Below are positions 1 to 64,000 of a stretch of DNA of 64,000 nucleotides, in pieces. Numbering within the stretch: the stretch's first letter is position 1; every line of letters starts with the position of its first letter. The notes under the pieces are model-generated. The model had not been told where the DNA came from, searched no databases, and was given only the letters and a program-made list of their open reading frames with translations. Location: positions 57,908,001 through 57,972,000 of the forward strand of contig OZ287753.1 of assembly GCA_965649765.1 (NCBI GenBank). Reading direction: 5' to 3'. Source of the DNA: Bispira polyomma. Taxonomy: Eukaryota. Both the position numbers and the translations under genes were made by a program.

Positions 1-449
1 CCCTAAGCTTGCTTGTTTGCTTGCTTTTTGTAACATTATCCTTTGTCAGACTCAAGTTCATATTTCAATGATACAACAATCATGATATGTTGTTATATTG
101 AAGCACCTCACTTTCTATGACATCTGCTAACGATATTAGGTTGGAGAAAAGCTTATCCTAACTAGGATATGTCTAGCCTTGCTTAAAACATATGTTGGTC
201 AGAAAGTCTCATTCTTTTTGGAAATAAATGTGAATAAGTATTTTCCTATCTTGACCATAAAGGAAACAAACTGTTACTCATTTGACTATATTATCTGACT
301 TAAATGAATACATATTACAAATTAGTTCCAAAATTAAATGAGCTTTGCTGAAAAACATGGAGCTTCAGGCAAAGCTTGGGTATGTTATAAATTATAAATA
401 AATTAATCATACCTTACAGTGTAATATTATTTATTACTATTTGTACTGT

Positions 450-575
450 AACCAGCAAGTACCTGGCAAACTTTCTCACATGAGGAAAGGGGTGGGAGTT
501 GAACCCACTGTCCTCAGAGGTGAGATGCTAGTGATGTTAAATAATATGCTTACAACATACTAGGCCACTGCAGGT
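450..575 (-). mobile_element. tRNA-derived SINE, 5' fragment
   Basis: Reverse strand reads gtggcctagt...cactagcatctcacctctg...gtgggttcaa...gtgagaaagtttgccaggtacttg, the same head as the SINE copies at 7385, 22715 and 54638; approximate ends. Confidence 0.5.
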
Positions 576-2353
576 TGCATCCCCCTTAGAGCTTGCTGAG
601 TATTTCATTTACACCATACACTTAATGCCAGGAACTGTGAAACTAAACCACCATTCTTACAATGGTTTAAGAATTCTCTGTGTTAGTGATAATACCACTG
701 AGTTTTTTATTGTATTGTTCTTACCCCACTTCTTTTGCAAAGAAGACTGTCTGAGATGTAATCTTGCATCATAATCCCCATTACACCTACTACTACTATC
801 ACTCTGGAAAGGTTCTTTTTTATATAGAATCTATACTATCTACAGTTATTTATGTTGTGCATAACCTTTACCATAAATTGGTTGAAAAAAACTAACTGAA
901 TCATGCTGAAAATCTATGTTGTAAACCAAAAGCACCTTAAAAAACTATGCCTTACTTATATAATGCAGTAGATGTATATATAGTTACTTATCCTTGTTTA
1001 ATGCTCCAGTTTTAGTACGTTATCTAAATGTACATCTGAATAACATATAAAACCCTAATAACTCTACTGCCCTTGACCACAACAGCTATGTCTATGCTGC
1101 CAAGGCTTGGATTTATCTTCAGATAGTTGTATGAGCAGGTTATGCTTTTAAAATGTATACATATTTGAGGCTTTGTAAATTTAGTGAGTCGGTCTCACAA
1201 ACTTGGGCCTTAGACAGGGCTAAGAGTGAGTATAATAAAGAACATGCCTGACACAACACTATACTATAAGAAATATATCTAGCTGTCAGAAAGCTTTAAA
1301 GCTCTTAGGTCTATTCACCTATTCTTGCCCAAGGCTTAATAATTGTCTACAGAAAACCTAACTTTAGGTGTAATTTTTTATTAAACCAATATGTTACTAA
1401 GGCACTACTAAAAACGGGGGTGTCAGGTTTGCTAAGTTAAGAGTATGGTAAACTATTTGGCCATCTGGGAACAAATTTAATGGGCGTATTTAAAATATAA
1501 AACGCACATTTTAGCACACAGAAAACAAATGCTTTAAAAAGCCTACAGGACTGCAAAAAACACACAAAAAACACAGTTGGTATTTAAAAGCCAGTGTAAG
1601 ACTTGCCTTGGCTGTACTGGATTTTATGTTACATCAACCCCACTCTACTCTGAAAACCTCCAGACAAGAAAGTGTCACATTAGTGGTAAGTGGATAATGG
1701 CACTTGCCATTAATTCAAGTAGATACTTCACACCACTAATTGTATCTCCTATGGTTTTGCAGGAGATGACCATATGGTTGTACGTACTTCAGTTAAGGAA
1801 ACACTTTGGTAGTTAAATGACCTAAATATGTGCAGCTACAACAAAGTAAAAAATATAAAGCTTCTTACAAACTACCACCATTGTGTGAGAGATATCAGGG
1901 GTTGAGTCACTACACGAGATGTGGTATTGGAATTCTTTGACCTTTATCAACCATATTAAAATCACTTTCCGCCCAGATAGCCAACTCTTGATAACCTCTT
2001 TTCTGTAGAGATTACTTGTGTAGTTAATTCTCCTTTGGAAGCAGTTCTACTTAAGCTTCTTTAACATTTTAGTGATACACTTTAGCTAAAGGGGTTGGAT
2101 GGCTTCTGTGGTTAAATAGAAATATAGAAATACCTCTATTGCTATTAACGTGTGTTTCAACCTTGATTTATAATTTATTAGCCTAAAAACAAGCTAATTC
2201 TTTTTATATATAGAATGCTTTTAATTTTTAGTAAACTTCAGTAAACCTCCCGAAAAATAATGATAGTATATAGTTTAAAAGTATGCATAATTTCCAGTCC
2301 CTCCATGGTGTTTCAGGCATTGCAATTACTACATGGACATCAAAAGTTGAGAA

Positions 2354-2488
2354 ATACATTGCTTTGGCAAACTCCATATTTTCGTGTATTGATACTGTAG
2401 CTGCTGAAGTTTATATTGTACATTGCTTTGGCAAACTCCATATTTTTTTCCTGCATTAATACTGTAGCTGCTCAGTTTATATTGTACA
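2354..2488. repeat. Tandem duplication of a ~65-bp unit
   Basis: tacattgctttggcaaactccatattt...tactgtagctgct..agtttatattg occurs twice head-to-tail. Confidence 0.85.
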
Positions 2489-3235
2489 CTGTGCCCTTGG
2501 TTCGACATTCTATTCCTCCCACTAGATTCCAGACCAAGCTAGCAGATTTCACCTTCACTTATTGGAGACTTTGATTTGATATCAAGGATGGAGTACTCGT
2601 CTGGGCAATACTCTTGAGAAAATTCTAAGCCAATCAATAACTGTAAAAAAACATGTTAGTATATAGATTACCACCTACCTAGAAATACAGATATTGCTAC
2701 ATTCACGGGGATATTATGTTATTGGCTGTGTTAAGTTTGGGTTTAATTAAGGTCGCTTTAAATCAGGACCGGCAGTTCAGTGATGGAGGAAATCATAACA
2801 AGGTAGTTGGGTCTACGTTTTCTGCTTTGCAAATCCACCGGGCTTCAGCAGGTCTACTGCAAAATTTCTCACATACACATCAGGGCTGAGAGTCAAACTC
2901 ATAAAAGCAGAGGCGATGAGTGTTATAATAGTACTATCAATATCAGGGCCCCCTGTGTTCATTGCTTTGTTTGTTTTGTCACCAGGATTACAAATAACTG
3001 CTGAACCAATGTTTTGGAGTGAATATCCAACATTCGGAGCAGGGCGGATCCAAAATTGTTTTGAGTTTTCTTAAAATTTTGTGACACTGTAGTGCCTTGG
3101 CGGAGGTATTCACTCTACTAAATTGTCCTCATGGTTAATACCATCATATATACAAATAAATGCTACTTAATTGTCCTCGTGGTTAATGCCATTATATATA
3201 CGATTAAATGCAAACAGTAAAAATAAACACCATGA

Positions 3236-3890
3236 TATAAATGGATAAAGTAAAGATATATTATAGGCCAAAACTACACTTATTACATTGCTAAGGATAA
3301 CTAATGTGGTATCTGCTTTGTAGCAATAATTGCAAAGCTTGTCCATACAATTCCTTAAACCTTGTTTCTGCAGACAGATTCATCTAATCCTTAATATATA
3401 ATAGTGAATCTATTGCCTTCCCCTGTGGCTAGTTCATTCATATCTTAAGGCAGATATCTCCACATCTTAGTGTCAATGATTCTGGCTGAATGTGATTGTA
3501 ATGTAAATAAATCTTTACCAAAAAACCAATAAATCTTGTAGGTACTTGAATATTTTTTTATTGTACAATCTACATAATGTTATAAAATGGATGAAGTAAA
3601 GATATATCAAAGGCCAAAACAACACAAAATATATTGCTAAAGATAACTAATATGTTATCTGCTTTGTAGCAGAAATAATTGCAAAGCTTGTCTATACAAT
3701 TCCTAGCTTCTGCAGAAAGATTGATCTAATCCTTAATATTATAGTAAATCTATTGCCCCCCCTGTGGCTAGTTTATTCATATCTTATGATAGATATCTCC
3801 ACATCTTATCATCAATGATTCTAGACTGATGTAACTGTAATGTAAACCAATAAATCTTGTATGTACTTGAATATTCTTTTGATTGTACAA
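3236..3890. repeat. Tandem duplication of a ~345-bp unit
   Basis: aaatggat(a/g)aagtaaagatata..ggccaaaac through gtacttgaatatt..ttgtacaa at about 3239-3568 and again at about 3585-3890. Confidence 0.85.
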
Positions 3891-6544
3891 CTTTGTTTTT
3901 GAAAAACATATTTTGGAACTGTAGAAATCATTCCCAATGTTTGGCTATCATCGCCCACTGTCAGTAAAAACATTGCCAATACTAAAGACATGCTACCAGG
4001 GGATTGAGTATACTAGAAAAAGTACTGGACCTGGCATTAGCTAGGTGTTTATTGCTAATATGAATCACTTGTGTACTTACAAGTTAAAAAAAATAATCAG
4101 TCATTATTATACTGATAACTACACTTGTGTTTTTTTTCTCTTATAAGGTCAGTAGTCATCCTATATTATTAGGCTCAAAGTTTTCCCTCAAACATCAATA
4201 AAAGTGAGGAAATATCTACAGCATTAAATATCTCACTGCTAAACAACTGTTTGCAAATCAATGCACCATCAGGAAAATGTGTACAATTGGACACTCTCAC
4301 AGCAGCACCTCGATTTAAGGTAAGTGATGCTCAAATTACACGTACTCCACAGCAGAATATTGTGCAATATACAGGATTACATCATTCTCTGAGAGAAGCT
4401 TCAAATAAAACCAAGTATACATTCCCACATCCACTTGGTTGATGAATTTGCAAATGACTTAGACAGAAAGTCTAGGTTTTGAACACACAGCAACACAATT
4501 CATACCTGAAGTGCTTCAGGGAAAGCAAAAATAGTGTTAGTGATATGTGAACAAATCTTTCTTTTTACATCCTCTCCTCTATGACAAAAAAAGAGAGTAA
4601 TAATGGTTTTAGTAAGCAGCACCACGCCTATACACAGCTCAATAGCAAAAAACAACAAAATAACATTAAGGTAGATGCATATCAAAATGTATACCCACCT
4701 GTATGAGCCTATAATTAGATATGATTAGTGGATATAGTAGTAATATGCCCTCCAAAAAAGCCCAGCAACAGCAGATCTGCCAACATCCTTCTGGTTAAAA
4801 TGTATTAATATCCAAAGCACACATAGATATAGTATATTAGCTTTTAGAGAAGTTGTTTAACACATCAAATCAACTGTAACATGTTTCCTATTAAAAGTCC
4901 TATTAAGAGTTTTCCTATTAAAAGTCCTATTAAGAGTTCTATTGCACACAGTCCATATGTTGTATAACCTATACACACTGAGAGACGAACACACATACAC
5001 ACACACTCTTCCTCTATTTGCAAACACACAAAAAAACAGCAATGGTCAATAAAACACGTGCACTTCTATCCTACTCATCCAAGATGAAAAACAGTCATAT
5101 TTCTTCCTTATTCCCCTCCTCCTCCCACATCCCAGCAGACCACTCACATGCCTATCTCAATATAAATAACATAAAGGCTGCAAACAAAATGTAGCCATGG
5201 CTAACTGAGTGAAAGCCACGTAAATAAAGGGGCCTATAATTGTCACTTTGTCTTGTCAGAAAGGTTTTTTGCATCTCAAGCTGAGATTGGTGTAGGCTTT
5301 GGTGTCTTATCAAACTCCCTTACTCCTACCCTCCTCCGGTTATTTTCCTGTATCCTATTTGCATCTTATGCAGAGATTATTGGTGACAATGGTTTTTATA
5401 CCCCTCCTTGCCCATATCCAGGAGCAACTGTCATTTTCCTATAATCTCTAGTCCCCCCACTCCCAAAAAGAGGATTTAATTAACTCTTAAAAGTATAAGG
5501 CCAATACAGCTTTACTACAATAATTCTGTCATTATTTAGCTGTTGGGGGCGGGGGTGGTCTACAAGTATATAGGGACAAGCAAATTAGGGACACTGAGCC
5601 AAACACAAGGAATAAAAAACAACAATACTTCCTTAACTTGTTTTGTTTTTACGTTATACCTGAAACTATGATGGATTTGTGTATGAACAGCTGTATTTAT
5701 CTTCTAAATCTAAGGTGGCCATAAAGCATCATTGTTGACTTTTGTTGCAATAAAATTATTGTATTTGTTTGAGACAATGAAAGATGAAGTGCTCCTTCAA
5801 ACCCACTGATTGTTGCAATAAAGCTTTCAACAAAAATCAATGCAGCTGCCATTGTTATTATTGGAGCTTCTTCTTTTTTGTGTCGTCAATATAATAGACT
5901 TGGTCACAAATGTGACTTATAATATAAACATACACTGTGTCTTTATTGACGTTGGATCTATGTTTAAGGGGAATTCAATAGAGAGTTTCTTTTAAATTTG
6001 ACTATGCTCCCCAAACAAACCTATTGTATTAAAAAATAGTACTGATGGGGAAAACAGCTGCTATTTGATGTACAGTCATCATATTGCAGCAAAGGTACTG
6101 AAATATTGGCCATATATCTCTCAAACATTTGGAATGGCAATAACAGAATATACTTAGTAACAACCATGATCAATTGACATGTAACTCTAAAATCCTTATG
6201 TAACAATATGACTTTAAAATTAAAGGTTGTATCAAGTTAACAACTTACTTAATACTTCTGTGACTGGGTGAAAAGTTTCTTATAACACCTGTCATATCAC
6301 CCTATCTTTTGTTGTTGTAAAACCACTACAACACACCCCTAAAAGTTAGCAACACTTAAAAATCCATTTATCTATCTTTAATTCTCACAAAGTATTACAA
6401 AGAGAAGTTTCACAGTTTTTCCAATATAAAATATTTTAATTCCAATTTATGGATCACAATAACATTATTATTATTATTAAAAAGCCACTGAATCATGACA
6501 AGTGTTACTCTATTATTGTAGTGAGTCACAGTACAAAATAACAA

Positions 6545-7671
6545 TAACATCATTGTCAGCATAAAGGGCCATTAATGATGCTGCAGATTTTATATATACA
6601 TGTTTTTTTATTGGGGCAACCATTTGTGTAATACATGATAAACAATACAAAGCATAGAATTTTTATGGAATAAATTGCATTGTTTGCTACAGGCAAACAA
6701 ATAACTATATTAATGGATGCTGGGCGAAGATATGACCTCATTTGCTGAGGTAATGTCAGATTTGAATACTCCAGCTACCAAATTATAAGCCAAGTCAGCT
6801 ATTCATATCAACATTTTTACTCAGATTTTACCAATAAGGGCTTAGATATTACAAGTATATCAGCTGACTTTTATTGATCTGTGTTGAACTGAAGGTCACT
6901 TTGACCAAGTAATTGATAGTCTATAACTTGTTCGTTTTCAATATTTTATATAGTTTTGGTGCAGCAATATTTTATTGACATACTATATCATTATATATTA
7001 ACTGTACAACATAACCAAGAATGCCTTTTGGACCAACCTTTAACAGATTGACACAAATAGTTCTGGCAGAAATATCAACCAAAAATACATCAATCAAGCT
7101 GTATGGCGAGTCCAGTCACATTTCTCAATTAATTTACATATATATAGATAGATATATGTGTGCAACACTGTATGCAAATTAACTATATCACAAATGCCAC
7201 ACTCTATATTCCATGTAGCTTTTAGCTTTTTCCCCGACATTAAGCTCTCAGACAATCCATTACCACGGTGCCTGGTTTACATTGTTCACTGACCTTTAAA
7301 GACAGGGTTCTTGTTATCCCATTTGATTTCATTATTTGGGCTGTTTAAGCATATAGTGACAATAAAAGAGGGAAGAAGACTTTGCCACACATTCAATATT
7401 TCCCCTAGGGCCACTGTGCTTGGAACTGCCTGCTTCACAAGCACTGGCATCTCACCAATGTGGGTTCGAATCCTGTTCGTTCCTGTATGTGAGAAAGTTT
7501 TTCAGGTACTTGCCACAGTTCGAAGGTTTACAATTCTTTTTCACTGGATAATTTTCACCGAATCAGGCCACTGTTATGTGGTGTAAGCTGTTGAAAGCGA
7601 CATAAAACCTAATTAAATTCTAAACTAAAATATACCTGGACAAGTATTTCACAGAACTCCTGTTGCGTGAA

Positions 7672-7706
<35 letters not shown>

Positions 7707-10180
7707 ATTCAACAGGATAAAGGAGGAATAAAATAATGACTGGTAAATGATGAGGGAGAAAATTGGTGTAGTTTATGGACCACTGTGGAATGAAATAGCA
7801 AACAATTGCAAACAAAATTTGTTGTCCTTTTTACCTCCCACAAGAACTTGATTTTGTGTGGGAATTACACATTAGTCAGTGACAGAAATTGTGCCACTTT
7901 TATAACATTTTGCTAATAAAAAAAAAGCAAAGTTTAATAACTATGATAATTAAATTTGATTAATGTGATCGTGATCAATGTGACTAAAATATATGAAACA
8001 TATAATTCCACATTGTTGTGGTTAGAAACTTATCTTATAATTAATCTTTTAAGTAAAAAAAGACAGACATCAGTGAGATAGAATTTTCAGTGACATTCTA
8101 GTACAATAATGACACGTCCAAAAAGCATATTCTTGTCCTAAACTTTGTTTCTTATAACCTGAATAATGTGTTATGTTGTGATTTGTAATGCAATTGTGCA
8201 TAAATAATGAAAATCAAAATTAAATACTGACCCATAAATTCAGCTACCAATAACAACAGAACAAAAAAGCTATAGAAATTCCTCAGGGAAAATCCACTTT
8301 GAAAGAAAGGATTTTATTGGTAGCAAAATCAATTAGAATAATTAATTTCATTTGTTTATTTGTAAGTGGTCATAGTTATAAAAATGATAAATTAACATAT
8401 TATACAATTTACTCATACATAACACTTTTTTTAAATTTCGAAGGACGCTTCATGGTACATTCTAAAGTGATACATTTCTAAGACACAGATATTTCCGGGC
8501 AAGTTGTCAACAGAGATAGATAAACGCAATATTCATATTGACGTTATAGAAATCCGTTAAAGGCAGTGTGTTGGCCTTTCCTTGATATCCCAATTAATTT
8601 GCTCACTGTGTTGTATGGAAATATAGGTCACTCTGATATTCAAGGACATCTTTGCTTATCAACTCTTATTCTTTCTGCTATTTTACTTTAAATTCAATAT
8701 TGTAAAAGCGGATAGAGATCGCAGAGGAATTATCCATGAGTATTACACATCTGAGCATGGTTTAAAGGATAAATAATATTTGTGAATGCATCATCATAAA
8801 TTTGTCAGTATATTTGTCACAAAACATTTTAATGCCATTTTCCAATGGATTCGTTAATTTAACAAACTGCAATATTCTAAACTTTAATACCAGAAGACTA
8901 TACTGGAAATATGTCGAACCAAAAAAGCCAAAGGGATTTACAATGACATTGGTCAAAATATTACCATATGACTTTGAAAATATTACTGCAACAAAAACAA
9001 ATGATCATTGAACTTTAGCTCAAAGATGAAATATTATCACATTTGCCTCTTTAATAGTAAAAAGGATGTCACAGTTTTATTATTTGTTGTATGGGTATAA
9101 CTTTATTGTAAAAGGGGGACATATATATCTATATTGAATTCAAGGAATATCTAGTTAATTTTCAAGAAAGTGTGACTCCCCTAATCCTAGGTGAATTGTT
9201 TTTACCCCAGGGCTAACAAACTCAATATCTGTCACTATTTTGGTGGGGCAAAGGGTTTGGATTGTTTACTCTACCAAGACACAAGTTTTGTGGGTGTTTA
9301 CTCAATATATCAGAAACCTTTAAATTTGTCCAAACAAATCAGTGCGCTTTAGAACGTGTGGTTGGGATATAAAAAAAAGAAATCCTCAGGAGGTTAGTTA
9401 TTGCATTTATTGATTTAGAGTAATTTGCCAGTCATTGCTTGTTGGAAAACTCAGGGCTTGATTATGCAGCCCTCAGGGCCCCTTTAATTAACATACAGCT
9501 GAGTCAAATGGTAATGAGTTTTGAGGTTAAGGTCATATAAGTGGAGGTTGATCTTGTAACTAGTGTTAATTCTAGTGTGAAGGTGGATATGACCTTAAGA
9601 GGTGAGAAGTTAGATGCAGTTTGGGATATTTATTTATCTTTAGCTTCCATGTACAACAAAACAGAAAATTTTATATGAAAACTAAAATATTAAAATGTCA
9701 AAGCCAAACTACCTTCAATTCACATACTTCCTGTTCATTTTCCAGCCTTAGTCACGGAATGTCAAATACCAACAGCTGAAATTGTAATGAAAGCAGGGAT
9801 TCTTATTGGTCGAAGTTTGTAAACCAAATTTATACCTAAATCAAAAGCGATCGAATGGTTATATTAGGAGATACTATTAGGTACATGTTGTATTTGAGTT
9901 CATGTCATTTTGGAGTATTTGGAATATTGTCATTATGCACACTGAAGAAATCTTTGTTTGCTTATGTTTTGTGTTAGTCCCCTGGCGTGAGAAAATGTAC
10001 TTGTTTAAAAATAGACAATCAGTTTCCTTGAGCTGTGTAACTGTATTTACTGGTGCTACTAACTAAAAACTTTTGCTTTACCATGACAGCCTTAAAGGGA
10101 AGAAGAATTGACTGAAGATGGAAGAAGAATATTGTGTTTAATGGAAAGCCACAACAATGTTTAACAGGTGACAATCCTGG
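6545..10180 (+). repeat. Segmental duplication A, copy 1
   Basis: Colinear diverged match to 12050-12334 plus 22100-25620 (e.g. ttgtcagcataaa..ctgcagattt; gctctcagacaatccattaccacggtgcctgg; ggcctttccttgatatcccaattaatttgctcactg; agtcacggaatg..aaataccaacagct). Confidence 0.85.
7385..7615 (+). mobile_element. tRNA-derived SINE (degenerate); paralogous copy at about 22715-22935
   Basis: B-box gggttcgaatcc, central gtgagaaagttt..caggtacttgcc box, 3' gaaagcgacataaaac. Confidence 0.6.
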
Positions 10181-10269
10181 TTATTTCAATTCTATTTTAT
10201 CTTCCTAGATCACAACACTATTAATTTTACAAAGGCACTGTATGACAACAAGTGTAACGCTATTATTGC

Positions 10270-12030
10270 AGTGGGTCACATTTTAAAATATTATGTGTAT
10301 CATTTTAATTATATATTAGTGGAGGCTACATTACAAAATATGTTTCCTTTCATGTATCATTTCATTTTAACTATATCTATCATATAGTGGGTTACATTAC
10401 AAAACGTCCTACACGTCATGTATCATTGCATTTTACCTATATCCCGATGAAAAATGCCAGTGATCTGTGCGATCAATACAAAACTGTCCTGGGGGACATC
10501 ATTGACAATCATGCCCCTGTTCAGGAAAAACCTGTGTCATCCAACTAAGACTGCAGCTAGATAACTTCAAATATCCTCACTGCCAAGAAGCAGAAAAGGT
10601 TCCTGGAGAAAAAATGGCAACATACTAAATCCAGGGTGGATAGGTACACTACAGAGCGTCTGTCAACCATCATAACAGGCTCCTGTCAAAAGCTAAGAAC
10701 GATCACTATGACTCTATCATCGCAAGAAGTTGCACAGACTTGAGGAAATTTTGGCAATTTGTTAAGAATATACTTCATAAAGTTACAGATCCGGTTCTAC
10801 CGGACTGTAACAACTTTACTGAAATATGTTTGGTAATTTTTTCTCAGGGAAGATTAATTAAATTTGTATTTGTAAAAAACTGAAAAAAGGTCCTTCTATA
10901 CTACTACTCTCCTTGGTAATAGCACTGTTCCAGCTGACAGTGCAAAGAACCTAGGAGTTACTTTTGACTCTGACTTCTTCAAAAACATGTCTCGAATATC
11001 TGTCATTCCTGCTACTGCAACATTCGTGACTTTCGTAGATTTCAATGGCGTTTAATTCTGGAAAATGCCATTGCAGTGGCAAATGCCCTGGTATAAAGTC
11101 AACTAGATTACTGCAACCCACTACTGTATAGAATTGGACAGGGCCAACAAACAAGCTACAGAATAAACAAGCTACAGAAAATTAATCTGTGCAGAAGAGT
11201 AAGCCATGCTGACCCTCGCACTCACACAACTCATGTGCTTAAACAATTACATTGGTTATCTATTGAGTTCCGTATTAAATTTAAGGCAATTGTCCTCATT
11301 TTTGACAGCCCATGTATATCAACCTGCCTAATTATCTTCTATGCTGTCTTTCAGCAATCTCACCAGAGGTAATCGTCTTTCCACCTCTGGTTTCCTACTG
11401 AAAAAATCAGCTGGTTCAAAATCATTCTTAGTTGTAGCACCTGCTGAGTGGAATAGCCTCCCTACCAGTCTTCCGACTGAGACAAGCATCACAGGTTTCA
11501 AAAAAAAATTCAAAACACATCTGTATCAGCTCGCTTTTCTACCCAAGCATTCATCTGCTGGTCACGACTGAACTCTGATCACAAACCTTTTTTCGTCTAC
11601 CAGACTATCCTTTCGCAAACTTATAAGGATATGAGCCACAGAGGATGCCTGGTCATCGATTGTGGTGCCATAGAAGTAAAAACATTAAAATTAACATTAT
11701 TATATAGTAGGTTATATTACAAAATGTCTCAAATTCCGTGTAGTATTGCATTTTAACTATATCTATTATATAGTGGGTTACATTACAAAATGTTCCAAAT
11801 TCCATGTATCATTGGATTTTGACTTTATCTATTATACAGTGGGTTACATGACAAAATGTCCGAAATTGCATGTATGTATTATTGCATGCAAACTATATCT
11901 ATTATATAGTGGGTTATATTACCAAGTGCTCTACACTCCATGTAACATTTCATTTTAACTATATATATTATAATGGGGCTTACATTACAAATTTTCATAC
12001 ACTACATGCATCATTTCATTGTAACTATAG
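10270..12030. repeat. ~61-65-bp minisatellite (tatagtgggttacattacaaaatg..catgtatcattgcattttaactatatctat) split by an L2 insertion
   Basis: About 3 units at 10270-10443 and about 5 units at 11695-12030. Confidence 0.8.
10444..11694 (+). mobile_element. Degenerate, internally deleted L2-like LINE
   Basis: Fragments DNHAP, DSAKNLGVTFDSD, LDYCN, LHWL..EFRIKFK, SFLVVAPAEWNSLP, FKKKFKTHLY; related pieces at 25120-25550 (-) and 35930-36365 (+). Confidence 0.8.
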
Positions 12031-12094
12031 CGTCTACTAAAAAGGGCCGAAGCAATATTGTTGTCAGCATAAAATGCCATTGCTGATCCTGCAG

Positions 12095-12133
<39 letters not shown>

Positions 12134-12429
12134 TTTTTATAAGGGCAATCATTGGTGTAATACATGGTAAACAATACAAAGCATAGAATCTTTATGAAAT
12201 AAACTGCATTGTTTGCTACAAGCAAACAAATAACCATATGAATGGACGTTGGCGAAGATATGACCTCCTTTGCTGAGGAAATGTCAGATTTGAACACTCC
12301 AGCATGCCAAATTATAAGCCAAGTTAGCCATTCATTTTTTTTCCCCAACCATTTATTTCCTTTAATATATTACAGTACAGATGCAGTGCAGTACAATAAT
12401 GTGCTACAAATAATAATGTTGCTAGGATT

Positions 12430-12669
12430 TGCCCAGCAGTCCCCTTTAGGAGACTGCTAGTTCAGTCCACACACTACTATTCATTACACAACCTTAATTT
12501 CGGTTACACCATGGCTATGTAGCTACACCTGTTGTATACTAAGCACTAACCAATCAAATCACACACACTTGCTGTTTATGCTTCTCTTTTTAAACTCCAT
12601 ATTGAATTTTCATTCAAGTCACAAATTTCAAATGAAACACAAGTACAAAACAGAATATATTTTTTACAA
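12430..12669 (+). repeat. Element 1 repeat A1 (about 97% identical to A2 at 18016-18256)
   Basis: tgcccagcagt...gaatatattttttacaa present twice with a handful of differences. Confidence 0.95.
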
Positions 12670-12758
12670 AGGAATGAATTATAAATTTTATATTTTATGT
12701 TTTTAAAAATACTCGGTTTTATGTTATACATATATATAGTGAATTGGAAAGTGTAATT

Positions 12759-14135
12759 GTGGGTCGTACAAAGAAAACTCCCACACAGAGCACAGCAAAG
12801 AAATCGACAAAGAAACCGTTAACTTCAGAGAAAACAAAGACATGTCAGATTTCCGATTCTTTAGTTCAAAACCTTAGCAGTCAGTTATCCGCAGTAGAGG
12901 GCCCCTCTAGAAGTACCAGTCCAATTATACAGTCACACAGTGATGCCTCGCCACTTATGGCCCCTACTTAAGCCGGGTTCGGATGCGACTGAACAACAAA
13001 GTTCTGCACAGATACTAGCCATACTTATGAGGTTGGAGTCTTCCAACGCGGAACTATCTGATCGGTTAACGAAGGTCGAAGATCAAGCAACCGCGAGTAC
13101 AGCCAAGTTAATTACTCCACCACTCCTCGGGGCTGTTCACGAGCCATCCAACGGACAGAGGGCACACACATCTTCGTCGCTGCAGGGGAATTATCCCCAG
13201 TACAACCAGGCATCCACAGGGCCTTTCGGGCAAGTCGCACCAATACCACACCAACAGACGGGGTATCTCTCGCATACTACAGCACAGCCAACTGCTGCTT
13301 CTGCGTTCATCACTCAGCCAGTCGGCGTAGCAACAGGTTACATGAAAAATGTCGGGCGTGATGTCCTTGCTTCCACTCACACGGCATATGCGGGACACGA
13401 GTTCCAGCAGGATGGAATTGTCCCCAATCTTGACGCTTTGAGATCCATTCCACATGTGCAGGCTGAGGTGACGCGACAACTGGCCCAATACTCTGCTCTT
13501 GCCCAGCGTGACCTTTCACAAGGTAAGGCATCTCTCAAACACAAGTCTGGGCAATTCAATAATACAGATATTACTACCATTGATCCTCGTTTAAGGTGGC
13601 CGAACGACCGAACAAAGGCTGGGTAGGGGGTTCTTCTAAAAAGAACCCAGCGTTTGATGAATTAACCATGCCACAATGGGCTGCAGGGCAGCTTTCGAAC
13701 GCTCTACTGATTCCTAATCCGGAAGAAATGAAGGACGTCATTCGCAAAGTGATCTCTGCTCTCAGAGACGCTTTCTCTCTGCCATGGCATGTGGTCAGGA
13801 CAGCCTGGGCCCTCAGCATGCATGAGGTAGAAGAGGGTCGGCTGTCCTGGCAGAATGATACTCAGTGGTCACTTAACAGGCTGAGTGTGTCTTAATTGGC
13901 TATGGCTAACGGTAGCAGTGCAGGTAACATTAATAATAGTAGTGAATCCAAGATCATTTGTAAATTATACAACAATGGGAAGTGTACTCCTAAGACTGAC
14001 CACAACAACTATAAGCATATCTGTTGGCATTGCAGCCGAACCCTAGGAAAGGACTCGAACCATCCCGAGTTCAAATGCTACAGGACTAACAGTAAGCAGC
14101 TGGACAGCCAAGCGAACCAGGGGAAACAAAGTTAG
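12759..14135 (+). pseudogene. Element 1 gag-like ORF with C-terminal Cys/His fingers
   Basis: VGRTKKTP (GTG where element 2 has ATG-GRAKKTP); frameshifts near 12965 and 13605, internal TAA at 13893; CKLYNNGKC..HNNYKHICWHC..HPEFKC; aligns to 41242-42555. Confidence 0.85.
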
Positions 14136-16864
14136 GATTTGATTCAACAACCAGGAGGACGAACAATAAGCGTTAAAGTTGAGAACAGTGTAGTGGTAAA
14201 TTTGGGAAATAATAAGGTTTCTAGTAACAAGCAAGTTCCTGATAAAAAAGGGAAAATAAGTATATTAAATATAGACAGTACTCATTCTTATAATAATGTT
14301 AATGTTTGCAACAGTACATTGATACATAATGTTAGTACAACGTGTTCAAATAATGTCACAAGTTTTGTAGATGAGAGCATAGTGACTGACCACATAAGTA
14401 TACCAGAACATTGTGATATACTTATGAATAAATATTTTCAGCATAATTCCAGCAATGCTGTCCAGTCCCAGAGTCATGATCAGGAACCAGTTATTAGTGA
14501 TATGGAATCCCAAAGTTATGGTGATAATGGGAAAGCATTCGACAAAAATAATTTCAGTAGAAAACAGGTAGAAGTGACAGTTAATGTCACAAATTGGCAA
14601 CAATATTGTCTTAATTGGTCTATTTGGGCTCCTATAGTTTTCTTGGATTGTGTTCAGAAACAGATTAAAGGTTTCTACTACATGTATCACCATGGCTGGG
14701 ATAACGAAACGAAATATGTACCTGTGAGTGGTATGCCTCAAGGGGAACTTAAAATCATTCACAGTTATGTCACAGGCATATACATTAATCAAAACGTAAG
14801 AACTGGGTTTCTTATTAACAAAGAAAACCAGCTCAGTCCTGTAGAGATGGAACAAGCAAATAGTGTCTTTTATCACTTTAACAAAGATGTAGAATGTTAT
14901 CAGAAATTTGGTTGTGACTATACTGATCATATAGTTAACATTATTGATAATGTATGTAATGTCGAGACTGAAGTGATTAGCAGTGCAGAGAGAATACAAG
15001 TAAGTACTGCAAATGGAAAAAAGAACCAAAAGGTTTTTTCTTGCGATAAAATTTACACTTGTCCGATTCGTGACTTCTTCTCCCAAACTGACGGTGTGGA
15101 CACCACCCATACAGTAGGCTTTAAGGAAAATTCTGACATTAACTTACCTGAAAAAAAGTAGGATTTATCGCTCTTTCACACACAAACTTTAGCTTTATAG
15201 GCCCGGACCAGAAACCGATAGAAATTGATTCAGTAGAGAAAATGAAAGAGATTGCTGCCATAGTTAGAGGCACTAATATCCCTAATTATAGACAAGCTAG
15301 AATTCCTCTGCTTTCAGGTCTACATCATAGGGCCAGGGAAGAAATGTTAACCGATTACCCAGATCAATTGCCTTTACAATACATTAAGTTCGGTTTTCCG
15401 TTATCACTTAGGGATAAGATTATAAACCACTACTCTGCTCTGCAATACACCAACGAGGTGGGGCAATATCTTGATAAAGAAAAGTCAAAGGGAGCGATGT
15501 TAGGCCCAGTTAAGCAGGTGAATTCACCATATTTTCACTGTTCATCCCTTCTCACAAGGCCGAAAGACACAGACAAGCGTAGAGTAATACTTAACTTATC
15601 ATACCCACAAGGGCGATCTTTAAACGAGAATGTGGACAAAGATTTATTCGACGGCGTAAGATTTACTTTAAAATTTCCAACTATTGATAGCATAACAGAA
15701 GCTATACGCAACACCACAGATCCGGTATTGTTCAAAATTGACGTGGCCAGAGCGTTCCGTAATTTAAGAGTAGATCCGGCTGATGCTTTGAAACTTGGCA
15801 TCCAGTTTGCAGAAGGTCAATATATAGACCCTGCTATCGCGTTTGGGTGGGTACATGGAAGTGCGGCCTTCCAGCGATGTTCGGACGCCATAGCAGCACA
15901 CATGTCGAAACATAGCTTTAGACTATTCTGCTATATAGACGACTACATATGTGTTTGTACTAGGGACAAAGCAGATGAAGGTTTCAATATTTTAAAAAAT
16001 TTATTACTTAAGCTAGGTTTCCCTATGAACGATGATAAGTTAACACCACCCACTACTCACTTAGCATGCTTGGGAATAGATTTCGACATAATAGCAGGTA
16101 CCATCAGCATCCAACAAGAAAAAATTGCGGGTATTATGAGTATGATAACAGAAGTATCAAATAAGCAATACATCTCTCGTACAAAATTCCAGTCCTTATT
16201 AGGCAAGCTTTTATATGTGCACAAATGTGTACAACCAGCAAGAACATTCATTAATAGACTAGTTTTTCAATTTAGAAACAACCAAAACACCAAAAAATTT
16301 GAAATCTCCACTGAAAAGGAAAATGATTTAATTTGGTTTAAGAAATTCTTACCAAAGTACAATGGTATTACATACATTAATCATAAGGACATTTCACACA
16401 TAGACGAATTACATCTGGACGCCTGCTTATCAGGCTTAGGGGGCGTCTGGAACAAAGAAATTTATTCTACTCCATATTATAATGTATATGGCAGAGATCT
16501 CACTATAGTGCATCTGGAGATGCTTAACATTATATTGGCTCTTAAGATTTGGGGTGAAAAATGGGCTCACAGTAGACTGATAATTCACTGTGATAACATG
16601 GCTGTTGTACTGGTTGTTGAAAGCCAACAGACAAAAGACTCATTCCTAGCATTATGCTTGAGAAACATATGGTTATTGACAGCTACATATGATATCATTA
16701 TTGACATTAGACATATTCCAGGTAAGGACAATATTATAGCTGATGCATTATCTAGAATTTACTGTGAAACACGACCTAGCAGGGAAATATTACAAAATTT
16801 AGACAAAAACTATAACTGGAATCATGTTCGCATACAACATTTTGACCTGAATCTATTAATATAA
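14136..16864 (+). pseudogene. Element 1 pol: N-terminal extension + reverse transcriptase + RNase H (one frameshift near 15155)
   Basis: KIDVARAFRNL, AFGWVHGS, CYIDDY; RNase H DAC..E..CDN..ADALSR; -1 frame GFIALSHT matches the uninterrupted element 2 frame. Confidence 0.92.
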
Positions 16865-16870
16865 TTACAG

Positions 16871-17847
16871 GTTCTACAACCATCAGCCAACATTACATCA
16901 GCTCAGCCTGCAGCAGAATTGACACAGCCCTGAGACCAAAGACTACTGCTGCTTATGAGAATCAGTTCAAAACATTTTTGGCATTCAATAATTTCTCAGG
17001 CATTTCAACTATTTCTGTACATTCTGTCTTAGCATTTTTGGAATATTTAACTCAGAATAATATTTCCCCTCCTGTAGTGGCAAATTACATATCCTCGTTG
17101 AAATTTATGGCCAAGAAATTGAATTGGGATGTAGCTCCATTCAGCCACAACTCTGTGGCTCTGTTCATCAGAAGCATTACAATTAACTCAGATTTTCGTC
17201 CAAAACACAAAGGATTGTTTGAGATTTCACAATTAGCCAAAATTTCAGCAGCATGTGACATATTAGATGACCCTTTACTCTACAGATCTATATTTTTACT
17301 TGCTTATTTTGCTTTCCTCAGGTTGTCCAACATTGCTCCACACTCTAGGGCATCTTTTGATAATACTAGACATTTTCTTAGACAAGATGTAATCTTTGGA
17401 CAACCTGGGGCCCACATCATTCTGAAATGGGCCAAAAATCAACAAAATAGAACAGACACCCATATTATACAAATCCCACAGCTACAGAATAGGCTTATTT
17501 GCCCAGTATTAGCACTACAGAAACTATTATCGTCAAGATCTTTACCCCCTACGGCACCACTTTTTGCAATGACTTACACTCCATATCACACAGTAGTAGA
17601 AACACATGTGAGAATTGCCTTGGAAAAAGTACTTACACACATTGGCATCCAATATTCTTCCCATGGCTTCCACACATTCAGAAGGTCTGGAGCCACCTTT
17701 GCTTTCAACCACAATGTATCTTTACAAAATATAATGGCCCACGGGCTATGGCGATCATCATCAGTTTGGGCTTACTTACAGAAAACATCTCAGGCAGCAT
17801 CAGTGGTGCCTAATACCTTTGCCTCTGCTATTCCTCCTTCTTTCTAG
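16871..17847 (+). CDS. Element 1 tyrosine recombinase (open from a predicted splice acceptor; no early ATG)
   Basis: Catalytic R (FLRLSNI), K (WAKN), HxxR (HTFRRSG), HGLWRS, Y (AYL). Confidence 0.92.
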
Positions 17848-17855
17848 TTGGGCTT

Positions 17856-18256
17856 GGGGCTTAAAATTTACTAAAATTTTAACCATGATTTTACAAAATG
17901 TTTATCTGTACATAGTACTAATATGTATATAAAATAAAAGCTCAAACTGAATCTTCTTACTGACTTACAAAACCTTTTACACTGATCTTTATACCTCTAT
18001 AACTTAAGTGGACTGTGCCCAGCAGTTCCCTTTAGGAGACTGCTAGTTCAGTCCACACACTACTATTCATTACACAACCTTAATTTCGGTTACACCATAG
18101 CTATGTAGCTACACCTGTTGTATACTAAGCACTAACCAATCAAATCACATACACTTGCTGTTTATGCTTCTCTTCTTAAAACTCTATATTGAATTTTCAT
18201 TCAAGTCACAGATTTCAAATGAAACACAAGTGCAAAACAGAATATATTTTTTACAA
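17856..18256 (+). repeat. Element 1 internal B1 (17856-18015) + A2 (18016-18256) junction
   Basis: B1 matches B2 (2 mismatches in 160 bp); A2 matches A1. Confidence 0.95.
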
Positions 18257-18411
18257 CCCACCACCTCCCCTTAACCACAGCTTCCTGCTAGACTAATATT
18301 CAGCAGTACAGGTTGCCATGTAAAGTAGATTCACTCTTCATTAATGCTTTGGGAACAGACTACTACAGTATGTTTCCAAAAGGAAACTCGGCTAGAGCGG
18401 AAGGTGGATTC

Positions 18412-18544
18412 GAACCAGTGGCCATGTGGAGGGGCGATTCTGTCACTTATGCCTTCCCTGGGTCATACAATGCTTCGCCAGGAGGGGGTATGACCGGCAG
18501 AATTTCCCCTTGGCTAGGCGGTTGGTGCCATAGGCCGTTGGTTC
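18412..18544 (+). ncRNA. Putative structured cis-element in element 1 spacer
   Basis: Stems gaaccagtggcc/ggccgttggttc and gaggggcgattctgtc/ggcagaatttcccctt with G-U pairs; same topology in element 2. Confidence 0.55.
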
Positions 18545-18978
18545 CAAATCTTAGCCTGAACCTCGAATGCTAACAAGAGTGCTTAGTTGTAATGTGGTCA
18601 TTATAACGTATAAACTCGTTCATAGAACGAGAGTGTACAGAATATATGGGAATTGCAAGAAATGTTCAAACTTTAAATCTGTTAGTAACAATTACAGGAG
18701 TGGCTGTGAATAGTTTCTATGTATAAATAATGTGAACAAAGAGGAGAACACGGTTTATGAATGATTTACGGGTAAAGGAAATGTGCTCTACACAAGGTTT
18801 ATGATGAAATTATTCTTTTACATGTAACTTTTATTTTTTTTAATTCTATGGCTTGAATGTAACAAGAATGTTTTAGTATATTATATTAGTTATTGCATTA
18901 TTATTGGCTAGTCCTGATTTTTTTGTATTGGTTATATGTTTTATTGTTACGGCTAGTCCTTTGTCAGTCCCGTTGATA

Positions 18979-19138
18979 GGGGCTTAAAATTTACTAAAAT
19001 TTTAACCATGATTTTACAAATTGTTTATCTGTACATAGTACTAATATGTATATAAAATAAAAGCTCAAACTGAATCTTCTTACTGACTTACAAAACCTTT
19101 TACACTGATCTTTATACCTCTATAACTTAAGTAGACTG
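18979..19138 (+). repeat. Element 1 terminal repeat B2
   Basis: ggggcttaaaattt...taagtagactg, copy of B1. Confidence 0.95.
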
Positions 19139-19380
19139 ACTGTAAAAATGACATGCATTGTTACATTTATAAGACGTTTTTCCTGAACATTTCTTAAAAA
19201 AGAACCAATAATTAGCTGCTCATGAGTTACATAATTCCAAATAAGAATAACATGAACCTCTCTTATATTGTCTAAAAATTGGGTTAATTACTTTGACTTT
19301 ACAAAATACATTATTTTAGATTTTAACAGGTTATTTGTTAATTGTTAAATGTTGGATTGTGTTTGTTATGATTTAGATAT

Positions 19381-22070
19381 CTAAAAATATATTTCCCAAA
19401 TTGACCATTTCTTTTTGAAGAAATCACATGAGTGGTTTGTTTTAGATACATATTCTTGTTCTAGATGCTTATCCTTTATTATCTTTTGTAATCGATATAT
19501 ATTTAAATTGTGGTTATTTTTGGCACATGTAAATATGTATTGCCTAGTAATTACTAAAACAAAATTTAAAGGCCAGTATATTTTATCTCGGTACCAGTAT
19601 CCCAATATAAGAGTGGCCTGATTCAATTCTAGATTCACATTTATTTTTAATTCAATCCAAGATTTGACATTATTCCACAATTCTTTAACAACAGAACACT
19701 CTGAAAAAATATGTAAAATACTTTCACTGTTTTCACCACACATTCTACACAAATCTGAATTTGATATTTTTAATTTGTGCATATATTCTTTAGTGCCAAT
19801 TGTTCTGTGTATAATTTTAAATTCCATATATATGAATTATCTAATATTGAATAGAAGCACATATATATGAAGTCCATATATATGAATTATCTAATATTGA
19901 ATAGAAGCACACATTATATATTGATTTCCACATCTCTTTTTCACTTCTAATGTTGAGTTCTTGATTCCATTTTAACTGGTTCTTTCTATTATACGTTTCA
20001 GAATGACACAATGCATTATACACATCTTTGTTACCTTTTGTACAACTAATTAATATTGATATGTGGAATATATGGTCGCATACCATTTTCCAATTATCCC
20101 CTTTTTTGTTACTATTTATATATAGACTAATACGTTGCTTCACTGTAAGGTAATTTAGAAAGTTAATGTTTAACTTATACCTAAGTTTTAGATCTTCTAG
20201 ACCTATCATTTGATCATTTGAATCTAAAAGATCCCCAATTGTGTTAATGCCTCTTTTAGACCAATTTGAAAAATAAAGTTTGTTGCTGGAGATGTTTTTG
20301 TTGAACCAGATACAACTATGCATGATGTCATTATTTGACTGGATTTTTTTTTTACTCTACATGTTTCTATCCAATCCATTTTACATATGGTCTTTCTATT
20401 AATTTTATCTGGTTTTCCATCCCATAAATAGTGGTATGAAAGCTTATTTAATTCTTCAAGGGTACAGGGATTGTTAAAAAGAGATGATTAAATTTTGATA
20501 GGATCAGTGTTTTGATCACAGTTATTTTTCCAATGGGGGTTAGTATCCTGTTCTTCCACGACTTGAGAATATTTTTTACTTTTTCAAACACCTTATCATA
20601 ATTTATAGATGGGATATTATTTAAATTGGTTGAAAGTTCTAATCCCAAAAGTGAAAAATTGTGATCTCCCCAGTGTAGTTCTAATGAAACATTTAGCTTA
20701 TATTTGGAAAGCTTTTTACTGCCAATCCAAATAACTTTTGTCTTTTCTTTATTCATTCTTAACCCAGATAAATTTCCAAATATCTCTATTGTATTCAAAG
20801 CTGCCTGCAAAGAACGTCTACTACCATCTAGTATTAAGGTGGTGTCATTTGCAAATTGTGTAAGTTTAATTGTTTGGTTTCCTATTGTTATGCCTTTAAT
20901 ATCAATTTTTTTTTCAATTAATATAGTTAATATTTCAGCTGCAAACAAGAATAGATATGATGAAATCGGATCACCCTGTCTACACCCCTTTTCTATAGAT
21001 ATAGGGTCAGACATTACACCACATTGTAGTACATAAGCAATAACATTAGTATTAAAAAGTTTAATCCAATTTATAAAATCGTCAAAACCAAAAATGTATA
21101 ACACTTCATACAAAAATTTCCATGAAACTGAATCGAAAGCTTTTTCAAAATCAATCAGCAGTAACAAGCCGGGTATTTTCTTATTTTCTGTATAATGCAT
21201 TAAGTCATATGTAAGTCTAACGCCTTCTGTGATATGTCTGCCTTTTATAAAACCTGACTGGCTGTTTGAGATGATATTATCTAAATGTGGCTTCAACTTA
21301 TTGACTATAGCAGCTGATGCTAGTTTATATATAACGCATAATAGTGAGATAGGACGCCAATTTTAAATTAATTTTCTATCTTTGTTTCCTTTAGGTAGAC
21401 AGGTGATAATAACTTGCCTCATTGATATTGATAGTTGACCTTTTTTATAGCAAGAATTGATGCCATTGGTAATGAAAATTTTTAATTTTCCCAAAAATAC
21501 TTTCAAAAACTCAGCAGAAATACCATCTATCCCAGGCGATTTATTGTTTTTCATATTTTTAAGTGTAATACTTAGTTCAGATGTTTGGATATTACTTCCA
21601 AGATTGAATTCTTGAACTTTTTTAATAGCTGAAATGTATATTTTGTCAGAAAGATCAGATGTTTCTAATTCATCATCTCTATGTCTGAACAAGTCGCTAT
21701 AGAAATTTGCTACTTCTTTTAAAATACTTTTTTGGTCCATTATAATTGTACCATTTGTTAGCTCAAGCTTCTTAATCGTTTTATCAATAAAGGATTTATT
21801 CTTTAGTTTACAAAAATATGAAGTAGGTTTTTCCCCCTGACTTAGCCATTGCATTCTTGATCTAATTATGTGACCCTTGATTTTATGTTTGCACAAGCTT
21901 TCCAGTTCCACTTTTTTGTCTTCTAGCAACTTACTGTTGTTTTTACTAAAATTGTTTTCCGTATTTTCCAAACTATTTATATCTTGAATTAATGTACTTT
22001 CTTTAGAATTATGCTTCTTTTTGAGATATGTGGCATATTTAATTGTCTCTCCTCTTATCTGCAAAAACAA
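19381..22070 (-). pseudogene. LINE ORF2 (RT + C-terminal CCHC finger), frameshifted
   Basis: KSPGIDG, LLLIDFEKAFDSVSW, GCRQGDPIS, QFANDTT (YADD equivalent, mutated), CRMCGENSESILHIFSEC; ~50-bp internal tandem duplication at about 19821-19911. Confidence 0.9.
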
Positions 22071-22945
22071 AAGTTCTAAAAAGAGATCACTCTCAAAAAA
22101 TCATTTTTACTGGTATAACATCAACATTTCTTACTGGTGTAACGGTTGACCTTTATTGACCTGTGTTTAACTTAAGGTCCCTTTACCTAGTAATTGACAG
22201 TCTATAACTTGTTCGTTTTCAACGCATAGTTATGGTGCAGCAATGTTTAATTGTCATATTATATCATTATAGATTAACTGTACAACATAACCAATAAGTG
22301 CCCTTTGGACCAACCTTTAACAGATTGACATAAAAAGCTGTGAGTAAGTCACATTTCTCAATTAATCTACATACATATATATATATGCAGCACTTTATGG
22401 ACATTAACTTTATCACAAATGCCACACTCTTTATCCCCATGTAGCTCTTAGCTTTTTCTTTGTGATTCTAAGTGTAAAACTGTTATTAATACAAGTGACC
22501 ACATATACCCAATTTATAACCTTTAGTTCAGTGACTTTTTCCCCGACATCAAGCTCTCAGACAATCCATTACCACGGTGCCTGGTTTACATTGTTCACTG
22601 ACCTTTGAAGACAAGGTTGTTGTTTCCCCCTTGATTTCATTATTTGGGCTCTTTAAGCATATAGTGACAATATACGAGGGAAAAGACTTTGCCACACTAT
22701 CAATGTTCCACCCGCCGCTGGCCTCAGTGGTGTAGTGGTTAGTAGTGCCTGCTGCACACAATCACTGGCCTCTCACCATTGTGGGTTCAAATCTTTGTCA
22801 TTGATTCATTTGGTAAAGTTTTTGATGTACATGACATAGTTTGATAGTTTATGGTTATTTTTCACTAGCTTTTTTTTATCAGTAAATCTGGAATCTGGCC
22901 GTTGTGATGTGGCGTAAGTAAAAACATCCCTTTGAATATTTCACA

Positions 22946-23131
22946 NNNNNNNNNNNNNNNNNNNNNNNNNNNNNNNNNNNNNNNNNNNNNNNNNNNNNNN
23001 NNNNNNNNNNNNNNNNNNNNNNNNNNNNNNNNNNNNNNNNNNNNNNNNNNNNNNNNNNNNNNNNNNNNNNNNNNNNNNNNNNNNNNNNNNNNNNNNNNNN
23101 NNNNNNNNNNNNNNNNNNNNNNNNNNNNNNN
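22946..23131. other. Assembly gap (186 N)
   Basis: Run of n; lies where copy 1 of duplication A has a (TA)n tract. Confidence 1.
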
Positions 23132-26100
23132 TGGGAATTGCAAATTGGTTAGTGACAGAAATTGTCCCACTTTTATCTCATTTGGCTATTTAAAATTTAC
23201 TTCTTAAAATAAATTAAAGCAGAGTTTTATAGCTAACATATTTTAATTTGATTAAATGTGATGGCAATTGATGGGGTGAATAACATTTTGAAAAAATCAA
23301 ACATATAATATCACATAGGTGTGATTAGGAATGTAATCTTTTATTAATATTTTAAGTTCAAAGAATACATACATCAGTGAGATAGAATTTCCAGTGACAT
23401 TCTTCAGTAGAATAATGACACATCCAGAAAGTATGTTCTTGTCCTAATACTATGTTGAATATAACCTGAATAATGTGTTTTGTTGTAATTTGGAATGCAA
23501 TCAAACTACAATCAAACTGAAATATACTGACCTATAAATTGAGCTACCAATAACAATTGAACAGAAAAGCTATCGAAATTCCTTTAGGAAAAATCTACCT
23601 AAACAGAATAGATTTTATTGTATGCAAAATCAATCAAAATAATTAATTTCATTTGTTATTTATAAGTAGCCACAGTTATCAAAATTATAAATAAACATAT
23701 TATACAATTTACTCATACATAACTTTTTTTTAAATTTCGAAGGACTCTTTATGATACATTCTAAAGTGACACATTTCTGAGACACAGATATTTCCAGGAA
23801 AGTTGTCAACAGAAATAGAAAAACGCATTATTCTTATCGATGTTATAAAAATCTGTTAAAGGCTGTGTGTTGGCCTTTCCTTGATATCCCAATTAATTTG
23901 CTCACTGTGTTGTATGGAAATATAAGTCACTCTGATATTCAAGGACATATTTGCTTATCAAGTCTTATTCGTTCTGCTATTTTACATTAAGTTCATTTTG
24001 CAACAGCCGATAGAGACCACAACAAAAAGTTGTGAGGTCATTCATTATCTGTAAGCAATACACAACTGAACATGGTTAAAGAGATGAATAATATTTTATA
24101 AGTGAAGTATATCATTCTAAATTTGTCAGCATATTTGTGATGAACCTTTTTAATGCCATTATCTACTGGATTCGTTAACTTAAGCATTTCAACATCTAAC
24201 GCTATAATATTAGAAAGCTTTACAGGAAAATGTGTAAGCAATGTAACCAAAGAATTTGAAAATACTACTGCAAACCAAAAAAATGGTAATTGAACTTTTG
24301 TTTAAAGTTGTAATATTCTCATATTTGCCTCTTTAATAGTAAAAAAGGCAAGTCACAGTTTCATTATTTGTTGTGGGGGTATAACTTTAATGTAAAAAGT
24401 GGGACATGTATATATCCATATTGTATCAAGGAATATCTTTCTATGTCTCCCCTAATCTTTGGTGACTTGTTTTTCCCAAGGCCTAACAAACTCAATATCT
24501 GTCACTATTTTGGTGAGGCAAGGGGGTTCGGATTGTTTACTCCACCAAGACACAAGTTTTGTGTGTATTTTACTCAATATATCACAAACCCTACAAATTT
24601 GCCAAAATAAATCAGCACTCATGATCTGGATATAAAAACGAAATCCTCAGGTTAGTTATTGCATTTATTGATTTGGAGTAATTTGCCAGCCAGTGCTTGT
24701 GGGAAAACTAGGGGTTGATTATATAGGCCACAGGGCCCCTTTAATTCACACACTTCCTGATAATTTTCCCGTCTCAGTCACGGAATGCGAAATACCAACA
24801 GCTCAAATTGTAACGAAAACAGAGATTCATGTTGGTTGAAGTTTGTAAACCGAATTTATACCTAAACCTAAGGCAATCAAATGGTGATATTAGGAGATAA
24901 TATGATGTGTTTGAGTTTATGCTATTGGTAGCATGTCATTATACACACTGATAATATCATTTGTTTGCTTATGTTTCCAATTAGTCCCATGATGTATGTA
25001 AGTCTACTTGTTCAAAAACGGTTAAAATGGACAATCAGTTTTCTTGATTTATGTACCTGCATTTATTGGTGATGTTAACTAAAATATGTTGCTTTAACAT
25101 AACAGCCTTAAATGGAAGCCATGCATCATCTGTGGTGCACATCCAAATAAGTAAGCAAAGAATAGTCTGATAGGGAAAAGGGCTCCTGATCAGAGTTCAG
25201 TAATGACCAGGATACAAAAGTTAAGGCAGAAAAGATTGTTTTGAATTTTTGCAGCTGGTTTGTTCGACCCTGTCCAATTCTAAACTGTAGTAAGTTTCAG
25301 TGATTAAGTCTATTTGCCACCGGGGTATTTGCAACTGTAACAGCATGTTCCAAAATTGTGGATGTTGCAGTGATAGAATCGACAGATGTTTGAAACATGT
25401 ATGTCAAAGAAGAAATCAGAATCAAAGAGGTTCCCAGGTTTTTGGCACTATCTGCAGGGAAAGTGTTGTTACCAAGGAGAGTTGCTTGAAAAAAATTTGG
25501 AACCTTTTTCCTCTTATGTTTAGAACCAATAAGTAAAAATTATGTTTTGTCAGAATGGAAGAAGACTAAGAGGTTTAATCGGAAGCGACTACAATTTTTA
25601 AGCAGGTGACAAACTAGGTTAGCCATACCACACAAGGTTAAGCCGACACATATCAAGGGGTTTGAAACTGGTTTGTTATCGTCAATAATGATAAATTATA
25701 TATTGTCTTGGTAGCGCCAAGTTTAGAATATGGCAATGCTAAACTTAATTTAAACTTGTCTTGAAAACTGGCAGCATGTTGGTCAAGGATATTTTGCAAG
25801 ACAGAAGGTATTTTGCCAACTTTCTGACATGTATGCCAGGATTGAAGATAAAAAAAAAACAACCTCAGAAATAAGAAGTGACAGTAGTACCATGGAGTAA
25901 GCATCAAAACAGTTTTCAAGTTTGATAATTATTGTTTATCATCTATCAACTATTTCCCATTATGGCTATGTAGCTGATAACCCTTACATACGAAAATCCT
26001 AAAACAAATTAACATAGCCCTCTAAACTGTGTGTATTCTATCCTGTAATATCATTGGGGGGATAATATCGGGACAAGATTTGACCATACCACTACCTTTT

Positions 26101-26236
26101 AATGACGAATGGTGTCATTCTATAGGATTTGAATTTAGTTAGGTTTTTCCTTACTTTCAACAGCCTGTCAATATCGTGACGGTCAGATTTAATGGTTAAA
26201 GAAAAATTTTCCCACATAAAGGGACAAACAGGATTG

Positions 26237-27822
26237 GTTATTAGTATTATGTGATTACTTATATAGCGCTTTAGCTTGGTAGCTCAAAACACTGCACAAT
26301 AATGAAAATGTAAAAGCAATGTGAAAAAGTAAAAGACTGTAATTTAAAAAAGGTAAAAATAAAAAGAGATAAAAAGAACAGTGCAGGACTTAAGGACATC
26401 AGAAGTCAATAAGCTATTTTAAAAAGGTGCGTTTTTAAAAGTTTTTTAAAGACTGAACAGTACTAGCCCTTCTTATATAGTCTGGTAGTTGATTCCATAG
26501 GAAAGGGCCATATTTTGTGAAAGCCCAATCTCCAGCTTTATTGTTTGTCTTAGTTTGCAATAATTTTAAGCAGGTGCTTGATCTTAGTTGTCTCTTTGGA
26601 ACAGATACTTGTACAAGTTCAGATAAGTATTTTAGTGCCATGTGGTGCAGACATTTAAATACATATATGAAAAACCGGAAATCCACTCTTTGCTCTACTG
26701 GTAGCCAGTGTAAATCATAATGTGGTTTGGTAACATGTTCATATGATGGAAGTCTGTATATGAGATGTGCAGTAGAATTTTGAATGTGCTCTGTGTGAGA
26801 GATTGTATTTGCTAATCCCAAATAGATGACTGAAGCAATGGTCTATATGTGATTGTACTAAAGCCTGAACTAATGACTTGCATGCCTCAAGTATTTTGTA
26901 ATACGGTACAGTTTCCTCATTTGACCATTGATATTTCTTGCTTTTGCTTCGACAATTCATAGTAAGAGACCTATCCATTACTACATCCAGATTTCGGACA
27001 CAGTCTGATTAGGATATTCCACAGTCACCAATATGTATTTGAAAGTTTCGACTGTCAATCAATTTGTCTACATTTCTCTAAACAATCTATTTGTTTGATT
27101 AACATTTTGTTTGTGATTAATTTTGACATATAATCGAGAGTCATTAGTATAAAATATATTTTCAACTCCAAAGATTTCAGCAATATAACACACTGGGCTC
27201 ATGTATAAGGTGAACAATAATGGTCCCAAGACTGATCCCTGTGGCACCCCAATAAGAGTAAACATTTTAGGTGATATAGAGTTCCAAATTTTGACAGACT
27301 GTGATCTATTCATCAGGTATAACTTAAACCAGGAAAGTGCAACATCGGTAATTCCAAATCTAGTTGATAATCTTTTCAGTAATGTACAGTAATCAACAGT
27401 ATCAAACGCCGCACTAAGATCCGACATGGCTAATGCAACTGACTGTTTATTGTCGATGGATGACAAGTTATCATTTTCTATTCTCAGGAGTGTGGTCTCA
27501 GTAGAATAAAATGCCCTAAAAGCTGATTGATTCTCTTGCCAAAGGGTATTGACATCCAAATGTAATTTCAATCGGGAGGCTTGTTCCAGAACTTTAGAAA
27601 TAAAAAACAAATTGGAAACTAGGCAATCATTTTTAAAGCCATTCTTATTCAATCTCTTCTTTTTTAAAAGTGGTGTTATCATTGCATGCTTAAAAGATGT
27701 AGGACATTCACCTGACACCTTGCTGGTACCAGAGAATCAATATGCTCTTTCAGTAGGTCTGTTGGTATGGGATCAAGCTCACATGAAGCTGCTGATGACT
27801 AAACATATTTCCTAAAATGATT
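26237..27822 (-). mobile_element. L2-like LINE, 3' part (RT and tail), degenerate
   Basis: SCELDPIPTDLLK, FKHAMITPLLKK, STETTLL, DLSAAFDTVD, GVPQGSVLGPLLF, LHWLPVEQR; 3' end gcgctatataag..taataa. Confidence 0.9.
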
Positions 27823-27829
27823 TTCTAAA

Positions 27830-28750
27830 CTGGAAAGAGTTACAGTTTACAGTTGCTGTCTTATCATCTTATCCAAAGTCAATTTTAATACTTGGCCATT
27901 TCAACTTGCATCTAGATAAATGTGATTTGCCAGACTCTATCAGATTTAATTCACCAATGAATATATATGGTTTGACGCAAAAGGTAGATTTTTCTACACA
28001 AACAACTGGACATTGGTTAGACCTAATGATCATAAAGGAAAAAGAATCAGCTTTTCAGCAACCTGTATCCCACGACCCAGGTTCATCAGATAACATGGCA
28101 GTACGTACAATTTTTTTTGTGCAAAAAAACAGAATCAACAAAAAAAAAAAAATCAAAATTAGTGTGGAACAATATAGACTCTAAAAACTTATATCAGTAT
28201 CTTAACGCAATTTTTTGCAAATCTACATGTACTGATGAACTTGTTGATCAGTATAATGAAAGTATCACTGAAGTGATTGACAGGATGCCCCACTTAGAGA
28301 TAAAACATCGTTGTGAGGCCCAACACTGCCCTGGTATAATGCAGAACGACAAGCTAAAGTCGGGACGAGATGACTAGAGAGAAAATGGAAGAAATCCAAC
28401 TCTCATCAGGACTTCCTGAATTATCGACAACAATGCGCTATTGTTAATGAGGCTATAACCACATGCAAAACTGCATTTGTGTTTTAGAAAGAGCATGAGT
28501 GCAATGGAGATGCCAAGAAATTGTTCCAGACATTCATTTCTTTGTTGGGATCTAACAACAATGCATTCTCGCCTAATTGTGACAACAACCTTATTTTGAC
28601 AAACAAGTTTAATGGCTTCTTTCTGAATAAAACTGTCAAGATCAGAGATGTGATATAGTCCTGTGCATCCCCTGATGCAACAACGAAAACGCATGAAACA
28701 TTGTTTCCTGGTTTAGTGTCTGACACGTTATCACATTTCGTTGACCCCAT
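27830..28750 (+). mobile_element. L2-like LINE, 5' part (endonuclease and linker) in inverted orientation
   Basis: ILGHFNLHLD..GLTQKV..TGHWLDL..SDN endonuclease motifs, running to the sequence expected just before SCELDP. Confidence 0.75.
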
Positions 28751-29169
28751 TAATTTGATATTTGTTTTAAATATTTAACTACTCATACAGTGTTTTTAAC
28801 GACTTACACTGTTTTTTTGCTTGTATTGAACCACACCACACTCCATAACCTATCAGGCCCCTGTTGTTTTAATCTTTTTCTTGTGTTATCTCTGTGTCTG
28901 TGTGCCTGGGAGTCGCTCCCAGGACTAATCTTATAATTGAGGTTTAAGGAAAGACAACTCTTTGAGTACTCCAATACTCTTTTCTGCTACATACATTTTT
29001 AGGGCGGAGTGGTGGTGTTTCTCTTTCCATATTTACTATGTATTTTATCAGATGCCTCTTTTTTTCTTTTACTATTAGTTTACTGACATCAAAAATTCTG
29101 AATAGCATCTGGGAAATTGTAGTTACGTCATTCCACCATATTACATATACTGGCTACAGATATCTACAT

Positions 29170-31045
29170 AAACAGTATATTTCAGACCTCACTATGCTAT
29201 TAGATCAGCATGCACCAGAAAAAAATAGATCCCATATAAAAAAACCTGCTCCCAAGTGGCTTACAGACTCGTGCAAGACTGCCAAGTCTTTGCAATGCGA
29301 GTATGCAATATAGGTATAAATCTGTTGGAAATAGAACTCACTTAAGGAAACAGATAGGTTGGTGCTGCAGATTGGTAAGCAAAACAAAGGTCATCATTAC
29401 AAGTCTGTCATTAAAGAAAATCGTCACAATAGATGAAAACTTAAGAACTGCAAGAACTTAAGAAGGTTTTACAGTGATCAGCTGTCCTGTTCAGCCTACA
29501 TGAACGTGTGTGGTCATTCCACAGAAACAGCTTTATTGTGTGTAAAGAACAATTTACACATTTCTTCATCTGAAGGAGTGGTTCCATATTCAAGTTTGAT
29601 CCGCAAAATGGGCCCAATTTTAAAGTCGGGACGGTCGGGGCAAAAAAAGCGGGAAAATGAAAATGTGGGGCCACCTTCCTGATTGAACTGCTTGCGTCTT
29701 ATTTAGGCGGGACACCGACCACGATCAAACTTGAAGTCCGTGCTGAAACTTTTCCGTCCTCCGTTAGGATCAAACTTACTGGTGATAGGATCTGACGTAT
29801 CGCCTTAGGATCAAACGTATCACCAATAGGATCTGACGGATTCATATCCCCAACCATAAGGATCGAACGTATAAAAAGTCAAAGTCGGGACTGTTATGGT
29901 AAAATATAGATGACAAAATCAGCTATTGCAACTCAAATAAAAGAAATAATACCTGTTTAGACCTCATTTTTTATGAAAGTTTGTTGTAAATAAGTGCAAA
30001 AACGTTTTATCGTTCGAATGCATAACTGCATCGGAAGTTGGTTTGATGTCGCAAAGGTAAACAACTTTTAGACTGATTTCAGTTATCGGGACTGACAAAA
30101 TGAGCTCATATATGTGTCTTCATACATATATTCTTCCCGACCTTCCAGACCACCCTGTTTAGAGTGACATAAGACCTATCAGATAGAACGTATTGGTAAT
30201 AAAATCAAACGTATTCGCCGAAGACGACCGTCCCATTTTTAGAGGTCCGGGACACAAGTTGGAGTACTTTTAGAAAATATCCAACATGTTTGATATCCTT
30301 GCCGACCTTCCCGACCGCCCAGTTTTTGCCCCGGACCTATATGTATTGCCAAAGTTTCTGTTATCGATCACAAAGTCGGGAAGATCGGGAACCAAATCCT
30401 GATTGTGGAACCGCCTTTTAAAGGGGAACCGACAGCATTAGAGCTGCTTGATCTGTCGGCTGCCTTTGACACAAGGTTTGGTTTCTAAGGCATTGTATTG
30501 AAATGGTTTACTTCATATCTCTCAAATCGATACCAAGCAGTTAAAATAGGTTCTGCTTTTTTGGACTTGCTTAAGTTAGAGTTTGGTGTACCTCAGGGCT
30601 CAGTTTTAGATCCCATTCTATTTCCCTTATACATAGCACCCTCAGTCGTGTCATTGCCAAGTGCAAATCAATCAAGCATCATTTCTAATGATACACCACT
30701 TTATGTTCATTTATCAAATAGAAATGCAACTTCTGCATTCAATAGTCTTAAAAGATGTCTTAATGATGTTCACAAGTGGATGTTTGACAATAAGTTGAAA
30801 CTCAACCTGGATAAAACAGAATTCAGTCTTTTTGGATCCAAATCCCAACGTTTTAGGAAAAAGCTCAAAACCTGCCTATTCTGCAAGGCTTTGACATCTT
30901 AGCCTCCTTACCTTTTCCAGCATCTCCATGGTCACAACCCCTGTACGTCCAATAGCTATATGAAATTGTCAAAATGATTTTCTGTTTCATGTACCTTAGA
31001 ATTTGCTAGCACAGAGAAAAGCGCTATAAAAGTTAGATTACATTT
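29170..31045 (+). mobile_element. Degenerate L2-like LINE interrupted by a MITE
   Basis: LDQHAP, HSTETALL before the insertion; LLDLSAAFDT, GVPQGSVLDP, KLKLNLDKTEF after it; gcgctataaa 3' end. Confidence 0.8.
29574..30417. mobile_element. Non-autonomous DNA transposon with ~30-bp imperfect TIRs (Kolobok-like, tentative)
   Basis: aggagtggttccatattcaagtttgatcc vs reverse complement aggcggttccacaatcaggatttggttcc; ttaa on the right, ctga on the left; internal taggatc(aa/tg)acgta repeats at 29765-29872; splits an L2 RT frame. Confidence 0.65.
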
Positions 31046-31389
31046 TAGATTGGAACCCACATTGGCTAGAAACCAGTGATTATAAAGCTAACACTTGTAA
31101 CTACTAGGCCACCGTGCTCCCACCACCATATATATAGGACTATCTCTCGTCGGGTAACAAACACCTGGAAAGCAGGCGCCATTATCGATGCATCAAGTTG
31201 GTGCCATACAATTTCTTCAAATAAATAATTTAAAATAGGCTGTTGTTCCACATTAGTCCAAAGAGGTGAGGTAAAAGTAAATAAGTTTAAAAGTCAGATG
31301 AGGTTGGATAGAAAGTTGCTACTGAAAGAATCCGTTTATTTTTTCTACATCTTAGTATATACATACACGAGTAACGTTTAACTTGTACA

Positions 31390-31680
31390 AATAAAAATAG
31401 ATATACAAGAAGTAACAATTAGTTAGCCCTTTAATATATTTTTACATCTAATGCCAGCTGCTTTGGATTTATATAATTTAAAACAAAATTTTCATTTTTA
31501 GATAAACTATTCAAAATGAAAATGTCAGCAATAAAATTATTGAGTATATTTTGACGTTCTTCTTGATAAATCTCACAAGAGCACAGGAAATGCACTTGGT
31601 CTTCAGTAATATTTCTAGTGCATACTTTACAGTATCTATGTTCTAGTGTCACTCTACAGTAACGACCGGTTACAATGGTT
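31390..31680 (-). mobile_element. LINE 3'-end fragment with CCHC finger
   Basis: GRY..LEHRYCKVC..EDQVHFLCSCEIY..ER. Confidence 0.65.
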
Positions 31681-33223
31681 CAGGCCTATTATGTGGCACT
31701 TGTTTATACTTGTGAGTATATTGCATTAACTACAACTTATGAACTAATTACACAGTTAAGCAGTTAGCATTATTTGTAATCACGCACTGTATTTGTTTAA
31801 TTTGATCAAGATAGCAAACATATTCAAATATAACAGATAAGACTTAATTAACATCTGCTTATAGAATTCACTGAAGATTACTCACTGTAACTCTAAATAA
31901 ACTTATAAACCATCAAGTAAATATTTTAGTTCCAGGTCTCTTGCTGTTTGTTACTGCTCTTGCTTTGTGTCCCACATCTATCATCTAAAAGCCTCCAATT
32001 TAATCTGCATAATCTGACAATATTGGAAGGTCATCATTGGGGTGAAAGTAAGGCAGGCTCTTTGACCCAGTTTTTCTCCAGAGAGAGGACGAACTAAACA
32101 CAGAGTCCCCACAAAGCAATAAATTAGGCCAGTGCCAATTACTTCTCTTCAGCTGTCCTCAAGCCTTTTACAGGGCCCTGCCTTTGATGACAAATCAAGG
32201 CCCTAAATCAGAAAGTCACATTAATGATTTTGGGCCAAAGTTCTACTGATTTCCTAAACAAGGATTTTATGGTTTACTAGTTTTTATTTAAAGAAACCGG
32301 TGGAGCTGGTAGTTACAAACTGGTAATGTTTTTATATACTCAGTTTTCTTATCCAGAATACCACCCTAATATGTTATGAAAATGTACAAACATACGCCAC
32401 ACCAGGACTAAAACAATTGCACTATTTTTTTTATTCAAAGGGAAATCAAACATACATAATGCCACCTCTAAAATTGTTGCACTAGTTTTCATTTAAAGTG
32501 AAAATACGGGTCCTCCAAATTTGTTGTCATAATGTACAATATACATTATAACATAACTAAAACAATTGCACCAATTTCATTGTGGGATTTCGGATGATTC
32601 TAACATAACATTAAATCAAGGCAAATACTATGACGGCTCAGCTGCCACTTTTTTCTAGCGGGTAACATGCATACTGGTAATGCAGAGGACCTGGGTTCGA
32701 AGCCAGTCTAAGGTTTCCATATACAAGCAGATACATAGTGGTCTGCATGACCAATTAAATTGGAGGGCCTCTGCCATCGGGTGCTTTCCCTAGTGCTCTA
32801 GTGACAGGCTGAAAAAACCATAAGAATGTTGACAAATTGTCATTCTCAAGCCTCTGTCTTCAATTAGCAGAAAGACAGTTACTGGCGGTGGATGGCCTCA
32901 GTCTTGAAAAGGTAATTAGTACTGCTTTGAATTTTGGTAAAAACTCTGTTATACAAAATATTTCAAAAGAACAAAAAGAGATATGTATCCATTTACACTT
33001 GGAAACTGGGTTCTTTAATAACAAAATCAAGCGCTGGTACTAAAACTCTCAGATATGCAAGTCAATTTTGGGTTCTGCAGCTAATCCATTACCATCGATC
33101 TTGGGATTTGGTCATTTTGATGTACACACTTGTGTATATAATTCTTCATATGAAGGTCTAGTGAGTAACATATACTAACTAAGGAATGAGGAGGACCTGG
33201 GTATAATTCAAGCCTGAACTGAC

Positions 33224-33607
33224 CTAGACCTAGTTTTATGTCCTCAACAATGCTTTTTAATTAACTGATGTACGTGTGTCGAGGGACAGAGTCGTTTACT
33301 ATAGCAAATTGTTGTAAATCTGACACGGCAGTTTATTATGTACTCGTCAACGTGAAATATACGGCAATATTTTCAAATAAATATATTTAATTAATCATGC
33401 AGTTTTATTTTGACCATAGTTCATAACATTGTGTACGGCTATTGTATTAATCACTATATACTCACAGACTAAATGGAAAAATGACATTTTTTTTCTTATA
33501 GGTGCCATTACACATATATAACGATTTGCTATAATAAACAACTCTGTTGCTCACAGCCGCACATCAGTAGGAACACCCCTTTTTCGGCGACAGATAACTC
33601 GGTCTAG
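33224..33607. mobile_element. MITE with ~105-bp imperfect TIRs and candidate 3-bp TSD (gac)
   Basis: ctagacc..actgatgt..acagagtcgtttactatagcaaat mirrored by atttgctataataaacaactctgt..acatcagt..ggtctag; gac at 33221-33223 and 33608-33610. Confidence 0.7.
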
Positions 33608-35099
33608 GACTGAATAGGTACTAGCACAGACATAGCGGTTCAACTGATCACTTAAAGTGGCAGTCCCCTGTCAAAGGATCCTATCCGCTGTGAATTCAAC
33701 TTCAAGTTGCTCTACAATATTTACTGTCGTTTTACTTGTGAAATAAAGAAAATGTCAATTGGCACTTTAAATACCAGACAAGTGCAGATAATCATCTGAG
33801 AATGAGTATGAATATGGATATTAACAATATATGTATACCTCAAAGAACTTGCTAAATTTACCAAGTGCACACAGATAAGTCAACAAATGATTCCTCGACT
33901 CCTGACTTGACTACTGGTGTAGTTAAGAATAATCATTATATTATCGCCCAAAAACAAATGATGTAATAATATAGTCAGAACCATGGCGTCAAACTTATAA
34001 AACACTAACCTTAGAACACAGATTTTTATCTATACCTGGACTTTGTAACCTGAGACCTTTAATAACAATTCAGATAGGTATATTGCTGTGAGCTTGTCAC
34101 GACCTACTGCCTTTTTTCCTCAGCCCTTTTAAAAAAACTTCCATTTCCTTCCTGCTAACAGGGACAGCACATTAAATGACTGACGTCACGGCTGCCAGGG
34201 TTCGTGACTCAAGTTGCTTATCATCCTGTATTGGCCATATAGACAGTCTAAGGGGGTAGTGGGGGTAGGTTTAAGTGTGTTCTTAGAGCTAGGTGGATAT
34301 ATCTAAAAACAACGCTTAATGGCAAATTAATTACTAAATCTAGTAAATCATAGAAGTAATTTCCGTCAACAGGAAACGAGGGATATATACATGTGTATTA
34401 ATTCTGGTTTTACTTATTTTTCATATTAACTTCAGCCAAAAAGTCAAAGTAGAATTCTTAGTGTGGGCATTTTTTTATTCTACCTGAAAAATAGACTTAA
34501 TGACAAGTGCGTTGAAATAGTAGGTCACCCCTATGTTGCTGGAGAAATAAGTTGCTATTGGAGTCTCTTGAATTATTTACCGCTATACGTACTGACGTAA
34601 TGGGATTTAAACTCAACACCATGATCCACAGATGTATCATATTGTCCAGTAGAAGAGGGGGTGATGGAGTGTGGCTTTTGTACAACAGAATACCATATTG
34701 ATGTTAAATAATTATGGCTCTGGCAAGTGTTTTCTTTTTAAACTTGTTTTTTAATGTCTAATCGTGATTGCTTTATGGGATTTTTCTTTCTCCAGGAAAT
34801 CATTCCTTTTGAGCAGGCTGGCAAGTGTTTCTAGAGCAACCCCTAAATTCATAGTCAAAGCTGAATGTTAACAGACATAGAATAACATGGGGTGTACTCG
34901 ATATGACAAAGCATAATTCCCAAGAGATAAAAAGGATATGTATCAAAACTTAAATAACTTTGATATTAAAATAAAATGTACAGCAAAAGGAATATACAAA
35001 ACAATATGTTCACACACACCGAACAGATAATAGGGTTCCTAACTTACTTTCAAAAGCTTAATTGATATTGAGAGGGCCATATATATTGCAATACATGTA

Positions 35100-35925
35100 T
35101 TTACTGTTAAAAGCTTGATGCCATCATCCTCTAGCAGAGTTGTGAAATTCTGCTTATCTTACAGTTTTTTGAAATTCCCAATGTCCCATATTAGTCCTTG
35201 CTCAACTCATTTGCAACTGTATTTTTTTTTAAATATGTGGCATATTTTATTGTTTCTCCTCTGATAAGGAGAAACACTATTTCTATAAAGTCATCAATGT
35301 CAATTCAAACTTAATATTATTTTAGCATATATTATTAGCATTTTGTAAGTATTCGATAGAATAGACCAGCAGAGCATATTTGCATTTTTCTTCCTAAATC
35401 TTTCTTTTGGAGCAGCCTGTTATTGAATTTTTCAAATACATTCACTGGTTTGAAAGTTGCTCAACTTTAAATTTATTTCAACGATTGAGGGGTCAGACCT
35501 ATAACTGCTTTTAATGTCACATTTATTGATCAGATCTACCGTTAAGCTTGTTTTTAAAAAATAGTCTATTCATGTTTCCGTCATAGGATTTTTGTCTTTC
35601 TCTAGAAAAAGCGGATAGTATGTGGATTCAAGATATATATCAACAATGTTTGTTTCATTCATCATGTCAATTACCTCATTTCTATCTTTTGGATTATTTA
35701 CCCAAGTATAATTTTTGCAATCTTTGCTTAGATTCAGCACCAGGTTAAAGTCACCACAAATCACATTATAATCAGCCTTGTTGTTCTGACTAAATTGCTG
35801 TATTGCACTAACGAAACTTGGAGTATCGTGATTAGGTGCATACATATTAATTAATGAGATTAATTTTCTTTGTACCACATAAGAGAAGTATATGTAATAT
35901 GTTTCTAATCCTATCTTTGTTTACC
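35100..35925 (-). mobile_element. L1/Tx1-like LINE endonuclease-region fragment
   Basis: LINMYAPNHD, VICGDFNLVLN, and IRGETIKYAT shared with the LINE at 21363-22070. Confidence 0.75.
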
Positions 35926-35929
35926 TCGA

Positions 35930-36365
35930 GTACTTGAACAGGTCATTGCACTCACATAACACCTCTGCTTAAACGATTACACTGGCTGCCTATTGTGTTC
36001 CGTATTAAACTCAAGGTAATTGTCCTCATTTTTGAGACAGTCCATGTACAACAACCTGCCTACTTTTCATCTATGCTGTCTCTCAGCTATCTCACCAGAG
36101 GTAATCGTCTCTCCACCTCCTACCCCAAAAACGGCTGGTTCAAAATCATTCTCAGTTGCAACACCTGCGAGTGGAATAGTCTCCCTACTAGTCTTTGGAC
36201 TGAGACAAGCATCACAGGTTTCAGAAAAAATCTAAAAACACATCTATATCAGCTCGCTGTTCCACCTTAGCATTCGTCTGCTGGTCACAATGCACACTTA
36301 TTGGGATATGTGCCACAGAGGATACCTGGTCATCGATTGTAGCACTATAAAAATAAAGACATTAA
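35930..36365 (+). mobile_element. L2-like 3' fragment, same family as 11200-11694
   Basis: Close nucleotide match (ctcaccagaggtaatcgtct..gactgagacaagcatcacaggtttca..tatcagctcgct). Confidence 0.85.
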
Positions 36366-37254
36366 CATAACAAAAGATTATGGGATAAAATATAAGGAAA
36401 TAACTTGCACGTTTATGAAAATAAAAAGAATTACAGAAAATGTAAGAAAAGTGTCTGAATTGTCCAAATTTTCTTACTGAAATTTTTTCCTTAACTTGCA
36501 CGTCATATTGCCCCTACTTCTTTTCAGTTACAAAAACGTTATTTTAATAGATTTTTTTATCTCACTTACATACACTCAGCGACGTATAACTTTATGTCAT
36601 TCCCATGCCATAATGGGAATTAACTGTTAGTATTAAATACCCAGCCACAGTCAGAATCAAATTGATATGCCATACACACCTCCCCCATGAAAAAACTAAA
36701 GCTATGACCATAGATATATTCTGGGTTTATCAAGTAAAATGTTGGATTTTATTGTAATCATTATAGTTTCAAGGTATCATCTTATTTTATTATTTTGTTG
36801 TAACTGGATTGGAATAGTAGTCACGTGTCTTCATCAAACTTGAAAGAACTGTATAAGTGAAGGTGTTAGATGGAAAAAATTAATACTAATTTACAATTTT
36901 TAATATTTCAGTGGAATTTATTACCACTTATCATCTATTTTGACAAAGGGCCTAAAATGTTATTATTCAAACTCATTAACAAAACAACTCCCATTAATCA
37001 CTGGCAAACATTAAGACTTTATTGTTTGATCGGTATTGTCTAGTTTAATTGTTCTTTCAATTAAATAATAACTTCTAAATCTAGCAGTTTTTATAGGCCA
37101 GGTACTGGAATGGAAAAATCCCAGGATTTCAGTTTAAATACACAAAACTTGTATTTAAACTTCAGAAATTTAAAATCATATTTATGGTGGTGTATGTTAT
37201 CAATAGTAAGTGAAGTAGTTTTAAGTGAAGTTCAATGGACAACTTAAAGGGCCA

Positions 37255-37500
37255 ACCAGTAGAGTGCATACCTCCTCCAAGTCTCCACAGTGACAAAAGT
37301 TTTAAAAAAATATCTGGGTGAACCTTTTTATCTGCATCTGATCCAAATTTATTTGATTCTTCTTTGGTTCATGTCACATCCCACTATTAAACTTTATGTC
37401 AATCAGTTCAGTGGGGTTTTTTTGTGGTTGAAATTCTGGTGACAAGCAAACAAACAAATGGGTACTGGTGAAAAACATGTCCTTCTTGGTTGAGGTAGTG
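37255..37500 (+). mobile_element. Short non-autonomous element with (acaa)n and subterminal inverted repeat (Helentron/HINE-like, tentative); related copies at about 2960-3120 and 49740-49990 on the minus strand
   Basis: agtagagtg..acctcctccaag ... acaaacaaac ... cttggttgaggta. Confidence 0.4.
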
Positions 37501-38304
37501 ATATTTGGTCACTGCACATTATTCAGAAAAAATGTTGTCACCCATCTAGTCTATTTATAGCCACATCACAGCTTTATTGCTTGTGTGGCAAATGACATTT
37601 CCATTTTGTCTTAAAATAGTCATGGAAATTTGATGTATAGAAAGACAGCCATTTATTTTGCTTTAGCGAGAGAAAAAAGGACTTTAAAAGAAAAATCATA
37701 ACATACAATTTTCTAGAATTATTTATTTTGTTTTTGCTTCTTTTTTTCTTCTAATTAGTATTTTCTAAAATAGAGTTTCTTCCTTGTGAGTTACATCAGC
37801 CTAAACCAACCCCTACTCAAATCAGTGTGACCTATTTCTAATTGTGTGATATATTCTCCTTGAAATGATAGCATCTATGCTCACTTCAACACTAGCCTTA
37901 GCTCAGGCGTTATTTTTGAATTTTGAATCGTTATTCCCTAAAAATTTGGTTGTATTGTATAGTATAGTGCCTCAAATGTCAACCCGATCACGAATTTGCT
38001 TTGGAATTTGACTATGATTTTAACAACATTGTCAATGATATTTGTAGAAGATGCCTGGCATCAATTAATTATTCCTTGCAACAGTTAACTACAACAAAAG
38101 TCTCAAAAAAACTCATGGTTCATGCGATGAATTTCATTTGATTATTTTTGTCATGTGACCAAGCTTAGTTATTTCAGCCAAATTGATTGGTTAAAAATAG
38201 TGTTTCGGATTGGCTAAGAAACCAGGATAAACATTTGCATTGCATTTTAAGGTCCCATATCTCTGTGTGGAAAGAGAAGAATGATGAGAGCATAGTATCC
38301 ACTT

Positions 38305-38377
38305 AGTTCAGTACTGTAGTGGTTATCACGCTTGTCTCACATGCAAGAGGTACCAGGATCCATAGCCGTCATATCCA
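38305..38377 (+). pseudogene. tRNA-Val(CAC)-like pseudogene
   Basis: gtactgtagtggttatcacgcttgtctcacatgcaagaggtacc follows the eukaryotic tRNA-Val pattern (gtagtgtagtggttatcacgttcgcctcacacgcgaaaggtccc); T-arm and acceptor stem decayed. Confidence 0.65.
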
Positions 38378-40908
38378 CCATTGTGTTAACCTTGACCAGG
38401 GGACAGCCTGAAAGTACGGTCGGGTCTAAACCAAAAAAAGGGAAAGAATTCGATCAAGTTGTTATACTGTATTCATACACAACACAGGACTTAATTTCCT
38501 TTAGCCTCTGGCATGAGTTTTACTCTCAATGTTTTTGGGAGAGAGACCGACTGGCCAACTTGTGTAGCTGTGAGACAGAGGTAGTCACTCTCCCAGCCAA
38601 TATGAATTTACTTATCACATATATAATATATGTGGGGGAGAGCTGTGGAGAAAGATTTATTTTAGAGGTGAGAAATCTCTTTGTATTGATTTTTTTTGGG
38701 GTTATTGTTGATAAACATAAGCATATGCATGACACTATGCATTCATATTACCAGAACTTAAATGCTTCATTAATATGTACATAAAACTGTGAGCTTTGAA
38801 AGGCTGCATCAATTAAACTTAATTTAGAGTATATTTATAGAAAGCTTTGTGATACCAAAAACCTTTGTTATTAAGTTTGAAACATCAGACCCCTTCTCCT
38901 TGTTTCCAATAACAAAAGCTAGTCTCAGTTGAATAAATGCTACAACCCCCACACAACCCTTTCCCCCACTTTTTACACCAGCAAATATACAGTAAAAAGA
39001 AAAAACATTTTGCTGGAAATAAAAATTTACTAATTTTTACACAATTTTAGCCTGACTTAATTTTTATTGTTTGATTAAAGTTATTATAGTTAAAATATAT
39101 GTAAAAGTTCCAACTTGCCACTGGGAAACAATTTTCACTATCAGAACACATTAGCTAGAATAGCTGAAATTTATTCATGTTAAAAATTTCCTCGTTTACA
39201 GCAATTTGGCTGAGCTCCTTTTTTATTATTTGCCCTTAGCTTTTTTTTTTCGAGCTTTGAATGTTACAATAAAGTATACCAGTCATGTACGGCTGTGGCA
39301 TTTCTATAGCATATAAATAGACACAGACTGACATATGTGGATAAAACATGTACAGTACAATATACCAAAGGCAATATAAAAAGAACCTAAAAGGTCAACT
39401 ATTTCAAATAACCTACAGCTTGTGGAGGCAAAAGCTTTGAAATGATAATAGAATAAGGCAGTAATCTTTACACTCAATTTAACGTTGATGAGATCAAATT
39501 TGTTATCTATTCAGCATTACAGTAATATTTTTAGTATGTGTGTTCTTTCTTTACTATACAATATTTAACCAACTATATTATTGCTCTTCAATTTAATCTA
39601 TGTTTACTTAAACATGTTTTCTTCAACATAGCAACCTACAATAGTTTTTGTGTTATAATAACCTGTCAAGCTGAGACATCTATGCACATTCATTAGCCTG
39701 CAGCTGACAGTCTCCAGAGAGATATTGATAAGCTCATGATGTAAATAAGTCCAGTAAAGTTACTGTTAGGTTTAATATAGCATAAAGCTGAATTTAATCA
39801 TAATTTCAGATGTGGTGACAATAATCTTTACAAGATCTATATCGTAAAATAAAAGTTCTACAAAGATATGAGATGCAGTGTGAAATAACAATTGTCACAA
39901 CTCCCCAGTGCCTTAAAGTAACAGGTAAAAAGTTTTGTGTTCTGTTATTGTTATTTCTCATGCACATACAGGAGTGCCTGGAGGATGGAAGAGGGGTCAA
40001 TGGCATCATACAACATACCACTGATCAAATTAACTAGGCATGATATTTTTTTATTGGCTGTCTTCATAAAGTTCGAATTTCTCCAGGAAGGATTATGAAT
40101 AGGTGGCTAATGACATAATAATTTTGTTGCGCTTTAGTGGTGTTTTTATGTAGAAATTCCGTTTTTTAAATTCACAAATTATATCAAACAGAAGAAACAA
40201 CACAACTTTGTAATACTATTTCGAATTCTCTTTTTGCAGGTTCAATTTTTGCCAGACTAAGCTATGTAGATTTCACATTAACCTATCCTGTAGACACATT
40301 GTGTAGTTTAAAAACGAGAGAAATAAAAATGACCAGTGTATTTTGGTTGCAATCAGTTGATTTTTATAATTTCTATAAATGCATAGTGTGGGAGTCTGAA
40401 ATTTCTGGTTCATCTATGGTTAGACATAAAGAAATACACAGACTTGGAGCCAAGTTTTTCAGGTTTCCTGTTCTGCATAAAAGTGAGCTGAAGCTATCAA
40501 AAAGGCCATTTGGATGATTGGTATTAGGTGGATATGGAAAAAACGTGGGTGCCTTAGCTTAATACTAATATCTTTAACATATCTGCCATCTCTTCCTCAT
40601 TGCATAAAAACACACAGCACATTATAACAAGCCTTGGTTCACAAGGCGCAGTGGCACAGCAAATGTCATCAATACCAATATCATATTATATCTGCCTGTA
40701 AGAGTTACATTTATCATTCAACATGCATTTGCACAAATTTTAGTAAGCAGAATGACTACAAGACTATATAATGTTGTTCGGATAATTATTCATAGTATTT
40801 TTAACACACATTATTGATGCTAGCTATCCTCAAAAGTGCAACATGACACTCTAGGCAATATTATGGACTGAGTCACCAAGTTTACAGAAATATAGTAACC
40901 ACATATTT

Positions 40909-41120
40909 TACACAGCACGACCCTAAAGGGGTATGCTTATTCAGTTCCCTTAGCAAATATATACCTTTACCTTAACCCCTAGGGGTCCATTCGAGTACTG
41001 TTCAATGGCCTCTCTTTCGATTAACCAATGGGAGACATTTGAACCCCAAATTTTACCTCTCACATGGTCATCCTACCATATTGAATTTCGTTTTACAAGA
41101 GACAACATTAGAAATATTTT
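40909..41120 (+). repeat. Element 2 repeat A1 (probable internal promoter)
   Basis: 212-bp exact copy of A2; contains taaccaat and ccatattgaattt, also present in element 1 A1. Confidence 0.95.
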
Positions 41121-41241
41121 TGGCGACACTTAATGACAAAGTGTCTGAACTTTATAGCCTTTTAGTATTTTAGTTTTTTACCTTGGAGTGGGTTTTATCA
41201 TATACATATTGTTTTAACTGTGAATTATATACCGTGTACAC

Positions 41242-42555
41242 ATGGGACGAGCTAAGAAAACACCGATGAAGGCAGCACCCAAGTCGAAACAACAGAAGAA
41301 GTCTACTGTGAAGGGTACAAAGGGTAATGTAGCTCATACCACTGACATGAATGAAAGTATTATAGAAGACCTACGGGTACCGTCCGAGCAAGCTCTCTGC
41401 TCTCATCAAAATTCGCCTCAAGCGGGATGTTCCACCTTCCCGATGGCGGGCTCGGTAGATTTACAACATCCAATGCCACAAGCGATGCAATCCGTTACTT
41501 CGGTTAATCCTACCAGTGATAACGTAGCAATATTGACAATGTTGAATCGAATGGAGCAATCTAACGCTGCCATAGCCCGTTGGTTGGACCAGATAGAAGC
41601 TAGGGGGGTTACACCTGTACAGACAACTGCCGTGTCCACTACAGCGCTTCAACCGGCTTACGTACCCTCACCAGTGATACAGCCTACCAGTGGTTATGGA
41701 AATATAACCGGTTCGCCTGCTTCAGTCGTGCAGCCAGCGTCCGTATCCAGCACAGCGCTTCCACCAGCTTATGTTCAGCCTACCAGCGGTTATGGACGTT
41801 TGGTCGGGCCCACTACTACAGCTTCAACCTCAGCTGAATACACACGTGATGGAATTGTTCCTAAGACGGACATTCTGAGGTCGATGCCCGAGGTGCAAGC
41901 CTTAGTGAATCAGCGGCTGGCTGAGTATGAAGTCAGGGCACAAGCTATCTTTAACCAAGGTAAGGTTCATTCGCGACAGAAGTCGGGACGTTATAACAAT
42001 ACTGACATAGCGGCCACAGATCCGCGCATGAAATGGGCTAACGAAGGTTGGAGTGGGGGGTCTTCACGTAAGCGTCCAACGTTTGACGAGCTTTCCCTTC
42101 CACATTGGGCTGCAGGGCAGTTGTGTAATGCTCTACAGATAAGCGACAACCAGCTGTTACGTGATATGATCCAGCAAGTAGTACTCTCGCTGAAGGATGC
42201 TTCGTCGCTCCCCTGGGAGGTCGTCCGCACGGCTTGGGCGACAAGCATGCAGGAGGTCGAGGAAGGTCGGCTGACCTGGAATAACACTACTCAGTGGTCG
42301 CTCAACCGAATTAGCGCGTCCCAGACAGTGATGGCTAATTCATCTCACAGCACAGGTTCGGCTGGTGCGTATACGAGGAGATCCACGATTTGCAAGTTGT
42401 TTAATTCAGGGAAATGTTCCCAGAAGAATGATCATGGAAATTACAAGCATGCCTGCTGGCATTGTGCTACCGTTTTGAATAAAGATTCGCCTCATCCTGA
42501 GTTTAAGTGCTACAAGGCTAATTCCACAAAACAGTTGGAAAATAAGCATAGTTAG
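41242..42555 (+). CDS. Element 2 gag-like protein, 437 aa, C-terminal Cys/His fingers
   Basis: ATG start; basic N-terminus, low-complexity middle, conserved C-terminal half, CKLFNSGKC..HGNYKHACWHC..HPEFKC. Confidence 0.9.
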   Translation: MGRAKKTPMKAAPKSKQQKKSTVKGTKGNVAHTTDMNESIIEDLRVPSEQALCSHQNSPQAGCSTFPMAGSVDLQHPMPQAMQSVTSVNPTSDNVAILTMLNRMEQSNAAIARWLDQIEARGVTPVQTTAVSTTALQPAYVPSPVIQPTSGYGNITGSPASVVQPASVSSTALPPAYVQPTSGYGRLVGPTTTASTSAEYTRDGIVPKTDILRSMPEVQALVNQRLAEYEVRAQAIFNQGKVHSRQKSGRYNNTDIAATDPRMKWANEGWSGGSSRKRPTFDELSLPHWAAGQLCNALQISDNQLLRDMIQQVVLSLKDASSLPWEVVRTAWATSMQEVEEGRLTWNNTTQWSLNRISASQTVMANSSHSTGSAGAYTRRSTICKLFNSGKCSQKNDHGNYKHACWHCATVLNKDSPHPEFKCYKANSTKQLENKHS

Positions 42556-45336
42556 GACCTTGACCGACTACCAGTGAAAGAAACATTAGCAGTGAGTTGT
42601 AGGGACAGAACTGTAAAAACTGATGTATCTAAGTCAATAAATTTCAAAGATAATGACATTGTAAACTATACTGATCAAGGCATTTTGCCCAACTATTTGG
42701 AAATTATTCATAATGATAAACAATGCATGCATAATATAATTGATATCAATGATACTGGCATTGCTACACAGTTTGAGGGCAACCAAATGGAACATAATGA
42801 GGAAAAAAAGATTATATATGAAAATCGTACACATGTAGACAGTCCTTATAGTGATTCTGGGGATACAACCAATAAAAATAAAAAATTGGCAAATATAACA
42901 GGTGAAGACAAGTTCCATTTGGGTACCACAAATACTGTAAGAAATGTTTCTAATTTTAGTGCTAAATGTCCACAGGGCATGGAAAGCAGTGGTTACAATG
43001 TGTTAGATTCCACACAAGCATATGTGGAGATTTCGAAAACAAATTGGCAATTTTGCACCGATATTGGGGGACCATTGTTCCCCGTGGTTTTCTTGAACTC
43101 TCTTCACTCAGAAATTAATGGTTTTTATACCTGGAGGGATGGGGGTCACACAAAAGGGAGTGCATTAGTAAAATGTCTTGGCACTCCAATAGGTCCTATT
43201 CATATTTTAGGAAAATTCTGTACACAGGTAACCATCATGGAAAGTCATGAGGACATTATGGATGTTCATAATGTATACATTCCTACGGATACTGATCACA
43301 TGGTGGCTAGAAATACCTGCTATCATTATAAGAAAGATATTGAATGTCAACAACGGGATAATGTTAATTATACTACATATATAACTAACTTAATCGATAA
43401 GTTGATTGAAGCTGATGATATAGTCACATAGCCATTTCATAATTGTACAAACTTGGACATGCATGAAGGGAAGACAAAACTTCATCGCAAGGACAAGTCA
43501 CTGGATGGAGGACAAGCAAATATCACAGTGTACGAATTTAAGGATCATGGTTCAGAGATAGATAGTCAGAATAAGGTAATTAAGGATTTTAACTTTCCAG
43601 ATAAGGATATGGGTTTTATTGCTTTAAGTCATACAGAATTTGAATTCTGTGGCCCAGATAGGGCTCCAATTAAAATTACTACAGTGCAACAAATGGTGGA
43701 TATAGCTCACACAATCAAGGATTCTGGTTGTGCCAATTATAAGGGCGCCAGAATTCCAATAGCTTCTGGATTACAAATCCAGGCTTGGGAGAAGGTCTTG
43801 CTTGATTATCCGGATAAGTTATTACTCCAATATTTAACTTTTGGGTTTCCACTTTCTCTTGAGCGTTCTGAAAATCTAACAGTTAAGGAAGTTTCTAATC
43901 ATAGTTCTGCCCTGCAACATGCAGAGGCAGTTAGTCAATATATCAGTAAGGAACAAGTCAATGGTGCCATGTTAGGTCCAGTTAAGAAAATAGATAGCGA
44001 GTTGTTTCACTGTTCCCCCTTACTCACTCGTCCTAAAGACAAAAATAAACACAGAGTGATCCTTAACCTCTCTTATCCGGAAGGCAATTCGGTTAACAGT
44101 AATGTAGATAAACAACGTTTCGATGGAGTCGAATTCGCTTTAAAGTTCCCTACCATAGATGACATTGTAGCAAAAATCAGGGATACTGATAATCCTAAGA
44201 TATTCAAGTTGGATATTTCGAGGGCATTTAGAAATTTAAGAATAGATCCGGTCGATGCCATGAAGCTAGGTATCTGTTTTGATGAATATAAGTATATTGA
44301 TCCGGCTATGGCGTTCGGATGGATACACGGATCCGGATCTTTTCAGAGATGCTCTGACGTCATAGCTTACACCATGAGCAAACGTAAACATACTATATTT
44401 TGCTACATTGATGACTACATCGGAATATCACCTGCTCATGAGGCAAAAGGCGCTTTTAACGAACTTTATGACTTAGTAACGTCCTTGGGTCTTCCCCTAA
44501 ATCCGGACAAGATCTCACGTCCTAGTAGAAATATAACTTGCCTGGGGATAGATATTGACATAGAGGAGGGCATTATTAGTATTTCCAAGGAAAAATTGGA
44601 ACAAACTTACGAATGTTGCCAACAAGCTTTTAATAAGAAGTGGATGTCTAGAAGAAATTTCCAATCTGTCTTAGGCAGGCTTCTCTATGTTCATAAGTGT
44701 GTTAAACCGGCTAGGATTTTTATAAATCGATTATTAATGGCTTTCAGGAAGAATGCTCATGCAAAACGATTTCATATTACTAATGATATAAAAGCAGATT
44801 TGCTTTGGTTTATACGTTTTCTTCCCTTGTATAATGGCATAACTTATATCGATCCAATAATTCCTCCTCACCAGAATGAAGTATTCATTGATGCATGCTT
44901 AACTGGTTTAGGGGGGGTTTATACTGACCAAGTTTTTGCTTCTCCATTTTATAACATCTATAACCAGCATCTGTCCATAGTGCATATTGAAATGCTTAAT
45001 ATATTAATTGCCTTGCGTGTGTGGGGGATACAGTGGAAACATAAGAGAATAATTATTAACTGTGACAACATGGCTGTGGTACTGGTAGTTAGGTCTGATA
45101 AGACTAAGGACCAATTTTTAGCTTTATGTTTAAGGAATATGTGGCTGCTTACTGCAGCTTATGACATTACTTTAATTATTCAGCATGTTAGGGGGAAGGA
45201 CAATACTATAGCAGACATTTTATCAAGGTTATACTCAGACCACCCACCAACTGGTCACCAGCTCCACATGTTAGAAACAGGATATAAATGGCATAGTATT
45301 CCTATTCAATATTTTAACTTAAATTTACATGTTTAA
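42556..45336 (+). CDS. Element 2 pol: N-terminal extension + RT + RNase H, in frame with gag; one internal TAG at 43429-43431
   Basis: 41242, 42574 and 43453 share one frame; KLDISRAFRNL, AFGWIHGS, CYIDDY, DAC..E..CDN..ADILSR. Confidence 0.92.
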
Positions 45337-45342
45337 TTGTAG

Positions 45343-46319
45343 GAACCAACACCGTGACTCAACACCTTATGAATTCTGCATGGAAACGGGTCTCTTCAGC
45401 ATTACGTCCAAAGACTACTGCTACATACAACCAACAGTTTAGAACTTTCATTGCTTTTCTTATATTTGTTGGCATAGAGGACATTTCAACTAATTCTGTT
45501 ATAGCATTTTTGGAGTACCTGGTGCAAAACGGGTCTTCCCCTAATGTTTTAACCAACCATTTATCAGCTCTAAAGTTCACAGCTAACAAACTATATTGGA
45601 ACCAAAATATTTTCGAAAATGCTTCAGTTTCCATGTTCATTAGGAGTTTGTCACATTCTTCTACTTTTAGACCTCAACCTAGGGGTATTTTTGATATTAC
45701 ACATTTACAACAGATATCTAAAGCATGTGACATTCTGGGGGATCCCCCATTATATAGGGCAATATTTCTGGTGGCATACTTTGGATTCCTTAGAATCTCA
45801 AACATTGCTTCACATTCCAGAAATAAATTTGACCCCACTCGTCATTTCCTTAGAAAGGATGTTGTGTTTGGCCATCCTGGAGCCCATTTAATACTTAAAT
45901 GGGCTAAGAACCTACAAAATAGATCAGAACATCATGTAATTCAATTACCCCAACTGGAGAATATACATTTGTGCCCAGTCAGGGCACTTCATAAATTGTT
46001 AGATTCAAGGTCTTTGCCTTTGGAGTGTCCACTTTTTGTTACTGCAAGTTTTCCTCATGTTCCCATTGTGGACACTCATGTCAGATATTCTTTAACTTTA
46101 GTTTTACAACATATAGGTATACCACACAAAGGTCATAGTTTCCACACATTTAGAAGGTCAGGAGCTACCTATGCTTTTAACAATAACGTTTCTCTCCAAA
46201 ACATTATGTCTCACGGGTTATGGAGATCTTCAGCAGTCTGGGTTTATCTTCAGAAAACTCCTCAGGCTGCTGCAACTATTCCCCTTGCATTTGCTTCCTC
46301 TATCCCTTCTTCCCTTTAG
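45343..46319 (+). CDS. Element 2 tyrosine recombinase
   Basis: FLRISNI, WAKN, HTFRRSG, HGLWRS, VYL; clearly homologous to element 1 YR over its full length. Confidence 0.95.
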
Positions 46320-46326
46320 TTTGGCT

Positions 46327-46744
46327 TGGGATATTTTAAAATTCTCTCTTTAAATTTTAAAAAAACTTGAAATTTTTTGACCTACCCTGTATATACCTTA
46401 CTAATGTGTATATAAAATAAACCTCAAACTACTATCTATTAATTTCATTTACTTCACCTTTAATTACTACAAGGTCACCTAATCTGCTTCTTATCTCTAT
46501 ATCTTTACCTCACTTTGCAAACAGGAGAACTGTACACAGCACGACCCTAAAGGGGTATGCTTATTCAGTTCCCTTAGCAAATATATACCTTTACCTTAAC
46601 CCCTAGGGGTCCATTCGAGTACTGTTCAATGGCCTCTCTTTCGATTAACCAATGGGAGACATTTGAACCCCAAATTTTACCTCTCACATGGTCATCCTAC
46701 CATATTGAATTTCGTTTTACAAGAGACAACATTAGAAATATTTT
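46327..46744 (+). repeat. Element 2 internal B1 (46327-46532) + A2 (46533-46744) junction
   Basis: Direct copies of B2 and A1. Confidence 0.95.
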
Positions 46745-46833
46745 CCCGCCTCCTCCCCTTACCACAGCTAGTTTAAGGAAATTTTGAGATATACAAGATA
46801 TAATATGTATTATTTGTTACTCTTCCTACAATC

Positions 46834-46975
46834 GGGCCCAAGACCGAGTGGAGGCCGAGTCCAGTCTACTTAAACCTCTCCCCTGAGCATCACATTTAGG
46901 GAGCCAGGGTGGAATAAGAGCTCTGAGAGGCTGGACTTACCTCTGCCAGGCGGTGTTGTCCAAGGTCTTGGGTTC
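46834..46975 (+). ncRNA. Putative structured cis-element in element 2 spacer
   Basis: Stems gggcccaagacc/ggtcttgggttc, gtggagg/cctctgc, gagtccagtct/aggctggactt; unpaired AGGCGGT. Confidence 0.55.
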
Positions 46976-47399
46976 TAATGGCATTGCAGTGTACTTGCTG
47001 TAGGTAGAGAGCGTCCCTATTAGGGGTAATCATATTTGAGCGTAGGACATTAGATTATGTTATTAGACTATATAAAGATATTTATTTAGATTTTATGTAT
47101 TAGGAGTTGCATATCGAACATATATGTGCACATAAGAGGCACAAATTATGATCTTAACGTATAGAGACTAACGTAAAATAGGTATTGCATAGGATATAAT
47201 CACTGGATTATGAGTTGTAGAGAGTGACGGCTTATTAGGACAGTATAGACTTTATGGTTTACATATATGAAGGGTGCTGTTAGTAGAGTGAAGGAGATTT
47301 AGTATATGCCTGTGTTTAACGACATACTTCAGTTATGGTATTTGCTATACACTGTTTAAATTGTCTTATTGTGATTTGATTTATGAGTATTACTCATAG

Positions 47400-47605
47400 T
47401 GGGATATTTTAAAATTCTCTCTTTAAATTTTAAAAAAACTTGAAATTTTTTAACCTACCCTGTATATACCTTACTAATGTGTATATAAAATAAACCTCAA
47501 ACTACTATCTATTAATTTCATTTACTTCACCTTTAATTACTACAAGGTCACCTAATCTGCTTCTTATCTCTATATTTTTACCTCACTTTACAAACAGGAG
47601 AACTG
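47400..47605 (+). repeat. Element 2 terminal repeat B2 (contains AATAAA)
   Basis: Copy of B1; tactaat(a/g)tgtatataaaataaa..ctcaaact shared with element 1 B. Confidence 0.95.
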
Positions 47606-50600
47606 ACCATATTCTGTATCATACATGCAACAAAACATGTCTTGTATCTTTCTAAGTAATTACAGCGCCTTACTGTATGTAAGATGTCACATACTACATG
47701 GATGGAATCCACCCTTAATGATATTAACTTTTTATCAATGGTATTTTCTGTGTCATGAGTTGTAATCAAAATGTAACATATTGGGGCTTCGTATTATATA
47801 TTAGTAAATATATTAGTAAAAAGCATCACCCACCCTGTGATAAAACTAAGGGTTTTTTATGTTATTTTTTAATACTATTTCTACGTATCATTGTAATATT
47901 AAGTGTTATGTATTCCACATACACCAATAGTCATGTAGACACTAACAGGTCATTAACTTTTTTATAAAAAGTATATCACAAAAGTTAAGGTCACCTTATA
48001 GGGGTGACTGTTTGTCAAGTTTATTAAAAAGTAAATTTAAGGTCACTTATAACGTAAAGTGAAGTTTATGTCACCTTATTGTGACCACCATATTGCTTGA
48101 TGTGTGAATATATATTAGTATTACAAATGTAGATATTCATAAAATCAATATCTACATATGACTCTTTCCATCATCTTTTCAACTTGGTGGGGTGGGGACT
48201 GAAAGTTCCAGTTCATTTTAAGCACACAAACAAAATGATTGTAGTTTTCATAAAGCCAAATTGTAAACGTTTACATCAGACATAAAAACTTTTCTCTTTT
48301 TGTATAAAGACTAACAACAAAAATAGACCAGTCTAATTTTAGTATGACATGACTTCTTCTAATTCCTGTCTTTGTTAAATGGAACTATCGCTTTGATCCC
48401 CACAAATGAACTTTGAATCCCGGCAAAAAAGCCCTTTAAAGTGGAACTTTCTTATTTGCAAAACTGATCATTGAAGAATCTATTATTTCTCAAAGGGTGT
48501 GTGGCTTTGATAATGTGCAACTGTTGCAGTGTTACATTACTTTAAGCTATGCCACATTTCAAAGTAAAATAAAAAATATCTGAAAGAAACTTGAACAGAG
48601 CCAATAAAACAAGAAAGTGTATCTAAATATACTAAAAAATGTGTTATGACGTATATGTACATTGATGTAATGTTTATTAAAGAGGGATGTTTTATTTTGT
48701 TAAACAACTGACACACCCCTTCGTTTATATGTAACAGTTAATCAATTCTTCCCACCATAATTTTGCAGTAAAATTTAGTGTTTTGTATGTTTCAATGACA
48801 TTTACTATAGTATTATAATTATTAATATTAATCTAATACTTTTAGGCACTAAATCTTCCTTATACTCAAAGCGCCATAGCACCCTAATCATAGGGAAAAT
48901 TCATAATAAATGAGGCTTGGATAATGTCATCAACAAAAATTTTAGCCTTTAGCCAAGAAATAGCACGGCTATGTTAAAAAGGTTTAAAAATTACACTTTA
49001 GATACTTTTTGAAGAGGGAATGCTCTTTGCTGTTCTTATGTGTAGTGACAGATTATTCCAGACAAAAGGAACAATATGTGATGCCGATTTGTTATAATGT
49101 CCGTTCTATGGACAGCTAAACCTTGCATATTTTTGGCCAGAATAACAATTGTGATAAGGGTTAATCATACAAGAGACTCTGGATGAACTGTAATTATGTA
49201 TAATTGTTTTAAGGTAAACTGGTTGGCCAACATTTGTTTTGTAGATCAAGTGGTGCATTTCCAAAATGGTTCCATAATAAACAAATAACCAGTAGAGTTT
49301 CTTTAGGTGGGGACTAATGTGACCAAGTATTATTATTATTCTATTATAAACAACAGAATCACAACTTTTAATCTAAAATTATATAAAATGTATAGACCGA
49401 TCTATCGTATAGAAAACTTATGTAATAAGCTATTTTAAGAAAGTGACTAAAACCTGACTTCACTAGCTCAGTAGATAAAACCTTCCATGTCTGAAAATGT
49501 CTGTCACTAGATTATTGTACTCTCAATTTGGTAGTGCAAGCATAAGGTATGTAAAATAGTTATTGCACCATTTGCTCCTCACAAAGCAAGTACATCGTCA
49601 TGATGTCACATCTGGGTCAAGGTTGGTACCTCCTAATAACCTAATTGATATTACTGTGGAATGGACCGCTCCAGTCACAAGGCTGAATCCCTAACTACTA
49701 GGCCATGAATGACCACATGGTCATAGCTGTATAGATAATTTATTACCTCTGGCAAATGTGGTTCCACCCATGTCCATTGGTGTTTTTTTTTGTTTTTTTT
49801 GTTTGTTACCAGGATTACACAAAGACTATGGAACGGCATTACATGAAATTTAATGAAGAAATGTTCCATGGGACAAGGAAAATTTGATTAAAGTTTACAT
49901 CAGATGTAGGTAGAAGGGTGGATCCCAGATTTATTTTATTTTTTAGCACTGTGGCAAGTTGTCAGGGCTTCAGATAGTGCACACTCTACTGTGAGCCCTT
50001 CTATTTTCACTTTCCCTCTACTAAAATCAAGGTTCGAAATGAACTACTCTTACAGCAAGTGTAATTCTGATAAACAGATACTTGAACTATCCACCATGCA
50101 AAATATAAGTGACTACCTAAGAATGGGATGAGACTTTAAGAGCCATTATATTACCCGTTTAATAAGAGAAGTCTATAATTAGACAGTCTTTAAGTATTTG
50201 TTTAATTGGGAAACTTTCCTTAGACAGGCCGCATGTGACCTTCTATGACGTAAACAGAGCCTTAAAAAACATAATTCCCTTGTGTCTGGTACATACATGT
50301 CTGGTACTATAACCAGGAGTTTTCTGTCACATTGTTAAGCTGTCCTTTGTAATGACTATATCCACTCAGCATATTACATGTCCAGCATATTACACCCAAA
50401 AAAGTAACACCAATTGGCCTAAGTGATAATGAAGAGTTAGAGAGAATTCAGGGCATTTTGACCGACATATTTGTTACATCTGGCAAGCAGGCTATCTTTT
50501 CACCCAAATTTTGGAACCAATAGATCTGAAAAAAGTTTAATCTTTATTTAAAGGCTACTCTTGAAACAGGAGACAGGTTACAATTTTCTGAAAAACAGTG

Positions 50601-53600
50601 CAAAAAAAAGATACATTCTCACTTGTTTTGACATTACCATTTGCTTAAACTTTTAGCAAGATGCTAAAATGAACATTGGCTTAATTTGTCAGTGGGCACA
50701 GAGTGAGCCACAGTAAAAAAAAAAGAGCAACTTTACACCAACTGAGCGATGCAGCCAAACACATTATGATCTTAATAGGTGTTGTCTTCGGAGCCGACAA
50801 AAATACAAAACAGGATTCTAAAGAAGTAACAGTAACTGATATAAAGACCACATCTATTATTTGTCCAGTGTTTTTTTTTTCTTTATATTCTAACTATTTC
50901 AGTTGGCAGGGTGTAAACTGTAATATCATATTAAGATTAAACCATGTACACTCAAAGTCAAATCAGTAACAATGGCCATTTGAACAATATAACATATCAA
51001 ACAAGTAACTGCAATTTAAACTAAATCACATAACTTAGTTTTACCCCCTTTATTTTAAGTTAATTGTGTATTTTTTAATTTTGATTTTCTTATTCTTTGG
51101 CTTCGTTATGATGCTATTAAGGAAAGTGAAACATCAAGGAGAATCACAATTCTTCTTTGTATAATAGGCTTCACTTTTAAACCGTTTTACCAATACACCA
51201 AAGTGTCCACATCTCTTTTAAAACTGTTTAGATTTTGACTGGTGACAAAATAATCTAGAGCAAAATCATTAATTTCATACCCTACTGTATTCACTGTAGC
51301 ACTTTCAGGTGTAGTTTCTATATTAGCAGAAAACGAAAACAGTGAACCAGGAAAATGAGTTATCACTTAGTAGTCGCAGTGAGGGGCTTCAAATATGACG
51401 TCAGTTCCAAGCAACTTATGTCAGGTACACATTTTTCCTAATCAGAACATACAGAACATACGTGATTTTTCTTTCAGTTCAAGACAACTGGATTCAAGTA
51501 AATATTTGTCAGTATTGTTTTTGTTACCTATAGACTGTACAATGTAAACAATACCATGGTCTTGTTATAGGTATTCTGTCTGTGTTTAACCTTGAAAATA
51601 GGCAGAAATTTTTACGTACAATTATAAATCACATCTGGCATATACATTACTGTGGCTAATAAGCTGAATTTAGATACTGCAAATGACTTAATAATGAGCA
51701 CGTTCCCATAAAATTTTCCTTTGACAACTGCATGTGCTGTTTTTTTACAAGAAGATGTAAAATGGTAACAACACTTTTAAAGGTCAATGCAAAAATGTTT
51801 TCCATGATGATGTTTGTGGTATGTGTATAAATACATACTTGTCTATAAGAATGAACTAGATGTACGATAACTGTTATAAAAGAGGGAAAGAAACAGCACC
51901 AAAAAATCAAATGAAGGTCATCTGAGAAAAGGTACTCATATGATAACATAACTGACAAAAGTGGCAAAGATTTTACTAATAAATAAACACTTTAGTGTAC
52001 AATTTTACAGCAAACTCCATATATCATCACGCTGGCATGTACAAAAATTCCTTGAAATTTTAAGTTTCAAAAGTCATTTTACAATAATATTGGCCTACCT
52101 GTACAACCACTATGGTTATTATCAAGTGCTTGCAGATCATTATGCCATAATTATCAGTATCCTAGCCATTAGGAATTACTTACTATTGATAATGTATCTA
52201 TTATTCGTTGGGTGTTTAGCTCGCCGGTACCATTAAAAGTAATACCATGGTAACTGTTGAAATATTACTGAAAATAAAGCCACTCTCTTCCTCACCCTAC
52301 TATCAAACCGGCCTCTCATATAGTTTCTTACAGATGTGTTCAATAAATTCAGATATAGTTCTCATCTGAAGTTATAATGTACCTCATAAAGGTATAAAGG
52401 TGTCAAAGGTAAAACAGACACATGCACCATTTAATAGTGGTGCAGGAAAGGACCAGATAAAAAGAGGTGTCAGTATGGTATTTTTATCAAATTAAAGAGA
52501 ACATGAAATTAGGTTTCTTTTCCTCTATAAATTTAAGACTTAAGAAGAGGGCACTGATAAAGCATTGTTGTGTGGAGACTCATTTCAAGTGACATGTTTT
52601 ATGTATTGCTCAATGTTAGTGTTCTATCTTTGAGCACAGTTGTGGAGACCCTGGAGAGAGAGCAATAATGTGAACAATAACCTACTTTCATTACAACTCA
52701 ATGGTTATACTTTTTTTAAATAACTGTCTTATATCATTTTCCATTTATTGTTCTGTTTAATGGCACTCTTTTAAAATAGGAGATTTATTGCAAAGTTTCA
52801 TCAGTTGTAACTCAAACCTTGGTATTATGTACAGTTCTATGCAAAGTCATCCCACCGGTTTGTGTTGCTCATTTTCTGATCATTTTTGGTTAACACTCAA
52901 TTTATTATAACATGTGACACAATAGTGACTCTTGATTGGAAAATTAAACAAAAACCAACTTAAAATAGAAGACTTGTGCAACAAAACACTTGTTGTGAAG
53001 CTCCCAAAATAGTTTATTTAATGGCATATATTATTGTTTTGAACTTAATACACTGTCCATATGATATATACTATCATTGATACAGTGTAACACGAAATGA
53101 AATATTGCTAAGGCATCTGATTGAGTTCTAAAATAACATTTCTGGACATCAGTCAAACGCTGTGTTAGATTATTAAAAGAATAAACATATCCTTGTGTGA
53201 TAGGTGGATGTACAACTGAGTATTATAATCATAGATATGGTAGTTGATTTTATAAGGTGACTCCGACAGGTAGAACGTACACACATCCAAGAATATTACC
53301 TTTTAGTCAAACCAGGAAGACAAACAATTGAGCAATGTATTGTTATCAGTTGTATTTAAAGCTGCTGATAAATCAAAGAAAATCCTAGGTATAGTTTTCC
53401 CCCATTATAGTTTGTAATAATACAGATGATAGGGCAGATTAACAAACAAACAAGACAAGTAAACAAACAAACTGTACAGTGACAACATTAACTGCTTGGT
53501 TGAGGTAATGATATTCAGTCACTGCATTCACATTCTAGATAACAAAATGTTGTAACCTATTGTAATTTACATCTAGTCTATTTATATCTAAATAAAAGCT

Positions 53601-54224
53601 TTATTGCTTGTATGGTAAATTTAATTTCCATTTTCGTCTAAAAACAGAAGTTTTATGTGTAGAACAAGACAGTTTAGTAACATAACATAAAATACAATTT
53701 TCTAGAATTATTTATGCCTGTTTAAGTTAGAAATGTCTTTTTATGTTAAGTTATGTTTCTTCTAATAAGTCTAATAAGTCTATTAATATTTTCTAAAATA
53801 TATTTTCTTTCTTGTGAGTTACATCAGGTTAAACCAACCCCTACACAAATAAGTGTCACCAATTTCTAATTGTGTGCTATTTTTTAATTTCTGCGAGCAT
53901 TCGATATTACTTCTTTTAAACTGTATATCGTTATTCCTTAGATAATCAAAGTTAACCTAGCTGTTTGGTTGTTTGATTTTCTTTGATATTGTTGTACGGA
54001 AGTAGTTCCCCTAATTATTTTAAACAGTTGACTACAACAAAAGTCACCCAAACCTCACAGTTCATGTGATTAATTGCATGTGATTAGTTGTCTCAGCCAG
54101 ATTGATTGATTAAAAATCTTGTTTCTGATTGGCTAAAAAACTATGAAAATTCATGGCATTGCATTTTAAGGTCCCATATTTCTATGTAGAAATAGAAAGA
54201 ATAGAAAAAGCATATTATCCACTT

Positions 54225-54297
54225 AGTTCAGTACTGTAGTGCTTTTTATGCTTCCCTCACATTCAAGAGGTACTAGTGTCCATACCTAGCATCTCCA
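54225..54297 (+). pseudogene. tRNA-Val-like pseudogene, paralog of 38305-38377 (more decayed)
   Basis: agttcagtactgtagtg...ctcacattcaagaggtac in the same duplicated context. Confidence 0.5.
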
Positions 54298-54637
54298 CCA
54301 TATAGTGACCTTGATCATTGAGGGTCTCATGTAGAAGTACCCTTAGTTACAAACCAAACAATGCAAATGATGTAATCAAGTTTTTAGACTTTAATAATCA
54401 ACTTAAACATGTAATGTCATTTCCGTTATGCCACAAGTTCTACTCTAAAAGTTTTTGAAAGAGAGAGACCAGCTCTCCATATATATGAGGTGCTTAAGTG
54501 GCTGTGTAAGTAAAAAAATTTATCTAGAAGAAAAATTCACTAATTCACGATTTTTGAGAAGTACACTAGAACTGATTTTCAGTATTGACTTCTTTTAGTT
54601 AAAAAATATTAGTCCAAGTTTTCCAAATTGCCACTGG

Positions 54638-54899
54638 GGGCCCCGGTGGCCTAGTGGTTAGCAAGCATTGCCCTTCACAATCACTGGTCTCTCACCTCTG
54701 GGATTGGCTGGCATGGGTTCGACTCCTGTTGATGCCAATGTGGGAAAGGTGGTAGTTCTTTACTGTGTACCGCTGGTTTTAGTGCAGAACTTTGATCAAC
54801 TATATGCCATCTTTCCTCCAGCGTTTCTAACTATCCGTCTGAATATAACCTAATCAGGTACTAGAGTGGAAGTTAAATATCCCAATTCAAAAAAAAAAA
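54638..54899 (+). mobile_element. tRNA-derived SINE with polyA tail and 16-bp TSD
   Basis: A-box gtggcctagtgg, B-box gggttcgactcc, A-tail, tccaaattgccactgg at 54622-54637 and 54900-54915; absent from duplication copy 1. Confidence 0.88.
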
Positions 54900-55407
54900 T
54901 CCAAATTGCCACTGGAAAATCATTTTCATTATCATAACACATTAAATTTCTGCTGATAATTTCTCAGCTCTTTTTTACTGCTTGCCCTTTGCTTTTGTTG
55001 CTTTTTGTTTCTATAGTATATAAATAGACACAGACTGGCATATGTGGATAAAACATTGCCAGTACGTTATACCAAAGGCAATATAAAAACAACTTAAAAG
55101 AGCAACCTCAAAAAGATGTGTAAAATAACAATTGTCACTCCCCAGTACCTTTAAGTAACAGGTAAAAATTTTTGTATTTTGTTATTGTTATTTCTCATGC
55201 ACATACAGGAGTGCCTGGAGGATGGACGAGGGGTCAATGACATTATACCACATGTCACCAGGATTTAATTTAACACACTGATCAAATTAACTAGACATGA
55301 TATTTTTGTTCGCTGCCTTAATCAAAGACTTATTATAAGATTGTATGTTTTCAACAAGGTTTGAATTTGTCCATGAAGAATCGTGAATGGGTGACTAAAG
55401 ACATATT

Positions 55408-56453
55408 GGCATACTGGTGTCATATTGGTAACGAGTACATGGGTAGTTTTGGATATGCAGATGATATAATTTTACTATGTCCAACGGTTTCTTGTATCAA
55501 AATAAAGTTACAGATATGTGACCAATTTGGTGCAGATTTTGATATGAAGTTTAATCCAGACAAATATCAACTGGTGGTGTTCAGTAAAAGTAGCATCAGA
55601 GATGATATATCTGGTATAACTCATAATAGTATATTTATTAAAGCTGTTAGAAGTGTTTCTCATTTAGGGTTGCAAATTAGCTCTGAGAATAAAAATGAAA
55701 TGGTTAAAGTGGCTAAGGATAAATTTACTGTAGCAACAAACTGTATAAATTCTATATTCTCTAAGGCCCATTCATTTGTCAGGTTTAAATTGTTCAAAAC
55801 ATATTGTATGTCACTTTATGGATGTGTTTTGTGGGATTATAATAGTAAAGAATTCAAGGATTTCACAATAGCTTGGAGGAAATCTGTCAGGCTAATATGG
55901 AGATTACCTCCACGTACCCACAACAGGTACCATAGTTCCATATGTGATGACCAAGAGTTGTACATGCAGATGTATAAGAGATTTTTAAAGTTTTTTCAAA
56001 GTTGTATTTCTAGTACTAACTATGTCATCTCTACTTGTGCTAAGCTGGCTTTGTCAGGGAATAGTTCTAATGTTAGCAATAATATAAATAGTATGTCAAA
56101 AATGGTCAATATTGGTAAAGATAAACTTGTTGAGACTTACAGTAACCAGATTTTTAAGACCTGTAGAAATGGTATGAATGAGACAAATGAATGTCATATT
56201 ATAGAAAATATTAAGGACTTACTGTATCTAAGGGATAACAACACTACAAGATTTACAAGGTATGAAATAAATTTTATGCTAAAATATCTATGTGAAGATC
56301 AATTATGAATAGAATTGTACATTTAAGTTAGCACCTCTTTTCTATACATACTTACTGTGCTGTTATAATTAATTAATCTGTTTTATTGTCTGTTTGTCAT
56401 TTATGTAGTTACGATGTACTGTGAGTACGAAAATAAACTATTATTATTATTAT
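55408..56453 (+). mobile_element. 5'-truncated LINE (RTE-X-like, clade tentative), ORF2 C-terminus open to 56308
   Basis: CHIG..GYADDIILLCPT, FNPDK, LFKTYCMSLYG..LW, AWRK..R.IW.LP.RTH; AATAAA at 56432 followed by a (tat)n tail; absent from copy 1 at about 40115. Confidence 0.85.
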
Positions 56454-56903
56454 TTTGTTGGGTTTTAGGGGTTTTTTTGGTGTGCGAAATCCTTTAAATT
56501 TTCTAATTATGTCAAAAGTTAAAAACAACACCACATTGTAAGAGTGATCCTAATTCTCTTTCTGCAGGTTTAAATTCTTGCCAGACTAAGATAAGAGACT
56601 CTGCCTGGACCTCTTTCTGTAGATACATTGTGCAGTTTCAAAATGAGAGAGATAAATAACAAACCATTGTGCTTTGGTTGCAATCAGAAGATGTATTTCT
56701 ATAAATACATACATAGCGTGGGAGTCTGAAATTTCTGGTTCATCTCTGATTAGACATAAAGAAATACACAGACTTAGAGCCAAGTTTTTCAGATTTCTTA
56801 TCCTACAGAAGACTGAGCTGAACCTGTCAAAGTGGCCATTTTTTAGATCAGTATTAGGTGGATATGGAAAAGTGGGTGCCTTAACTTAATACAAATATCT
56901 TCA

Positions 56904-57132
56904 CAGGGGAGTATCCAGAATTTTTCATTTGGTACTCCCCAATTGAACCAAAATTTTATGTTCGTTTTTTGTCCTACCAGAAATTCAATTTGTGGGGGGA
57001 GTGAGGGGGGGGGGGGGCTCATTGTCTGTCATTAATTAGTACTAACATAGATTCATATTTTTTAATTTTTTTTTTCCTGTTTCTAAATTGGTACACCTGG
57101 GCGTACTGTCGTTAACGGTGGCTACGCACCTG
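56904..57132. mobile_element. MITE with CAGG termini and 5-bp TSD
   Basis: caggggagtatcca / tggctacgcacctg; cttca at 56899-56903 and 57133-57137; empty site at about 40570. Confidence 0.8.
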
Positions 57133-58264
57133 CTTCAATATATCTGCCATTTTATCCTTATTTGCTTAAAAACACATAAGGCGCAGTGGCACAGCAACTG
57201 TCATAAATACTAATATCATAATATATCTGACTGTATGAGTTACATTCATCATCCAACATGCATTTGCACAAATTTTAGTAAGCAGAATGACTACAAGACT
57301 ATATAATGTTGTTTAGAATATTATTTATAGGATTTTTAACACACATTATTGATGCTAGCCATCTTCAAAAGGGCAACATGTGGAGATATTATAGACTGAG
57401 TCACACCAATTTTACAGAAATATAGTAACTGCATGTTTACCATACTCTGTACCATGCATGCAACAAAACTGGTATTGTATCTTTCTAATAAGTTATTATA
57501 GCTGCTTACTGTATGTCGGATATCATACACCACATGCATGAAAACCACCCTTAATGTTATCAAGACTTCATCAATATTGGTTTATTTTGCATGAGTTGCA
57601 GTAAATATGTAACAAACAGTATATATATATATATATATTGTCTTATATATAAGTGACATTAAATAAAGAGCATCACCCACCCTATAATAAAGCTCCAGTT
57701 CATTTTAGACACACAAACAGCATGGTTTTATTTTTAATAAAACGTTTAGATCAGACTTAATAACTCTTCTCTTTTTGTATAAAGACTAACAACAGAAATA
57801 GACCAGTCTAATTTTAGTATGACATGACTGCTTCTAATTCCTGTCTTTGTTAAATGTAACTATCTCTTTGATCCCCGCAGATGACCTTTAAATCCCATTC
57901 AAACGGTCCTCTAAAGCGGACACTTGCTTATTTGCAAAAATGATTATGAAATAATCTATTATTTCTCAAAAGGTGTGTGGCTTTGAAAATGTGTAACTGT
58001 TGCAGTGTTTCATTACTTTTAGGCTACGTAAAATAAAAAGGAAATTTTGACTAACGTATTTGTTACCTCTTTCATGTTTAGAACTGATCCAAGTAGAAGA
58101 ATCGATCCAGGATTGTTTTTTCACCTTTTGGCATACTGTGGCACTGACAAAGTATGTACTCTACTTAGTGAATAGCTTCTAGTTATTTGATACACTGGTA
58201 TACTTTTGACACACACATTTACTAATGCCATACCTTGATGAGTTATCAAATCACCAAAATAGGG

Positions 58265-58480
58265 AGGAGGGGTGGCTTCGGTTGTATAGTGGTGAGATAT
58301 CACATCCCACCTCTGCAGGTGGTGTTTGATCTTTGGTTCAAGCATGCATGTGGGAAAGTGGGCAGCACTCTTCCTGAAGGTTGGTGGTTTGTCTTGGAAA
58401 AAAAAACATTGACTATCTAACTTGTACAGCTTTTTCTCCACCAGTAAAGTGCCTATCGTGATATTATACATAATGATTGC
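58265..58480 (+). mobile_element. Degenerate tRNA-derived SINE
   Basis: ggcttcggt..tagtggtga..cacctctg..tgtgggaaagtgggcag..ctgaaggttggtggttt. Confidence 0.5.
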
Positions 58481-61400
58481 AACCCACGATTGGACGTCCT
58501 TTGATAGTGGTCACTAGTTTTACTTTATTTACTTCTTGAAAACTATACAGAACTAAAAGTAAATAAAAAAAAGTCTAAGTCGGAACACAAAGTAAACTAA
58601 AAGTATACTACCAAATACACTTGTTTAAAACCTAAGAGTTTTTCTTGCAGATTTTTATTCAAGCAAGGCAGCATGCTATAATATTCCAGTCCTGTAGGTC
58701 CTGATAGATTCTACATGGATAGCATGCAGCATTTTCTTTAACACTACTTGTGTATTTTTTACTGGTCCATTTCTTCTAACCCCATGTTCTCTGTTGTGTA
58801 GTTTGGATCTAGATTTAGCCTTGATGATCATGGATATCATGCAGCATTCTCACACTACAATACTCATGAATGATTACATCTTCTGGCAAGTCAGACGTCA
58901 GCATCTTACATAATCTCTAATGTTACATAAACTCTGCCAAGACACCTCAGTGCTAAATAAATTTCTAATCACCCCTTTAACAAGGATCTGCACCAATATG
59001 TAAAACACTTAACTAAATTTCTTATGTAAATTAGTAAAAAAAAATTTAATAATCTTTTTGACGAAATAGGTGGAGTTAACTATGATAAAAATATGATATG
59101 TCTACCTCAGATATTGAATTTAGATTTAAGCAACAAGGTAATACTTCAGAAGGACTTAGGCTTAGGTGAGAATGGCATAAATATGACATATCTGCATTGA
59201 AACCACTAGAACTAGATATTGATATACACATTCAGTGTCGGCAACACAGCAATACATCAGAAGGCTAATGAAGCTTGTGACAGATGTCACCTGTGTGCTT
59301 TTGTCACTTCTCCTGTCGTTTACATCATGAAATATATCCTGGGTGACACATGAAAAAGGGATATCTTGCAACAAAACCCAAGCAGAAAAAGAATTGCTGC
59401 AGAGACTTACAACTGGTGCAAGGTACATACAAGAATTACCTATTAATACTTAAGATTGATCAAAACGCCATTACTTTATCATTTTAAGAAGCAATGATAA
59501 GACAATAATGACATTTACAAGTAAGAGACTGTACACACAAACTTAAACAAATAACAGAAAACCTGGGAAGTTATCAAATGCTAACACCCGATAAATAGAA
59601 ACTAAAATTTCTATCAGAAGACGATCAAAATAAATTACCCAAAAATCCCTATCCTGTTTTGTTTTCTCCTTTAAAATAACTGTGTACTATGTGGGTGGTT
59701 TAGATCTTTGCTTTATATTTAAAAAGTATTACAAACTTTAAGTGGAACTTTGGGGAATATATTGTAGCCTTTTTAGCTAATGTGTTTGGATAGTGAAAAT
59801 TGATTCCCAGTGAATATTCGAACTGATATTCTGTTAAAAAATATAACCTACAGTGATAATTAATTCCAGTGAACTTAAAACTTTCTAAACAAATTAGCGA
59901 AATTTGGTTAGTGCCAAAAATTTACTCTGTTACAAGAATCTAAAGTGAAAACAATTTTTGCCTTTAGAAAAAAGAGAGATATGTTCTCACTTGTTTTGAC
60001 ATTAGCATTTGCTAAAACCTTCAGCAAGACACTGAAATGTCTATTAGCTTGATTTGTCAGTAGGCACAGAGTAAGCTAGGTGGGAAAGAACAACTTTGCA
60101 AGCTGGGAGTTTAGGAGTGGGTGGGGGAGCCATAAAAAGGGATCTACACTGGCTGAGTGATGCAGCCAAACACATTAGGATCCTAATAGGTGATATTTAA
60201 GATCTTCTGAGCCAACAAAAGTACAAAGCATCAGTTTGAAAAAGTAACCATAACACTGATACAAAAATAATATTAATGACTTGTTCATTGTTTTTTCTAC
60301 AAATGTTTACTTTTTCAGTTGGCAGGGGTGTAAACTGTGATATTACGTGAAGAATAAATCATGCACACTATTCAAAGTCAAACCATTTGCCATTCAAACC
60401 ATAAAATGTATCAAACAAGTAACTACAAGGTAAACCATATCACATAACTTAGTTGTTTTCTCCCTTTATTCCGAGTTAATTGTGTATATTTTAGTGATGT
60501 ATTTAGAGGCTACATAATGATGCTATTGAGAATGTGGAAAGCCACATAGAATAATAATAACAAGGCTTCACATTAAGGAGAATCGCAACTATTCTTTGTA
60601 TAATAGGCTTTATATCTAAACCAGTTCAACAATACACCATAGTACCCACATTATTTCTAAAGCTCTCTTGGATTGTGATTAGTGACAAACTAACATGGAG
60701 CAAATTTCTTTCATAATTTTTTTCCCTGCTCTATATATTTTATGTGGCTCTTTCAGGTGTAGTTTCTTTAATAGCTGTAAATAAAAACAGTGAACTAGGG
60801 AAATGAGATATCACTTAGTAGTTGCAGTGAGGGGCTTCAGATATGACGTCAGTTTTAAGCAACTTACGCCATGTACACGCTTTTCCTATTTAGAACATAC
60901 CTGATTTCTCTTCCAGTTCAGGACAACTCAATACACTAGTATTACTTACAGAATAATCCTATAATGAGACACACTAATCTTTTTTTAAAAGATCAGTAGA
61001 AATGTTATACATTACCTTTATATATTTTCTATAAGTTGAACTGAAATCAATTGTATTAACTGAATGCTATATTTATGGAATGATTTGCCTCTGAATTAGA
61101 TGCTTGGAGACTTTTGCCTAACAATATTACAGATAATCTATCATTTACTATACCCTTAAACAAGAACCTTTTATCTGCAAACTATAACCTAAATGCCACA
61201 TAAGCAGACCTAATTCTAGCTCTTTATCCATTTCAATAACAACATGATATCCTTCCCCTTTCTTGCTGAATATTTTTTCTCCAAACAAAACAATTACCTA
61301 TTTAGAAAAGTCATTACTTCTATTTTTATACTGCTCCCTGTGAGGCCTGTCACAGACACATTAACGTTTCCTTTTTTATTGCTTGACAAAGTAAATATTT

Positions 61401-61936
61401 GTCAGTATTGTTTTTGTTACCTTTAGACTAGTGACAATGCAAATAATTTATTTTACAATGTAAACAATAGCATGGTATTTTTGCAGGTATTATGTCTGTC
61501 TTTAACTGTTCTTGATATCTTCCTGAAAAATAGGCAGCTATTTTCACGTAAAATAATAGGTTAAACTAAAATATTTTCCTTTGACTGCTGCAAGTGTTGT
61601 TTTTGTGACAAGGAGAACATGTAAAATAGTAACAAAACTTTAAAAGATCAAAAAAGAAATGTATTCCATGATGATGTTTGTTTTATATTTATATATAGAC
61701 AGTTGTCTGGAAAACTCAACTAGACAAACAAGAACTGTAATAAAACAGGGAAAGAAACAGCACCTATAAATAAAAAAATGTCAACTGAGATAAGTTCTGA
61801 TATGATAACATAACAGTCAAAAGTGGCAAAGATTTAATTAATAAATAAACACTTTAGAATACATTTTTAAACCAAACTTAATATATAACGCTAGCATGTA
61901 TCACTCTACTCATTTGTATACAAATTTCCAATTTTA

Positions 61937-64000
61937 ATGGAAGCCACTAACGCCAACCCAACAACCGTGTAGGCCAACCAGATGAGCACCTCCCAGCAGC
62001 AGCAGTGTTAGCAGGGACCACCACAGCAGTATCAGCAGGGACCAGCACAACCACAGCAGTACCAGCAGGGACCACCACAGCAATATCAGAAGGGACCACC
62101 ACAACCACAGCAGTTTCAGCAGGGACCACCACAACCACAACAATATCAGAAGGGACCACCACAACCACAACAGTTTCAGCAGGGACCACCACAACCACAG
62201 CAGTATCAGCCGGGACCACCACAACCACAGCAATATCAAAAGGGACCAAAAACCACAGCAATATCAGAAGGGACCATCACAACCACAGCAGCATCAGAAA
62301 GGACCACCACAACCACAGCAATATCAGAAGGGACCACCACAACCACAACAATATCAGACGGGACCACCACAACCACAGCAATATCAGAAGGGACCACCAC
62401 AACCACAGCAATATCAGACGGGACCACCACAACCACAGCAATATCAGAAGGGACCACCACAACCACAGCAGTACCAGCAGGGACCACCACAACCACAGCA
62501 ATATCAGCAGGGATCACCACAGCAGTATCAGAAGGGACCGCCACAACCACAGCAATATCAGCAGGGACCACCACAGCCACAGCAATATCAGAAGGAACCA
62601 CCACAACCACAGCAGTATCAGCAGGGACCACCACAACCACAGCAGTATCAGAAGGGACCACCACAACCACAGCAGTATCAGAATGGACCACCACAGCAGT
62701 ATCAGAAGGGACCACCACAACCACAGCAGTATCAGAAGGGACCATCACAGCCACAGCAGTATCAGAAGGGACCACCACAGCCACAGCAGTATCAGAAGAG
62801 ACCACAACAACCACAGCAATTTCAGCAGGGACCACCACAACCACAGCAATATCAGAAGGGACCACCACAACCACAACAATATCAAAAGGGACCACCACAA
62901 CCACAGCAGTATCAGAAGGGACCACCACAGCAATATCAGAAGGGACCACCACAGCAGTATCAGAAGGGACCACCACAACCACAGCAGTATCAGCAGGGAC
63001 CACCACAGCAATATCAGAAGGGACCATCACAGCCACAGCAGTATCAGCAGGGACCACCACAGCAATATGAGCAGGGACCACCACAACCACAGCAGTATCA
63101 GAAGGGACCACCACAACAATATCAGAAGGGACCATCACAACCACAGCAGCATCAGAAGGGACCACCATAGCCACAGCAGTATCAGAAGGGACCACCACAA
63201 CCACAGCAATATCAGCAGGGACCACCACAACCACAGCAATATCAGCAGGGACCACCACAACCACAGCAATATCAGAAGGGACCACCACAACCACAGCAGT
63301 ATCAGTAGGGACCACCACAGCCACAGCAGTATCAGCAGGGACCACCACAACCACAGCAATATCAGAAGGGACCACCACAGCAATATCAGAAGGGACCACC
63401 ACAACCACAGCAGTATCAGCAGGGACCACCACAGCAATATCAGAAGGGACCACCACAACCACAGCAATATCAGAAGGAACCATCACAACCACAGCAGTAT
63501 CAGAAGGGACCACCACAACCACAGCAATATCAGAAGGGACCATCACAACCACAGCAATATCAAAAGGGACCACCACAACCACAGCAGTATCAGAAGGGAA
63601 CACCACAGCAATATCAGAAGGGACCACCACAGCAGTATCAGAAGGGACCACCACAACCACAGCAGTATCAGCAGGGACCACCACAGCAATATCAGAAGGG
63701 ACCATCACAGTCACAGCAGTATCAGCAGGGACCACCACATCAATATCAGCAGGGACCACCACAACCACAGCAGTATCAGCAGGGACCACCACAACCACAG
63801 CAGTATCAGAAGGGACCACCACAACCAAGCAGTATCAAAAGGGACCACCACAACCACAGCAGTATCAGCAGGGACCACCACAGCAATATCAGAAGGGACC
63901 ACCACAACCACAGCGGTATCAGCAGGGACCACCACAGCCACAGCAGTATCAAAAGGGACCACCACAGCAGTATCAGCAGGGACCACCACAACCACAGCAA
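61937..64000 (+). pseudogene. Possible disrupted Gln/Pro-rich repeat ORF (MEATNANPTTV*ANQMSTSQQQQC*QGPPQQYQQGP...)
   Basis: ATG at 61937 in frame with GPPQPQQYQ(Q/K); common unit variants are synonymous in this frame; stops are TAG in CAG positions. Confidence 0.4.
61998..64000 (+). repeat. 24/30-bp minisatellite (accaccac[aaccac]agca(a/g)tatcag(a/c)aggg), continues past the window end
   Basis: Roughly 70 tandem units; accounts for all the V/P- and W/L-rich minus-strand ORFs. Confidence 0.98.

Follow-up and report, generated by a model that had tools for sequence, protein, structure and literature searches.

The in-frame TAG codon that closes the gag-like open reading frame (ORF) of Ngaro-type tyrosine-recombinase retrotransposons in Bispira polyomma is probably a programmed leaky stop, with readthrough likely prompted by a predicted long-range RNA helix. 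Stop-codon readthrough was proposed for this junction in the first-pass annotation and, judging from the sister copies and the preserved frame, appears to be the best reading. Two such elements lie in the window, the analysed DNA stretch of 64,000 nucleotides, with the following features:

40909..47605, plus strand: element 2, a Ngaro-type tyrosine-recombinase retrotransposon with split direct repeats and Pfam RT, RNase H-like and recombinase matches
40909-41120 (A1), 46327-46532 (B1), 46533-46744 (A2), 47400-47605 (B2): element 2 repeats
41242..42555, plus strand: element 2 gag-like ORF, 437 aa from the ATG, with a Cys/His knuckle and then the TAG
41957..41965, plus strand: element 2 predicted phase-1 donor AAG/GTAAG in gag; the intron would start at 41960
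42553..42556, plus strand: element 2 TAG-G, predicted readthrough stop
42562..42576, plus strand: element 2 proximal helix arm, +7 to +21 past the stop
42556..45336, plus strand: element 2 pol frame (domain X, RT, RNase H), interrupted in this copy at 43429-43431 by a second stop
45080..45095, plus strand: element 2 distal helix arm in RNase H codons V-L-V-V-R-S, 2,503 nt from the proximal arm
45334..46319, plus strand: element 2 3' part, with the pol stop (45334-45336), a predicted phase-1 acceptor ending at 45342 and the tyrosine recombinase exon to 46319
12430..19138, plus strand: element 1, of a related family, with gag and pol disrupted by frameshifts and one stop
12430-12594 (A1), 17856-18015 (B1), 18016-18180 (A2), 18979-19138 (B2): element 1 repeats
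13520..13528, plus strand: element 1 predicted phase-1 donor; the intron would start at 13523
14133..14136, plus strand: element 1 TAG-G
14143..14154, plus strand: element 1 proximal helix arm, +8 to +19
16610..16621, plus strand: element 1 distal helix arm, perfectly complementary over 12 bp and located in RNase H codons at a distance of 2,455 nt
16862..17847, plus strand: element 1 pol stop, predicted acceptor (end 16870) and recombinase exon

The order of a gag-like ORF, RT/RNase H and a tyrosine recombinase is apparent from Pfam matches (RVT_1, RVT_3, Phage_integrase and SAM-like), and pol ends shortly past RNase H. The same domain order, A1-ORFs-B1-A2-B2 repeats and lack of a methyltransferase characterize Ngaro elements of the DIRS order (PMC9210276, PMC3783388). 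The assignment is based on the split repeats, the domain order and the absence of a methyltransferase (no Dam/MT domain at E 0.05 in the Pfam search of the window elements), which separates these elements from PAT with its identical repeat arrangement; the RT tree contains only unnamed relatives. The gag-like ORF has no Pfam match and is called gag from its position and the Cys/His knuckle; its neighbors in the Atlas are eukaryotic clusters without names. Domain X has no Pfam, PDB-sequence or Atlas match, and its predicted model (mean pLDDT 57) yields a best Z of 4.0 and no Foldseek match at E 0.001, a lack of matches that would not amount to proof of a new fold. An Rfam search of element 2 gave three weak matches, all below the gathering score, and there are no tRNA genes in the 64-kb window. 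Ngaro elements have been described with separate or overlapping ORFs, no mechanism of Pol expression being given in the available parts of these accounts (PMC9210276, PMC3783388). Unlike those, the elements analysed here have gag and pol in one frame, a fixed UAG-G, a predicted long-range helix and a recombinase reached by a predicted splice.

The letters around both stops are as initially reported, namely AAG CAT AGT TAG GAC CTT in element 2 (TAG 42553-42555) and AAA CAA AGT TAG GAT TTG in element 1 (TAG 14133-14135). The claim that the TAG is the sole break is wrong for the window copies, both of which are disrupted further on, element 2 by the second in-frame stop and element 1 by a frame change near 15150-15161 in addition to a broken gag. 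These extra breaks look copy-specific because sister copies have a sense codon at the site of the second stop of element 2 (26 of the 27 that were readable; 3 of 30 were unreadable) or open frames: in 32 copies from 12 families, the frame is open from the TAG through the YxDD motif of RT, and these copies would give the previously predicted readthrough product of about 1,360 aa. Among the 147 mapped copies (152 unique loci after removal of 8 duplicates, less 5 that were unmapped), 140 have TAG at the end of gag, with G next in every one, and 33 of the 34 families have TAG-G. The remaining seven copies have CAG (3), TGG (2) or TAA (2), and the sense codons are found in isolated copies only (5 of 147, each from a different family). 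The frame persists from family to family even though the median identity at the gag ends is 58%. Thus, the proposed comparison of sister copies, with respect to both the invariance of TAG-G and the retention of the frame in relatives, favors readthrough, and the in-frame TAG is a genuine, family-wide trait. The conserved context suggested earlier, AGT-TAG-GA, holds in its TAG-G part only; the actual conservation comprises TAG-G and a pattern from +10 to +19. In all 34 family representatives, G directly follows the stop, and 13 have a listed type III hexamer (UAG followed by GGV, GUA or GAU). The UAG-G families all come from one genome and one clade and therefore represent a single origin.

By itself, UAG-G is a weak context (PMC13517186), and there are precedents for its dependence on downstream or long-range structure (PMC13517186, PMC3234231, PMC5893793). 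Here, the bases from about +7 to +20 are complementary to RNase H codons located 2.1-2.9 kb downstream. Covariation was assessed in 28 families (86 copies, both window copies included; one family was moved 3 nt by hand in the alignment), leaving out L062, where the motif comes from a second, inserted element, and L093, which has a deletion at the site. Position +14 forms a Watson-Crick pair in 27 of the 28 families (shuffle expectation 8.2), with four pair types that require at least six double changes; +17 and +19 are each paired in 27 of 28 as well. For the five variable columns together, 119 of 140 pairs are Watson-Crick compared with 61.9 +/- 5.6 expected, a value reached by none of 20,000 shuffles, and tree simulations equaled the observed pair counts 0-2 times in 8,000-19,000. 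Compared with 1,543 control columns, the true partner gives the best Watson-Crick match at five of six positions and ties at the sixth, and when 13,590 column pairs were scanned without guidance, the top three covarying pairs were all in the helix register. The helix starts at +7 in 14 families and at +8 in four (overall range +1 to +9). The true distal site provides the best duplex within its own element in 22 of the 28 families; the cognate partner ranks first among all 28 in just 13. The global minimum-energy fold includes 8-10 of the 10 core pairs in all eight elements tested. Many single duplexes also contain a possible second helix, from +25 to +34, yet no register stands out. The complementarity with its compensatory changes shows that the predicted pairing is under selection; covariation is silent on what this pairing does.

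The failure of the first-pass annotation to identify a pseudoknot is borne out, inasmuch as none of the 34 families has a stable local fold behind the stop (z < -2, four windows; pseudoknots lie outside the program's model, but the stems they would need are absent too), and the structure appears to be long-range. In Moloney MLV, a case of type III readthrough, UAG-G splits gag and pol in one frame and is followed, after an 8-nt spacer, by a local H-type pseudoknot (PMC2194720; PMC13517186). The retrotransposons resemble it in having UAG-G in one frame and a predicted structure that starts a few bases past the stop, and differ in that no local fold is stable and the second strand is kilobases away. 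A parallel in terms of distance involves the tombusviruses CIRV and TBSV, in which PRTE-DRTE pairing across kilobases is needed for polymerase readthrough at UAG-G (PMC3234231; PMC5893793). There, too, a stop-proximal element pairs with a distant one, but the tombusvirus pairing connects a short bulge of a large local stem-loop with a 3'UTR hairpin (PMC3234231; PMC5893793), whereas in the present elements, found in an animal and belonging to a retrotransposon, the proximal element is not part of a local stem-loop, the 12-18-bp helix itself would be the structure past the stop, and its partner lies in RNase H codons, not in a 3'UTR, being written in synonymous positions of the downstream enzyme.

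Relatives of these elements join Gag to Pol by textbook signals, so recoded Gag-Pol expression is likely to be the rule among them. Of 80 metagenome loci fetched, 37 have a readable Gag end; 20 of these have pol in frame past a TGA, which is TGA-C in 17, and another 8 combine a -1 overlap and a slippery heptamer. Relatives of roughly 50% identity are also present in the genomes of other animals. In a second lineage of the Bispira polyomma genome, 17 of 20 loci carry A-AAA-AAC followed after 6-7 nt by a local hairpin. Among the UGA relatives, all of them single copies, no common long-range partner site was detected.

The phase-1 donor in gag is the commonest form in all 28 scorable families, and a phase-1 acceptor precedes the recombinase in 25 of 26; these predicted sites fit the earlier suggestion that one start codon yields three products. 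In each of the 15 open copies that were scored, the acceptor and the pol stop are 9 nt apart, and the recombinase frame was therefore dropped as a free control relative to gag. A screen for spliced, processed genomic copies, covering long open frames in the best 150 of about 10,000 recombinase candidates, retrieved two frames longer than 400 aa (602 and 1,253 aa), both pol-recombinase frameshift fusions rather than splice products. No joint at the gag donor was found among the joints listed in three contig runs, which is uninformative on splicing.

Both helix arms are located within the predicted 3.4-kb intron, with about 600 nt separating them from the donor and 250 nt from its acceptor, and the helix would therefore also draw the splice sites together. 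This location, combined with the inability of covariation to assign function, leaves some room for the scheme in which readthrough does yield Pol and the helix has another role, such as setting the balance of spliced and unspliced RNA, shielding from nonsense-mediated decay, or packaging or dimerising genomic RNA. We consider this scheme unlikely, given that the proximal arm is fixed relative to the stop, with C at +13 in all 34 representatives, and not relative to the donor, from which the stop is 587 to 617 nt away (a spread of 30 nt), and that the frameshifting sister lineage has its local hairpin at the same 6-nt offset.

Two routes to Pol that dispense with readthrough are each very improbable. 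The first is alternative splicing from the gag donor to a YAG at +17 to +19; indeed, G occupies +19 in 27 of the 34 representatives, and the phase agrees with the donor. However, six of the 34 families have AA there, and four lack any phase-1 YAG within 60 nt; +19 appears to be a base pair and not an acceptor because its G/A tracks the C/T of a distant Leu codon in 27 of the 28 families. The YAG site also lacks the T-rich tract seen at the predicted recombinase acceptor, TAG/G itself is in the wrong phase for the donor with a purine-rich upstream side, and such splicing leaves the invariant TAG-G unexplained.

The second is separate translation of Pol, either through re-initiation, leaky scanning or an internal entry site, or from a transcript that starts at an internal promoter. 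Some ATG precedes RT in every open copy, and Tca2 of Candida albicans has a minor promoter at the gag-pol junction along with a non-canonical stop bypass (PMC2194720); the promoter came to light through a reporter control with stops in the first cistron. The first in-frame ATG was correctly noted to lie far behind the TAG (57 codons in element 2 and 96 in element 1, against the approximately 55 and 95 claimed), but its position is unconserved across families, from 10 to 270 codons past the stop, and pN/pS is alike on both sides (0.64 before and 0.69 after it, the former weakly below 1 and pushed down by the protein-guided alignment), so the first ATG marks no boundary in the pol frame. Furthermore, the frame is open right back to the stop: between the junction and the first ATG (at most 60 codons in each of the 147 copies, taken without selection; 6,836 codons), there are 71 stops in the pol frame compared with 724 and 1,387 in the other frames. 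Separate translation would not demand a TAG-G in the pol frame.

UAG is a favored ADAR triplet, and there is a helix near the stop, but conversion of the UAG to UIG, which would be decoded as Trp, through A-to-I editing, or decoding of TAG as sense by the host, is hardly credible, considering that the stop is outside the helix in all 28 family duplexes (computed from +1 on; usual start +7), that reverse-copied edited RNA should have enriched TGG, which is as rare as TAA among the 147 copies, and that both recombinase ORFs in the window end in TAG.

Under the preferred reading, leaky termination at the gag TAG, the majority of ribosomes would terminate, setting Gag free, and the remaining few would continue and produce a Gag-X-RT-RNase H protein. 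The 12-18-bp helix, starting about 6 nt past the stop, likely promotes readthrough: formed in vivo, it would be positioned at the ribosomal mRNA entrance once the stop occupies the A site and would hinder termination, so that a near-cognate tRNA could decode UAG. Intron removal would join the first part of Gag to the recombinase, and because both arms are inside the predicted intron, Pol would come only from unspliced RNA that still holds the RNase H region. Translation past the stop would melt the distal arm, and this melting could hold down the readthrough rate. On balance, the comparisons seem to favor the broader picture of a readthrough switch built from a single long-range helix, with its second strand in wobble positions of the very enzyme it switches on, with Pol produced from full-length unspliced RNA only and the switch melted by its own translation, and of a Ngaro group that uses at least three interchangeable devices, namely UAG-G with a distant helix, UGA-C, and a -1 frameshift with a hairpin.

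In the openly accessible literature, we found no report of readthrough in DIRS-order elements and none of a long-range readthrough signal in a retrotransposon. Tca2 is a copia-type element. It has an in-frame stop between gag and pol, and the junction alone gave no readthrough in a yeast reporter; the stop is UGA with a proposed local pseudoknot, and the available text mentions no distal partner (PMC2194720). The window elements differ from this LTR element in being Ngaro-type, with UAG-G and a predicted distal partner. Reporters that carry only the junction can overlook a genuine signal, a potential explanation of the Tca2 outcome; a defined 12-18-bp element with natural compensatory variants makes the mechanism open to test. 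The 'synonymous' sites of a conserved enzyme are here under selection for RNA structure, and the findings would place animal retroelements beside plant RNA viruses as users of long-range readthrough signals.

Both elements in the window, element 1 (12430..19138, plus strand) and element 2 (40909..47605, plus strand), contain split direct repeats in the order A1-ORFs-B1-A2-B2 and show Pfam matches for RT, RNase H-like and tyrosine recombinase domains, with no Pfam match for a methyltransferase in either. This layout matches the Ngaro definition in excerpts of PMC9210276 and PMC3783388, so that, set against Ngaro descriptions only, layout and predicted domains fit Ngaro elements. The A2-B2 spacer (46745-47399 and 18181-18978) contains GC-rich blocks loosely similar between the elements; an Rfam search of element 2 yielded nothing at gathering score. 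Depending on the part of the element used, protein searches of the 1.03 Gb genome, probably an animal one judging by its size and the style of its splice sites, return 7,470-12,556 first-look candidates, and several families include many near-identical open copies; the elements thus appear to form a large, recently active group. The window additionally contains RT fragments that are LINE-like by appearance and a tandem array:

19381-22100, minus strand, RT fragment (Pfam RVT_1)
26435-27736, minus strand, RT fragment (Pfam RVT_1)
55322-56308, plus strand, RT fragment (Pfam RVT_1)
61949-64000, array of 30/24-nt tandem units that contains long open frames and is strongly strand-skewed

The in-frame TAG between gag and pol (42553-42555 and 14133-14135), proposed in the first-pass annotation as a readthrough site, is present in both elements in exactly the contexts described. 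The frame was also said to stay open beyond this stop; this holds for sister copies, whereas the two copies in the window are disrupted farther downstream, a point that was overlooked. Element 2 has an additional in-frame stop (43429-43431), and element 1 has a frame switch near 15150-15161 and a broken gag. Given that 26 of 27 readable sisters carry a sense codon at the second-stop site and that seven full-length sisters are intact, a lone TAG dividing 443 from 926 codons, these breaks look like single-copy decay. Counted from the ATG, the sister frame comprises 1,364 residues, in agreement with the predicted Gag-Pol product of ~1360 residues. The domain X of pol (about 42950-43430) has a conserved core with T-N-W and invariant P and Y, which is predicted to form a beta sheet and two helices and has no match in Pfam, PDB or Atlas.

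For the family-wide comparison, 160 loci, a small share of several thousand candidates, were collected by DNA and protein searches, being picked for diversity and partly for open frames; after removal of 8 duplicates, 147 of the 152 remaining junctions could be mapped. The junction codon is TAG in 140 copies, always followed by G, and CAG, TGG and TAA in 3, 2 and 2 copies, respectively; the five sense-codon copies are scattered, one in each of five families. The 34 families delineated at 85% identity include five decayed singletons near the family of element 1; in 33 of the 34, TAG-G is more frequent than any other form. Of the supposedly conserved AGT-TAG-GA, TAG-G is thus retained, whereas the flanking codons vary freely. 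The frame from TAG to the YxDD motif of RT is open in 32 copies from 12 families (478-726 codons); many remaining loci are decayed or end ahead of this motif. Between the junction and the first ATG (6,836 codons in the 147 copies), the pol frame contains 71 stops compared to 724 and 1,387 in the other two frames, a count made on unselected copies and hence free of circularity. The first ATG lies 10-270 codons into the pol frame, and after 57 and 96 codons in elements 2 and 1, close to the earlier estimates of about 55 and 95. The pN/pS values, admittedly a weak test, are 0.64 ahead of this ATG, 0.69 past it and 0.15 in the gag core. The depletion of stops, the scattered ATG and the similar pN/pS suggest that the pol frame behaves as translated from the stop onward, its beginning being unmarked by any start codon.

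No pseudoknot had been recognized by eye downstream of the stop and, consistently, none of 34 family representatives shows local structure with z below -2 relative to shuffles in four windows. In each window element, however, bases +10 to +19 after the stop form a pattern that by eye is the complement of RNase H codons, and one pair is swapped from one element to the other. The helix arms are:

42562-42576 with 45080-45095, plus strand, element 2
14143-14154 with 16610-16621, plus strand, element 1

This pairing was tested on 86 copies from 28 families (two loci dropped, one family moved by 3 nt), with base +i opposite base 37-i, the latter count running from the D-N-x-A-V-V Asp codon. Where the pattern is invariant, it mirrors first or second positions of Val and Leu codons that are likewise fixed; where it varies, it tracks wobble positions of RNase H codons. 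At +14, the pairs are T-A in 10 families, A-T in 8, G-C in 7, C-G in 2 and T-G in 1; +17 and +19 are each Watson-Crick in 27/28 families. Across five variable columns, 119 of 140 cells are Watson-Crick compared to 61.9 +/- 5.6 after shuffling (0/20,000 shuffles reach this value), and none of 1,543 pol columns matches as well as the true partner at five of six positions, with a tie at the other. Simulations on the tree, which keep relatedness, match the observed counts 1, 0, 0, 2 and 2 times in 8,209-19,339 runs; by parsimony, the minimum number of double changes is 6 at +14, 3 at +17, 3 at +19, 5 at +11 and 5 at +20. In an unguided covariation scan of 13,590 column pairs, the top three all belong to the helix register, and the helix core is present in the predicted global minimum-energy fold of 8/8 stretches of 2.5-2.9 kb. 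Two rankings are less clean: the cognate partner comes first in 13/28 families (mean -27.3 vs -18.1 kcal/mol), and the RNase H site is the best duplex of its own element in 22/28. The long-range helix is almost certainly real.

The covariation reflects selection on pairing; the job of the helix is a separate question. The helix starts at +7 in 14/28 families and at +8 in 4/28 (range +1 to +9), about where, according to part of PMC13517186, mRNA enters a ribosome with the stop in the A site. That the helix instead serves to balance splicing, to protect the RNA from decay or to package it appears unlikely because it is held at a fixed distance from the stop and not from the splice donor (donor to stop, 587-617 nt), and because the relatives agree with a readthrough role. 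Tca2 calls for caution: its in-frame stop, although accompanied by a plausible structure, gave no readthrough in a reporter, as stated in an excerpt of PMC2194720. Production of Pol by readthrough is very likely, and its combination with the helix as stimulator is probable. That pol is reached without readthrough, by a splice from the gag donor to the YAG at +17 to +19, is highly improbable: the conserved bases behind TAG do finish in this phase-1 YAG, but the site has no T-rich tract, four families have no phase-1 YAG inside 60 nt, and AA replaces it in 6/34 families, five of the six being explained by +19 pairing with TTG/TTA Leu codons.

The previously suggested splice joining Gag to the recombinase gains support from two putative sites: a phase-1 donor (AAG/GTAAG or AGG/GTAAG), the commonest form in 28/28 scorable families, and an acceptor of the same phase, T-rich and located ahead of the recombinase, in 25/26. 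The pol stop codon belongs to this predicted acceptor (45334-45343 and 16862-16871), whose AG ends 9 nt past the first base of the stop in 15/15 open copies scored.

Among 80 distantly related metagenome loci, some of them near-copies, the Gag end is readable in 37. Pol lies in frame behind TGA in 20 of these, with TGA-C in 17, including 9 with TGA-CTA, a type II readthrough context (PMC13517186, in part); the remainder comprise 8 loci with a -1 overlap and slippery heptamer, 1 with a +1 overlap and 8 broken ones. A second YR-retrotransposon lineage of the same genome, a piece of which sits inside one locus of the main set (L062), has pol in the -1 frame. In 17 of its 20 loci, the heptamer A-AAA-AAC just upstream of the gag stop is followed 6-7 nt behind by an 8-9-bp local hairpin, the textbook layout for -1 frameshifting. 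A fully supported branch sets the UAG-G elements apart (11 rows), and the three recoding devices require a minimum of 3 changes on the RT tree (34 rows). Relatives with textbook signals thus probably fuse Gag to Pol through recoding and, by analogy, the long-range helix of the UAG-G clade would occupy the place of their local structure.

Readthrough of a gag-pol stop has precedent. Gammaretroviruses share UAG-G but employ a local pseudoknot (PMC2194720 and PMC13517186, in part) in contrast to the distant helix of the Ngaro elements, whereas tombusviruses and their kin use long-range readthrough signals (excerpts of PMC3234231 and PMC5893793), resembling the predicted helix. Literature searches, with the original Ngaro papers, later subscription reviews, Repbase notes and supplements outside their scope, found nothing on readthrough or frameshifting in Ngaro/DIRS elements or on long-range readthrough pairing in retrotransposons. 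By term look-up, readthrough is not mentioned in PMC8547959 or PMC6681497, 'stop' is absent from PMC9210276 and 'frameshift' from PMC7192593; the single 'read-through' in PMC12440569 refers to transcripts. A single long-range helix encoded in the wobble positions of the enzyme's own gene is, by contrast, an arrangement that is unexpected and directly testable.
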